Source: Selaginella moellendorffii (taxonomy: Eukaryota > Plantae > Lycopodiophyta). From it: a DNA stretch of 64,000 bases. Each line of letters starts with the position of its first letter. The stretch's first letter is position 1. Location: assembly GCF_000143415.4 (NCBI RefSeq), contig NW_003314283.1, positions 630,752 to 694,751 of the forward strand, in the 5' to 3' direction. Shown piece by piece: positions 1 through 64,000 of this stretch. The notes beneath the pieces were generated by a model. That model made no database searches, had not been told where the DNA came from, and saw only the letters and a list, made by a program, of their open reading frames with translations. The position numbers were made by a program, and so were the translations under genes.

Positions 1-199
1 ACACGGATTCAAGAAGTTGCCGTTCTCCTGCACCTTCGATCCATGCCAAACTCTCGAATGTCGCTCGCTGTCCAACTCCCACAGGCATTCCAAGTCCTCG
101 AGCTCTCGTAGCGATTTTGACAAGACCATCTTGAGTTGCTCGAGCAACCTAAGATAATCGAATGTCTTCATGCTGTCCTTCAAAGCATGGTGGAGCTTT

Positions 200-1250
200 G
201 CCAGAGGGAGAAATTGGCACTGCGCGTAGTGTTAGAGGAGCTGATCCGCGAGAACCAAGGCCACCATCGCCTTGGACACCATTGGAACAGCTGCAAGAAA
301 TCGATCGATGGGCATTCACGAGAGGAGAAAGGATTCCTGGATGTTACCTCGAGGAACGACGCAGGGATCATGACGACCACGAGCTCTTCTTGCCGGTCTC
401 TCGTTACAGTCTCTTGGAATTTCTGTAAGAAGCAATCAAGCAAGCAAAATCAATGCCAGCGCAGTGAGAATTGATGAACTTTGTAAAGTTTGTAGACGTC
501 GGCTTGCATGCTATTCTCATCACTATCGTCTCTTCGTCCCTGCATGAATTGTTCATAAGTTGAGGAAACAAAAACAGAAAGGAGATCCTGTCTAGAAACC
601 CATGAGATTCACACTCCTGGCGAGGTAAAGCCTTCATACTTCTTGTGTGTGTAGATAGAAAGGTCTCAAACTTTGTAAGCTTTGCAAAGGGAGATTGGTT
701 CCATCTTGTGTTAGATGTTAGCTAGAGCCAATCCTGCAGAATACCTCACATTAAGTTCCAGCGTCTCATTTTCTTTCTTCCGTTAACGAAAACTTACTCT
801 TTCACGTTGATCCGTGTTTGGAACTAGAACAGCAATAGGAGTTCCCAGTGTCATTCCTATGAGAAAGAGATTGATAAACTTACAGAAGAAAAGAAACAAA
901 GGAAAAGCAAGAAGCTACATTACCTTGTGCCACGCCAGAGAGAAATTTGCAAGTGTCTGTTTCCTTCCTTGGAGTTGTGATCCGACTTTGGCCCGGCCTC
1001 CTGTTCGTTGAGAAATGAAGAGAATAAGCAACATACAATGAAGACACAAAGAACATAGTACTTCATAACAAACAACGAAAGAACATACAAAGAACACGCA
1101 AAGAGTAACGCGAAGAGCTCCTTGCACCAAATTAATCCTCAAAAGCATTGAAAGAAGTGGAAGATGAACTTTAAATGCTCTCATCCGCGACTTTGCAACC
1201 GTGGTACCTCCCTCAGAGCTCATCGGGAACCGCGGAATTACACCTTGGTA
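200..1250 (-). pseudogene. aroC: Chorismate synthase pseudogene (exon fragments)
   Basis: Minus-strand exons encode RRPGQSRITTPRKETDTC (~920-1000), GMTLGTPIAVLVPNTDQR (~810-860), RIACKPTST (~490-520), ARGRHDPCVVPR (~348-390) and AVPMVSKAMVALVLADQLL*. There is a frameshift and an in-frame stop, and the middle exons are missing. Bounds approximate. Confidence 0.8.
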
Positions 1251-1572
1251 GACTGTGAATGCCGCAACCGGGCATTTGCCACGGAGACAAGGAGGCCATA
1301 CAAGCGCTGAGTGAATGAAGAACGATTCGAATTAAAGGGAAAGTGGAGTGAATGAATGAGATGACTAGAAACCTTCTTGCACTCGTCGTTCTCATGAGCT
1401 TGGATAAAAAAAAGCTGTGTTCTTCGAGTCAAAACAGGATTAAGAATGAAATAGATATTTGCTAACTTACTAAACAGCTGTTACTAAACACACAAACCCC
1501 AACACCCCACACGTTTTGATACAGTAAGCTGAGCCGTTTATAAAGCAGCTTACCTCCAAGTTCTCTAAATCA

Positions 1573-2454
1573 CTACTCCTCCAAGTTCTTTTTCAACTTG
1601 TTTTTATACCACTTGAGCACCTGGCCCAAAAATACTTTTGCTTCCAGGATAGCACTCTCAAGCTCACTGGTACTTCTGCCATTCTCCTCTTCCAAAAACC
1701 GTTCAATCTCACTTGTTAGCTGCAACTTGAGAGTGTAGTCTGCTACTGATAACTTGATCATCTCTGGTGGCTTCAGAGCAAGCATTTCTTGAGGCTTCAT
1801 TGTGTCACTGTAATTTGAATCATACTTGTAGAGAGCCATAGCATTAACACCTCCAACACACAGACCTTTGATCTTACTAAGATAATGCTGAAAACCATGC
1901 CTGCTTCCCTCAATCCCTGTCTGTTTCTCAAATGCAACAAGTGCTGCATCCAAGAGAACATTTACCTTGTCAAAATTTTCTCCCTGCCTCTCAACGTGAT
2001 GTAAAAATCCTGAAAATGAAATGAAGTCCTGTTGGAGTTTCTTCATGACTTGCTTAGTTCCTTGCAACTCTTTCCTGCTAACCACGAACTTCTCCCCTTT
2101 GACTTCGAGTTTTGCAGACAGTGCATCAACCACAACTTCTTGAAGCTTCCAATCCATGGTCTTCATAACCACATCCAAAACACCTGCTGCACCCTGGCAT
2201 CTCGCAATCCCCCTAGAAGAAAAGACAAGGGGCTCCATAGCTGATATTCTCGCCTCCATGCGCGCAATCTGCTGTGTGAACAATGCAAACCTTGCCTCCG
2301 CCCTTGCATCTTGACCCACACAAGCACCTATGTGAGAAAACTCTTCAGGAGAAGTAGCTTCATGCCGGCTACGTTTTCTCGCTTTTTCTTCGTTGTCCCA
2401 GTGACTGCGCTTCCCAAGTTGCTCACCCTTCTGCAACTCACCTAGATGCACCAT
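1573..2454 (-). CDS. Single-exon hypothetical protein, 293 aa
   Basis: Uninterrupted ATG-to-TAG ORF with protein-like composition and an NLS-like KARKRSR; no motif recognised. Confidence 0.45.
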   Translation of the reverse strand: MVHLGELQKGEQLGKRSHWDNEEKARKRSRHEATSPEEFSHIGACVGQDARAEARFALFTQQIARMEARISAMEPLVFSSRGIARCQGAAGVLDVVMKTMDWKLQEVVVDALSAKLEVKGEKFVVSRKELQGTKQVMKKLQQDFISFSGFLHHVERQGENFDKVNVLLDAALVAFEKQTGIEGSRHGFQHYLSKIKGLCVGGVNAMALYKYDSNYSDTMKPQEMLALKPPEMIKLSVADYTLKLQLTSEIERFLEEENGRSTSELESAILEAKVFLGQVLKWYKNKLKKNLEE

Positions 2455-2906
2455 GCATCGGAAGTCATCCCTAATGATCCGGTTGGTGTAGCCCCTGTGC
2501 TGTGCTGCCGCCGGTGATCGCTCCTCCTGTAAAGGGCCTTAATGATCCGGTACTCACTCAGCTTGTGTAGTTTGTCGCCGATGATCGCTCGCGCTCCTGT
2601 AAAGGGCACCATAAAAGCAAAACCTTAAACTGATTGTCTTAATGATACCATTTTATACTTGATCTTTTAAAGGTTATTGAGCTTTTAAAGGCTAAAACGG
2701 TTTTTAGCGTAGAAAACTCCCGGCCAAAAAAAAAGCTTTTGTCTTATTCTGGCAAAAATGTTATATTTAAATTAAAAAAAAAGAAACAGAATTTATAATT
2801 ATTCATTTAGAAGCAATATCTGATAGATGTCGAGACTTAGTTTGTGTTCAAAATAATGCATAAACTTCTGAGATATATAACACTAACAAAATTACTTTTG
2901 GACGTG

Positions 2907-4120
2907 CTAGTTCTCTGTAAGAATCGCGGCTCGCAACTTCATGAGCAAGCGGCCCAGCTGGTTTTGTCCCGTGCCATCTTTGCCAGACCCCCAAAAGTAG
3001 TCCTGCGGGGACGACTCGATCAGCACACAACCAGCTGTTGACAGCAGCAAACTTCGCAGCTGCGGGTAGGACGAAAACTTTGCAACCAGTGCTTCTTCCA
3101 TCACGTCCATCTTGGAGTTTTCCCAGTCTGGCCTCACCTGCAAGAAGTTTTTGTTTTATAACCGAGAGAACAAAGCTTACCAGGTCAGGACGTTCGCGAG
3201 CTAAGCGTCTTCCAATTCTAGCTGCTTCTTCTGGGCTTTCAGCATTTCTGATATTTTCTATAGCTTGCATTGCCAGTTCGTCCTTGACTCCACTAAACTT
3301 TTGTGCCTATGTGAAAGAAAGAAACCCGATAAAAAAATTGCTAGCGAACGTCGAAGGAAAACCTGGTAGTAGTGCTCGACGCTTTTCCACGTCTCGCTAG
3401 AGCCAGGTAGCTTAATTGAGTGTGCTGTGAAGTTCGTAAAGGCACCGTATGGATCCCACGACTTGTAGAAGTAGATCACAGTGGAGCTTGAGAAAATTCC
3501 AGCGTCTGCAATCGAGGGATCGTCCGCATAGGCAGAAGCAGGTGATTTCATGCGCGGAATCAGCTTAAGGTAGCCCGAAACCAACATGTCTGGGCCACGG
3601 AGTAAGGGGAAAAGAAAACGTTTTGATAAGAGCTTACTTGTTCGAAAGTCACGTCGAGCAGATTTAAAGCTTGTGTCATGTCCACCATTCCCAACTCACC
3701 AACAGGCGTTGGGGCAGTCACTCCAATGATTTTTGGAGCAACAAACGCAATAACCTGCTCAAAAACAAGAGAACATGAAACAAAGAAACAAAAACGAAAG
3801 AAGCAAGATAGAAAAAAAATGCGGTTCACCTTGTGAATGATACCAGCAGCTAGTGCCGGAGCTGACAAAGCTCCTCCACATTCCCATAAAACCATGAGGA
3901 ATCCACGCTCGTAACAGTAGTCCATGACAGCTTTCGGTGTGAGAAAATCGAATTCCACCACCTCCACACCCCTCGTGACAAGCTCCCTCTGGAACTCTCT
4001 CCGAGCACCCCTTTGCGTCATAACAATCGTATGAGCATTTGAAACGTCCCACAAGTGGAGCTCCAAAGGCAAGTTTAGAGTTCTCGACATGACCACGCGA
4101 ACTGGTAAGTGTCCGAGCTT
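2907..4120 (-). pseudogene. PYRR: Riboflavin biosynthesis PYRR-like gene (RibD reductase C-half + NADAR/DUF1768 domain), 5'-truncated
   Basis: Spliced exons give LWECGGALSAPA...IAFVAPKIIG, FYKSWDPYGAFTNF, WKSVEHYYQAQKF, VRPDWE and DYFWGSGKDGTGQNQLGRLLMKLR. Homology stops near 4120, directly against the CVNH promoter. Confidence 0.8.
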
Positions 4121-4215
4121 TGACCGTTTCGCTACAGACGACAAATTCAAACAATGCTAACGCAAATGCCGTGTAAAAGTTCTTGGATATGTTCCAACAC
4201 ACCACGTCGCACGAC

Positions 4216-4223
4216 TATATAAA
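4216..4223 (+). promoter_or_regulatory. TATA box of CVNH gene 1 (homologous box at 5282-5288 for gene 2)
   Basis: GACTATATAA(A/G)CCC lies in a promoter block (CAAATGCCGTGT...TTGGATA...TCCAAC) conserved upstream of both paralogs. Confidence 0.6.
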
Positions 4224-4317
4224 CCCCACAAACTCGATCATGCAATTACAATCATTCAATCCATCTATCTATCATCTAAAGCTATTCTTCAGTGCTGTCT
4301 TCCATAAGTTCTTGATC

Positions 4318-4746
4318 ATGGCATCCACTTGCGATATCCTCATTGTCTTCAGCATGCTCATCGTGGTTAGCCAGGTAAATTATTTCTTGAAAACAAAGAA
4401 TGGAATAAGAATTGTAGAGGTTTCTGGTGAAATTTTGCAGGCCAGTTGCCATTTCTCTTCGTCTTGCACCGAGATTCGCTTCTACGGCAACATCATGTCC
4501 GCGAATTGTAGGACGGATGCTGGCAAAGTGGTGAGGAGCTCCATCGATGTGAACGAGTGTGTGGGAGTCGACTATTCGGGCAAGCTCGATTGCTCCTCCA
4601 ACTTTGTTCCCAGATGCCACAACGTTGCATTCAATGGGATCACAATGGCTGCCACCTGCAAAGATGGCTATGGACATGAGGTCTTCTCCAACCGGGCCCT
4701 GGACGAATGCATTGGCAACGATGACGGTCACCTCATTTGTTGCTAG
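4318..4746 (+). CDS. Secreted cyanovirin-N homolog (CVNH) lectin 1; exons 4318-4374 and 4441-4746
   Basis: Signal-peptide exon, then a 66-nt GT-AG intron. The mature part has the two-repeat CVNH pattern FSSSC...ANC...SSIDVNECVG...LDECIGNDDGHL. Confidence 0.88.
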   Translation: MASTCDILIVFSMLIVVSQVNYFLKTKNGIRIVEVSGEILQASCHFSSSCTEIRFYGNIMSANCRTDAGKVVRSSIDVNECVGVDYSGKLDCSSNFVPRCHNVAFNGITMAATCKDGYGHEVFSNRALDECIGNDDGHLICC

Positions 4747-5568
4747 AAACAGCCATCTCCTCATAAGAAATTGGATTCCATCAGTCTGGAGCAAAGATAA
4801 ATCATTTGATTGCTTAAGAAGTTTGGATCCATTACATAAAGTTTGTGTGGTTTGGAAATAAAATCATTTTGTAAACGTATTTCCTTATAAAAATGTCACA
4901 TTGCTGTACTCATAGAAGTGTCGAGAAGAATTGGATTCTATCAGTCCGGGCATACATTTTATCATTGCTAGCAGATGTTTGGATCCAATACGTGGAAATA
5001 GAATACTTTTTGAGAGCACACAAGATCATGCAAACTCCACTTTTGCTTGTCAATTCACTTTGCCAACAAAGACCATCCTCTTGGCTAGAGCGTGCATCAT
5101 GTCAAACATAGTTTCTTGGGTCAACAATAACCCACAAGTTCAATGAAGTGTCCATAGTCATTTTGTTTTTGTCTTTCAGAAAATGCTTAGTCGCAAAACT
5201 CAAGAATGATGATAGCTAGCACCAAATGCCGTGTCAGTCTTTGGGATAGGCTCCAACTCATGGCATGACACGGATCCAGACTATATAAGCCCAGGGAAGC
5301 TCTAGAATGATCATTCAAGCCTTCTTCTTCAGTATATAGCACTCTTAAGAGCTCGCTCTTCATATATCACTTTGATTTCTTTTACTGTTGAGGTATACGC
5401 TCTCTATGACATGATCTTAGGTGGCAGGAGTGCCACTTCATTGATCCAGGTGTAGGCTAGAGGTGAGTCTCTTCATCATGTATATATAGTTATGATATAT
5501 ACGACTATACTGGGAGTCATCCACCATCGTAGCTTCCGCTCTTCTTCTCTTCATTTACCTGTACTACC

Positions 5569-5981
5569 ATGGCATCCATCCGCGAGATCATCGTCGTCCT
5601 GTGCATGCTCATCGTCACAATCCAGGTAATCTTTGAGAGTTTGATATCGATTGATAGTTTGGCCATGGGTTCCTTCAGGCTTGCCAGTTCTCTTCGTCTT
5701 GCACGGGGATTAGCTTCGATGGCCACACCATGCACGCGAAATGTAGAACTCCGTATGGGAAGCATGTCAAGAGCTCCATCGATGTGAGCCAGTGCGTGGG
5801 AGTCGACTACACGGGCAAGCTCGATTGTTCCTCCAACTTTGCTGCCAAATGCGGTGATGTTGAGTTCAATGGGATCACCATCGGTGCTCGTTGTGCCACT
5901 GCCAAGGGCTACAAGCGCTTCTCCAACCGTGTGCTGGACGATTGCATTGGCAATGTCGATGGCAAACTCACTTGCTGCTAA
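5569..5981 (+). CDS. Secreted CVNH lectin 2; exons 5569-5625 and 5679-5981
   Basis: Same 57-nt first exon length and intron position (53-nt GT-AG intron). Encodes ACQFSSSC...SSIDVSQCVG...LDDCIGNVDGKLTCC. Confidence 0.88.
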
Positions 5982-7604
5982 AAAGTTGGATGAGCATTTG
6001 AATAAACTACGCTGGTTTTATTAAACTAAAACTTTGTGAATCGTTTGATCAATATCTGGGCCTTCGCTTCTGTGCTTTCTTCTAGCTATGGCGTCCACAG
6101 CTTTTTCCGAAGGCCTCGAAACCTGGAAAAAGGAGATAAACGAGAAGAAACTGGCTTGAAAGGAGCTTTAGCTCTCGTGCCAACGAATTTTCAACAAACG
6201 AGAGATTTTTTCGAAGTTTGCAATGGAAGGATTCTTTCTGGGCTATAGTTTCTTCTTTTCTCAGAAACGAATTACAAGTCTTAAAAGGTGCTCATTCAAG
6301 CCTTTCAGTTTTTTTCCTCCAACGACAGTTGCAGCACGGCCTTCTGGACTTCAACATATTGCAAGTAAGTTACAAGCTTTCCTCCACTACTGTGAGAGAG
6401 GAAGTATATTGATAAAATTCACCAGCCATGTGGTATATTGACTATTGCTTTGCGGGCCATGAAACTTCATTGAAAAGAAAATAAAAAAGCATACTACCAC
6501 TCCTTTTTATGGTTAAAATAGGTGTAGGGTTTTGTCAGATAAATTTTGGGTACATGCATGAAGTTCAAAATAAAGTAGATTTATCAATAGCAATAACACT
6601 TAAATTGTTGCAATTGATTATATCCAAGAAGTAAAGTGGGTTGGAAGTAAGGTTAGGAGTTTGTAAATTGCTTCCTATACATCTATTAGATCAGAAATTT
6701 AAAGTGATTTTTGTGAAGTGATCTTAAGAGAATAGAGATTTATTGACTTTGAAGATGGAGAAGTTGTAAATATCACATTCTCTCAAGAAAATAAGTGGGT
6801 AATAAATGGCAATAGGTTTTAATTAGGGATTTTAGTGTGGCAATTATTCAAGTTGAGTTACAATAAAACTTCAAGTTAAACAATAAAATAATGATAATGT
6901 GATAAAATTCAAGTTGTTTATATGTAAGCTTCTAAATTTAGACTTTCTGATAGGTTACTAAATATCCCAAAACTCTTAACTAATTAAAAAAAGGGTGTAT
7001 TTTTATTATGGGCCTTTTCCTTTTATATTTGAACTTTTACGAATTAAGTTTTGCCAGATGTCAATCTCAATATATAACGTGATTCACTAAGCCAACTAAT
7101 AAAGTCAATTCCCAAAAAGTTCTCTAATATTAAATATAAACTCCTGAATTTAGACTTTCAAGAAGGTCATCTAACCTAATACTATTTAAATCCAAGGATG
7201 TTTAACCTCAATTATCTTAACACTCTTAACCAATTAAAAAAAAGGGTGCACTTTTGTTCATAAACTCTCTCCCTCTATATTTAAATATTTATAAATTGTC
7301 TTTCAAGTCATTCTCTTTAATTACTTCCAAAATCATTAACTAAGATAACATACCATTCTACCAAGTTAAATTGAAATTTCACTAGTACAAAAGAAAGTAA
7401 AATTCTCCAATATGGATCACAAATCACAAATCAGTAGATCATAAATTAATGAATCAACTAAAACTTGCTTGCTGGATTAAGGTGATAAAAAAAAAGTAAA
7501 AGCATTTGTCCTAAACTTTGGTAGTAAAAATATACCACAACCAGTAAATGATAAATATATTTCTATAAGTTGCCTAGTGTATGCTGGGTGGTTTACAAAG
7601 AGGT

Positions 7605-10600
7605 TCAATATAAAACCTTTTTATAGATAGTGTTAATTGTAAAAACAGAAGGATCTTGAGGAAGGAGGTGGCCTTGGCGTGTGGTGTTTTGAACTTTAAT
7701 TCCAAGTTCATGTGGTGATGTGCATCTTGATAAAGCCACATAAAGTTGCCCATGAGTGAAAATTGGGTGGGGCAAGTAAATTCCAACTCGGTCAAATGTC
7801 TGTCCTTGGCATTTAGAGATTGTTAAGCAGTAACCTAAACAAATTGGAAATTGTCGTCTGGACATTTTGAATGGAATTTCTGTATTTGATGGTATTAATG
7901 TGATACGTGGGATAAAAACTCTTGTCCCTTTAAATTGCCCCATCACAATTTCACAATTTAAAACATTTGGTAGTGCATTTTTCAGGATGAGACGTGTGCC
8001 ATTGCATAGTCTTACTGATGGAAACATATTTTTTAGAAGGATAAGAATAGCACCTTGTTTGAGAGAGAGTTTATGTGGTGGGAGACTAGAAGGTGTGATA
8101 GAATTTAGGAATTCTGTTAGAAAATTTTCGGGATGTTCAGTGTCAACAAAATTAATGCTTTTGTAGATGCATGTATCATCTTATAATCTAGAGACAATAG
8201 TGTTGTTGATTGCAAATGTATCATCGTTAAGTGGGGTAAGTATGACTCGATTGGCTACAATATAAGGGTTTGAAATATCAAGTACTGAAGGGTAAACAAA
8301 ATCAATAATTGATGAATAAATTAGTTGTGTATGAGGTAATAAAATGGAGTTAGAAGGTAAAGATGGTAAATTTTCAAAATTTTCACCATTTCCAACTTTG
8401 AGAAGCCATTCAGACCATGATTTATCACTTTCAGCAAGCCGCATATTTGTTTTCAAAGATAACTTTCTAAATAATCTCCATAATTTATTTATTCTTACAG
8501 AACTTGAAACAATTTGTGCCTTATGTCCATGTGAAATGACTGGAAGTGTCTGTCTAAAGTCCCTGCTAGTAACAACAATTATGCCACCAAAAGGTAATGA
8601 TGTATTTTTTAGGTCTCGCAACACTCGATCAACAGTAGTGAATGCATGAATGTGAACCATATTTATTTCATCCCATAACAATACGTTAGTAATTATGATT
8701 CTTATACCTACTTCACTATTAGCAGTTATACCGGAAGTTGATGTTTCATTTATTGGAATAGGAAGTTTAAAAGTAATATATGAAGTTCGGCCATTATAAA
8801 GTAAAGTACTTGCAATTCCTGTCCAAACCATGCTAACAACATTTATTTTTTTCAGTTGTAAAATATTTATAAGAGTGTTAAGAAGAAATGTTTTACCAAT
8901 ACCACCAAGGCCGTCAATGAAAATGTATCGATTATGCTCAGTTGGGTGATCAATAACATTAAGAATATCATTAAAAATATTTAACTGTTCTTGATTAAAT
9001 CGAGGAATATTTTGTTCAACATTTTGATATATTTGTGTTGAGTTGACAATATTTTCATCATCAAAATTTTCAGAAGGCAAAGGTAGATGATAGTTTTGAT
9101 TAGTTTTGCCATGCATTTTCATTTTAATATTTATATAATGTAAAGCATGTTCATAATGAAAAATTGGATTTGTTTGCGTGAAATCCTCAGAGTGGAAATC
9201 TTTAAATTTATCCCATAAGAAGTAAGGATCTTTTGGAGTGCAAAAAATACAAAGTAATACAAATAATTGTCTTAATTGTGGTGGCATTCTAAAAAAGCAA
9301 GCATCTTTTAAACATTTTTCCCATTTGGTATTATCAGCTATAAGCCCCATTGCATCTGCAACTTGTTGAAATGTGTCATAATAAATATTGTTAGGTATCT
9401 TGAGATCTTTGAAAGATATAGCACTTTTTTTATGAAATAAAATAAGATGTAAATGATATAGTTCAACATTAGATGGCAATATAGAATATAATCGAGGAAT
9501 GACATTTCTTGTATGTCAAATTTGCCAATTATGAGTATGAGGGTTAAATGTATAGTATAAAAGGGATTTCAGGATATGTATATTGTCTAGCATTTGGGTC
9601 ATTTATATTTAATTCAAACCATTTTGTCAACATCGTACCATTTTGAGTAGCTCTTTGAAGTGTTATTTGTTCAAAACCTTCTATAAAATAGACATTTTGA
9701 AAATTTGGAAGATGGATAGGAAGACGGATTATAAGGGTCGAATGACCATGCATTTTAAATTTAAAAAGTCTCCATATTGCCTTTGGAGCATATACATAAT
9801 GTGTATTTAAAAATGTTAAGATTTCATCCCAATTTAAAATATTATCAGGTTGTTGGGTTGCTTAATGGATTTCAATTGTAGCACAATCATAACCTTTATA
9901 AACATATTGAAATAAATACTTTATACTTTTTATAGTAGCACAAATTTCAATATTAATATGAGCATTATATTTTTTACAAAGGTATTTATTATAAGGCACT
10001 ACCCAACGATTATCAATGTAACACCCATTTTTTAGAAATGTACGGCCATTATCAGGTCTATAATAATCTGGATATCCATCAACACTAAAAGTAGTTTCAT
10101 AATTAAACTTTTTTGGATAACCTTTTGAGCAAGTACCATTTTCCATACAAAGACTATTAGGGTAAAGAGGCCCACATGGACCATGTATGGGATTTAATTA
10201 TTTTAAAAATTTCAAGTTCATTTTGAGGATTAAACAATTGTGCCATTATGTATTGATTAATAGCATCACGGTCTTTAATCTTGTTTTTATGAGATAAAAT
10301 CTCTAGAAAGTGACAATGTGGAAGGCCTCTCTTTTGAAATTCAATTACATATATAAAAGCAATACAATTTCCAAAAATATGTTTTTTAGTAATATCATTC
10401 AAAAAAATTTTAAGCTTGATATGAAATACTCTAGAAACCAAGTCTGGACAATCCTCAAGGATTTCATTTGGATGTAAGTTTTTTGAAATTTCTGGCCATT
10501 TGGGATTGCATGTAAAAGTAATGAAAAGATCTGGCTTTGAAAAATGAGTAATTATAGCTATTGCATCTTGATAATTTTGTTGCATTGCTCTAGGGCCACC

Positions 10601-11978
10601 CCCAAAACTTGAAGGTAAAATAACAATCTTGCCTGGATTTATATTTTCATTAGTAGCACGGTTTGCAACATAATCCATAAGACCAGTATACATTTTAACT
10701 CGCAATTGTTTCTGATGAGTCCGATATTAATTCAAATTATTGCTTTCAACTTTTACATAAGCATCGACAATATATTGTTGTGTGAGTTTTCCTGCATATA
10801 AAATTTGATCAAAACCAAAATGTATTGTGTCTCTTATAGATAAACGGTATGCATAATATTGGAGTAATGTAATTCGACGCCCAGAATTAAAAATATTTTT
10901 GTGCCAACCTCTGTCACCAAAAGGAAATATTAATGGGTAAACCATTGGATCACAATTATAATCAAGTGTTGAGATACATTTAGAATTGCTTACAGTTGGA
11001 TATATACAAATTTCACGATTATGTGGCGGTTCTCCATCATCACTAACAAACACAATAGCAACATCATTTGTCTGTGGAGCATTATAGCGTCGTGGATTAG
11101 TTCCTTCAATTTTTAATAACATATAAACACCATGTATAGGATAACCTGAAAGTGTAGCAGAACGAATTTCTTCTTGTTCCATTTCATACATCATTTTGAA
11201 AGCTTGAGCATATGGGTTAACACGATGAAGGAAAGCATCAAGATGTTTAAGTAAGTTTGTCTCACAGCTTGAATTAAAAGGGTTTTGCTTTCTTATATCT
11301 GCAGCTTCTAGAGTATCAAGCATATAAAGTTGTCTATAAGTTCAATATTGACCTTTAGAAGGATGTGCTGAAACAATATTATGGTATATTTGACCATGGA
11401 TTTTAAAGCAATAGGGACCATGACCTTTTATAGTATCAATATTAGAAGACATAGATGCAAAAGCAAAAACACTATTGTAGTGTCTAATATTTGTTTTAAA
11501 ATTAGAGTTCTTATTTTGCTTGTAAAGTGAAAGTAAATCAAATGGTAAAGATGAAATTGGAGGTAATATAACTTGGTTATTCTGGAAACACATTGAAGAG
11601 TTTTCATCTTTAAAATGCAATGCATTACAAAAAGTACAAACAAATGTTATTCAAATTTATTATTTTAAAGTCATTATAAATACTATGGCTTGCTAATGTG
11701 GTATTCATGGGTGCGAGTGGTGGATTTAATATTGTTTGATATATGTAATTGTTATAATGACATGCATGTAAGGTTCCAGATGCTTCTGAGTGTCCAACTG
11801 ATTGCTGTATATAATCATTATCATGATTAATATTTTGGTGTATAGAATCATTATCATGATTATTTTGAACAGCTATAGTATGTGTATCATGATCAATCAT
11901 AGTTTCAAAGGCATCTAAATCTCCATTAAATTGTTTACTATGTCGTATGGTTCTCAAAAGATGGCGGAGGCGAGGCAT
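7605..11978 (-). mobile_element. Helitron 1 Rep/Pif1 helicase, fragmented
   Basis: Rep motifs PDLFITFTCNPKW, VIEFQKRGLPHCH and WVVPYNKYL. Helicase motifs DGLGGIGKT, WDEINM, PFGG...DFRQTLPV and SKCQGQT...HGQLYVALSR. Many stops and frameshifts; termini not resolved. Confidence 0.93.
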
Positions 11979-12075
11979 TTTCAGTCACTTTGATTATAGC
12001 TTTGATTATATGTACAAGTTGGATATATATAAATTTCACAACTATGTAATGATCTGAAAGGAAAATATTAGACTT

Positions 12076-12330
12076 TTGCGAAGCACACTCAAGAACAACA
12101 AAATAACTCCAATGTTGTGTTTACCAATCTCTGGCAGCTCTCCAAGATTTCCAATGTATAGTCTGGACTTTGGATGGGGGAAACTAGCTGCTGTTCGACA
12201 TGCTACGAAGCTGTGGAACGGCTTCTGCTTCTACGACCTGTCACCGAGAGATGTGAAAGCTATTGAAGTCACGGTGTTCCTTCCTCCTGAAACAATGGCA
12301 AAGTTCAGTGAGAAAGTCAAAACGAATTAA
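12076..12330 (+). pseudogene. BAHD acyltransferase C-terminal fragment
   Basis: SSPRFPMYSLDFGWGK carries the DFGWG motif; the upstream part is replaced by Helitron sequence. Confidence 0.8.
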
Positions 12331-12513
12331 TCCTGTGTACCACCTTACATGTTAATATCCAGAGTCCATCTTCTCATCTACTTGTGTGACATGACTTGAC
12401 TCCAATCAATCTGTGCGTGCTGTTTAGAATATAATATCCCCGAGCCTCTAGGAGTCCCTGTGCTGCTTTGCTTGTCACTGCGAGTTCAGGCTTGGATCTT
12501 CAACGGGGTGAAG

Positions 12514-12738
12514 ATGAAAATGGACGACTTTCAAGTGAAAATCACCGAGGTACATCTTCTCTCGCCTGCAAATCCCACAGAGAGGTGTCAACTCCCCTTC
12601 ACAACATTCGCTCTAATGCAAAAGAGGGACTCCATGCCATACCTTCAAAGAGTAGCGTTCTATGAATCCACTGGTAAAGATGCAGATCTCCAAGGAGAAG
12701 GATTTCCAAAACTTCAGGAGCAGTGTTAGCTGGTGCAG
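12514..12738 (+). pseudogene. BAHD acyltransferase N-terminal fragment, ending at LTR element D
   Basis: VKITEVHLLSPANPT...LPFTTF...YLQRVAFY resembles a BAHD N-terminus; stop at 12727-12729. Confidence 0.5.
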
Positions 12739-13658
12739 TGTAGCGCACGTGGTTTTGACCCTTTATCCTATGGTGATTTACCATAGGATAACACCACGAA
12801 GCGGAACCTAAACCCTCTTTGTGCCACGTGACAGATGCCACGTGTCATATGCCACGTGTCCATAAGAACCCGAGGTTCAGGGCCTTGGGCCACTGAACAA
12901 AGGAACAGTGCCAAACTCCCAAGCATGGAGCCAAGGAGTGACGGAACCGAACCACGGAGCAACTCCCAAGCATAAAGCCCAAGGAGCGAAGGGACAGGAG
13001 CCCAGAGCGACTTGGAACAGTCCTAGAGTAACCAGCATCCCAATGCCAGGACTAGCATGCAAAACGGAGCCAAACGGAGTCTGGCGCTATTTCGGCATAC
13101 CGGTGGCCTAACGCGAGGACATGGGTACTCCACCAACTAGCATGGAATGGAGCTTGGGCTTAGACCCAAGCCAAACGCAGAACAAGGACAGGCATGCAAG
13201 CGGGAGCTAAACTATGCCTCAGGTTGGTCGGCCATGCCCGACCTACCCACTATCCCTACTATACATTTGGAACCCCCCACAGCCCCCCCCCCCTTGAGGA
13301 ACACACGCTTTGGGCTTTCACCCCAAGCCTCCCTTAGTATCAGGAGTTAGTCTCTGGGACAAGCTCGAAACTTACTAAATATGGAATGTCCTTAAATTGC
13401 GAATTTGGACACGGGACGAACACCATTGTGTTCAGGACAATCTCTACATTCCGTAGATATACCAAATAAGCAAATCTAGACACTTTCCATAAATAGCATT
13501 TGGGACCGAAATGAGACTAACATAAAGGGCATGATAGCGAGGGTGTTTGGCAGACACGGTAAGCTATCATGTAGCGATATTGAGGGACCAATCTCAATAC
13601 GCGAGGGTTCTTGTCAAGCCAGTGCAAGACAGAGCAAAAGAGAACTAAAAAGCCAGGC

Positions 13659-14328
13659 TGTAGCGCATGTGATCATGGGATGAGATTTGGATATACTGTC
13701 ACCGTGGATCCTTGGAACCTTGGGGGATAAATAGGGATAAAATAGCCACTAAGGGCTCTCTTATCAAGCAATTGCCCCTTTTCCAGTTGGCTTAAGGGGA
13801 GAGAGATAAGGTGCACTACAGTTGGTATCGGAGCAAATGGCACAGGTTCGATTCCCATTGTATATTTATTAAAAATATAATATACCCTTGAGCAAGGTAT
13901 ATTCCTACCCCTAAATTTGAAATCGTACATATTGAGCATCTATGCGTACGTCCTTCCTCTTGTGTGGTGTATCCACGGACGAAGGTATCCACCGTGGGAC
14001 TGCAGTACAGGTGGATGACTAGTTGCCTCACATGGAATAGCTGGTCTACACAATGGAAGGATTGGTAGATTGAGTGTGGAAATGGAGGACATAATAAATA
14101 GTCAATGAGGACATTGACATCTCTAAAGGGGGGGTGAGTGTAGCGCATGTGATCATGAGATGAGATTTGGATATACTGTCACCGTGGATCCTTGGAACCT
14201 TAGGGGATACCGTGGATCCTTGGAACCTTAGGGGATAAATGGGGATAAAATAGCCACTAAGGGCTCTCTCATCAAGCAATTGCCCCTTTTCCAGTTGGCT
14301 TAAGGGGAGAGAGATAAGGTGCGCTACA
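13659..14328 (+). mobile_element. TRIM E inserted in the LTR of D
   Basis: TSD CAGGC. Terminal repeats 13659-13820 and 14139-14328, the second with a 28-bp internal duplication. PBS TGGTATCGGAGC, PPT AAAGGGGGGG, non-coding interior. Confidence 0.92.
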
Positions 14329-14899
14329 CAGGCCAAGTATGCTTGGCTGAATAGACACTTAGGAATTCCGTCCTTGTGCTCATCCGGCCAAGTACAGATG
14401 CAAAGTCCAATTTACTAACACTTGAACAAGAGGGGCTGATAAAAGGAACCAGCAATAAAGCTCTATTTCGTTAAAGTGGGAATTGTCATTATCCCACTTA
14501 TAAAATAAGGTTTCCAAACCTTTATATAGTATATAAATATAACAAAATTCAACTGCATTGAGGCACATGCCATTTTATTTTAAACAAGGAAATGTCTACT
14601 CAATCACTTCTCCTCCCCCTGCCACTGCTTCACCTCTCTCTTCTCCTTGTCATCGTCGTCCAATTTCTTTCCATCCTTTTAATATTGGCTCAGTTGCTCC
14701 GAGTCTAGGTGGAGCCCAAGTCCCCATTCAATCTTTACTTTCCCCTTATTAATAAAACAACTTCGTAGACTTCCAATAACATGCTGTAACACTTCTAGTA
14801 TAATGCAAATCCTCTCAAAGAATTGTCTTTTAATATTAATACAATGGCATGGAACCCCATGCCATAATAAGTTACATTTTTAAATAAATACATGCCATC

Positions 14900-15760
14900 T
14901 CAGACTGTTATTTTTTGCCTCCAACGCCTATACAATAATCTTGGAATTTCATCACTCTCCACACTATCAGGATTTAAACCCAATAGTAATGCCATCTCTT
15001 CTCTAATACGTCCACGCTCATGTTCAGTGGTCGAAGAACCCATCCGGTTGAGCAGATTATGGAGATGCGGATAGTGCTTGGCTAGAAAATATACATGCCA
15101 TAAATGATGACTGGTGTCTGTCCGATCAAATGGCTTCTGATATACCGTTCCATCTGCCATTTGGTTGATTTCTGCAGCCACCTCCTGGACTGGCCAGTTC
15201 TCTATCACCATCGCTCCAAGCCGTTCTGCAAGGTCCCCCAGAACATACGATTTCTTCTCCCTAGTTTCCATACTGCAAGAGATGGGGTGCACTGTATATG
15301 TGTGCGTATTCGCTACAGTTTTAATCGGCGAGTCATCGATGATGAGGATTTCACTTGACCTAGCAGTCCGGTTCATCACTACAGCCTCTGGCTTGACGAA
15401 GATGGGCTTGCTACCCCTCACATGGACCATAGTCAAGCAATCCTCCTGCGTTAGGAGAAAGTCAAATGGTAATATTACTCGCGTCTGATCGTGCATCATC
15501 TGTAGCAACGTTAATGCATTGTGGCGCATCATGGATGTCCAAACTCCCAATTGCAAATTGAACCCGGCCCTTTGTTTTAAGTGTCGCATGGTCATTATTA
15601 GATCCCGCAGTTTCTCCCGTGTGATTAATGTGAATCTGTCTCTTTTGACCAACTTGCGACCGCAGGCTTTGGAGGGTGCAGTGACATTCGAGGACGAGCC
15701 ACGCTCATGGGAGAAAAGGACACCGTTCAGATAAAAAATGATACAGTACCTTCGCCGTGA
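14900..15760 (-). CDS. FCP1/NIF-like HAD phosphatase-fold exon (cargo of the Sola-like element)
   Basis: IIFYLNGVL (DLNG-type motif I with Asp replaced by Tyr), LGVWTS, TQEDC...KPIFVK and ILIIDDSPIK. It is preceded by a pyrimidine-rich acceptor CATTTCAG. Confidence 0.65.
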   Translation of the reverse strand, partial: SRRRYCIIFYLNGVLFSHERGSSSNVTAPSKACGRKLVKRDRFTLITREKLRDLIMTMRHLKQRAGFNLQLGVWTSMMRHNALTLLQMMHDQTRVILPFDFLLTQEDCLTMVHVRGSKPIFVKPEAVVMNRTARSSEILIIDDSPIKTVANTHTYTVHPISCSMETREKKSYVLGDLAERLGAMVIENWPVQEVAAEINQMADGTVYQKPFDRTDTSHHLWHVYFLAKHYPHLHNLLNRMGSSTTEHERGRIREEMALLLGLNPDSVESDEIPRLLYRRWRQKITV

Positions 15761-16194
15761 CTCTGAAATGAAATGCGTCAGCATAAAAAATGGTACAAGT
15801 CAATTTTACCATCTACAATATTAGCGAATGGTGCTCCCGATGGTCGTTCAGAGGGTTTTGGTCGAGGAAACGTGAAGGGCGGAAATACTCTCCTCTACAA
15901 TGTGGGGTGTGGCGTGTGGGCACATGCCATTTCAGCTGTAGACTCTGGTACAACTGGCTCAACAGTGGCATGGGGTGGTTCCGATGGCGTGTGATCACAC
16001 GCCATTTCAGCTGGTGCCTCCGTTGGCAAAGTGGACATGACCGAACAGGAAGCAGGGGCGGTGTAGGGAGGTTCCAACGGCGCGTAGTCAGACGATTGGG
16101 CATACGTTGAGTCCGTTGGAAATGAGGATACGACTGTCAGGAATCCCCCAATTCTTGCCACATTCCTGACTCTTGCCGGATTCCTGACCTGCAG

Positions 16195-16312
16195 ACCACA
16201 TTCCTGATTCTCGAGACACTTCCCTATTCCTGACTCTCGAGACACTTCCATATTCCTGACTCTCGAGACACTTCCCTATTCCTGACTCTCGAGACACTTC
16301 CCGATTCCTGAG
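16195..16312 (+). repeat. 26-bp tandem repeat in the LTR of A
   Basis: (ACACTTCC[C/A]TATTCCTGACTCTCGAG)n; one unit fewer in the 3' LTR (~29565-29655). Confidence 0.85.
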
Positions 16313-17069
16313 TCTTGAGCCATATTCCTGATGATGATGTGGCGCCTCCTCGACCTCAGCTATATTTACGCCGTCCTCAATCCAAGAGTGGTGGAGCTTC
16401 ATCAACCTATAGTATATATAGGTTAGCCTTGTTCCATTTCTCCACAATCTGAATCAACACTAGTCTAAGGCTTGTTCTTTGTTTTCACTAGCTTTTTCTC
16501 TTTGTCTTTAGCATTTTCCAGTCTTGATCTTGTTGGGGGTCTTGATAGTTTGATTCAGATTGTGGTTTTTTTGCTTTTCTTTTAGCTCGTTTTGATTATT
16601 TGATTGCCTTTGTCTTTTTCCCCTTTCTTTTCTCTTGCCAATGGAGTCTCCAAGCCATCTTGATTTCTTTGCTGAAGTCCTTGCAAAAATCCAGTATGAG
16701 AATACCGAGCTGAAGGCGACCCTTCTTCGCATGCAGCAGGAGCTTGCTTCACTTTCGGCTCAAGGATCCAGCAAAGTTCCTGAACCGAAGGTGAGTTTCC
16801 CGGCGAAATTTTCAGGCAAGCGTTCAGAGCTTCGTGGATTTTTGAACCAAATGGAGCTGATCTTTGCACTTCAACATCGGCGGTACCCCACTCCCGAGTC
16901 TCAAATCGGCGCGATTGGGACGTTGCTCGAGGGTGCAGCTTTGTCATGGTTTTCTCCTCTTCTGGAGAAGAGCATGAAAGGGGTCTGTAAGGAACCAACT
17001 CGCCGAGGTGTCGTAGGCTAAGGGAACCCCGAAAGCATGACCAAAATGACAAAGAGTTCATCGGATGGG

Positions 17070-17340
17070 ACCAAGTCAAAGATCGAGTCCAAGACCGACT
17101 CTAGGACCGAGTTCGAGATAGAGTCCGGAATCGAGTCCAAGACCGACTCGGGGACCGAGTTCGAGTCCGAGTTCGAGACCGAGTTCGAGACGGAGTCCGA
17201 GATCCGAAATCGGGTCCGAGACCGAGTCCGAAGTCGAGTCCGAGGTCGGGCCCGAGATCGGGTCCGAGATCGAGTCCGCGATCGAGTCCGAGACCGAATC
17301 CGAAGTCGGATCTGAAATCGGATCCGAGATCGAGCCAGAG
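17070..17340 (+). repeat. Degenerate hexamer array (GAGTCC/GAGACC/GAGTTC) in the LTR of B; copy at ~23453-23723
   Basis: Directly visible; the source of spurious RDRV/ESE ORFs. Confidence 0.85.
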
Positions 17341-18192
17341 ACTAAGTCCAAATACTAATACGGGTCAAGGGGTGAAAGCCCAAAGCGTGCGTCCCCCAGG
17401 GGGGGGGGGCTGCAGGGGGTTCCAAAAGTATAGTAGGGATAGTGAGGTCCAGGAACCAGTTTTGAAGGGACTCTCCAGTTGGGCTTCCAAACCGACTTGA
17501 GGTTGGGACTGGGACTAAGGGGCCTTGGGTGGGAGTGAGCATGGACTTGGCTGGTGCCGGAGGGGCCATCCAAGGAAGTGCTCAAGAGCAGCTCCCACTC
17601 CCGAAAGGGAAACCGATTGCGGTGCTCCCGGCTCATGTGGAGTGGTGCCCCACTTGAGTACCATGCGGCTCATTGGTCCTCGCCCTTCCTAGGGGCTTGG
17701 GCCTTCCTTCGGGATGGAAGTGGGGGGCGAGAGGTACCCATGCCGGGCCGTTAGGCCACGGTGTTTCGCCCCGGCGTCCCGAAGCAAGTGTTGCACTCAA
17801 GACTTGGGATTTAGAGGGTCCCATGATCAAGTCTTGTGGTACCAAGGGATGTTAGGAACCTGGAAGCTTGGTGTGCTTGGCTGCTTGTGCTTGCGGGGAG
17901 TGTAGCCGAACCTTAAGTCCAGTCTAACCCGGGGAGGGGGATTGGGAGTGATTTGGGAATCCGTGGAAGGATGGCTAACACTCCGTTGCTCGTGCAGTGA
18001 GTAGCTGAAACCAAGTAGGAGCTGGTACCATAGGCGAGAACCTTGGCAAGGGAACTTAGCAAAAGCCAAGGCAGTGTTGGACGGATAGACGAGGTAAGCT
18101 GGCAAATTGGAAAGGAAAAATTTGTGGCTTACAATTTGGTATCGGAGCCTTTATCTCAGTTCTAGCGAAGGATAGAGGCGGATTGCTGGGAG

Positions 18193-21100
18193 ATGGCAAG
18201 GGCAGGGCGTAAGCGAACCCAGGCGGAGACGGAACCTCCGCCGGAGCTGGAGCCTCCGGTCGAACAAGAGGCTATGGATGAGGAATCCTTGCATGAGGAG
18301 GACTCTAGTGAGGAAACTTCCAAACAGGAGTCCGGTGGCGAGGTTCGGTCGTCCAAGGCTCGATTGGACGTGCTAGAAGGACAGTTGGCACAAACCAATG
18401 CCCTGCTGGAAACTCTCGTACGCAAGCTAAAGCGTGACGAGAGGCGGAAGAAAAAGAAAAAGACTGCGGATGCTGGCAGCGCAGAAGGTGCGGATCTTTC
18501 GGCCGGGACTGAGGCAAAACCAGACAAGGTCGAACAGACCGAAGTGGAATCAGTCCCTCAGGCAGTTCCCAAGTACAAACCAAAACCCCCACCGGTGTTC
18601 AAGGGAGTGAACGACTATAAGGTTGTGGAGGATTGGTTTTACGATATGGAGGACTACTTCCGAGCGTTGCGGTTACCGAGCTCGGAGAAGGTCCCATGTG
18701 CAAAACCATACTTGGCAGATAATGCCAAGTCTTGGTGGAGAACAACGGAGGCCAACGAAGGACCGGTGGCCACCTGGGACATGATGAAGGCGAGGATCCG
18801 CGCGACATACGTTCCTCCGAATGCCACTCTGCATCTGAGAGATGAGTTGAGTAGGCTGAAGCAGACTGGAACCATCCAGGAATATGTGAATGGGTTCATG
18901 GCAAAGAGGATACTTGTCACGGACATGGGGGATATGGATGCGTTCCATGCCTTTATATCAGGTTTGCAAACCTGGGCTCGCGGTGAGGTGATGCGCTGGA
19001 ACCCGACCAACTACAAGGAAGCGTTGGATGCGGCCATCAAGGTGCATTTCAACGATAACCTGCGAAAGGGGAACACGACGGGGTCGGGATCCACGTTTCA
19101 CAAAGGGGCCAAACCGAGGGGAACATATAGCAAGGGGAAATTCAAGAAGAGTTTCTCTAAGAATGAGTCCTCGGGGTTCCGGAAAGGCAAAGCCGGTGGC
19201 CAGCGAGCGAGTACGTGGGGAAGTCAAGCGAAAAAAGACAAACCCACGGATAAGAAGGTCAAGTCGTATAGCAGCGTGGGCAACAACGTATGCTACAACT
19301 GCGGCGAAGCGGGACACTTCTCGAGGGAATGTCCCTACCCGAAGAAGGCCAGAGCCAATATGGCCATCAAGTCGGGTGAAGTCCAAACTGAGGTATGTGA
19401 TCCAGTCCCCAACTCAAAGTTACTCATTACACGAGCAACTTTGGTAGAGAGTCGTTCGCGACATCTACTAGCCCTCCGAGGGAAGCTCGGAGGTAGCTTT
19501 GTTAAGATCCTTATTGACACGGGTGCTTCGGATAATTTTGTGGCTGCAGACATAGTCCGGCAAGCCGGACTAACGGTGCAGCGGCTAGGCGAACCAAGGA
19601 CTATAGAGTTTGTTCAAGGTAGCCAAAGCACCGATGAGGTACTTCGACAAGCGAGAGTCGAAGTGGGGACATGGAAAGTGGACATGGATTTCACCGTCTT
19701 GGACATGGCGGGATTTGACGTGATCTTCGGAATGGATTGGTTTAATCGGTTCGTGGTAGCCCTACATGGACAAGGTAGGAACCTTGTGGTATTGGCGAAT
19801 GCCCAAGGAAGAAGATCTAGGGTGGAGGCCCAGGATCTAAAGGTAGGGCAAAGCAAGGCCAAAGAGTCATGCTTAAACCTGGTGTCCACGAGAGGACAAC
19901 TCACTAAAGGAACTAAGGCAGCCTTTTTGTGCTTACTCTCGGTGAAGAGTGACAAAAAGACAAGAACGGAAGAAGTACCTTTAGTGATCCAGCAGGTGCT
20001 GGACCAATTCCAGGATACGATGCCGGAGGAGCTACCGGCGGGGTTGCCCCCCGCACGACCGATAGAACATAAGATTGAGCTGGTCGAGGGTGCTGAGGCG
20101 GTGGTTCGTCCACCCTATCGATTGAACGAAAAAGAACTCAAGGAGCTCAAGAGCCAACTAGAGGAGTTGGTGGACAAAGGGTATGTTAGGTTGAGCAAGT
20201 CGCCGTATGGGGCGCCGGTGCTATTTGTGAAAAAGAAAGATGGATCTATGCGCATGTGCATAGACTACCGGTTGCTCAACAAGTATACCAAGAAGAACAA
20301 GTACCCTTTGCCAAGGATCGAGGACCTGTTCGATAGGTTGGGAAAGGCAAAATACTTCTCGAGGATTGACCTAAGGTCAGGATACTACCAGATCAGGGTA
20401 GCTGAGGAAGATGTCGAGAAGACAACCTGTCGAACGAGGTATGGGAGCTTTGAGTTTTTGGTGATGCCCTTTGGGCTGTGCAATGCGCCGGCAACGTTTT
20501 CGGCGTTGATGAACCACATCTTTGTACCCTATCTGGATCGCTTCGTGGTCGTCTATATTGACGACATCCTGATCTATAGCGAGACGCTAGAGGAGCATGC
20601 CGAACACTTGGCGAAGGTGTTTGAGAAACTAAGGGAACACAAACTGTATGCTAAAGAGAGCAAATGTGACTTTGCTCAACAAGAGGTAAAGTTTCTCGGG
20701 CATGTGGTGGGCCAGGACGGGCTCAAGGTGGACCCGGAGAAGGTCCAAGCGATCCAGGAATGGGAACGACCATCGAATGTACATGAGTTGAGGGCGTTCC
20801 TGGGGCTATGCAACTACTATCGAAAGTTTATCAGACACTATTCGAGAGTAGCCCTGCCCTTAACGGACCAAACAGGAAAAGGGAAGATGGTATGGACAGC
20901 GGAATGCGAGGCAGCATTCGTCCACCTCAAAGGGAAGTTGAGGAAGGCTCCGGTGTTGGCCTTACCAGACTTTGGTAAAGACTTTGAGGTAGACACGGAT
21001 GCTTCGGACTTTGCGTTGGGCGCAGTTTTGAAGCAAGACAACCATCCAGTAGCGTTCTTCTCGAAGAAGCTGGACAAGGCTCAACGGAAGTGGCCTGCCC

Positions 21101-22965
21101 ACGAGAAGGAATTGTTTGCGGTGGTCAAGGCGCTCAAGGAGTGGCGACACTACCTTGGGAGACACTTCAAGGTTTACACGGACAATGTGGCAACGAAACA
21201 CTTCTTGTCACAGCCCGACCTAAGGGGAAAACAAGGTCGGTGGGCCAATGCTTTGGCCGAGTTTGATTGCGAGATCCTGTACAAGCCTGGGAAGAGCAAC
21301 ATCGTGGCAGATGCGCTCAGTCGAAAAGCGAGCTTGAAGTTGGCGATATCTAGCGCGACAGCAACCTTTTGGGACGATGTGCGGACCGCATACGAGAGTG
21401 ATGGTCTAGCACAAGAAGTGTTGCTGAGGAATCTGGAGGCGCGGGAAGCTCACCAGAGAGGTGAGCTGCCAACGGAAGAGAAAACGGGCTATGCGGAACG
21501 CAACGGACTCATATATTACAAGCAAACGAGGGTGTATGTTCCAGAAGGGGAACTAAGGAAGGTAGCCTTGGAAGAGTGTCATGACGGACCTCTCGCGGGA
21601 CACGGCGGAGTGCCCAAGACGATGGGCTTACTCAAAAGGAAGTATCACTGGCCAGATATGGCTAAGGACGTCCAAGACTATGTAAAGACATGTCCAACAT
21701 GTCAGCAGGTCAAAGCCGTGACGAAGGCTAGTGGGGGCTTGTTGCAAAGCATCCCCATCCCAGATCGTCCGTGGAAATGTCTCACGATGGACTTCATCAC
21801 GGGACTAACCCCAAGCGAGGGGTTCGATGCGATATTCGTGGTGGTGGACCGATTTTCAAAGATGGCACATTTCATACCCACCACAACGGATGTGGATGCG
21901 GAAGGTGTGGCGAAGCTGTTCTTCGAACAAGTGGTTCGAGTGCGGGGAAGGCCGGAAGAGATTATCTCAGATCGAGATAAGATCTTCACCAGTAGGTTCT
22001 GGAGGACACTCCTAGAACAGTATCGCACCAAGTTGAAATTCAGCACGGCCTATCACCCACAGACAGGTAATGGGTATTGAGTCAAGATTGATGGCACTAA
22101 CACTTCTTGACAGACGGACAAACGGAAAGGGTGAATAGGCAGCTGGAGGATTATTTGCGATGCTATGTCTCGGGAGACCAGACTGACTGGGTAAGTCATT
22201 TGGGACTTGCGGAAATGTGTTATAACAACTCACCACATTCGAGCATCGGGGTGAGTCCATGGGAAGTCATCAATGGGCGAGCTATTGAAGGTCCTGTGGA
22301 ACTCGGCGTGGCCGAGTATCATGGAGAGTTACCCGCAGTGGAGGCATTCACGGCGGAAAGACTCAACATTTGGAATCTAGTGAGGGATTCCTTGGAACGG
22401 GCTCAACAAAGGCAAACTAAGTACGCGAACCAAAAGCGTCGAGATGTGGAGTTCCAAGCTGGGGAGAAGGTGTGGCTGAACACCAAGAACCTCAGGCTAC
22501 CAAGTGGGATCAGCCGGAAGTTGACCCAAAGGTAAAAATGCATGTATTCCTGTAAATGAATTGATCTTGAGTTCCTTAAGCAGGTTCGCGGGGCCTTACG
22601 AGATTGAGGCTCGAATCGGTAAAGTGGCTTACCGTCTTCGACTTCCTCGAGAGATGGGGAAGATGCATCCCGTGTTCCACGTGAACTTACTCAAGCCGTA
22701 TTTTGAGGATCCGCTTCGCAAGGACCAAGTAAGACCTTTACCTGAGGTTATCCAAGGGGAGGAGGAATACGAAGTCGAGGCCATCCTCAATGCGCGCAAG
22801 AGCAAGCGACAAGGACGCGAGGTGAGAGAGTTCCATGTGAAGTGGAAAGGATTTCCACACTGCGAAGCAACATGGGAACCGGAGGAGAACCTAGCGAACG
22901 CGCGAGATCTAGTGGAGGAATTTCTGCATGGCAGAACTCTATGTACTTATGCAAAGTTCAATTAA
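18193..22965 (+). CDS. Gag-Pol of B (gag, CCHC, PR, RT, RNaseH, IN, chromodomain); exons 18193-22066, 22114-22531, 22584-22965
   Basis: Motifs [28 protein letters not shown] and HHCC. Removing two GT-AG introns restores AYHPQTDGQTER and KLTQRFAGPY. Chromodomain EYEVEAIL...VKWKGF...TWEP. Confidence 0.88.
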
Positions 22966-24516
22966 AAGTATCAATTTGAGAAGTTGAGCAATGGCATATG
23001 TTGGGACCCGAAGGCGCGCCGAAGGTAAGCTAATTAGCATGGGTTAGCTAGGTCGACCAGGCGTAGGGAGCTACGCCCGACTCCCTGCGGGGATGTCGAA
23101 TCCGTAGACGTATTCTACGGAGGTTGGGTTTGAGTCCCAACCCCCTAGTAAAGCAAGGCTGGGTTCAAGTCCCGACCCCATACTAGGGCGTGGTGAGGGG
23201 TGGAGTATAGGGACACCTATATTCCGTTGTCATGAGCTTTTGGCCGGGGAGGCTAACTTAGGCACACCGCTAAGTGGGGGGATGCCCCCGGAGACATGGT
23301 CAACAAGTCGTAGGATAAAAAAGAGACGTTCGATGTGGGCATCGAACTTCTTCTATGGGTGGTGGAGTTGTAAGGAACCAACTCGCCGAGGTGTCGTAGG
23401 CTAAGGGAACCCCGAAAGCATGACCAAAATGACAAAGAGTTCATCGGATGGGACCAAGTCAAAGATCGAGTCCAAGACCGACTCTAGGACCGAGTTCGAG
23501 ATAGAGTCCGGAATCGAGTCCAAGACCGACTCGGGGACCGAGTTCGAGTCCGAGTTCGAGACCGAGTTCGAGACGGAGTCCGAGATCCGAAATCGGGTCC
23601 GAGACCGAGTCCGAAGTCGAGTCCGAGGTCGGGCCCGAGATCGGGTCCGAGATCGAGTCCGCGATCGAGTCCGAGACCGAATCCGAAGTCGGATCTGAAA
23701 TCGGATCCGAGATCGAGCCAGAGACTAAGTCCAAATACTAATACGGGTCAAGGGGTGAAAGCCCAAAGCGTGCGTCCCCCAGGGGGGGGGGGCTGCAGGG
23801 GGTTCCAAAAGTATAGTAGGGATAGTGAGGTCCAGGAACCAGTTTTGAAGGGACTCTCCAGTTGGGCTTCCAAACCGACTTGAGGTTGGGACTGGGACTA
23901 AGGGGCCTTGGGTGGGAGTGAGCATGGACTTGGCTGGTGCCGGAGGGGCCATCCAAGGAAGTGCTCAAGAGCAGCTCCCACTCCCGAAAGGGAAACCGAT
24001 TGCGGTGCTCCCGGCTCATGTGGAGTGGTGCCCCACTTGAGTACCATGCGGCTCATTGGTCCTCGCCCTTCCTAGGGGCTTGGGCCTTCCTTCGGGATGG
24101 AAGTGGGGGGCGAGAGGTACCCATACCGGGCCGTTAGGCCACGGTGTTTCGCCCCGGCGTCCCGAAGCAAGTGTTGCACTCAAGACTTGGGATTTAGAGG
24201 GTCCCATGATCAAGTCTTGTGGTACCAAGGGATGTTAGGAACCTGGAAGCTTGGTGTGCTTGGCTGCTTGTGCTTGCGGGGAGTGTAGCCGAACCTTAAG
24301 TCTAGTCTAACCCGGGGAGGGGGATTGGGAGTGATTTGGGAATCCGTGGAAGGATGGCTAACACTCCGTTGCTCGTGCAGTGAGTAGCTGAAACCAAGTA
24401 GGAGCTGGTACCATAGGCGAGAACCTTGGCAAGGGAACTTAGCAAAAGCCAAGGCAGTGTTGGACGGATAGACGAGGTAAGCTGGCAAATTGGAAAGGAA
24501 AAATTTGTGGCTTACA

Positions 24517-27477
24517 AATAAGCCATTTAAGAACTCGAACTCGTCAAATCGCCGGCAGTCGGGAGTCACAGGGTGTCCAGCCTGAAGATGGGGGAAAATG
24601 TCGCTGGCGAGATCATCAGATTGAAGATCGTTTCTGATGGCATCCATCAAGGAGGAGTCCTGAGGGGCCAGGGAAATTGCCATAACCTGAAGCCGATCAG
24701 GACCGAGGATAATCTGATCCTGTTGATCGAAGGCAGGATTACCAGGCCTGAGACTGAGATAGGAGCGCCTTGAAAGAGCATCAAGAAGGCCTTGAAGCTT
24801 TCCAGGTCTGTACTTGATAACAAAGTCAAACCGACTCAGGAATTGTGCCCACCTTGCTTGACGACGGCTTAAAACTCGAGAAGTGGCAAAGTACTCGAGA
24901 TTTTTGTGATCCGTCCAGACTGTTGTTTGATGACTTGCCCCCTCCAAGAAACGACGCCACTCTCCAAAGGAATCCACGATGGCAAGGAGCTCCTTGTCGT
25001 GGATTTCATAATTGATCTCCGCAGGCTGGAATTTCCGAGAATGGAAAGCGACCGGATGAAGTTCTTGATCCGCTCCGAGTTGAGACAGCATAGCACCGAT
25101 GGCAAAGTCGGAGGCGTCAGCATCGATGAAGAAAGGTTGTGAGGAATCAGCATGGATCAAAACGGGAGCAGAACTGAAGGCTGCCTTGAGAGTGTCGAAG
25201 GCGTGCTAGGCAGCAGTAGACCAAGAGAAGGGGACATCCTTGCGAGTGAGATGCGTGAGAGGAAGAACAATGTCAGAGTAGTGATCAATGAATTTGCGGT
25301 AGAAGTTGGCGAAGCCAAGGAAAACCTGAACGTCCGACATTGATTGTGGAGGCTCCCACTCGAGAATAGTCTTGACTTTGGCAGGATCCATCGTGATACC
25401 CTCAGGAGTGACAACATACCCAAGGAACTCCACAGACTGCTGATCGAAGGAACATTTCTCAAGCTTCGCGTATAGGCCGTGTTCTCGCAACTTCGCCAGC
25501 ACCTTGCGTACATGTTTGTCGTGCTCCTCTTGAGTTCTTGAGTAGATGAGGATGTCATCGAGGTAGACAATAACCATCTGATCAAGAAACTCCCGAAAGA
25601 CGTCGTTCGCCATGTGTTGGAAAACTGCTGGAGCATTTGTCAAGCCAAATGGCATGACAGTGTACTTGAAGTGGCCATAGCGGGTTCGGAACGCAGTCTT
25701 CCATTCATCACCAGGCCGGATCCGGATCAGGTTGTATGCGCCACGGAGGTCAATCTTGGTGAAGAAGCGGGCACCGCCGAGATGTTCCAACAGGTCCGAG
25801 ATCAGGGGCAGCGGATAACGGTTCCGAACAGTCACCTTGTTCAAACCTCGGTAATCGATGACTAGCCGCAAACTCCCATCCTTCTTCTTGACAAAGAAGA
25901 CAGGCACTCCAGCCGGGGACTGCGAATGCTGAATGAACCCTGAGGCAAGGTTCTCATCCACGTACTCTTTGAGGGCCTTAAGCTCGGACGGGGATAACCC
26001 GTAGATAGGCCCCCACGGAGGCGACGCTCCTTCCTGTAAATCAATGGGACAGTCATAAGGCCGATGAGCAGGCAGTACACTAGCTTTTTTCTTGTCAAAC
26101 ACATCCCCAAAATCATGATACTTCTCAGGAAGACTGACAGGAAAAACATGCAAAGCAAAAAGAAAAATAGGTTCTTCATGAAGGAGTTCTTGCATAGTGA
26201 TTGTGGAGATAGGAGGAGGTGTACGACTAAATGGAATGATGAGACGAGGATACTGTCCAATGTAAGATGGAAGAGAGGAAAAAGAAGAGGGTGAAAACTT
26301 TGTAGAGTCAGGAACAGAACCCCGATTTGAGTTTAGGGAACTTTTCCTGATTCGGACTCGATGAACAGCAGGGGAAGCCGTGGGAGATGGTGATGTGGGA
26401 GAGATGAGCTGTAAATCCTTCCAACAAATCTGAGGCTGATGTAGCTGGAACCAAGGAAGACCGAGCACCACAGAGGAGGACTTGCTGTTGATGATGTTGA
26501 AGGCGATATCGGTGACGGTGGACCCAATGTGTACTCGAACGGGCAACATTTCCCTAAGTCCAGAAGATGGAGACACAAAATGCCCACCGATGCCTTCAAC
26601 CCTCAGATCCTGTATGGTAGGAGAAAGAGGAACGTGATGTCGGGCAGCAAAGTCCGTGTCCATGAAGCAGGAAGTTGCACCCGAGTCCAGTAGCGCCAAA
26701 GCCTTGAGTCCTGATTGTCCGGTGAAAGAAAGGAGACATGGGACGCGGAAGTTGCGGGAATTGGTGGTGGCTTTGATGAAAGGTGGTGAGGAGCTTGATA
26801 AGGAAGAAAAGTGATTTTTATTCAGGGAGTCCAAACAGACAGCTCCTACTCTGTTTGGACAGGGTCGTTTCCCGACTGCAAAAGAGGTGGACTTTGAGGC
26901 AGAGTGAACTCGAGCAATCGGGGAGGCTTCTTGGGACACACAGCTGCTTTGTGATTAGGATCAGCACAGTAGAGGCAAAGATTATGAGATATTCGACGTT
27001 GCCTCTCAGTAGGACTCAACTTCCCTCTAATGAGTCGGGGAGTACCAGAAATATCCATCGGGACCGGAGCAGTAGGTTCAGGACTATGCCCCGAAGACTC
27101 AAGCTGGGATTCCTGAGTCTGGGACGGAAAAACAGCGGCGCGGCGACTTTCCTGACGACGTTCAAAGAGACGATTGTCACATCGAACAGCTTTGTTGATG
27201 GCGTCCGACAGGTCCTTGGGATCCTCCATAGTGAGCAATAAATCCTTGACACCATTGTTGAGGCCGAAACGAAATTGGTCAATCAGGGCCCGCTCATCCC
27301 ACTGAGTGTCCAAGGCAAGGAGTTGGAACTCTGCAGCGTAGATCGAGGCAGGACGAGACCCCTGAGAGAGACGTCTCATCTTTGTGGTAGCAGCCCGAAC
27401 CCGATCCGTCTCGCCAAAACATGCTTCGAGCTTCTCTTTGAACAATTGAAGATCCATCAGCTCCGGAACCACGACCC
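24517..27477 (-). pseudogene. Inverted central gag-pol segment of A
   Basis: Gag zinc knuckle CLYCADPNHKAAVC, PR LLDSGA, RT YLDD and RNaseH DASD...DHKNL. Both ends join in frame to the + strand parts of A (KSMKG-VVVPEL; LNGLLYRGEQLYVP). Confidence 0.92.
26829..26873 (-). promoter_or_regulatory. -1 ribosomal frameshift signal at the gag/pol overlap of A
   Basis: Slippery G GGA AAC in the gag frame, a 6-nt spacer, then an 11-bp stem GTCCAAACAGA/TCTGTTTGGAC. The pol ORF lies in the -1 frame. Confidence 0.8.
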
Positions 27478-28070
27478 TGTAAGCAACCAAAGGGAACGAC
27501 TCGAGAGACGATCCATGGGGTTCAAATATAGAGGGAAAGGGCCCATGAACAAGAGTGCACCCCCTTTTCCAATCGGTTAAGGGTCTTGGGATATTTGGGG
27601 TTAAGCGTCCTTGGGCTTGAATAGTACTGGGCTGGGTGACCTCTCGGGAAGTCCAAACTCAGGAGCTTACATTTGGTATCAGAGCGGTCTTGGGTCCGAC
27701 TCTGTTGGTTGGCTAGGGGAATCACACCACATGTTGATTGACATCTGGCTGGTCCAGTTTGCTCCCGCTGGGCTCGACCCGAGGGGTAGGGTGTCAAGAG
27801 AGCGAGGCTCTCGGGAGAGCTGCGGCTCTCAGCTTCCGTTCACGAGGGCGTGAACTTGCAAGGAAGCGTGGTGGATTGTAAGCAACCAAAGGGAACGACT
27901 CGAGAGACGATCCATGGGGTTCAAATATAGAGGGAAAGGGCCCATGAACAAGAGTGCACCCCCTTTTCCAATCGGTTAAGGGTCTTGGGATATTTGGGGT
28001 TAAGCGTCCTTGGGCTTGAATAGTACTGGGCTGGGTGACCTCTCGGGAAGTCCAAACTCAGGAGCTTACA
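27478..28070 (+). mobile_element. Cassandra-type TRIM C (5S rRNA-like segment in its LTRs)
   Basis: Apparently identical 194-bp LTRs at 27478-27671 and 27877-28070, PBS TGGTATCAGAGC, 205-bp interior. A 5S internal-promoter-like segment lies at 27600-27654 and 27999-28053. Confidence 0.9.
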
Positions 28071-29890
28071 TTATTGTACCGTGGGGAGCAGCTTTACGTT
28101 CCTGAAGGTGATGCTCGAAGGTTGGTCCTAATGGCGTGCCACGATAGCCCGACTGCTGGTCACTTCGGCATTGCGAAAACCTATGAGCTAGTTGCACGGG
28201 ACTTTTGGTGGCCTCACATGGACGACTACATCAAAGCTTTTGTTACCTCCTGTGACACTTGCGCCCGGAATAAAGTACCTCGTCACCTTCCTTCAGGTTT
28301 GCTTCGTTCCCTTCCGGTCCCTTTAGGTCCTTGGGAATCCATCTCCATGGATTTCTTGAGTGATCTTCCGAGTTCTGGAGGCTTCAACAGCATTTTAGTC
28401 GTGGTGGATCGCTTCACAAAGATGGCGCACTTCTTGCCATGTACCAAGGAGTTTTCGGGCGAGGACATGGCAAAACTAGTATTCAGGGAAATTTTCTGAC
28501 TTCATGGGATTCCTACAGATGTGGTTTCGGATCGGGGGCCTCAGTTCATCTCTCATTTCTGGCAACGGTTTTTGCAGCTGCTTGGAGTGAAGGCCAACCT
28601 CTCTTCGGCGTATCATCCTCAAACTGATGGGCAGTCCGAGCGAACGATTCAGACGTTGGAACAATTCTTGAGGTGCTTCATCAACTATCATCAGGATAAC
28701 TGGTTCGATATCCTTCCCCTTGCTGAGTTCTCCTATAACAACTCTATTCACTCCTCTCTTCGAATTTCCCCCTTCTTTGCAAACTCTGGCCGAAATCCCC
28801 AATTCAATCTCTCACTTCCTTCTCCATCTGAATCCTCTCATTCAAATCCCTACTCTGAGGCATTTATCTCCAACCTCCAAGAAATTCACAACTCCATCTC
28901 CTTCCACCTCCATCGTGCTCAGGAATCTCACAAAACATTTGCCAATGTCCATCGTTAGGATTGTCCCCCTTACAATATCGGGGATAAAGTTTGGCTCCTC
29001 AGGCGAAATATCTCCACCACCAGGCCCTGTCCAAAACTTGATTTCAAACGCCTCGGTCCTTTCCCTATCACTGCCATCATTAATCCTGTCACTTATCGCC
29101 TTGCACTTCCCTCCTCATATCAAATTCACCCCGTTTTCCATTCCTCTCTCCTTGAGCCTTATATTCCCAGTCCTATTCCCAATCGGGTCATTCCTCCACC
29201 TCCACCAGTGCAGCTCGAGGATGGGTCTGAGTACGAGGTTCAGGACATCCTTGATTCCAAGATTTCACGGTCTAAACTCTACTATCTGGTGGACTGGAAG
29301 GGTTACGGGCCTGAAGAACGCACTTGGGAACCTGCAGACAACCTGATTCATTCTCCTGACCTTGTTCAGGACTTCCACCGCCGCTATCCTAGTCGTCTCA
29401 GTCCTCATTCTTTTTCTCCATCTCCCATCCCTCGCCGCTCATCTCATCCTCCTCGTCGTTCTCATTCACATCCTCGTTCCACTCGTTCTTGAGGAGGGGG
29501 TGCTGTCAGGAATCCCCCAATTCTTGCCACATTCCTGACTCTTGCCGGATTCCTAACCTGCAGACCACATTCCTGATTCTCGAGACACTTCCATATTCCT
29601 GACTTTCGAGACACTTCCCTATTCCTGACTCTCAAGACACTTCCCGATTCCTGAGTCTTGAGCCATATTCCTGATGATGATGTGATGCCTCCTCGACCTC
29701 AGCTATATTTACGCCGTCCTCGATCCAAGAGTGGTGGAGCTTCATCAACCTATAGTATATATAGGTTAGCCTTGTTCCATTTCTCCACAATCTGAATCAA
29801 CACTAGTCTAAGGCTTGTTCTTTGTTTTCACTAGCTTTTTCTCTTTGTCTTTAGCATTTTCCAGTCTTGATCTTGTTGGGGGTCTTGACA

Positions 29891-32800
29891 ACGACCGGCT
29901 CGGCGGCTGGGGCGGCCTCATGCGGGTCCAATGGCGCCTGGTCACCGTCAGTTGGATACGTGGACAAGATTGACTCAGTGGTATGGGCAACATCAAGTGG
30001 AGCATGGTTAGCTTGCTTGGTGTTGATATGGATAGTAGCCTCCACCAGCTCTGATGACTCTTGCAGGCAAGTAGAGTCCACTGGCAGATCCATATGCATG
30101 TCCAAATATCTCCCTTCGATTGAGATGGTATCCTCCCTACTGGCTACTAAAAACAAACTCATTAGCACATTGAATCGACTATACTGTATTTACCATCAAC
30201 TGCTATTGAGGAACTAGGACCGATATCACTTGGGCGCACTGCTGATTCTGAAGGATTGGACATACGTTTCGACCCTTGCTTGGCACTATCCTTCCTCGAC
30301 ACTAAAGGCTAGAGTTTGAATCTTAATTCAACTGAATAATCTCTACTTACCATTTGCTTTGCGACCTACATGGACAATGTTAGAAATGGTAAAAGGTTAG
30401 GAATGGATGTACTATTATTTACCTGATGGTTTGTCTTGTATGACCTTCCTTCGCTGCTCTTTGGCCACCTCAGGCTGGCCATCGTCGTCATCATCGTCGT
30501 CATCGTTATTGTGATCGTCATCATTGTGAGGACCATCCAAGTCCTCTTCGTCCTCCTCTTCTTTGTCCTCCTCTTCGTCCTTCTGCTCTTCCTGCTCATT
30601 ATTTTTCTCTGGCTCCTCATCCCCCTCCTGCATTTCTTCCATAGGTTGCTTAGGCTGGATGGCTTGTTCTTCCAGGACCATCTTGGGAAAATCATCTGGC
30701 CGAGTCTTCATCTCAAAATACAAGACATCCATAGCTTGTTTTAGTGCGTGACCTAGGACCGTATCCTCACCCGACTGTCTTAACATGGTTTCTGCACGTT
30801 CTTGCACCCTTCGAAGACGACGAGATGAGAAAAACATGGCCCTAACTTGAAAAGCATCCCTCATCCATTGTACCTCTCCATTGAGATTGGGGAAGGGGAG
30901 TCTGCTATAGGAATCTGAGTCAGGAGGTGGTGACCGCGAGGCATTACCTATCATCTTTTCGTTGCCCTTCTTCCTTTTCGAATCAAACGCCTCTGATCCC
31001 GACGACTGTCCAACGTGCTTTCGCTTTTTATGACCACTGTCAGTTTGAGCTTGGCTGGTGCTTGCCTGTTTTGCCTTTGAAGAAGTGTCTCCTGTAAGGA
31101 ATGGCATGAGACCACACGCCATTGCAAATATAATTTGTACCTCCTTTTTTCCTATTGCTTGTTTGTTTGTCCTTCTTCGACGCACCACCAGTGCGCTTTT
31201 CAGTCCTCGTGTCTGAATATTCACAACGATCTATAATCAAAATGGCGTGAGGCCTCACGTGACCTTACCTTGTGCAGGTTGTGAGCTCGGCCCAACATGG
31301 GTATCTTCAACAGTAGCTGTTAACGCCGTTTCAGCATCTGGGGGTGGCCACACTCCTGCATACAGAGCTTGTGAGATAACATTTAAACTTAAAGTGCGTA
31401 CTCACCAGGTTCGCAGAGAAGATATTGTTTTTCTTTGGCAACTGTAATTATATGCTTCATTGAAGTCACCTCTTCAATGGAGTTTGTCACCGCAACACAC
31501 GGGACACCTTTGAGTAGTGTGGCTCGAAAGAATAGTCCGCTGTAGTTGTACTCGACAACGCATTTGCCCTTGGAGTCGGAAGCAGGTGCTATTGCGTTGA
31601 AGACCCAACTGAGCATTTCCCATGCTGCACCTGGAGCTTTCTCTGGATTCGAAAGCTCCATAGCTGTCTTCAGTTCCTCAGGCACGGGTAAATTGACCTC
31701 CCTCAGATCAATTCGATCGGCCTTGTCGAACGAAGCTGGGAAGTCACTCCAGTCCCACTCTGCTGCAGGACCAATAACAAGGGCGAGTGTGAAGATGCGG
31801 ACATTCATCGATATCTTCTTCTTAGCCATTATCCCATGGATCTCCTACATCTCCTTGCCTTTCAACCGAGCCTTCACCTCGTTCAAGGCCTTCCAGAACT
31901 TGTGATAGGATTCGGAGTCATAGATCATATAGTGGACTGAAGATTCCACCTCCGCAAGTCCCACCATTAAGTCAATGATGGAGCTGACTTCGTCTGCATG
32001 AGTGATCTCCTCGTTTGTGAAGTCCATCACACAAAAGATGTTCTTGACCTGCTCATCTCCGCGGGAAACGATGCTCCTCCACCTTTGATCCTCATCTGAA
32101 TTCACGTATACCCGGTAAGGTTCTCGATAGGTCTCTGCTGCGGGGTTTCTGAAGCCGGCGGTCGACATCCCTCTTAATGAAATTTGGATACTGATCCAAC
32201 TTCTCAGCTTTACTTTTCATGGCATCCCGCAGTAGATCGATGAACTTGGGGGCCCCCTTCACGTAGTCGTCGATGTCTTCATTTGACAACTCCAGCTCTT
32301 CCATCATCTCTTGCGTGGTGTCGATGCTCACCCTCTCCACGGCCACTTGCTCGAAGATCCAATCCTTCAATAGCACACGAGCTCTCAGAGTCGTGCACAA
32401 GTCCTCGTATGTCACAATATGGCCGGGAGTCATTTTGGTCTTGTTGAAGACTACCTCACCACGTAGAAGAGCATTAGCCACTGTCAGAAGGTCGTCGTCG
32501 TCTAGAGACCGCGAGAAACGCAAGGCGTTGAGCTTCAAATCATTGGGCTTCCGGCCGTCCTCCACACCCATTGAGTTTAGCAACTCCCCGTCATGGTACC
32601 TCCTCAGCACATCTACCCATTTGTCAAAAACAACTTTTGTCGCGAGTAGAATGTTATGGATGCTGAGTGTGTCATTGACCCCCAGTGTTTTCGAGAGAAG
32701 ACTTGAGAATTCCTGCAATGGAAATGGCGTGAGGCCACATGCTATGCCACATGCAATGAGGCTTACCTGCCAGGCGCTAGTTGCTAGTGCACGTCCTTGT

Positions 32801-34190
32801 CCTGGTTTTTGTGGCTTCTTCAGTTGAATCCAGAGCTTCCGTGTTCATGCCAATGTCTCGTGCAGACCCGATTTGTAGCACGTTTCTTGCTTGACATTTT
32901 GCGTGTGGGAGATGGATATGATAGATCGGAGGGGCGAGTTGCCTTTTATCAGGCGGACAACTCTTGTCTTGAAGACTTTCTTCACCTCCTCGCCCACCAT
33001 AATATCCACAACTATCTCTTGCATCGCTAAGCTAGAATGCTGCCCGGAGACGGCATAGAACCGGATGTTCTGATCGTCCAACACCTTCCTATTGATCAAG
33101 TCTGGAAACCTCGTCTCGCCCTTCATTGTTCGGTAGTAGGGGATCACGTCTGCGATGTCGGGTGTTACTGGACTTGCCAGCATCTTCTGCTTCAGTTTCT
33201 CCACCCACTCATCAGATACTAGCCTGTGGTTGTATTTGCTTTGGATGTCGATACGGCTCACGTCGATTGTATATACTTTGTTGGAATAGTAACAAGTACT
33301 ATTATCTGCGATGATTTTTGCTGCCTCTTCTTGCTCTTTCTGCTCTTTGCAGCTCTTCTTTTTGGTGGGTGTAGTGTTCGAACCCGAGGCAATGGCATCA
33401 CCGAGTAGCTTCTTTTTTGGAGCAAGAGAGTCGGACGTCGACTTGAGCTTGACCACCCTTTTCTGCTTCGGGGTAGTTTCCAGATCGACCCCCTTCCCCT
33501 TCGCTTCGCAAACTGGAGGCACTCTCAATGGCTCAATGTTGGAATATAGTTTTTGAACATCGCCGTAGGTGAGGTCCATGGATTCCATGTGATCTTCATA
33601 GACCCGCAGCGTCTTTGAAATTGTGGGCCTCCTGGACAACCTCTCCCTAGCTCCCTCTAGGAATTCCTCATAGTCGCTACCCCCCTCCAGGAAGCCGCTA
33701 GGATGTGCAAGGTGGATCTTGAAGGCGAACGCTGTCTCTACCACAAGTGCTAGTCCATATTCTTGCATGGAACTGCATGGAGTGTCTGTCACTTGGATGA
33801 GGATCCCCATGCATTCTTTTCTCCCACCATCTGTGTTGTACAGCCTCAGATCCTCGCCTTCCATCCCGAAAGTCCAACTGGTGAGCTCCTCCCCCTTCTC
33901 TGCATCCACATTGACAGTGGCTGGAAGAAGAACGCAATTCCTCGCCTGTTCAGAAATGCACAACAATTAGAGCTGACAGATGAAAAGTTAGCAGCTGGAA
34001 ATAACGTGAGGCCACATGCCATTCACCACTGCATCAGATGTCTTGAGGCTGCATCCTAAGATGGCGTGAGGCTACACGCCATCTGTAACCGGACTGCACT
34101 CGAGAGCCCAATCGGTGCATGCCAATGTTGCTACTGAATGGCATGTGGCCTCATGCCATTTTCTACTTGGCCTAAAAGATTTACCATTTG
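29891..34190 (-). pseudogene. Multi-exon cargo gene of the Sola-like element (ParB-like domain, degenerate MTase-like region, acidic tract); continues at 16134 on the other side of A
   Basis: ORFs 32845-33966, 32092-32718, 31845-32168, 31389-31829, 30415-31224 and 29851-30168 link via GT-AG introns, two C>T-type stops and one frameshift. ParB-like signature IDVSRIDI...NHRLVSDEWVEKLK...FYAVSGQHSSLAM. Confidence 0.6.
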
Positions 34191-35758
34191 AAGCCGAATG
34201 GAGGCGTGACAATCAAGGCCGGACTCGCTGGCGAATGTGCACTGTGTGTGCAGCGGATCGTAGCAGCAAGGCTACTCTACCACTTAACAGTTGGAGAGTG
34301 GCGCTGAAATCTCCCGGAACGCCAAGTGGGCTGCGTGTGGGTGGCGGAGTGGGCGGCGGAGTTGGCGGCGAAGTTACAAACTGGGTGTGTCTTGAAGTGG
34401 ACGCCGATGCACACGAGCGCGATGCGAGCGCGAGTGTGATGCAAGCGCGAGTGGACGCCGATGCACACGAGAAACCTGTAGAGAAGGTAGATGAGCGCAA
34501 ATGTGAGCGTGATCGCGAGTGGGAGCGCGATGCGAGCGCGAGTACGAAGCAAAATGCAAAACCTAACCTCACACGCGCGAAATGTCACAACGGTTGGTAA
34601 TCCCACCATGTCATCATTCCTCGGACTTGGGCGCCACCATTAATTTCTGGATTGCCGCGCGCATGCAAGCACGCAAAATCCAAAAGAAATCCGCAACGTC
34701 ATCATTCCTCGGACTGCATGCACGCGAAATCCAAAAGAAAGATCATGATTGGGATATCATTTAATACCCTCGCTATATTTATACCATGCATGATTGGATA
34801 TTCCAAAGCATCTTGTATTTCGAAAAATGGCAGATGTTTAGCTAAATAAAGAAATTCTATCTGTTTCTATTTTTCTCTCAAATCAATATTATAGCGTGTG
34901 GGCTCATGCAATTTTGAACCAAAGAAACCCAAAAAACATTGGACCCAAAATATTTTGAAAAAACCCAAAAAACCCTAAACATTTTAAACCCAAAAATCCA
35001 GGCGTCCTGTGGCGTTATTCCTTGAATGGCGTGTGGGCGCATGCCATTTTCAGGGCCAAATGCTGAATGGAGAAAAATTCCCTTTCAGTGCAAATGCTGC
35101 AAGAGATAGATGCCGAGCACAAAGGACTGTAACTACCTCACATGACACAGATAAACTTTTCTCTATTTGGCAAAGATAAACTTTATAGCGTGTGGGCTCA
35201 TGCAATTTTGAACCCAAAAAATACACCAAAAAATTCTCTGTGTCATCTGGCGTTATCTCTTGAATGGCATGGGGCCGCATGCCATTTTCAGGGTCACATA
35301 GGAGTATATTCTTAGGATATTCTGACACGCGCGAGATTTTTTTGAGTTTTCTGGAGATCCAACTGTTAGATCGCAACTAAATTTTACAGAATGGTATACA
35401 ATGTCTTTCTTGATGACCCTGCAAAGAAGCATCTCGATCGGACACCACATGAGACCACACGAGCCTTACAATGTTTCAGGGGCATTTGCCATAGATCCGA
35501 CTGTTATTTTGCTCCAAGATTTTACAGTTTGGTGTGCATTGACCTTTCCATTGACACTGCAAAGGGACATTACAATCAGATGCGGGATCACAAGAAACTA
35601 ACTTCATTAACTCTGGTTTCACCAAGATCTACGTAAGGAGTTATGAAATGAAAGGACCCTCTCTATTGAAATGTGTTTATGGTCCTAGGGGCATTGTGAC
35701 ATATCAAAGGATTTACCATCAAGTTCTGTATTTGCATGTTTATCAAGCTACTGAATTG

Positions 35759-35785
35759 CTAAACCCTAAACCCTAAACCCTAAAC
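35759..35785 (+). repeat. Short interstitial plant telomere-type repeat / telo-box cluster
   Basis: CTAAA(CCCTAAA)3C. Confidence 0.7.
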
Positions 35786-36905
35786 ATGTGGCAAATGCTG
35801 CGTGAAGAAAGATGCCCTTTCTGAGCAAATGCTGTAAGAGGCCGATGCCGAGCAGATGTATCTCAGGCTAGCGAAGGGGACAAACGAAAGCTAGCTATAA
35901 ACATGACGGGATGCAAATAGATTACTAGGCTGGTCCTGCGAAAATCAAAAACCATAATTGAAAATATTGAAAATGCAAAAAGAAAGGTTTATAATATTTT
36001 TGAATTTTAAGCAACCAAAGGAATGTAAGTAGGGCATGTGTTTGTAAGTTTAAAAATGCCTCAACCACTTAAATTCCCAAGTAAATAAAGCTGTTTCTAT
36101 TTTTGGTACAGGTAAACTTTATAGCGTGTGGGCTCATGCAATTTTGAACCCAAAAATGCACCAAAAAATGCTCGACTAGCATTATTCTTTGAATGGCGTG
36201 TGGCCTTATATTGCCATAAATGGACGTACACACACAGCATAATTATTCCTTTACACGGCGAATAATCTTGGCGCGGATCGCTGACATGGCATGGCAAAGT
36301 TCGAATCACTGACATGGCACAGCTGGATCGAGGCAAGGACATGATGTGACAAAGTTCAACCTCCGACAGCAAAGTCTAGAAGTTACTCAGTTTGAAATTT
36401 GTCAAAGGAGTCATAAGATCTGGTTTGTTAGAGGATTTAATGTGATGTTCAAGTGTGTGTTATTTTTGAATTCTCAAACTCATTCCTAGGTCTATCATTT
36501 TTGTGCGCCGTGTTCTTGGTTCCGCTGAGCGCAGTGAGCGCTACTTGTGTAAGCGGCGTTGTGAGCTGTGGTTTATGCGTCTATGAGCGGTTGCGGCATT
36601 GCGAGCGCCATTGCGAGCGGCAGTTTATGCGAGTGGCAGTTTGTGCGAGCGGCGCTACGAGCAGTTGCGGTGTTGCGAGCAGCGCTACGAGTAGTTGCGG
36701 TGTTGCAAGCAGCACTATCTTTGGTGTGGCTACCGCTTCCTCTTGATATTCGGCACTTGTGCTTCCTGGTATGTTCACCATGGAATGGCTTAGGACCACA
36801 TTTAGAAATGGCATGAGGCCACATGCCATCTTAGGCCCTTGCAATTTCATGGCTAGCGTATTGTCATGTATGTTTTTACTTGCCTGCAGCTATGTGTATA
36901 TCAAG

Positions 36906-37088
36906 ATGGCATGAGGCCTCATGCCATCTTTGGCCCCTGCTAGCCTATTGCCATATTCCTTTTGAACTGTATATATTTTTGTATGGGTGACTAGTCACAC
37001 ACACAAAAATATATACAATTGTAGCAAGGCAAAAGGAATATAGCAACAGGCTAGCAGGGGCCAAAGATAGCGTGAGGCCTCATGCCAT
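36906..37088. repeat. ~183-bp imperfect hairpin upstream of the transposase ATG
   Basis: Arms 36906-36963 and 37031-37088 are inverted, with an inner palindrome centred on GTGACTAGTCAC. Confidence 0.85.
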
Positions 37089-37276
37089 TAGTGGTACCAC
37101 TAATGGCATGAGGGCTCATGCCAATTTTGTGAATGCGAAATTTCACGTGGGTGTCAATAGCATGTTTGAATAATGGCATGTGGCCTCATGCTATTGAGGT
37201 TGTTTGGTATGTTATGATTTAGGCCATTCTCCAATCATTTTTTGTATGGTCTTAACTTCTTTTCTGCACTTTCAGA

Positions 37277-40200
37277 ATGGCCTTCAGAGTTGGGGAAAAG
37301 GTTTACATTTTGAATGGTGGGAAGAGAGTTGCAAAAGGGACCCTTGTGTCTATGGATCGGAACTTTGTTATACACTGTCAAAGGCTTGGGGAAGGCAATG
37401 CTGCTGTATCAGTAGAGACTATCTTCGATGGGAATGTGGTCGCTATTGAACGAGGAGAGATGGTCGTCGGAGTAAATGTTGTTGTTGCCTTGAAAAATTC
37501 TCAGAAGAAAGCAGATGTTGGGGACAGCGCAAGTGCGACGCATGTTCCCTCCGTGGATCTTAAGAACCGTGCTACATGGATTCAGGCGAAGGTGTTTCTA
37601 AACAACCCCGAGGGGGAGGTGGTAGCTGAGGGCTTAGCCACAGTTGTCGATCCAAGAGATGCAGTTGCTAATCAAGAATTGGGCTGGGATGATATTGGAG
37701 TTGCGATTTTAGAGGTTGTTGACACAGAAGAAAACAGTTTGACTATTGGAAGCATTGTGCGGTGGAAATTGAGGCACTTAGTGTTTGAGAATGTGAAGGA
37801 TTCACAATCAAACACCACTACAACTGATGACAGAACATCTCTTCATGGGAAAAGAAAGTACACCTTCCTAAAGCGCAGCCAAAGGGATCTGAGCAACGAA
37901 CCGAAAAGGCAGAAAATGGCGATGGAGGTTCGAATGGTCTTGACAGTTGCTTGTTGCAAGAGGAGGTGCTGTCAACATGCTGATTGGGATGCTATTGAAG
38001 AGGAGAGAGCAAGATACAAGACATTGTCCTAGAAGGCAGCTCGCAATTTTGTGTATAAGGCATTACGGTCATCTGTTGATGCTTCAAAACATCAGGTGGG
38101 GGGCATGGTCTTCCAGAGGGGTTTGGTCTGCATGAAGGCATGGAGAATCATTTATGGAGTCCCTCGAACCACATTCTACAGAATCAAAACTGAGTTCAAG
38201 GAACAAAGGGTTCAACAGGCAGTCCATGGGAACAACGGTACGCACAAAACCAGGGGTCATGTTGTATATGGAGAGGCAATCTTCAAGATGTTTGTCGAGA
38301 CATGTAGCGAGCAGCAACCACATAAAACCCGCCTCTTGGAAGATGGAACACGAGACACCTAACGAGTTCTCCCTTCCATGTATACCAACGGGGCCATATT
38401 GGAAGATGTGAATCGGGAACTCCAGAGTAATGGCTACAGGAAGCTGAGCCAATCTAGATTTAGTAGATTGTGGAGCAACAGGTTCAGGGATGTGAGTATA
38501 GGAAAGTACTCCAGCTTTTCAAAGTGTGACGAGTGCACTACTATCAAAATGGCTTTGTCGAAGAATTCTTGCAGCGCTCAAGAGCGAGAGACGTTGGTTA
38601 GAAGGCGGCTCAACCACAACATCGAGTAGAGAAGCTGCAAGACTGCATATTATCATAACAGGATTCTCTCCATGGAGAGACCTGACTCTTACCTCTGCAT
38701 CATCCACGACAAAATGGACCAGAAAAAGACATGCTTATCTCGACTCAATCCTGCCCCCAAGGCAATCTCTTCATCCATGCAGCTGCCTGTGTCTCTGTTT
38801 GGCATAATCGCTCATGGGCATGGTGCCCAGAACTATGGAACTTCTTTGTACCTCTATGGGGTGGCGGGGGTGCAAACATGATGATTGCGTCCCTAGCAAA
38901 ACACTTAAGGTCTCTGCAAAGTGCGCAGACTGAGCTGAACGGCCAACCCTTGCATAAGGCCCTTGTCGATCGAACCCCATACAGGGTTCAGCTAGAGGAG
39001 GAGCAAAGGCTTGCAGTATCGCGTGGGGCCCCATGCCATCCCAGTGAATATGTTGGCCGTCAGATTGTAGGGTTATCACGTGAGGCCTCATGCCATTCCG
39101 ACGAGGCTGGTCGCTCGGTGAATGCACAGCCTCATCCAAACGAAGTAGAATCTCAAGGAAGTTCTTGCGGCCGATGTGGCCTTCCACCCCATCTTCTGCT
39201 CCAAACAGACAATGCTGGTAGTGAGAACAAAAACATGTACGTCTTCGTGTACTTGGCGATGCTTGTTGCCAAAGGCATATTTGAAACGGTTACACTTGGC
39301 TTTCTCATGGTTGGGCACTCATGAAGACGTCGATACCATGTTCAGTCACCTGGCAGAGTCCCTCCGGCGATCCAATGTCCTCACCCTCCCACAACTCTAC
39401 GATGAATTCCAAAATTGCATCAAAGGCACTGTTGAAGCTGCACTTCTGACAGAGGTTCCAGACTTTAAGGGGTTTGTAAGAGGCTACATCAGGGACGGAT
39501 CCGAAACGCTGATTGGCCACTCCAAGCCTCTTCAGTTTCATTTCAGCATGTGTGACGGTGCTCCAGTGATGAGGTACAAGATGAGAGAATGGGACACAGT
39601 GTGGCTGCCAGTGGACGGCATTGAACTCTTCAAGAGAGATCCCATAACTGGGGAACCTATGATTCCTCAAGGTTCCCCACAGCCGATGCACCCGGATGGA
39701 CTCAAAGACCAGGAAAGTATAGTGGCCGGGATTAGACAGCATATTGCCTTCTGGAAGAGGGGGTTGGTGTTTGGTGGAGAATCTTATTTTCAGAGGTGCA
39801 AGCCTTTACTTGAATACTGGGAGAAGATTATATCTGCTATCCAAAATGGGCCGGTTGTATATGAAGAGTTGGAAGAGTCCTTTTGGCCAGAACCCAGAGC
39901 ACCAGATAGTAGCGGAACAATGTCCTCTGGAAATGCAGTGACAGATAACGATGTTGAGGATCACTATTGTGGGCCGAGGAACAAGAAGCCGGATTCAGCA
40001 TTCAATCCAGTACAGGTCTGCAAAGGAATAGTCGTGCTTGTCAGACCCAGTAATAAAAAACAAATGATATGGGTGGGGCGCTGCATCACTGATGCAGAGG
40101 AGGACGCAGAAACTAACTCCTTCAATGTAACTGTGGAGTGGTTCAAGCCAAGTTCTGGATATACGAAGGATTGCCTAGAAAAGAGATGGGTGCTGAATCC

Positions 40201-40342
40201 AAGGGATCCCAGCATGAGCATATCAGTGGATAATGTTGTGTATGGTTGGATGCGGAAGCAGAGTGCCACCATCACCTTGCCAGACCATGCAAGAGATGCA
40301 GCAAGAGCATTCATAACCCGGGTTCAAGGTGAGATTCATTAA
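37277..40342 (+). pseudogene. Sola-like DDD transposase with stops and frameshifts
   Basis: Cys/His motifs (CCKRRC, CMKAW..IYG, FSKCDEC). Catalytic-type motifs IIHDKMDQ, LLQTDNAGSENKN and FLMVGHxHEDVDTMFS. C-terminal VVLVRP...WVG...VEWF domain. Confidence 0.8.
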
Positions 40343-42104
40343 TATTCCTTTATTAAGTTTCTAATGTATTTTATTTCAAGATGAACAGTCCGAATCTGAA
40401 TCAGAGGAGGCGTGATGGCATGTGGCCTTACGCCATTCCTAGGTGAGATGTTACAAATAACAAGTATAAATTCTTAGTTGTTCTAGCAAATCTTACTTAA
40501 AGTTTAAGGTGAACAAGCCGAATATGAATTCATCGGATTGTTATAACAAATTGCGAGGTGATGGCATGAGGCGATACGCCATTTGAGAGTGGTAGCCATT
40601 CCTATATGAGGTGAGTGAAATATTTATTAGAAATACCTCATTCAATTGTGCACTTCTAAGTCTTGGTCCACTCAGTACTGTTTGCATGTTTTTATTTTAA
40701 TTCTTTCTCTAAAATGTTATTTAGCATGTGGCTTCATGCCATTGCTCTCCACAATCATGCATTGAATTTTTCTATCCTTGCATAATACTTCTCCATATAT
40801 ATAGCATGTGCGCACATGTGATATGGTTCATTAGGCCTGATATAGTGTGTGAGGTAAAACAAAGATGATGTGACATATGCATTTACCAATCACACGTGCA
40901 TAAATCTAATAATATGGCGTATGGCCCATATTAATGGCACATAAACCCATATTGTGGGCTTACATGCTTTATGTACCATCATTCCCTTGCAGCGTGTGTG
41001 TTGGTTTCCTTTTATAATACAACGAACTCCATATTTTAGGGTGAAGAGCGTTCTCATGGCAAGCACAAAATCTGTAAGTGAGGCAGAAAAGGAGACGGAG
41101 AAGGAGATAGGTGAAGATGTAGAATATATAAGTCTTCCAAACTCCCCGTACTATACTCCAGGTGATCATTTTTCTGAACAAACGGCAACATTAACAACTA
41201 TCGAGAACGCCCCAGTAACGTCAGAGACAACAATCCAAAGCAAAACAACTGACCCGGAGAAGGATGATAGTACCGCTGAGAGTACCAAAAAGGAGGTGTC
41301 CACTAGCGCTTAGGCTTATAATGGCGTGTGCCCTCATGCCATTTACTTGATCACCAAATACCTTTTTCCCTTTGCACTAGTATATCTTAATACCAGTCTG
41401 AGAAATAGAATGGCATATGCCCTCAGGCCTTTTACTAAATCACCTTTGAAAGAAATGCAAGCCTCTATGTCGTAAAAAAAAGGTACTAGAGAAATTCTTT
41501 AATAATATGAATGTTATTTAGTTTCATGAAAATACACTAAGGGTCAAATGAGTTAAATGACTTCTCCAGACTAACAATGCCTCTTGCTACACCTTCACAA
41601 TTAGATTCATTAGAAAAAGATAACATTGAATAATATCTAAATGTTCTCACCATTAAGTTATATGTCTGGCTAATAGGAATGACGTTCATCTTGGAAAGCT
41701 CACCACACGCTCAATGAACAAACAAATAGTGTGTGCGCGCATGCCATCGCTCTTCTTTAGCTTCAGATTCGGCTTGTTCACCTTGACAATGAGATTTATT
41801 ATACAACCAGATGGACACAGTCTGGACATAAAGTCACCGCGCTAGTCACCATGCCCCAGATATATCTAGCCCCTGGACAAAAAACATATAATTTCACGTC
41901 ATTTTCAAATACTTGAAAATTTGTACCTAGTCCCATTTTACTGAATAAATCCCACTTTAACGAAATAGAGCTTAATACCGACCTCCTGCCATCGTGGCAG
42001 TAAGGTAAGAGTGTCCGTAAGGACTGGTCGACAGGTAACTTTCGATACCCGAAGTCACATGCACGACACTCTCCCCCCCTAGGGAAGATCGACGTCCTCG
42101 TCGA

Positions 42105-42464
42105 TATGAGACACAAAATCCCTAGGCCCCAAAGTGGAGCCGGAAAGGGTGCCACGTGGTAGTGGCCGAAGCGAAAGCCAAACGAGCATAACACGTTTGG
42201 ACTAAAAGCTCCGACTTGGAAGGTCGAAAGCGGGAGTGGAACTCCCAACAAAGTGCTCGAGGAGCAAGCACGAGACAACCAATAAGAAAGGCTCCAAAAA
42301 GGGACCCAAAAAGGACCAACACATGACACATGGAAGTGTCCGAGATGGAGTCCGAGGCGGACCCGAGTTGGAGTCCGAGATAGACCCGAGATGGAGTCCG
42401 AGATGGACTGAGACGGAGTCCGAGATGGACCCGAGATGGAGTCTGAGGTCGAGACCGAGACCGG

Positions 42465-42499
<35 letters not shown>

Positions 42500-43568
42500 G
42501 GACCGAGACCGAGACAAGGGCCAAGGCCGAGACCGAGCCCGAGTCCAAGTCCAAGTCCGAATTCGAGTCTGAGAGGGTGAAAGCCCAAAGCGTTCGTCTC
42601 CCAGACCCTGGGGGGTTTGGTGAGCTCCAAAAGTATAGTAAGGGGGAGGACTACAGTGGAGCCAATTTGGCCAGGAAAGGCCAGTTTGGCCCAGGAAGGC
42701 CGGACCCAGTGTTGGGTGATGAGCTGCCCACTGGGAAGTCCAAGACTAGAGTGAACACAGACCAACAAGCGGGGTAGCTTGGTGAAGTGTTCAAGAGCCG
42801 GCTCTAGTTCCCCCGGGAGATCGTCTGGCCGATGCTCCCAATCCAAGTGTGGGTGGCACTACCTACTTGGATACCTGGTGTGGCTCAACGGAACCTCGCT
42901 CTAAGCCCATGGCTAGAGCACCCAAAGGCAGAAGGCAAGGAGAGTACCCATGAGGCCCACGTAGGGCCACGGTGTTCCGAAATGTTGTCCCAAAGGCCCA
43001 GACTGTGGAAAGGAGGAGGAGTAATCCTCTAGTGTAGTGACCAAGGATACAGTCGAGTGGTGAGGAAGTCCCAGAGGACCATGGGACTTAGTGGTCGGGC
43101 CTGTGGGCCTCGATCTAGTGGCAGTGTTGGCAAACACGGCCATGGGTAGAAAGGGACTTGGTGAAGACCGGAAAAGGGATATTGGGGAAGGCTATTCCCC
43201 ATGTCTGTGGGCATCCTAAGGATGCTAAGGAGTGGATCTGGAATGATCACTCATGGATGGATGGCTCAGTCCTTGAGAGATTGGACTGTGATGCAGGTGG
43301 TGTTAGTCCACCGGTGTGACCAAGGTAAAGGGGCATGGCCTTAGCGTAACGGGCTGAGATGTCAGTGGTGCCTTGGGGTGTCGGTCATGGGATCGGACAC
43401 GTGGAGCACTTGGATCAAGTGTATAGGTTGAGTGGCGGGGATGCCATTCTCAGGGCTAGCAAGCCCAAGTCTGAAATAGGACTTATGGAGGTTGTGAGTG
43501 AGACTCCTCCAAGTGGTCGGAGGTGTGGTTAAGTGACTAAAGTAAAATGGAAAATTTAGTCGCTTACA
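42105..43568 (+). mobile_element. Solo LTR F inside D
   Basis: TSD GTCGA at 42100-42104 and 43569-43573; ends in GCTTACA. Has a GAGACC hexamer array (~42340-42570) and the promoter block seen in B's LTR. Confidence 0.85.
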
Positions 43569-43573
43569 GTCGA

Positions 43574-46500
43574 TGCATACTCGAGTCTAGAATACCGCCA
43601 AGGAAACAACTCTAGAAAAAGTTCACGGTATTCACACTATGTGAAAAATGCACCAACTTAAATGAGTTAGGGGGCAACCTCTTTGTCTAACGCGGATGCG
43701 CTACCAGCTCAGACACCTTCCGGCCGTCACCGACAAAGAAATGACCAACGGAGTCAGCCACCCTTGCTGCTCTGGGAGTCACCCAGCTTACAAAAGTGTG
43801 ATATGCCCTGCCCGCAGAGACATAGAGAGAGAAGCCAGAGGCCCCAACCCTCCTGAGCAAAAAAACCAAACCCGTCGGTAAGGTTTAGATAGACTACTGT
43901 AAACAGGCAGTTAGAGTTGTTTACACGATCACGCCCTTTCATGGAATAAGGAACATCGACAGAGAGGCGAGTGATGTGACCAGTCGACAGTAGCTACCCC
44001 ATGACTAGAGATTTCAACATGCACACGAAGTGCCGAAGCCATTCTGCCTATACTGGCCCAAACTCAAAGATCAATAGATGGACAATATCAAAGTCATAAA
44101 CAATGATATCTTAGAAACTTAATTATCAGTGAATATATCTTAGATTAGAACACAAAAGTATTCCAAGCAAGTTATCACCCGATAAACCAGTATAAGAGTG
44201 TAGGAACCACCAAGATCATCATAAGTGGTAAATATAGAATTCACCATCAAACAAAATTCAATAGCAAGTATATCATCAAGTAAACTCAATGATAAAGTTT
44301 AACTATTAAAGATTGTAGATAGAATGCCAAACAACTTACGAAAGATAATCCAAAGAACACAAAGTATCATTGACTGACAAGCAAAATGCTCGCGAATGTA
44401 TTACCCAAAGGAAAGAACATCCAAATCTATCAAAACTAACTCAAGCAACAATCAACAAAAGAGAATGAATGCGGTAAGACCAACAAACACTCATTCCTGC
44501 CAACTATCACAAAAGCCAATCTGAATAGATCCCAGCCAACAATACCAAGGAACTCAAGTTGCCTAAACAAGTGTCAGCAACATCCTACTGATGTTTCAAA
44601 CCCAAGAGACCAATCCAGAGCAAACCACAAAGAACATGTGGTATTGCGAAAAGCCAAAAGCTATCAAAGAGAATAACTAGCCATCATGAAAGATCATCAA
44701 TTATCCCATCAAAAAGATATGCCAAATCATCATCAAGTAAGAATTTACTATTCCGAAGAATAACAAATAATTCCAGACCAACAATAATCAAGCAAAACGT
44801 TTTGACAAGGATAATCAATTCCTAGATGATAGTCAATCATCACCAATGATTGCCAGATGCAAAAGCCAACTTCAATATTGAAGCTAATGAGCCATAATGC
44901 CTTCCCCAACAACTTCTAACAAATGGACCACAAGCATGAAAACTCAAGGAACCAAAAGCTCGAAGAAGTCTATAGCCAAGTCTTTCCTAACAATGATCAC
45001 AAGTCTCGCATGAACTAACTTCAATGCTAAGAAGAAATCATGATGCAACATCCGGTAAAGCAAACCTATCACTGCTAAATCATCATCAAGTGAAACAAAT
45101 GTTAACAGTCCTTGACAAAGTCTACAAGCAATCACTAGTTGCAAAACAACCAACAATCACTTATCTTGTCTTTTAAAAGACCCAAACATTAACTCATGCC
45201 ATTGAGTTACACACTTGTCCAACATGAACGTAATACCCCAAATATGAGATAAAAGTTCATAGACAAGCACAAACCAAATGACCACTCAAATCCAACTCAA
45301 CCACAATAAGCTCACCAAAGCATTTAGCTAATAGCTCTGAGCATGCCTTGAAGAGGCTAGCTATGCATGATCAACACTCAGTTGAAACTAAAGTGAAGAC
45401 CATGAGATGGATCCATATCGGTACACAACCTCCACTTAAACAAAGCTATAGTATGGGTACTAACATCTCAACTACAAACAACTAAGTTGGACATCACCAT
45501 CCTCAGCCAAGGCGCAGGGCCACCAAGACCAAGTCAAGATTAGTGAGAGCTCACTACTCTCATAGAGTCTAATGAAATGCAAAGTGCAACCTGCTACCAA
45601 GCATAACGCTACAAAAAAAAGGCACAAGGGTCACCTTTCTAGAAAAGTGCAACGGCCACTTTTCTACACTAACTCTAGACTCTATCCAACTCAATTGCCT
45701 TAGCCCCAAAAGTTAGCATCCCTTTTGGGCTGCATCATATAAACTATCTACTAAGGTGTAAGCCAACCAAAGTTAACTCCAACCCCTTCACTAGTTTGTA
45801 CTGGCTTACGAAAACGGAATGGTTTTCGAGCAAAGTGACCAACAGATCAGCCATTGGAAAAGTCTAAGAAAATTTGTGGAAAATTTTCCAATCCTAGAGA
45901 AAGAATGACTCTCAGTCTAGGAATGCAAACTTTCAAGACTCAACCAACTTCCTCCTACTAACAGGCTTCACATAGGTTCACCTCAACACAAATTCTCATG
46001 ACCTATAGTATGCTTAAGCCTTGAATATCTTTTTGCCCATTTTTTCGACATCCAACACCGACATCCGTAAAAATGCAAATGGAACATCCAAGGCTTGATC
46101 ACGAAGACCACATCTTCGGATATCCACATTGCACTAACACTCTTCTTCAACCACCTTCAAGATCCAATGTGAAGCCCAAACACTAACAAGAAAAATGACA
46201 TAGAAAATCAAGCTTTAAGGAAAATTCCTCATCACTCGAAATAACAATACCACTTCCACTAACACAAGTGCTAGTGATGTCAATGCCCCAACTACACTTC
46301 TCCATCCAACAATCTACTCCAAGTGTTAACGGATCAACTAATGAGCTATAGCAACTAAATGCTACAACCCTTTTCCAACACCTTAGTGGGCAAACTCAAG
46401 GAAACAAGGAACCAACTTAAGCTTAGCATAATGGACCACCAACGAGAATCCAATCAAAGCTACTACAATGCTACTTTATGCAAGTAGACTAGCTTCACCA

Positions 46501-47648
46501 TTAACCACTTTGGGGTTGATCATCGCTTAACTAAGCAACTTCATAAACACATTGCTCATTATCACATGGATATGATATAGAAATCATAATGACTTGATCA
46601 TCAATTGAGCAACACCACAAGCGATGTTTATGTCATTACTTTAAAGGTTTATGTGAGTATCAAGTGCAAACTCGATTCGACAAAATGCTACATAAATGCC
46701 ACACTCCACCGATAGAGATTTACAACACCTAACACCACTAACTTTTGTTCACAACACAGACAAACTTATGCCACTCTCTTTCCGACCAAACTCAAAACTT
46801 AACCCAACACCAAGCTACTCAAGGAGCAATAGCTAGGTTCCCCGGAAAAGAATTGAGCATTGTAACCCAAGTCTTCCAATAGTGAGCCTAGACACAATGG
46901 TTTAGTGTTTCACCGCTATCCATCCTATAACTCACCACTTGTAAGACCATCATCTCCAACATGCATCAAGATAGGGACTCTTGATTGCATGATGTGAACA
47001 TGAGCAATGAGTCACCCCTCGTTGCAAATCATCTCTCCAAGAAGAGAAGATGATTTACGTGTTTGATCCTTCGTCCCCGACGACTCTCTTTTCAGTCTTA
47101 TCTTTTGACTACACCTCAAGCTTGCTTTCGCACTGCCTTCAGTCCAATCCAAGAAAAGTTTATGAGAGAGCACAGCAATGATTACTTGAACCAATAGACT
47201 AATCCCTACAGTCTTGACTGATCCACTTGTAACCATGCCTAAGAAGGATCCACTAGTGCCGTGCTAAACAGTTACGAACCAGCCTATTTGCCACTCATAG
47301 CAAACCTAGGGAAGGTTTGCTTTCACTCACGGTACATGGAACAACTCATGGAACCACCGATAGGCTAACATTAATCCTGCCAACTCAAAGTGTAACCTCA
47401 AGTTGCTAATGCGCCTCACTCATGAGCCCAAGCTCAAACTCGTGCTAACGGAGCATCTCAAATCCATCCTATGAGCCCAAGAGCAAGCTCACATTGTTAG
47501 GTACAAAAGGTAACCAAAACCATACCCAAGGAACAAATATGAACCCTTTGCACCAAACGTGTACCCACTCGGATCATCGTTTTCATCTTTGCGTATGCAA
47601 CGAGACTAGTTGCCCAATCTCATTGTATAGTACTCGCTGAGACTCACT
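43574..47648 (-). pseudogene. Highly decayed gag-pol remnant of D
   Basis: Lies between PPT and PBS with no long ORF. There is a faint RT-like trace near 45850-45920 and strong strand skew. Confidence 0.5.
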
Positions 47649-49539
47649 CTCTGATACCAAATGTAGCGCACGTGGTTTTGACCCTTTATCCTATGGTGAT
47701 TTACCATAGGATAACACCACGAAGCGGAACCTAAACCCTCTTTGTGCCACGTGACAGATGCCACGTGTCACATGCCACGTGTCCATAAGAACCCGAGGTT
47801 CAGGGCCTTGGGCCACTGAATAAAGGAACGGTGCCAAACTCCCAAGCATAGAGCCAAGGAGTGATGGAACCGAACCACGGAGCAACTCCCAAGCATAAAG
47901 CCCAAGGAGCGAAGGGACAGGAGCCCGGAGCGACTTAGAACAGTCCTAGAGTAACCAGCATCCCAATGCCAGGACCAACATGCAAAACGGAGCCAAATGG
48001 AGTCTGGCGCTATTTCGGCATACCGGTGGCCTAACGCGAGGACATGGGTACTCCACCAACTAGCATGGAATGGAGCTTGGGCTTAGACCCAAACCGGACG
48101 CAAAACAAGGACAGGCATGCAAGCGGGAGCTAGACTATGCCTCAGGTTGGTCGGCCATGCCCGACCTACCCACTATCCCTACTATACATTTGGAACCCCC
48201 CACAGCCCCCCGCCCCCCCCCTTGAGGAACACACGCTTTGGGCTTTCACCCCAAGCCTCCCTTAGTATCAGGAGTTAGTCTCTGGGACAAGCTCAAAACT
48301 TACTAAATATGGAATGTCCTTAGATTGTGAATTTGGACACGGGACGAACACCATTGTGTTCAGGACAATCTCTACATTCCGTAGATATACCAAATAAGCA
48401 AATCTAGACACTTTCCATAAATAGCATTTGGGACCGAAATTAGAATAACACAAAGGGCATGATAGCGAGGGTGTTTGGCAGACACGGTAAGCTATCATGT
48501 AGCAATATTGAGGGACCAATCTCAATACGCGAGGGTTCTTGTCAAGCCAGTGCAAGACAGAGCAAAAGAGAACTAAAAAGCCAGGCCAAGTATACTTGGC
48601 TGAATAGACACTTAGGAATTCCGTCCTTGTGCTCATCCGGCCAAGTACAGATGCAAAATCCAATTTACTAACACTTAAACAAGAGGGGCTGATAAAAGGA
48701 ACCAGCAATACCGACCTCCTGCCATCGTGGCAGTAAGGTAAGAGTGTCCGTAAGGACTGGTCGACAGGTAACTTTTGATACCCGAAATCACATGCGCGAC
48801 ATGCAGCCACTTGACAGCCTTACGTCAACTCGAAACACCTAGTTCCTACAAACGGAATTGATCCCGAGCATGTGCTGAAACAAAAATCCCTCACCAGGCC
48901 CAGCAGCAAGGGATTCCTCGAGAGAATCCGGGGATGAAGAGGGAGTGTCCTTGATAATTGCTTTCCTGTAGGCCAAAGAGCTCGTGAGGCAGTGGAGAAC
49001 AGGGATCAAAGCTTTGCTGAGTTGAAGATGAGCCAATTTGCCTCTCACAGTCTTGAGTTGATCCCGAGAGGAGCCTGGATTGTGTGCCCAACCACCATTC
49101 TACTCACCCCTGTTACTTACCACGCACAGGCTCTCACGGGAATGCCCACACAACCATGTCCGACCAGAGCAGCCATGGAGCCCTAGGAGTGCATGGCATA
49201 ACACCTGTCACCACGCCCTCTTCCCTTCCTGGCCACGCGTGCATCCCGCCCATTGGCCACCACAACATTGAGCCGATATTCCTACTAACCATGGCCACCG
49301 GCCCTGGCCTGAGCCTGGGCTAACCTCCCCTTGCCGAGAACCATGGCTTCTGAGGCTGCCCTGGGCCTGGGATCGGACGGCTGCGGGGGTGTGGGTTCTT
49401 CATTCTTATTATTATAGACTAGTATTTGCCCAGCCAGTGCTGGGTAGTTGGCAAAGCCTCTCAAACTCACCAATATCTTTGTGACAAAATTTGCTCACAT
49501 TTCACAATTTCCTTGTGAGATGATTCCTCCATCTCTAGC

Positions 49540-52500
49540 ACTAGTCCATTGCTATCCATTGGGCCATAGAGAAAGTTAAAACATAAACAAAGTTTATTAT
49601 AGTTTGTTTTTATGTTTTAAGGTGTAGTAGGATAGGAGTTAGTTAATATAAAGCTTCTTTATATACAATATTGATGGTGAATGTTGATGAATTGAATGGA
49701 ATTAAACAACCTTGTGTGAGTTGTGTCAACTTGAATTGCAAGTTGTTGTGGTGATATGCATCTTGAGAGTGCAACATAAAGCTGCCCATAGCATAATCCA
49801 ATTATTGGAGACATATTTCTCAGAAGAATAACTATACAACCTTCTTTTAGTATTAATTTGTGTGGTGGTAGTCCAGAGGGAGTAATAGAGTTTAGAAATT
49901 CAATTGGGAAATCTTCAAAGTGTTCAACATCAACAAAGTCAATGCTAATATAAATTTGAGGTGGACCTGGTAATTGAGAGATGATGTTGTTGTTAATTGG
50001 AAATGTATCATCATTGAAAGGTGTTAAAATGGCTCTATTTGCTGCAATTTGAACATTTAAAATGTCTTCGATACATAGGAATACGAAATTAGTAATAAAG
50101 GTACTTCTAATTAGTTCTGAAGGAAAAAGGATAAAATCAAGTGGTAAAATAGGGTTTTGTGTGTAATTATTTCCATCACTAACTTTCAATAGCTATTCTG
50201 CCCAGTCTGGGAACTTGGGGCCAAGCTGCATATTTGTTTGCAATTGGAACTTTCTAAATAGATTTCATAGACTATTCATTCTTATAAATGTGGAAACAAT
50301 TTATGCTTAATGATTGTGTGGGACAACTGGTAATGTTTGACAGAAGTCACCACTTGTAACAATAACAATGCCATCGAATGGAGAATTGTTTCGTTTCAAG
50401 TCTCGTAGGTAGCGGTCGATAGCTGAAAAGGCAAGTGTATAAACCATATTAATTTCATCCCAAATAAGCACTTGTATTGCTTTCATAAATCTGCTGGCAC
50501 TATTATTAGGTGTTAAACCAAAAACAGATGTATCATTAATTATAACTGGTAACTTAAAGGTTGCATGGGACATTTGTCCATTGTGTAGTAATGTGCAATG
50601 CCATACAAACCATTTTTTTATTGTAGAACTCAAAATATTTTACCATTGTACTTAATAAATATGTTTTGTCAATACCGCCAGGGCTATCAATAAAAATAAA
50701 ACGGTTGGTATCGGTCGGGCACTTGACAATGGTAACAATTTAATTAAATATAGCTAATTGTTCAACATTCATGTTTCTAATATGATGGTAAATTTTTATA
50801 TATGAATGGTTGTAGTTTAGTATTGGTTGAATAGAGGTATTTAGGATTGGGATAGGTAAGTTGTATAATTGGTTTGTTTTACTATGTATTTTCATTCTTG
50901 AGTTAATGTCTATTAAAGCAAGTTTATATTGGCATACAATATTTGTTCTCCCAAAATCTTCAGAGAGCTGATCCTTAAAAATATCCTAAAGATATAATGG
51001 GTCTTGTGGATTGCAAAAAATATATATGAAAGTAAAAAGTTGATGCAATTGTGTAGGCATTTGAAAATTGCATGATTCTTGTAAACAGTTACCACTCATT
51101 ATCATCATCAAGAAGACCCATAGCAATAGCAACTTATTAAAAGCTTTAGTAAGTTATATCATTAATTATTTTAATATTGTCGAAGGATGTCACACCTCTT
51201 TTATGAAGAAGAATATTATATAAGTGGTACAACTCAGTATTTAGAGGAGATACTGAGTATAGTCAAGGAATAACTTTTTTTTTTCTCAACATTACCATAC
51301 ATTAGCAAATTTATTGAAAACATAATGTAAAGGTATTTCAACAAAGGTATATTGTCTTGCATTCGGATAATAAATATTGAGTTCAAACCATTTTGTTAGC
51401 ATTGTTCCATTATGTGCTGCTCTTTGCAAGGCATTGTGCTCCGAGCCTTTTGTAAAATACATATTTTGGAAGTCAGGAAGATGTACGGGTAGACGTATTA
51501 TAGGGTGTGAATGTTCATGCATTTTAAATCTAAATATCCTCCAAATAACTTCCGATGTTGAAATGTATCGGGTATTTATAAAATTTGTGATTTCATCACA
51601 ATTTAATATATTTTCAGATTGAGTAGCTGTTTGGATTTCAATGGTTGCACAATTATATCCTTTATAAACATATTGAAAAAGATACTTAATACTTTTAATT
51701 GATGCACATATTTCTACATTTATATGGGCTTTGTATTTTTTACATAAATATTTATTATATGGGACAATCCATCTGTTATCAATTGGAATATCATTTTTAA
51801 GGAAGGTGTGACTATTGTTTGGCTTAAAATATTCTGGGTACCCATCGACACAATATGTAGTTCCGTCATTGAAGTTTTTGGGATAGTTTTTGGAGCATTC
51901 TTTATTTTCCATACATGGACTTTGAGGATTTAGTAATCCACATGGACTATATATCATATGTGATGTGATTATTTCAAATAATTCGGGCTTTGATAAAAGG
52001 TCAAGTAATTGAGCAGATACATATTGGTCAATAGTGTCACGGTCTTTAATTTTACTTTCATTGTATAATATGCCTAAGAAATGACAATGTGGCAAACCTT
52101 TTTTTTGGAACTCAATGACACATATAAATGCAATACATCTTCCAAAGATATTATTTTGTGTAATATCATGAAGAAAATATTTTAGCTTCATGTTAAAAAC
52201 CCTAGCAACTAAATCAGGTCGGTGTTCAGATCCTTCATTAGGGTGTAGATTTTATAATATCTGAAGCTATTTAAGGTTGCAAGTGAAAGTTATGAAAATA
52301 TCAAGTTTTGAGTATTTTGTTACAATTGCCATAACATCTTGGTAATTTTGTTGCATAGCTCTTGGGCTTCCTGTAAAAGTAAAAGGTAAAATAACAATTT
52401 TTCCTGATTGAGCATTTATATTAGCAGCTTTGCCAACAACATAATCCATTAAACCTGTATAAAAATCAACTCTTATATTTTTTTGATTAGATCTATAATA

Positions 52501-55500
52501 TTGATTTCAATTTTAACATAGGCATCTATAATATATTGTTGGGTGAGTTTTCCAATATGTAAAATTTGGTCATATGTAACTGTAGAGGTTGATAATGTTG
52601 AATCTCTTTTGGATAAACGATATATATAATATTGAAGGAGTGTTACATGCTTGTTAGAAGAAAGCTTGTCATGCCAAGCTCTATCTTCATGTGGAAAAAG
52701 CAATGGATAAACCATAAGATCACAATTAGCATTTAAAATAGATATATGTTGTGGTTCTGATGATTTTGGATGAATGCATATTTCACAGTCAAAAGGTGGC
52801 ATACCATCTTCACTTTGGAAAACTATTGCAACATCATTAGTTTGTGGAGTATTATATCGACGATGGTCTGTGCCTTCATTTTTAATGAGCATATATACTC
52901 CATGTAAATTGCTACCATAAATAAGTTCTTGAAATATTTTCTCATTCCAATTCATACATCATTCTAAAAGCTTGTGCATGTGGATTAATATGTCAAAGTA
53001 TCATATCTAGTTGAAGCAGTAAATTATAATCACAGTTAATGTTAAAAGGGTTTTGTTTTCTAATATCAGTAGCCTCATTGGAATCTAGCATATACAATTG
53101 ACTGTAACTTGGATTTTGATGTATTGAAGGATGTTATAGCATAATTTTGTGATAGATTTGTCCATGAATTTCTATAGCAGTATGGACCATGACCCGTAAA
53201 AGTATCAATGCTAGCTCCCATAGATGCGAAAGCAAATGCATTATTACATTGTCTTATATTACTCTTGAAATTAGAGTGTTTATATGAGTTATATACAGAA
53301 TACAGAAAAGGTGGTAATGGAAGTATTGGAGGCAGGTAGACCTATCCACTCTAGCAACAAATAAACTTGTTCTCATCGGCAAAGTGTGAGGCATGACAAT
53401 ACTTACAAATATATGATAAGGGACCTATATTCATTGTCAAAACAGATGTATCATTATATAGGTAATTGCTAGCAAGTGTGCTGCAAATCTAAGGTGAACG
53501 GGGCAAATAGGAATTGGAAATTGACTGCTGTTTAATGTGATTATTAAGATTTGTTTGATGTCGATACAGAGTATCCTCTTGATATTACTGTTGTAAAAGC
53601 TATATGTATGCTTGTGGTAGTTAGTGTCTTAAACGTTGGAAATGGAGATCAATTATTAGGGCAGATAGAAAGCAAAAGATTTTTACTGAGGGGTATGGAC
53701 AGGCATTTCTATGCAATCGGGTGTTGCCAAAAGAACAGATTGATGTGTGTTACTTGATACAGTGTCTTCTTGCAAGACTTACATTTTTGCTACCTCACTG
53801 CGAGCGCCATGTTTCCTCCACCAAATTGGGATCTGCAAGGCACACACTCCAATTGATCAGCCCGGGAATTTGTGGAGTAGCACAGCGCCTCAGATCTACG
53901 AGCTCAAATGGAGGATCATCCCGTCGTGTGGCGGCCCAAGAGAAGAAAACCCTGGGAACATGGAGCCTCGCTGGCCGTTGGATCATCTCCAAGCATTGGA
54001 AATCTTCCAAGCTCTTGTCAACATCATATGCATGGAGTAGCAGATTTCCACTCTTTCTTCTTTTCCAGCTTCACAGACCCCAAGACGTAACGAAGCTGTG
54101 AGGATTGCCAATGAATCTCCATCACCATGAAGTGTCTGTCCATCCTGCTCACTCCCTCGGCGAGTTTGGCAGCCATATCCACCAGTCCATCGCTTGCTTG
54201 CTTGCTTGGAAGAGTCACTCCAAAACCTGAAACAAATAAAGGTGCATCGGTACTGCCACAAAACGAAATTATAAAAAATACGAACAAAGAAGACATGAAA
54301 AAGGAAGAGAGAAACTACCATGGGAATATGTGGCCACCAATTCGTTGTGGACAAGAACACTAAACTCCGATTCCATTCGGCCACAGGGATCTATCTCACA
54401 AAATTATTGCAGGTGGCCCAGGCATTACTGCTTACTTGGTTGTGTGAATTATTTTCCTCGCAGTCCCCCAGCCGAGAGAATGCTTCTTGTATGGAACGAA
54501 GATGGTTGCAAGACGGAAGTAAGCAGTCAAAGCTTGCAGGGCATGATTGGCTCGTTGTCGTCTTGAACATGGCTCGCTCGCTCAACTCTCATCCAAAAGT
54601 CTTTGCGAGAAAAAATCGAGCAAAGCAGCTGCCAAGCTTTTCGGGGACCTGTTTAGCGAATAAAACAAAGCATGTGTTATCAAGTGAAGTGATAATGCTT
54701 TGCTTACTGCATGAGTTTGTGCTCCTTGTCCCATCGCACCACTGTTGTGTGTGTTGTGTGCGTGAGTGATGGAACGATATACCACTTGCTCGTCGCGTGC
54801 TCTGGAGCCGACCATCTGCCGCTCACTTTACAATTACGTGCATTCCCTGGAAGAATAGACTCGTCAGTAAAAACCACAGTATGTTTGGGTAAGCTTACCC
54901 CTATTGTCTTGTTGGGATCATCGATGGCTTTCCTCGGGGCCTCAACACTTCTGTACATGATGAAAGAGAATCCCCTGCTGGATCAAAAATAGGAATTCCC
55001 GTGCCTCACCTCCACACCTCCAGGCTCTGCAACGCCCTTGCTCGCCATCCATTCCAGCAAAATCCCTGGCCGCTGCTTCCCTGTCGATGCCTCTGGCCAC
55101 GCCATTGCAGCTGCTCGTCGCCAAAATCCTGCTCGGACGATTTGGGCTCCTTCTGCTGGCTGGAAAAGGGAATGCAGCATTGCCGAGCGATCCCCTGTCC
55201 TTGGTTGCTGCTGGGCAGCAGTGCCCCCTCTCCCGCTTCCCCTGGAAACCCCGTGGTTGGGAGGAGCCGTGGTGAAAAAAAGAGAGCTTTACCAGGCAAG
55301 CAGACGGGTGTCGCTCACACCTCCTCCCCTGGCCGGGGCCATGCCGCGCGCCCACTGGCCAGCCCATAACCTCACAAAAATATTTCAAAAGGACGTGTGG
55401 TAAGAAACCGATATTTACCAGTTTACCCCACATCCGACGGCCCCGATTGGCCAGATCCGGCGGCCCACAAAGTTCGGCATTTGCTCCTTATAGTAGTAGA
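49540..55500 (-). mobile_element. Helitron 2 (decayed Rep/Pif1 at ~49660-53440 plus ~2 kb 5' region)
   Basis: VIEFQKKGLPHCH, WIVPYNKYL, WDEINM and GQLYVALSR. The minus-strand 5' end A|TCTACTACTATA is at 55500. A candidate CTAG 3' end at 49535-49544 is uncertain. Confidence 0.8.
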
Positions 55501-55614
55501 TGACAGATGACACACTTCCTCGTAATTAATAATGGGTTTTTTCAATTTGTGATTTCAATTTTTTTTTTCAATTTCAATTATTTTATTTGTTTATATTTAG
55601 GGTTTTTTTAAATG

Positions 55615-55850
55615 AATTGCAAAAAAATCAAGACTTTAATGTTGTATTATTTTGGTAGAATATCAACCTAGGACTCAAAGATGCATTCTGATTGTGTTCT
55701 TAGGATGCAAGAAATGGAATTTGGTGCTTTATACAGCATTTGATATTGAATCATTATGGTCAAGTAATAGTTATTGCAAACCCGAACCAACAAGATTGTA
55801 ATTTTAATATGGGATGCCAAATGTTCGTTTTTGTTGATTATTATTTCCAT
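55615..55850 (+). pseudogene. Decayed copy of the bulb-lectin 3' end
   Basis: Aligns by eye to 61860-62170 (ATCAAxCTxGGACTCAAA...AGGATGCAAGA...GAATCATTATGGTCAAGTA). Confidence 0.75.
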
Positions 55851-56219
55851 TATTCCTATTATTATTAGTATTATTTTACGCCAAACCAGATTTAAAAGAA
55901 ATAAGGACTTGTGATTACCACGAGATATAATATTTCAGACGGAATGTAACATGAAATAGATACAGTGAATTCGGGAAAGATTTCATAGTGCAGGGAACGC
56001 TACTGGAATGTTTTATTGATTTAGAATCCAGTAGGAAACGTTGAGAACAAGCTCATCAAGTTCCACATGATTAATTTTTATATGTTTCACGAAGTGTTTT
56101 AGACCTTTTGTTTTAGTGTGACTACTATTCCTAGTAGATTTCGTCCACCACTAGGAAACCTCCAACGCTCTTTGAATTTTTTTTGTACTCATGTGACAGC
56201 ATAAGAATTGCCTATAGAC

Positions 56220-56645
56220 TAGAGCATTTGTATCCATTTGGAACCGTGTGCTCGGACTCCACTATTGACAACGAAAAGCATGTAATACCCGGAGGGCTAT
56301 TGTTTTTGTAGGACGCGCTCGTACTACGAACATATAGTATCCAGAATTCTCATCAACTCGCAGCCGATTCATGGAACACGCGTGTGTCGCAAAAGCTGGA
56401 GCATGCTTCCGTGTCACCCAATACCGAAAGCAAGAACTCGATCATGATCTGAAAGTTGTATCCAACTTGGAGATGGAACTTATCTCAGCTCTCACACCAT
56501 CGAAATACGATTCCAAGTATCAGGGCTGAAAGCTTCGATCCTCAGCTCCATGGGAACAAAACTCCGCTAAAGTTATAGCCAACGTTTGGATTGCTCCCGG
56601 CCACGAAAACTGGTATCCAGTAGTAAAACTGTGGAGTGGTACACA
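56220..56645 (-). pseudogene. Decayed copy of the glyoxal oxidase 3' end
   Basis: Aligns to 62532-63005 with deletions. Confidence 0.85.
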
Positions 56646-56647
56646 TA

Positions 56648-57505
56648 ACAGCTGACATTCCATCCATAAAATGCAATCGTCCATCTTAGGATATCTAAAA
56701 GAAGAAATGTTAGAGAAATACGAGAAGAAGAAGAAACGAAACTTTGAGCTCACCATCAAGTGTCTTTGGATCTACCCTTGTTGAAGTGGCTCTGGTAAGG
56801 AATTCCATGACTTGCAACACCAGTGAACTTGGTTGCAAGCACTGCACAAATCTTGACCGCTTGGGCCATTTCCAATCCTTGTGAAACAATGAAACTGATG
56901 GAGAGCTTTCCAGGTTTGAAAAATCACTAGTTTGATCATCCAAACTCGATTAAGTGGCGGTTAAGCGGGGCAATCGCGGCCGCTGGTGCGGTGGGGTGGT
57001 TGACCGATTATCCCTTCGTGCCTCGCCGCTCGTCCAGGGATGCGAGGAGATTCCCGGGTACCTCAAGAGCTTCGCGGTGGAGTTTGGGCTTGGCGACGTG
57101 AGGTTTAACTCCAAAGTCAAGTATGTTGGATTGGTGGAGAGCAATTGGATAGTCAAGAGCTCGAGCAGGAAGAAAAGAGAGTGAGGAGGTGTTCGACGCG
57201 GTCGTGGTTTGCAATGGTCACTATTTCCAGCCAAGAGTTGTTCAAATTCCTGGTAAGTTTTTCCAAAGCAACGAATAACTTTCATAAATAGAGAGAAGAA
57301 CTCTTTCTCTCTATTCAGATCCCCAAGAAGCGACCTCCCGCGGCAAATTCGTGCGCAGGGATTCATAGATGCTGCTGAGAGTGATTCTCTTGGTGGAGGA
57401 TCATATACCCATGTACCTCCGATTCGTCGGGCTTGTTCGAAGATCACGACGCTGTGGTCCTCTCGCAGGAGCTCCCGGACGCACCAGCGCCAATCACTGC
57501 TACTT
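56648..57505 (-). pseudogene. Decayed, internally rearranged copy of the FMO 5' half
   Basis: Shares IFEQARRIGGTWVYDPPP and intron sequence with 59260-60240; the ~57000-57290 portion is inverted. Confidence 0.85.
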
Positions 57506-58542
57506 TGGTTCTCACTATTAGCATCTACTTTGATTATTCCAAGTCAAACTAGCATTGGTACCTCAGCCAAGCCACCCGAGTAACTTGAATCCCAATTGAA
57601 ACTATCAAAGATTCAATCTTTGAGAGTATTCATATCCCTCTTACATTGTTCTTGTATGTAAAATGCAGGAAGAGCTAGTACCAAGACGGGAGATGATGGA
57701 TTTTCGGATGTATCCCAAGGTGTTCTTCGAGGAAGGACTCCTGTGGAGCTTCTTGTTCGTGAGGTTCATCATGCCTCCCGGAGCTCCAGAAACGGTATCA
57801 ATGATTTTATCTATAACATGTTTGATCCAATGTGATATAGTTTTAAAAGCTATTTCATCCAACTAAGTGGGCGTGCGAGCTCAGTGCTGCCATCACGGTG
57901 CCAGTTTTCCAGTGGGTAGTAGTGCGAGGTAAAAAAGCAGATTTGATCCTACTTTGCTCTTTTCTATATCCTTTTTTTTACCGAACATCGAAAGGTGCTC
58001 AAGATGCTGCTAGGGCGTCCTTGTGCTTGCGGCGCACCGAATAGTTTCTCTTTGTATGCATTTAAGAATCTTGACACTGCTGTTTTGTTTCACTCCGTCT
58101 AAGCATGATGTAAAAATACTTTTCCAGGTGTATAGAACAGCACCTGTGCTGGAATGTGCGTAAACGTGTTAAAAATTCCCCCCAGGAAATATTCACAAAA
58201 AGATTGATGTTATCATATGTTCTCCCTTGATCACTCTTGAACATTTTGTTGTAGATTTGGAGTTGGACTCTGCCCACTCTCGAAGAAGATCCAGCACTGA
58301 AGCAACCATGTCTCCAGCTTTGTAAGTTTATATTCTTTGTATATCATAGAAATTTTGCTCACTAGACTCTGCTTATTTGGTTAAAGGTCCAACTTAAATG
58401 AACATTTTCTAAGTGTGCCATCTGGATATTTATCTGTTGTTTTATGTTCATTGCAAAGAAAAAGAAAAGACCTTATTGCTATTATTCCTTCATTGTTATT
58501 CTTATTGTTTCTTAGACATTATTGTTATTGTTATTGTTATTT

Positions 58543-60245
58543 TTATTGTTCACGCATGAAAAAGCTGGTAGCCAGGACGCCTACCACCTTTTCATGCAAA
58601 TCATTGTCACTCCATTCATCTCTATAGCTATCTGAATTGAGCTTCCTGTTATCTCGTGTGCTTAGAAAGAGCTCCTTCCTCCAAGGCTCAAAGCCATGGC
58701 AAGTTCCTCCACACTGCTTTGCTAGCCATTCAGCATAGTCGAACTAGATGGAAACAGTAGGCATTAGAAACTAAAAGAGATAAAAACTAAAGAAGAGAGA
58801 AAAAGAAAACAAACCATCTCGAGATCTAGCCGGTGTGTGTGTCGATTTGGAACTCTCTGAGCTTCGAGAGTTCTGTAAAAGCCCACAACGTCGTTCGCCA
58901 TCTCTCCTTTCGGTGGTAAACTAGCTCGTCCTTTGAGCACGGCAGAAATCCATTTAGCTTGTAGCTCGCTCAAAGGAAAAGGGATAGTCTGGAAAGGACG
59001 ACAACTTAGATGGAAGAGCTCGAAGAAATAAACGATGAAAACCTTCCAAGGCAGGCCAATAAACGAGAGAGATGGAGCCAACGCAGGAGGAAAGACATGC
59101 TTAAACAAAGGTCCAACGCGATTGTCTTCCACTTTAACGTAGTTTTTGGTATCCAAGAATGAGAAGTCATATAAGTAACTGCAAAAGCACATTATGTGAA
59201 ACGAAAAAGAGAAGGAGAACTCGTAAATTACCCAGTGCAATGCAAGATAGCATCCACAACAGCTGATGTTCCATCCATAAAATGCAATCGTCCATCTTTG
59301 TCAGCTTTTGATATCTGAGAGTAGAAACTTTAGAGAGAAGACGAAAACAACGCAACTTTGATCTTACCATCAAGTGTCTTTGGATCTTCCCTTGTTGAAG
59401 TGACTCTACCGGAGAATTCCATAACTTGGCACACCAGTGAACTTTCTTGCAATCAGCAGCAATGTCGCTGCACAAATCTTGGCCACTTGGACCATTTCCA
59501 ATCACTGCTACCACCTTGTGAAACAATGAAACTGATGGAGAGCTTTCCAGGTTTGAAAAATCACTAGTTTGATCATCCAAACCTGGTCTTTGAAAAGATC
59601 TGGAGTGCGATAGGTATGACTGTGGTATTGTTTTCCAGGCCACTTCTCAATCCCTGTAGAAACAAAGAGTTCTTCGTTCTATCTATGAAGTTCTTAGATG
59701 TTTTGAGAAGACTTACCAGGAATTTGAGCGACCCTTGGCTGGAAATAATGGCCATTACAAACCACGACCGCGTCAAACACCTCCTCACTCTCTTTTTCTT
59801 CCTTTCCAGCGCTGCTCGAGCTCTTGACGATCCAATTGCTCTCCACCAATCCAACATACTTGACTTTGGAGTTAAATCTCACGTAGCCATGGAGCCCAAA
59901 CTCCACCGTAAAGCTCTCGAGGTAATCCAAGACTTCCTCGTGGCCGGGGAATCTCCTCGCATCCCTGGACGAGCGGCGCGGCACGAAAGGATAATCCAAG
60001 AAGCCCATGACCTCCCGCGGCAAATTCGTGCGCAGCGATTGATAGATGCTGCTGTGGCATGAATGATTGCGGGCCACATTTGATGATCTAGAGTGAGACT
60101 CTTGCGGTGGAGGATCATACACCCATGTACCTCCGATTCGCCGGGCTTGCTCGAAGATCACGACGCTGTGGCCCTCTCGCAGGAGCTCCCGAGCAGCTAC
60201 AAGACCCGACGCGCCAGCGCCAATCACTGCTACTCTCTTCTCCAT
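58543..60245 (-). CDS. Flavin-containing monooxygenase, FMO GS-OX-like, multi-exon
   Basis: VAVIGAGASG, LRTNLPREVMGF, VCNGHY, WPGKQYHSHTY, VIGNGPSG, HVFPPALAP, and a C-terminal SYRDEW; short GT-AG introns. Confidence 0.92.
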
Positions 60246-60564
60246 GGTTCTCGCGATTAGGGCATCTACTTTGATTATTCCAGTCAGTGGTCAAAGTAGA
60301 TTAAGGATTATACTAACAATACCAGATTTGCCATATGTAAATGTAGGAAGATGGAGAACTCTTGTGGAGCAGCGAGCTGTGAGTTTTATCTATAACCCAA
60401 TGTCATAAAGCTATTTCCAACTATGTGGGCGTATCAAGATTTGATATCCTTTTTTTTAAGTAGATGGTTAAGCTAGTTCTCTCTATAATATCATAGAAAA
60501 TTCGCTTACTAAACTCTGTTTAACTCAGTGTCCTACTACGGCCCGAAGAGCTATCCAATACTCC

Positions 60565-60980
60565 CGCAAGTTTTTAGAGAAGTCTTGAATGACACTTCCA
60601 AGGGTCATGGTAAACTTGCCAACCAGAGAAGTTCTCATTATCAACGGGGCTCAACAAGGTACCGCCGGAATGGAGATGCGCGAGAAACCCAGCTTTAACA
60701 CTACTCTTGCATTCAACTTAAGTTCACCACTCTAGCTTCCACAAGCATCCCACGCACGGTAATTTACGAGTTCTCTTTCTCTTTTTCGTTTCATATAATG
60801 TGCTTTTACATCCTTGGACACGGAAGACAATCACGTTGGACCTTTTTTTAAGCATGTATTTCGTCCTGCGTTGACTCCATCTCTCGTTTGTTGGCCTGCC
60901 TTAGAAGGTTTTCATCATTTATTTTCTTTGAGATCTTGCATCTAAGTTGTCGTCCTTTCCAAACTATTCCTTTTCCTTAA
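60565..60980 (+). pseudogene. Inverted chimeric fragment: glyoxal oxidase piece joined to FMO piece
   Basis: 60565-60757 matches the reverse complement of ~63005-63260; 60758-60980 matches the reverse complement of ~58975-59232. Confidence 0.75.
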
Positions 60981-61224
60981 CTTATACAGAACTGTAAACG
61001 CAAGGAACAATAACATTTTCTTTTTGCAATGAACATCAAACAACAGTTTATACATATCTATAGGACAGATGGCACACTTAGAAGATGTTTAATTTTTATT
61101 TCCAGCATAGTTACATGTTTTAAGATCATTGGCCCAACTAGGAACTCTGGACCTCAAGGAGAAGAGCCTTGTCTCTAACCAACAGGTTGACAAATGCTTG
61201 ATATTTGTTCACTCAATATTGAAA

Positions 61225-62139
61225 ATGTTTTTGCTGCCTTGCATCTTGATCTATTATACTGTTTTCCCTATGGCATTAGTAATAGCTCCTGGTAAAGAAA
61301 TGGTCTTTGTATTTAAAGGAACCTCTGGAGCACTTACTCGAGGAGATATTGATCGTGTATTCTTTCATCTACGTATGTCTCCTATTTTTGAGTTGTATGA
61401 GTCGGAATCAACACCTGTAAAAACAGTAATCAAGAACAGCATTACAGAAGAGGGCAGCGATCGTGTAATTGATATCTATTTTTACATTTTCTCAGCATCC
61501 ACAGATTGTAGTCGGCCTAATGAGAATGGAAGAGTGAATAATACCAAAGTTATTAAAGTGATAGATAGAGTGGCAAAATTAGTTTTACCCCAAGCACTAT
61601 CTACACGTGCATCTTATTATTTTATATTTATTGCAGACCCAGAAGTTGGAGTCTTTGGTTTAGCATATGTTGTAAGAGGATACCACTCACGTCCAATGGC
61701 CCCATCAAATGAAAATATAATAGCTACAGGGTCTTATTTTTCTTGCAATCCAGAGGATTTTACACTTTTCAGTGGATACAAAAATATGATTCTAGCAACC
61801 AGGTGGCCTGGTCAATGGCTAGTATTTTTCTTGAAATCAATTATTTTTATAATGCAAGAAGACTGTAATGCTGTATTATATTTTGGTAAAATATCAATCT
61901 GGGACTCAAAAACATATGGGATGAGTTTTGATTGTGTTTTTAGGATGCAAGAGGATGGAAATTTAGTGCTTTATGGAGCATTTGATATTGAATCATTATG
62001 GTCAAGTAGTAGTTATTGCAAGCCCCAACCAAATTGTGTTGCACCCTCAGAATTGGCACTTGAACAAGACTGTAATTTGGTTGTTTATAAATATGGGAAG
62101 CCAAATGTTCAATCTTGGGCAAGCAAAACCAAATGCTAA
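61225..62139 (+). CDS. Bulb-type (GNA-like) mannose-binding lectin with uncharacterised N-terminal region
   Basis: Three QxDxNxVxY motifs (QEDCNAVLY, QEDGNLVLY, EQDCNLVVY) and a hydrophobic N-terminus. Confidence 0.8.
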   Translation: MFLLPCILIYYTVFPMALVIAPGKEMVFVFKGTSGALTRGDIDRVFFHLRMSPIFELYESESTPVKTVIKNSITEEGSDRVIDIYFYIFSASTDCSRPNENGRVNNTKVIKVIDRVAKLVLPQALSTRASYYFIFIADPEVGVFGLAYVVRGYHSRPMAPSNENIIATGSYFSCNPEDFTLFSGYKNMILATRWPGQWLVFFLKSIIFIMQEDCNAVLYFGKISIWDSKTYGMSFDCVFRMQEDGNLVLYGAFDIESLWSSSSYCKPQPNCVAPSELALEQDCNLVVYKYGKPNVQSWASKTKC

Positions 62140-62531
62140 GCTTAGTATGGTTATTGTTGATTATTATTTTTAATTCTATTATTATTATTATTATTTATGT
62201 TTGATTATAGTTTCAAAGAAAATAAGGCAGATATAATATTTTCCGAAGGAATGTAGCATGGACTACCCTCTGCATGGAGCAACCTGGTGAAATAGATGCA
62301 GTAAAGTCAGTGAAAGATTTCATGCACTATGACGCTACTGCCTTTTTTATTGATTTAGGATCCAGACAACACAAGTCAAAGCGTTGAGAAGAAGCCCCGA
62401 CGAACGTTTCACAAAGTTTTAGTGTCACTACTATTCCTAGTAGATTTCGTCCGCCACTAGGAAACCTCCAAAGTCTTTCTGTGTGGAATCCCTTGTAAAA
62501 TTCATGTGAAAGAATAAAAATTGCCTATAGA

Positions 62532-64000
62532 CTAGAGCATTTGTATCCATTTCCCTGTGCTGGGGACTCCACTATTGACAATGAAAAGCATATAATACCC
62601 CGGAGGGGCTATTGTTTTTGTAGGAGGCGCTCGTACTACGAACGTATAGTATCCAGAATTCTCATCAAGTACTGGCGAGCTCGATTCCAGCTTGAGCAGC
62701 CTCTGATTCATGGAATACGCGTGTGTCGCAAAGGCTGGAGCATATAAAGTAGCTTCCATGTCGCCCAATACCGAGACCGAGAACTCGATCGTGATCTGAG
62801 AGTTGTATCCAATCACCACCTTGGACATGGAACTTATTTCAGCTCTCACACCATCGAAATACGAGTCCAAGTATGGAGGGCTGAAAGCTTCGATCCTCAG
62901 CTCCGTGGGGAACAAAACTTCGCTAAAGTCATAGCCAACGTTTGGATTGCTCCCGGCCACGAGAACTCTGGTATCCGGTAGCAAAATCGCTGTGGAGTGG
63001 TACATGCGTGGGATACTTGCGGAAGCTAGAGTGGTGAACTTGGATGACGAAGTTGAGGAGGGAGAATACAAGAGTGGTGTCAAAGCTGGGTTTCTCGCGA
63101 ATCTCCATCCGGCGGTGCCTTGTTGAGCCCCGTTGATAATGAGAACTTCTCCGGTTGGTAAGTTTACCATGTCGCCCATGACCCTTGGAAGTGGCATCTC
63201 TTCCAATATCCAACTTGGGTTATTGTCCGTCACCACCATTCTCCCACAAGTTTTTAGAGCAGTCTCGAACGACCCCGACGATGCTTGCTTATAAGCCGTC
63301 TTTGAAGCTCCACCACAGATCAGCACCTCCACGCGCTGGAATCTCTGCGAGGCGAGCAGCGGGAGCATGACCGAGGATCCCGACGCTGGATAGTTCCTCG
63401 CGCCGCCTGGTAGACTCGGGTAGGACCGGACGACCTTGTTGTTCTTGTAGTCGAGAAGAATCGACTCGGAGTTTGCAAAGACGAACAGGTTCCCGTCCGG
63501 GAGGAGGTGCAAGAAGGGATAGAGATTGTTCTCGGATCGCTCATCGCTGGTCGAGCGAAGAAACGGAAGGCTGTAGAGGTGACCATCTCCAGGGACGAAT
63601 TCATAGCTGAATGCCACTCGACCACCGACGACTATAACGCGATTATCCGGAAGAATCTGGTTCGAGGCGTACCATCGAGGCCTCTGGAGGCCTCCCGGCT
63701 GCTCGGTCCAGTTGCAATCCTCGCAAAAGTTGTAGTGGCGGACGACTCTAGCGCCATCGTTCCATCCCCCTGTTTGAGTGAACGTACCATCGGCTCGAAA
63801 CGCCCCCGAGGAGCACCAGGTATCTGTAAGAACTTCCAGGGGACGAATGTTGCGAGTGGGAATTTGGAGCTCCACCGAGTGAGCCCAGCAGTCGATCTTG
63901 AGCGCGAGATCCGAGGAATCGTTCCGGCATCGTCCGTGCGGGAGCCTTATCGCCGAGGGTCCGTAGTCCGTCCTGTCGAATATGAGAACTTTGTTGGTGT
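62532..64000 (-). CDS. Glyoxal/aldehyde oxidase (GLOX-like copper radical oxidase); 5' end outside the window
   Basis: WCSSG, RWYASNQILPD, NNLYPF, RNYPASGS, RMYHS, THAYSMNQR and APPGYYMLF. Confidence 0.95.
   Translation of the reverse strand, partial: TNKVLIFDRTDYGPSAIRLPHGRCRNDSSDLALKIDCWAHSVELQIPTRNIRPLEVLTDTWCSSGAFRADGTFTQTGGWNDGARVVRHYNFCEDCNWTEQPGGLQRPRWYASNQILPDNRVIVVGGRVAFSYEFVPGDGHLYSLPFLRSTSDERSENNLYPFLHLLPDGNLFVFANSESILLDYKNNKVVRSYPSLPGGARNYPASGSSVMLPLLASQRFQRVEVLICGGASKTAYKQASSGSFETALKTCGRMVVTDNNPSWILEEMPLPRVMGDMVNLPTGEVLIINGAQQGTAGWRFARNPALTPLLYSPSSTSSSKFTTLASASIPRMYHSTAILLPDTRVLVAGSNPNVGYDFSEVLFPTELRIEAFSPPYLDSYFDGVRAEISSMSKVVIGYNSQITIEFSVSVLGDMEATLYAPAFATHAYSMNQRLLKLESSSPVLDENSGYYTFVVRAPPTKTIAPPGYYMLFIVNSGVPSTGKWIQML

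What the first reader, a model, noticed from the sequence alone, without database searches (positions are those of the whole stretch)
16981..28075. Swapped TSDs around a 3 kb inversion: two different retro-cDNAs apparently integrated together with crossed ends
Seen: GGGTC|B|AATAA-[inverted A segment]-GACCC|C|TTATT. Each 5-bp target is duplicated but shared between B and C: the left ends take GGGTC and the right ends take TTATT. Both elements are intact, in the same orientation and non-homologous except at the tips, so ordinary ectopic recombination does not fit. Inference: two intasomes each paired one B end with one C end, cutting about 2.96 kb apart and inverting the middle in a single event. 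Alternatives are an exact inversion through the 6-bp terminal TGTAAG/CTTACA, or misassembly.
Basis: partly seen in the sequence, partly recalled or inferred. Interest (0 to 1): 0.82.

Follow-up and report, generated by a model that had tools for sequence, protein, structure and literature searches.

The report
Inversion with swapped retrotransposon target duplications
In a spikemoss genome, a 7.5-kb retrotransposon and an unrelated 0.6-kb miniature one sit either side of a flipped 3-kb stretch of a third, dead retrotransposon, and each has swapped one of its two flanking 5-base target duplicates with the other, a footprint best explained by both DNA copies being inserted in one event with their ends cross-paired.

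Summary
GGGTC|B(16986-24516)|AATAA ... GACCC|C(27478-28070)|TTATT. Each 5-mer's partner is its reverse complement beside the other element (chance about 1e-6).

The window is Selaginella moellendorffii scaffold GL377587.1.
- B is a Ty3/gypsy chromovirus with 1148-bp LTRs that differ at 2 sites. Its pol carries two frameshifts, so it is not fully "intact".
- C is a 593-bp TRIM with identical 194-bp LTRs.
- Both lie inside an older Ty3/gypsy element, H (16135-29890, TSD ACGAC). H's gag-PR-RT-RNase H segment, A (24517-27477), is inverted relative to H's ends.

At the TTATT junction, four comparator proteins show nothing lost or gained beyond the 5-bp duplication. At the GGGTC junction only the reading phase could be checked.

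Classical recombination between inverted homologous copies is excluded. B and C lie in the same orientation and have no inverted similarity beyond a 7-bp tip. Thousands of equal or better inverted microhomologies exist inside H.

The best reading (about 0.5) is one integration episode in which two integrase complexes each joined one B end and one C end. A later exact inversion (about 0.28) and an artefact (about 0.07) remain open. No second allele or close H copy could be reached.

The parts
16130..16134 (.). Left copy of H's own target-site duplication (ACGAC)
   Evidence: the same 5-mer follows the 3' LTR at 29891-29895.
16135..29890 (+). H, the host Ty3/gypsy LTR retrotransposon. It is 13,756 bp as it stands and about 5.6 kb without B, C and the two extra 5-mers. 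It is nested in a larger minus-strand element, G.
   Evidence: Searches give the LTR pair, the tips TGTCAG..TTGACA and the 5-bp TSD. One search gives the lengths.
16135..16547 (+). H 5' LTR (413 bp)
   Evidence: it differs from the 3' LTR by 6 mismatches and a 26-bp indel.
16635..29396 (+). H gag-pol, given as one part because it is a broken gene. The outer pieces read on the + strand and the middle piece (within 24517-27477) on the - strand. Breaks, counts only: 2 nested insertions (B, C), 1 inversion, 3 in-frame stops in pol, and 1 gag/pol frame change that may be the element's normal one.
   Evidence: One search gives the Pfam domains on each piece. Searches give counts and outer bounds only.
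16981..16985 (.). GGGTC, the 5-mer abutting B's left tip. Its partner is GACCC at 27473-27477.
16986..24516 (+). B, a 7531-bp Ty3/gypsy chromovirus-type LTR retrotransposon with tips TGTAAG..CTTACA
16986..18133 (+). B 5' LTR (1148 bp), containing 12-bp tandem repeats
   Evidence: 2 mismatches to the 3' LTR.
18137..18148 (+). B primer-binding-site-like motif TGGTATCGGAGC, 3 nt after the LTR
   Evidence: one mismatch to the motif of C.
18193..22965 (+). B gag-pol, given as one part. Domains: gag, zinc knuckle, protease, RT, RNase H, integrase, SH3-like, chromodomain. It is interrupted by 2 frameshifts and has no in-frame stop.
   Evidence: One search gives the domains. Searches give the counts.
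23357..23368 (+). B polypurine-tract-like end (GGGTGGTGGAGT) abutting the 3' LTR
   Evidence: This, together with the LTR start, is the only significant forward similarity to C (23359-23381).
23369..24516 (+). B 3' LTR
24517..24521 (.). AATAA, the 5-mer abutting B's right tip. It is the reverse complement of TTATT at 28071-28075.
24517..27477 (-). A, the 2961-bp segment of H that is inverted. It codes gag (C-terminal part), protease-RT and RNase H on the minus strand.
27473..27477 (.). GACCC, the 5-mer abutting C's left tip. It is the reverse complement of GGGTC at 16981-16985.
27478..28070 (+). C, a 593-bp terminal-repeat retrotransposon in miniature (TRIM) with no coding capacity and tips TGTAAG..CTTACA
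27478..27671 (+). C 5' LTR (194 bp)
   Evidence: identical to the 3' LTR.
27674..27685 (+). C primer-binding-site-like motif TGGTATCAGAGC, 2 nt after the LTR
27860..27876 (+). C polypurine-tract-like stretch ending GTGGTGGAT at the 3' LTR
27877..28070 (+). C 3' LTR (194 bp)
28071..28075 (.). TTATT, the 5-mer abutting C's right tip
29504..29890 (+). H 3' LTR (387 bp)
29891..29895 (.). Right copy of H's TSD (ACGAC)

Best explanation
One integration episode with cross-paired ends.

Two reverse-transcribed DNAs were present together: a B-family chromovirus cDNA and a C-family TRIM cDNA. Their four ends were synapsed by integrase in the wrong partnership. One integrase-DNA complex held the two left (U3) ends, B-left with C-left, and attacked H at GGGTC. 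The other held the two right (U5) ends, B-right with C-right, and attacked H at TTATT, 2956 bp away.

Each complex made the normal pair of strand transfers, 5 bp apart, so each target 5-mer was duplicated as usual. Its two copies, however, ended up beside ends of different elements. Following the joins gives H-left - B - (middle segment reversed) - C - H-right. That is exactly what is seen, with every LTR tip joined through its CA-3' end to a 5-mer copy.

The 593-bp C cDNA would tether the two complexes within about 200 nm, which fits target sites about 3 kb apart in chromatin.

Shown:
- the anatomy and the exactness of the TTATT junction;
- the absence of homology that could drive recombination;
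- the youth of both insertions relative to H.

Inferred:
- that the insertions were simultaneous;
- the cross-pairing itself;
- that one integrase, supplied in trans because B's own pol is frameshifted and C has no genes, accepts both kinds of tip.
For: (1) The swapped, reverse-complement 5-mers have a chance of 1.2e-6.

(2) The middle segment is an inverted piece of the same H element. At the TTATT site the last residue of the RNase H piece and the first residue of the integrase piece map to the same residue of each of the four closest full-reach comparators, P0172, P0169, P0164 and P0168. So there is an exact 5-bp duplication with nothing lost. At GGGTC the codon phase matches.

(3) All four ends are complete TG..CA tips directly abutting the 5-mers. 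A 5-bp duplication is the size H itself made. This is an integrase signature, not an end-joining one.

(4) There is no inverted similarity between B and C (score 23 against shuffles 23.3 +/- 1.9). They lie in the same orientation, and each element's own LTR pair is at least 99.8% identical, so neither is chimeric.

(5) B and C share tips that H and G do not: TGTAAGnAACCAA at the start and GCTTACA at the end. They also share the last PPT bases. This is compatible with one integrase handling both.

(6) Both are young (2/1148 and 0/194 LTR differences) and younger than H (6 mismatches plus an indel in about 390 bp).

(7) Precedent for the chemistry exists. Coordinated integration of two separate donor molecules is the standard in-vitro retroviral assay (PMC2857682). 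TRIMs are abundant in this species, and the TRIM-related large element found there is Ty3/gypsy (PMC4717578).
Against: - This is a single locus. No allele, haplotype or read evidence could be reached, and the other haplotype scaffold fetched (L001) lacks this TE cluster.
- LTR identities cannot separate "same event" from "two events close in time".
- No in-vivo case of two different LTR-retroelement cDNAs integrating with exchanged partners turned up in the literature searches, so the prior is unknown.
- The B-C kinship is thin. The LTRs are 1148 and 194 bp with only the tips alike, whereas published TRIM/partner pairs share 79-98% LTR identity. The PBS motif is also found next to element G, so co-packaging is not supported specifically.
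- The GGGTC junction could not be verified to the residue, because H's gag loop there is 5 residues longer than in the closest comparators.
Confidence: 0.5

Rival explanations
1. Two ordinary, separate insertions, each with its own direct TSD, were followed later by an exact inversion. Its breakpoints lie at B's right tip and C's left tip. It went through the 7-bp inverted identity GCTTACA/TGTAAGC, or through some nuclease that cuts at LTR tips.
For: Reversing the middle segment in thought gives each element a normal direct TSD. The two facing tips are inverted repeats of 7 bp, 9 of 10. LTR ages do not exclude different insertion times.
Against: Seven base pairs is far below what reciprocal homologous recombination uses. 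Inside H there are 7836 inverted 7-mer pairs (3341 spaced 1-5 kb) and 2125 pairs of 8 bp or more, so hitting exactly the two element tips is a roughly 1-in-3000 to 1-in-8000 coincidence. Both new junctions are exact to the base, which two-break end joining rarely gives. No enzyme is known to cut integrated LTR ends that lie 3 kb apart; that statement rests on my own knowledge.
Confidence: 0.28
2. Assembly or cloning artefact in the 2011 Sanger whole-genome shotgun assembly, which holds both haplotypes. The true locus would have the middle segment in H orientation.
For: The window is part of an old draft assembly, GCA_000143415.2 scaffold GL377587.1. B's LTRs (1148 bp) are longer than a Sanger read. 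I could not see reads.
Against: There is no gap (N) anywhere in the window. No long inverted repeat flanks the segment that could mislead an assembler. C is only 593 bp, so single reads should span it with both flanks. The junction sequences B-tip|AATAA and GACCC|C-tip must exist in reads. The 5-mers and the reading phase fit a biological event too neatly for a random misjoin.
Confidence: 0.07
3. Two double-strand breaks in H were repaired by end joining. The excised piece was re-ligated backwards and a free cDNA was captured at each break.
For: Capture of retroelement cDNA at breaks is known (for example PMC4516963, listed). The topology would fit.
Against: End joining does not make 5-bp target duplications. 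It would rarely keep all four LTR tips complete and add no filler. The 11-12 bases next to the tips have no other copy in the window.
Confidence: 0.05
4. Classical ectopic homologous recombination between two inverted homologous copies, the usual meaning of exchanged TSDs.
For: The exchanged-TSD pattern is the one described for Galileo-mediated inversions (PMC2775673).
Against: B and C are in the same orientation. They have no inverted similarity above shuffles. Neither is chimeric, because the LTR pairs within each element are 99.8-100% identical.
Confidence: 0.02

Closest known systems
Inversions with exchanged TSDs made by ectopic recombination between inverted homologous transposon copies (Galileo in Drosophila buzzatii, PMC2775673)
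   Same: An inverted segment is bracketed by two elements whose flanking target duplicates are exchanged and reverse-complemented.
   Different: That mechanism needs two homologous copies in opposite orientation and leaves chimeric copies. Here the two elements are unrelated (7.5-kb chromovirus and 0.6-kb TRIM), co-oriented and non-chimeric.
Hybrid element insertion and reversed-ends (alternative) transposition of P and Ac/Ds DNA transposons (reviewed in PMC2775673; PMC1592236, PMC8225341)
   Same: One transposition reaction uses ends that belong to two different element copies. The outcome is an inversion or deletion next to the elements, without homology.
   Different: Those use chromosomal donor copies of one family that are cut out by a transposase, and they leave one new TSD at the new site. 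Here the donors would be two free cDNAs of different families. Two target sites are each duplicated, and no donor site is involved.
Coordinated (concerted) integration of two separate donor DNA molecules by retroviral integrase in vitro (cited in PMC2857682)
   Same: An integrase complex joins ends from two different DNA molecules to one target with the canonical stagger. Like-with-like end pairs are accepted; that last point rests on my own knowledge.
   Different: That is a test-tube reaction with short identical donors. Here a natural chromosomal footprint would need two such complexes acting on two cDNAs of different families.
Aberrant retroviral integration with rearranged host DNA (PMC5041404)
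   Same: Integration is accompanied by inversion, deletion or duplication of adjacent host sequence.
   Different: There one end is integrated by integrase and the other by host repair. The canonical end or the short duplication is lost, and a single provirus is involved. Here four canonical ends and two canonical 5-bp duplications are present.
TRIMs and chromodomain Ty3/gypsy elements of Selaginella moellendorffii (PMC4717578, PMC3350952)
   Same: C fits the TRIM definition and B fits a chromovirus. Both kinds are already reported as abundant in this species.
   Different: Published TRIM/partner pairs share most of the LTR. B and C share only the tips, a PBS-like motif and the end of the PPT.

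Membership tests
Exchanged-TSD inversion by ectopic homologous recombination | Two homologous element copies at the breakpoints | tested here: not met
   the only similarity above shuffles is about 23 bp at PPT/LTR start in forward orientation; blastn finds no B-C match.
Exchanged-TSD inversion by ectopic homologous recombination | Copies in opposite orientation | tested here: not met
   PBS follows the left LTR and PPT precedes the right LTR on the + strand in both elements.
Exchanged-TSD inversion by ectopic homologous recombination | Exchanged, reverse-complemented TSDs | tested here: met
Exchanged-TSD inversion by ectopic homologous recombination | Both copies chimeric | tested here: not met
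   B's LTR pair has 2/1148 differences and C's has 0/194. Each element is internally coherent.
Hybrid-end (two-donor) integration by a DDE integrase or transposase | Each target duplication is shared between ends of two different elements | tested here: met
Hybrid-end (two-donor) integration by a DDE integrase or transposase | Canonical element tips and canonical duplication length at every junction | tested here: met
   TG..CA tips and 5 bp, as for H's own TSD.
Hybrid-end (two-donor) integration by a DDE integrase or transposase | No host bases lost or gained other than the duplications | tested here: inconclusive
   The TTATT junction is exact in four comparators. At the GGGTC junction only the phase could be tested, and the gag loop is 5 residues longer than in the closest comparators.
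Hybrid-end (two-donor) integration by a DDE integrase or transposase | Both insertions arose in one event | not testable with these tools
   This needs alleles, accessions or reads. The other haplotype scaffold lacks the cluster.
Ty3/gypsy chromovirus (element B) | LTRs, PBS, PPT; gag-PR-RT-RNase H-IN order; C-terminal chromodomain | tested here: met
   (RVT_1, RT_RNaseH, Integrase_H2C2, rve, SH3_Tf2-1, Chromo).
Ty3/gypsy chromovirus (element B) | Uninterrupted gag-pol (autonomy) | tested here: not met
   two frame changes within pol.
TRIM (element C) | Under 1 kb, short LTRs, PBS and PPT, no coding capacity | tested here: met
   593 bp, 194-bp LTRs, a 205-bp interior with PBS- and PPT-like ends. 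One search lists no ORF of 100 aa or more lying within C.
TRIM (element C) | Own direct 5-bp TSD | tested here: not met
   GACCC on the left and TTATT on the right.
Aberrant one-ended retroviral integration | One end joined by host repair, with loss of the canonical end or of the short duplication | tested here: not met
   all four ends are canonical.

The most novel reading that the evidence does not exclude
This would be a natural, in-vivo footprint of four-ended cross-paired integration. Two cDNAs of different LTR-retroelement families shared one pre-integration assembly, and their integrase paired like ends of unlike molecules. The result was a homology-free chromosomal inversion made in a single step.

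If general, LTR-retroelement integrases would be direct makers of small inversions. By the alternative pairing they would also make deletions that leave one element flanked by two different 5-mers. Some "TSD-less" LTR elements now ascribed to recombination would instead be products of this reaction.
Probability: 0.45. Interest if true: 0.8.

Novelty: new variant of a known kind. Interest (0 to 1): 0.64.

Why it matters
Swapped or missing TSDs around LTR retrotransposons are routinely read as proof of homologous recombination between elements, and they are used that way to estimate DNA-removal rates in plant genomes. This locus shows the same footprint between two elements that cannot have recombined.

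If cross-paired integration is the cause, three things follow:
- Retroelement integrases can rearrange chromosomes directly, as P and Ac/Ds transposases do.
- Two cDNAs can meet in one integration complex in vivo.
- A class of small inversions and deletions in TE-rich genomes has a different origin from the one assumed.

The idea is directly testable by descriptive genomics, because the reaction predicts specific sister products.

Tried and rejected
- **Homology between B and C in either orientation** (blastn; Smith-Waterman with shuffles). There is none in inverted orientation, so classical recombination is rejected.
- **Exact look-ups of window proteins.** These covered B's longest ORF and nine ORFs around H. 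None is on record, so no second copy or allele was reached that way.
- **Word searches with B's polyprotein and H's PR-RT piece** and the big representative search with H's gag piece. No H- or B-family copy was found. The best matches were 42% for B, 75% over half for H's RT, and 63% over half for H's gag.
- **The other haplotype** (L001, GL377593.1). It shares only window 58.4-64 kb and an 89-bp stretch, with no H, B or C. Walking further along that scaffold was not possible under the look-up rule.
- **Local template for the bases next to the tips.** None was found.
- **Rfam, tRNA and bacterial promoter/terminator scans**. Nothing was found, and the last is irrelevant to a plant.
- **Literature**. 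No report was found of two different LTR retroelements integrating with exchanged partners.

Steps left out by rule:
- I did not reverse segment A, remove B or C, or join H's pieces in any script or query. The pieces were always compared apart.

- Checkpoint note 1 gives bounds of ORFs inside B that border its interruptions. It was written before I saw that they were breaks, and it is left undeleted.
- While working I also reasoned with ORF coordinates of B and H that imply where their breaks lie. This report gives counts only.
Full report
**1. What is there**

GGGTC (16981-16985) abuts the TGTAAG start of element B (16986-24516). B's CTTACA end abuts AATAA (24517-24521). GACCC (27473-27477) abuts the TGTAAG start of element C (27478-28070). 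C's CTTACA end abuts TTATT (28071-28075). Neither element has a direct target-site duplication. The 5-mer left of B is the reverse complement of the 5-mer left of C, and the 5-mer right of C is the reverse complement of the one right of B. The composition-aware chance of this is 1.2e-6.

**2. The three elements**

- **B** is a 7531-bp Ty3/gypsy element. Its 1148-bp LTRs differ at 2 positions. It has a PBS-like motif 3 nt after the 5' LTR and a PPT-like stretch before the 3' LTR. Its gag-pol carries gag, zinc knuckle, protease, RT, RNase H, integrase, an SH3-like domain and a chromodomain. Its pol is interrupted by two frameshifts, so it is complete in structure but not in reading frame.
- **C** is 593 bp, with identical 194-bp LTRs and a 205-bp interior that begins with TGGTATCAGAGC and ends in a purine-rich stretch. 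It codes for nothing. It is a TRIM, a class reported as abundant in this species (PMC4717578).
- **H** is the host, a third, older Ty3/gypsy element (16135-29890). Its LTRs are at 16135-16547 and 29504-29890 (6 mismatches and a 26-bp indel), its tips are TGTCAG..TTGACA, and it has its own 5-bp TSD, ACGAC. H in turn sits inside a larger minus-strand LTR element, G.

**3. The inversion is real at the level of H's genes**

- Left of B, H codes on the + strand for the N-terminal part of gag. Right of C it codes on the + strand for integrase.
- The 2961 bp between B and C code on the minus strand for the rest of gag, protease-RT and RNase H.
- I compared the pieces apart and never joined them.
- At the TTATT site, the four closest comparators whose alignments reach the very ends of both pieces are P0172, P0169, P0164 and P0168 (55-61% identity). 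In each, the last residue of the RNase H piece and the first residue of the integrase piece fall on the same comparator residue. This is what an exact 5-bp duplication predicts, with nothing lost or added.
- At the GGGTC site both copies are in the same codon phase, but a residue-exact check failed. H's capsid loop there is 5 residues longer than in the closest comparators, a difference seen in 56 of 114 comparators. Loop length does vary in the family, with offsets from -7 to +6.
- The H-left|B junction is an ordinary integrase junction under every model, so most of those extra residues must be native to H. The point limits verification but does not favour one model.
- H is a dead copy. Besides the two insertions and the inversion, its pol carries three in-frame stops, and there is one gag/pol frame change that may be normal.

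**4. Where the window comes from**

- The glyoxal-oxidase gene at the right end led to NCBI assembly GCA_000143415.2.
- The window equals scaffold GL377587.1 (100% over 11.5 kb; window position + 630,751 = scaffold position).
- The accession range is that of Selaginella moellendorffii.
- The allelic scaffold GL377593.1 is 96-98% identical over window 58.4-64 kb. It then departs, and it holds none of H, B or C in the 21.6 kb I could fetch.
- The window has no gaps.

**5. Excluding the usual explanation**

Exchanged TSDs normally mean recombination between two homologous copies in opposite orientation, which leaves chimeric copies (PMC2775673). That is not the case here:
- B and C are co-oriented.
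- The best inverted local alignment of C against all of B scores 23, against 23.3 +/- 1.9 for shuffles. The only forward similarity above shuffles is about 23 bp at the PPT/LTR-start boundary.
- Each element's own LTR pair is 99.8-100% identical.

The facing tips (B right, C left) are inverted repeats of 7 bp. H, however, contains 7836 inverted 7-mer pairs and 2125 pairs of 8 bp or more. An inversion driven by microhomology alone would have landed on precisely the two element tips only about once in several thousand. It would also need both junctions to be exact.

**6. The mechanism I think most likely (about 0.5)**

- All four ends are complete TG..CA tips joined directly to 5-bp duplicates. 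That is the signature of concerted strand transfer by an integrase, not of end joining.
- Following the chemistry, each LTR end is joined through its CA-3' to the 5' side of the target 5-mer. The observed order H-left - B - reversed A - C - H-right results if one complex held B-left with C-left and cut at GGGTC, while a second held B-right with C-right and cut at TTATT.
- Any other pairing gives a different product. Normal pairing gives two ordinary insertions. Left-with-right cross pairing gives either a deletion with a free circle or an inversion with C reversed.
- Integrases accept two separate donor molecules in vitro (PMC2857682).
- B and C share tips (TGTAAGnAACCAA at the start, GCTTACA at the end) that H and G lack. 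One trans-acting integrase could therefore plausibly handle both.
- The short C cDNA would hold the two complexes close together, which fits sites 3 kb apart.

What is inferred and not shown: that the insertions were simultaneous, the cross-pairing itself, and any co-packaging. The B-C kinship is thin. Published TRIM/partner pairs share most of the LTR, and the PBS motif is common to G as well.

**7. Rivals**

- A later, exact tip-to-tip inversion after two normal insertions (about 0.28). It cannot be excluded without alleles. It lacks a known enzyme and carries the coincidence penalty above.
- An assembly artefact (about 0.07). This is unlikely: there are no gaps, no flanking inverted repeats, and C is short enough for single reads to span it.
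- Break repair with cDNA capture (about 0.05). This does not predict 5-bp duplicates or intact tips.
- Classical recombination (about 0.02). This is refuted.

**8. Comparison with what is known**

- The footprint looks like the Galileo-type exchanged-TSD inversion, but it fails three of that mechanism's four defining features.
- In logic it works like hybrid element insertion or reversed-ends transposition of P and Ac/Ds. It differs in using free cDNAs of two families and two target sites.
- It differs from aberrant one-ended retroviral integration (PMC5041404) in keeping all the canonical features.
- My searches found no report of such an event for LTR retroelements in vivo. The library is limited to open-access text.

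**9. Verdict**

I rate it a new variant of a known kind (hybrid-end integration) and not a new category. Interest is moderately high because it challenges the routine reading of swapped or missing TSDs and makes specific predictions that can be checked by description alone.

**10. Rule compliance**

- No reversal, excision, joining, consensus or mending of any element was done.
- Breaks are given as counts.
- The bench test of the mechanism is not described and is listed as referred.

Noticed in passing
window 12739-14457 and 47662-48710 (with 47648-47661): LTR pair (97% identical) of a large minus-strand element, G, that encloses H and much else (about 36 kb). The left copy carries about 670 extra bp, including a 508-bp tandem duplication (13701-14328). 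A PBS-like TTTGGTATCAGAGAG lies on the minus strand next to the right copy. I saw no matching 5-bp TSD for G.
   Followed up: partly
window 49499-58430; L001 15435-15607: An AT-rich block of about 8.9 kb with a Helitron_like_N ORF (51292-52191, minus strand) is absent from the other haplotype scaffold, where the two flanks are adjacent. A second Helitron-like AT-rich block with a PIF1 helicase ORF (8181-9479, minus strand) lies at about 6-12 kb.
   Followed up: partly
window about 6960-7330, minus strand: A degenerate C-family TRIM copy, 71-79% identical. Most of its differences are C-to-T or G-to-A, and it lies inside the AT-rich block. The C family therefore has older members here.
   Followed up: partly
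window 17053-17376 and 23436-23759; also 42335-42643, 13248-13357, 48171-48285: There are arrays of a 12-bp tandem repeat inside B's LTRs. Related repeat blocks occur in a fragment at 42.3 kb (same strand) and in G's LTRs (opposite strand).
   Followed up: no
window 16974-16985 and 27467-27477: H's capsid loop at the GGGTC target is 5 residues longer than in the closest 50-63% identical comparators. An H-specific length difference thus coincides with the integration site. It is unexplained and does not discriminate between the models.
   Followed up: partly
window 58569-64000; L001 13762-19817: The host genes at the right end are a glyoxal oxidase (62416-64000, minus strand, running off the window) and an FMO-like gene. 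The other haplotype carries two FMO-like copies where this one has one copy plus fragments (56.6-57.5 kb).
   Followed up: no

Follow-up and report, generated by a model that had tools for sequence, protein, structure and literature searches.

Cassandra elements are present across vascular plants, riding a 5S pol III promoter, and after nearly two decades the supplier of their proteins is unknown: of the helper, one account writes 'we have no indication' (PMC10886601) and another refers to '(unknown) autonomous retrotransposon partners' (PMC7215508). The literature agrees here with the original prediction made for this locus, which regarded the helper of Cassandra as not firmly established. 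The locus lies in a 64,000-nucleotide stretch of DNA (the window) in which a small 5S-bearing element, C, and an intact chromovirus, B, are both inserted in an older chromovirus, A. We asked what C is, whether B could have mobilised it, and how the two came to lie where they do. The overall explanation to which we lean, with little more than even confidence, is that C is a Cassandra-type TRIM served in trans by a B-type chromovirus, with a possible joint entry into A.

A complete non-coding TRIM

Element C is a complete non-coding TRIM of 593 bp, bounded by directly repeated LTRs of 194 bp that are 100% identical to each other (Table 1). Its PBS is an exact plant iMet match starting 2 nt past the 5' LTR, and is the PBS given for Cassandra (PMC7215508). 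The internal region ends in AAGGAAGCGTGGTGGAT directly 5' of the 3' LTR; protein matches and coding signal were sought in it and none were found, the ORFs that touch C being those of flanking element A. C combines a length below 1 kb, two LTRs, a PBS and PPT, and zero coding capacity, as TRIMs do.

A second, internally deleted member of the family, C2, is 28% diverged from C, and 64 of the 79 differences between them are C>T or G>A. Because C2 is so diverged and C itself is young, the C family appears from sequence comparison to be old in this genome, yet recently active.

Table 1 Coordinates of the elements and features discussed, counted from the first nucleotide of the window
Feature	Position	Strand	Details
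C2, old, internally deleted C-family copy	6923-7329	-	by sequence comparison with C
Element A, older chromovirus hosting B and C	16135-29890	+	LTRs 16135-16547 and 29504-29890, ~98% identical
Target-site copy GGGTC, left of B	16981-16985	+	
Element B, chromovirus, candidate helper	16986-24516	+	7.5 kb
B LTRs	16986-18133 and 23369-24516	+	1148 bp, 2 differences, 99.8% identical
B PBS TGGTATCGGAGC	18137-18148	+	iMet-type
B gag-PR-RT-RH-IN ORF	18193-22080	+	1295 aa; also zinc knuckle
B mini-introns	22067-22113 and 22532-22583	+	GT..AG
B last exon	22584-22965	+	SH3 and chromodomain
B pre-LTR tract GTGGTGGA	23359-23366	+	
Inverted segment of A	24517-27477	-	2,961 bp; second part of gag, PR, RT, RH
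Element C	27478-28070	+	LTR, PBS, 205-bp non-coding internal region, PPT-like tract, LTR
C 5' LTR	27478-27671	+	starts TGTAAGCAACCAA, ends GAGCTTACA
C TATA-like AAATATAG	27524-27531	+	~47-54 nt from LTR start; putative function
C T4 tracts	27565-27568 (5' LTR) and 27964-27967 (3' LTR)	+	only T4 of the LTR; 35 nt upstream of A-box
Degenerate second A-box-like copy	27575-27590	+	24 nt upstream of A-box; placed on 5S helix I by cmscan
ICR (5S-derived internal control region), 5' LTR	27599-27654	+	A-box, 18-nt spacer with IE, C-box, GGGAAGTCC tail
A-box of ICR, 5' LTR	27599-27610	+	
C-box of ICR, 5' LTR	27629-27641	+	
C PBS TGGTATCAGAGC	27674-27685	+	complementary to plant tRNA-iMet 3' end; consensus from PMC7215508
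C PPT-like tract	27860-27876	+	ends GTGGTGGA-T, adjoins 3' LTR
C 3' LTR	27877-28070	+	same sequence as 5' LTR
ICR, 3' LTR	27998-28053	+	duplicate of 5' LTR block
Target-site copy TTATT, right of C	28071-28075	+	

The C>T decay of C2 prompted us to consider a fungal host with RIP, which we rejected: homologues of the glyoxal-oxidase (GLOX) gene in the window (62532-63875), the one clear host gene whose relatives are informative, are all from land plants, and the PBS is of the plant iMet type. The GLOX product has 52-61% identity to proteins of ferns, gymnosperms, a clubmoss and a moss, and in a single-gene tree it stands alone on a long branch outside the fern, gymnosperm, angiosperm and moss clades. 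The same protein is recorded on two scaffolds of about 2 Mb, which suggests two assembled haplotypes. A CVNH-domain ORF (4183-4746) also fits a seedless plant. We take the host to be a seedless land plant, perhaps a lycophyte such as Selaginella.

A 5S-type putative promoter block in both LTRs

The original prediction had singled out a 55-nt string resembling 5S rRNA in each LTR of C. It occurs exactly twice, once per LTR (27600-27654 and 27999-28053), where shuffled sequences lead one to expect 0. The Rfam 5S rRNA model, RF00001, matches both LTRs (27581-27668 and 27980-28067) at 30.3 bits (E = 4.8e-4 in a 951-nt search), a score below the Rfam gathering score of 38 that surfaces only with E-value reporting; at the gathering threshold the whole window gave zero 5S matches and no 5S gene. 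The alignment spans the model end to end, with about 32 positions skipped (helix II/III). Convincing 5S homology in the 5' LTR runs from the A-box (27599) through the 18-nt spacer and the C-box to GGGAAGTCC (27654); the 5' part of the alignment is in fact a degenerate second copy of the A-box region.

Within the window, the published Cassandra pattern (A-box, 18 nt, C-box) occurs only in the LTRs of C, with exact spacing and one mismatch in each box (chance expectation 0; none in 100 shuffles). Compared with the Cassandra consensus, the A-box reads GTCC rather than the GYGC type, and the C-box reads GGGCTGGGTG rather than AGGATGGGTG. With one mismatch per box, C does not exactly fit the search string of Kalendar 2020 (RGTTAAGYRHGY / RRRATRGGTRACY), which is a search heuristic and not a definition of Cassandra. 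We do not take this as disqualifying, since the same string would also reject the C-box GGCCTGGGTG of Anthemideae Cassandra (PMC10853983).

The 5S-like RNA of C was no more stable than its shuffles (z = -0.07), and we therefore claim no 5S-like fold; the conserved feature in the block looks like a DNA promoter rather than an rRNA fold. The T4 tract is a candidate terminator for pol III, in which case it would delimit a short R region. T4 runs are absent from the internal region.

Calibration against two Cassandra elements

One scan of metagenome contigs with a relaxed form of the published query yielded comparators on two plant contigs, L001 and L002, whose elements fit the original published Cassandra boxes exactly; no further C-family copies were among its matches. 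L001 is grass-like and carries a MIR1435-type hairpin on its contig; its LTR runs TGTAACACCC...GGACGTTACA, and that of L002 TGTTGGAAGG...TTTCAACA. Against RF00001, L002 scored 28.8 and 20.8 bits and L001 gave no match, which makes the score of C the best of the three and a sub-threshold score normal for Cassandra.

Over a 57-nt stretch of the ICR, C is 63-79% identical to the comparators, which are 63-69% identical to each other. The LTRs of the three elements measure 179, 189 and 194 nt. In each of them a T4 run precedes the A-box by 33-42 nt (35 in C, 33 and 42 in the comparators), and the PBS lies within a few nucleotides of the LTR end in all three. C and L001 further agree in how their LTRs begin (TGTAA) and end (CAGGA-NN-TTACA) and in the T4 context TGCA..CTTTTCC. 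Outside the ICR, PBS and tips, the rest of the C LTR has no convincing alignment with either comparator.

Because structure, 5S ICR, iMet PBS and LTR architecture match those of the comparators, C is very probably a Cassandra-type TRIM, and we place it in the Cassandra lineage as a new member, the lineage being defined here by structure, following PMC10853983. The description 'Cassandra-like 5S-bearing TRIM' given in the original prediction is upheld on these grounds. C deviates from Cassandra in four respects: its boxes are variant, its A-box is duplicated, its ICR lies closer to the LTR end and its host is unusual. Against the assignment stand the RF00001 score below the gathering score and the mismatch in each promoter box.

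Two other readings of the 5S block bear on this assignment. A local B-dependent TRIM, unrelated by descent to the Cassandra of seed plants and ferns, may have captured a 5S module independently, as Ajax did. The unconvincing alignment of the three LTRs outside the ICR, PBS and tips would fit such a capture, as would the duplicated A-box-like stretch of C, which neither comparator shows; that Cassandra arose more than once is openly debated (PMC10853983), and Ajax is an example of convergence (PMC10886601). We nevertheless consider it unlikely: the agreement between C and the grass-like comparator in LTR length, ICR position, T4 distance, T4 context and both LTR ends exceeds a promoter module. 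It is less probable still that the block is a decayed relic lacking promoter function and that pol II transcribes C from the TATA-like AAATATAG, a reading in keeping with the sub-threshold RF00001 score, the mismatch per box, the RNA without structural signal, and a TATA-like position resembling that of promoter-less Cassandra-like TRIMs (PMC10853983). A relic sits poorly with an A-box, 18-nt spacing and C-box kept in a copy with identical LTRs, with a block that scores as well as those of functional-type Cassandra, and with an internal region that has no T4 to stop pol III. Moreover, an upstream TATA-like element is also used by plant 5S genes.

Signals common to B and C

Pfam searches, run on the exons separately, found RVT_1, RT_RNaseH, Integrase_H2C2 and rve in the 1295-aa ORF of B, and SH3_Tf2-1 and Chromo (E = 2e-16) in its last exon. 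Judged by these domains and its near-identical LTRs, B is a young chromovirus (Ty3/gypsy with chromodomain), autonomous in design. It is the window's sole intact RT-bearing, autonomous LTR element, and its polyprotein has no close annotated relative (best match 42%).

The common termini, iMet-type PBS and pre-LTR tract on which the original prediction had based a B-C relationship are all present. At the 5' tips, TGTAAGGAACCAA of B and TGTAAGCAACCAA of C match at 12 of 13 positions, and the C 5' tip matches the reverse complement of the B 3' tip at 11 of 13; both elements end in GCTTACA (7/7). The tract GTGGTGGA, unusual in not being purely purine, lies 1-2 nt 5' of the 3' LTR in both. The two PBSs are iMet-type and differ by one base, but an iMet PBS occurs in four families of the window, G and T2 among them, and so does not discriminate between helpers. 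The LTRs differ by 2 of 1148 positions in B and 0 of 194 in C, consistent with a single age.

Beyond the tips of about 13 bases, the PBS type and the 8-mer tract, blastn found no similarity between B and C in LTRs or internal regions. A comparison for internal homology of a packaging or dimerisation type aligned the PBS alone, and the scores of C against A, T2 and G were alike in kind. C shares with B the cis signals (tips, PBS, PPT) that the proteins of a helper would read, which is necessary but not sufficient for B to be its helper. The LTR homology of other TRIM/helper pairs, at 79-98% identity, is absent between LTRs of 194 and 1148 bp. It has been argued that a TRIM driven by pol III is not expected to have LTRs in common with a helper that relies on pol II (PMC10886601). 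A second pair in the window sets a precedent: the terminal bases of the TRIM T2 (13659-14328) and the large element G agree (14 of 15 and 10 of 10), as does a G-rich PPT, and nothing else does. TRIMs of this genome seem to copy just those signals that helper proteins read, as PMC10886601 predicts for pol III-driven TRIMs.

Other candidates in the window fared as follows. Element A has TGTCAGG...CTTGACA ends, a non-iMet PBS and its own clean 5-bp TSD, ACGAC; it lacks both the tips and the PBS of C. A family 'F' ending in GCTTACA, which the original prediction had put forward as a competitor, could not be recognised among the LTR elements. The stretch at 42335-42644 that resembles the B LTR is just a shared 12-nt tandem-repeat motif, and the ...TCGCTTACA end at 43568 belongs to a fragment (43556-43568) inside the internal region of G, with neither PBS, partner LTR nor coding region, and no pol nearby; we do not count it as a competing helper. 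Besides B and C, only C2 and this fragment have ...GCTTACA ends in the window. We also rejected G as a 36-kb element, as a 27.5-kb element with 27-nt inverted ends lies inside its LTR; identification of the latter with GingerRoot was rejected too, GingerRoot having a 6-bp TSD and TIRs of 100-150 bp.

Reciprocal flanks around an inverted segment

B is inserted in the gag of A and C in its integrase gene. Neither has a direct TSD: the flanks are GGGTC|B|AATAA and GACCC|C|TTATT, each B flank being the reverse complement of a C flank (chance odds about 4^-10). The original prediction had stated that B and C share TSDs, and they do, in this reciprocal, reverse-complemented form. The start of the A gag lies on the plus strand before B and the A integrase on the plus strand after C; the segment between is inverted, and its bounds, AATAA (24517-24521) and GACCC (27473-27477), are the reverse complements of the right TSD of C and the left TSD of B.

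The reading frames of A rejoin across the inversion. At the gag join, the frame ...LLEKSMKGV (to 16985) resumes as VVVPELMDL... (from 27475 downward), and at the integrase join ...FEFLNGL (to 24519) resumes as LLYRGEQLYVPEG... (from 28071). The pieces of A and the exons of B were compared piece by piece rather than through an assembled, repaired A; the B polyprotein aligns across the integrase join up to residue 1077 and again from 1107, a gap that fits 26 unaligned codons. Because the frames rejoin and the TSDs are reciprocal, the ancestral order was A-left, GGGTC, middle, TTATT, A-right. Since then the middle has been turned around with base precision, taking one copy of each TSD along.

The arrangement B-segment-C suggests, short of proof, that the two elements were inserted together by the same enzyme. 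Joint, cross-paired integration of B and C in a single event is a possibility that we take seriously but hold tentatively; two ordinary insertions followed by inversion, other rearrangement routes included, have about an even chance. The B 3' tip GCTTACA and the C 5' tip TGTAAGC form a perfect 7-bp inverted repeat. The choice between one event and insertions plus inversion rests on one locus, which cannot decide between them. The two differ in what they imply: a joint integration would be direct evidence that B and C used the same integrase at the same moment, whereas with insertions and a later inversion the evidence for mobilisation would be limited to the shared tips.

The route by separate insertions is also part of a broader rival, in which C is Cassandra-type and its helper is another family absent from the window (Copia, or a chromovirus with TGTAAG ends); B and C would have entered A independently, as a heterochromatic target favoured by chromodomain integrases, and a 7-bp-microhomology inversion would have followed. 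Recombination between the inverted tips would leave exactly the observed junctions and no scar, and in pear TSDs are missing from 11-30% of intact Cassandra copies, a loss ascribed to recombination (PMC4079214); the lack of B-C similarity past the tips and the generic iMet PBS also fit this rival. But this history needs three events, two young insertions 3 kb apart and a precise inversion, within the time of the 2 changes in 1148 LTR positions of B. A random inversion is unlikely to break to the base at two element tips, and with another helper the unusual GTGGTGGA tract and the 12/13 tip match become coincidences. We judge this combined account somewhat unlikely. That the inversion is an assembly error, and that the real genome has normal TSDs at B and C, is highly improbable: the window does come from a draft-type scaffold of about 2 Mb, and the 1.1-kb B LTR exceeds a Sanger read, but mis-orientation requires flanking inverted repeats, of which the B 3' LTR and the C 5' LTR offer just 7 bp, and the 2.96-kb segment is unique in the window.

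That B-type chromoviruses mobilise C, as originally proposed, is therefore sustained in part. The tips, the tract and the TSD reciprocity are genuine observations and suggestive ones; the iMet PBS does not discriminate, homology stops at the tips, and the TSDs can be explained by later inversion at this single locus. From these sequence features we see the chances of the B-type family being the helper of C as evenly balanced.

A proposed life cycle

Modelled on Cassandra, the cycle that we infer for C would begin with binding of TFIIIA and TFIIIC to the ICR of the 5' LTR and recruitment of pol III, with a predicted start about 50 bp upstream of the A-box (~27550), some 20-26 bp downstream of AAATATAG. 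Pol III would then pass the PBS and the 205-bp internal region, which has no T4 to prevent it from reaching the 3'-LTR T4, and stop at that tract (27964-27967). The resulting transcript would have a terminal redundancy of about 16-19 nt, in agreement with the 18-bp terminal duplication described for Cassandra (PMC10886601, citing Kalendar 2008). The weak point is the T4 of the 5' LTR, which lies about 15 nt past the predicted start and needs read-through; the comparators share this layout.

Reverse transcription would be primed by tRNA-iMet at TGGTATCAGAGC, and the plus strand by the tract ending GTGGTGGA. An integrase recognising TGTAAG...CTTACA ends would insert the cDNA with a 5-bp duplication, all proteins being supplied in trans, most plausibly by a B-type chromovirus. 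For the joint entry into A, one pre-integration complex would hold the cDNAs of both B and C, and the integrase would pair the left ends of both at GGGTC and their right ends at TTATT, 3 kb apart. Such cross-pairing would insert both elements and invert the DNA between them, with order, orientation and 5-bp duplications exactly as observed; had the cross-paired ends been joined the other way, a deletion and a circle would result.

Retroviral integrases pair the ends of two donor molecules in vitro, in concerted integration. In that two-donor reaction the ends of separate molecules meet in one intasome at one staggered cut; the B-C case would add an autonomous element with its parasite and a 3-kb inversion. 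A literature search for cross-paired LTR retrotransposon integration as a natural genomic footprint returned nothing relevant.

Discussion

C resembles Cassandra (Kalendar et al. 2008; PMC7215508; PMC10853983) in being a non-coding element within the range of 563-860 bp, with short LTRs and a 5S block in both. It also has the 18-nt box spacing, the exact iMet PBS TGGTATCAGAGC and a T4 upstream of the A-box, and, like fern Cassandra, carries its 5S block near the PBS. It differs in its extra degenerate A-box copy, in a block at 63-91% of the LTR against a range of 25-75% in 81 angiosperm-dominated Cassandra families, and in a host that seems to lie outside both ferns and seed plants. A literature search for work linking Cassandra with Selaginella found none.

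The design is that of the 'TRIMp3' elements, to which Ajax, a nemertean 5S TRIM, and Helenus, a group of tRNA-bearing TRIMs that includes Helenus-1_SMo of Selaginella moellendorffii, belong (PMC10886601). All three have a pol III module in the LTRs, a retained PBS and PPT, 5-bp TSDs (in C only in the reciprocal form described above) and no long homology to the LTRs of any helper. They differ in that Ajax is an animal family of independent origin and Helenus has a tRNA-type promoter, whereas C has a plant 5S ICR and a plant iMet PBS. As a pair, B and C recall SmoRetroS4/SmoLTRA4 (Gao et al. 2016, PMC4717578), in which a Ty3/gypsy element is the partner of a small LTR element that does not code for protein, in a genome of lycophyte type. 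The pairs of Gao et al. have LTRs of equal size that are 79-98% identical (104 bp in Smo4), in contrast to B and C, which agree only in about 13 terminal bases, the PBS type and the 8-nt pre-LTR tract. The same study found no 5S in TRIM families other than Cassandra, and its entries for Selaginella include no Cassandra (PMC4717578).

With C, Cassandra appears to extend beyond ferns and seed plants, which bears on whether it had a single early-vascular origin or several. For its helper, this one locus provides a concrete candidate that can be tested, a young, intact chromovirus that has the integrase-bound tips and the odd plus-strand primer tract in common with C, and that B serves C is a plausible, good and testable hypothesis. 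The structural signature, an inversion bounded by reciprocal TSDs, lends itself to a genome-wide search. If joint integration is the true history, the locus would supply direct genomic evidence, the first of its kind, that the long-sought helper of a Cassandra-type element is a Ty3/gypsy chromovirus, and it would reveal a way, not reported before, in which LTR retrotransposons generate small inversions.

Nested insertions and host genes

The older chromovirus A, the young chromovirus B and the Cassandra-type TRIM C all reside within a single 27.5-kb insertion that interrupts an LTR of G, a large minus-strand element (see table). GingerRoot was ruled out as the identity of this insertion, since the GingerRoot target-site duplication (TSD) is 6 bp. 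Two Helitron-like copies in the window are 71-74% identical to each other, with a G+C content of only 30% in the stretch holding the copy at 8181-11508. Upstream of the host GLOX gene lie repeated segments that are 80-90% identical (55630-63875 with the gene itself), among which there may be decayed GLOX copies.

Features of the window (positions are window coordinates)
Feature	Position	Details
RibD_C-like ORF, host	3560-4150	
CVNH (cyanovirin-N homology) ORF, host	4183-4746	
C2, old copy of the C family	6923-7329	minus strand
Helitron-like copies (n = 2)	8181-11508; 49659-53277	PIF1 helicase, Helitron_like_N, Pif1_2B
LTRs of element G	12739-14457 + 41974-42068, and 47662-48801	minus strand
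TRIM T2	13659-14328	~670 bp; PBS TGGTATCGGAGC; 5-bp TSD
27.5-kb insertion	14458-41973	27-nt terminal inverted repeats; apparent 4-bp duplication AATA
NIF-like ORF in 27.5-kb insertion	14900-15784	
Predicted mini-intron 1 of B	22067-22113	47 nt; GT..AG; CTAAC branch-like motif
Predicted mini-intron 2 of B	22532-22583	52 nt; GT..AG
DUF7869 ORF in 27.5-kb insertion	38731-40342	
PBS of G	47659-47648	minus strand
8-nt PBS cores	13823, 18137, 27674, 47648	
GLOX (glyoxal/aldehyde oxidase) gene, host	62532-63875	

A second small/large pair and shared LTR modules

Besides C and its candidate helper B, the window holds a second pair of a small and a large element, the TRIM T2 and G. T2 is inserted within an LTR of G. 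The two share terminal bases (14/15 and 10/10) and a G-rich polypurine tract, with no other likeness, and no pol was detected in the internal region of G. The primer-binding sites (PBS) come in two variants: B and T2 have ...ATCGGAGC, C and G have ...ATCAGAG. This could reflect two initiator tRNA-Met variants in the host, or tolerance of a one-base mismatch.

Each LTR of B carries about 20 copies of the 12-nt repeat GACCGAGTCCGA (17069-17341 and 23452-23724), and a related repeat is present inside G (42335-42644). Part of the LTR of G (13248-13357, 48171-48285) is also 80-85% identical, in reversed orientation, to a 110-nt module of the B LTR. Modules appear to be exchanged between LTRs of different families. 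The 5' LTR of A has one extra copy of a 26-bp tandem repeat relative to the 3' LTR (16200-16319 against 29565-29662 within the LTRs), and its final bases are CTTGATA, not CTTGACA.

Decay of C2 and the grass-like comparator

Deletions have affected C2 both internally and within the 5S core of the 3' LTR, and no recognisable TSD was found around it. It has diverged by 28%, with C>T or G>A accounting for 81% of the differences, a RIP-like spectrum (in a plant) resembling that left when methylated cytosines are heavily deaminated. The grass-like metagenome contig L001, which carries a Cassandra comparator for C, also has a MIR1435-type inverted-repeat hairpin (5621-5819). At 83 bits this hairpin falls short of the gathering score of 94; it fits a Poaceae origin of that contig.

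Predicted mini-introns in the integrase gene of B

With exons read separately, both mini-introns interrupt the integrase gene of B. Taking out mini-intron 1 would restore AYHPQT/DGQTERVN, the conserved motif with the catalytic glutamate. Mini-intron 2 splits the SH3_Tf2-1 domain, such that the last exon begins with profile position 24. In element A, the matching positions are free of introns. Because the mini-introns interrupt this motif and this domain, B RNA left unspliced would encode a truncated integrase, ending before the catalytic glutamate and lacking the chromodomain. Such predicted regulation of integrase by introns is unusual for a young chromovirus.
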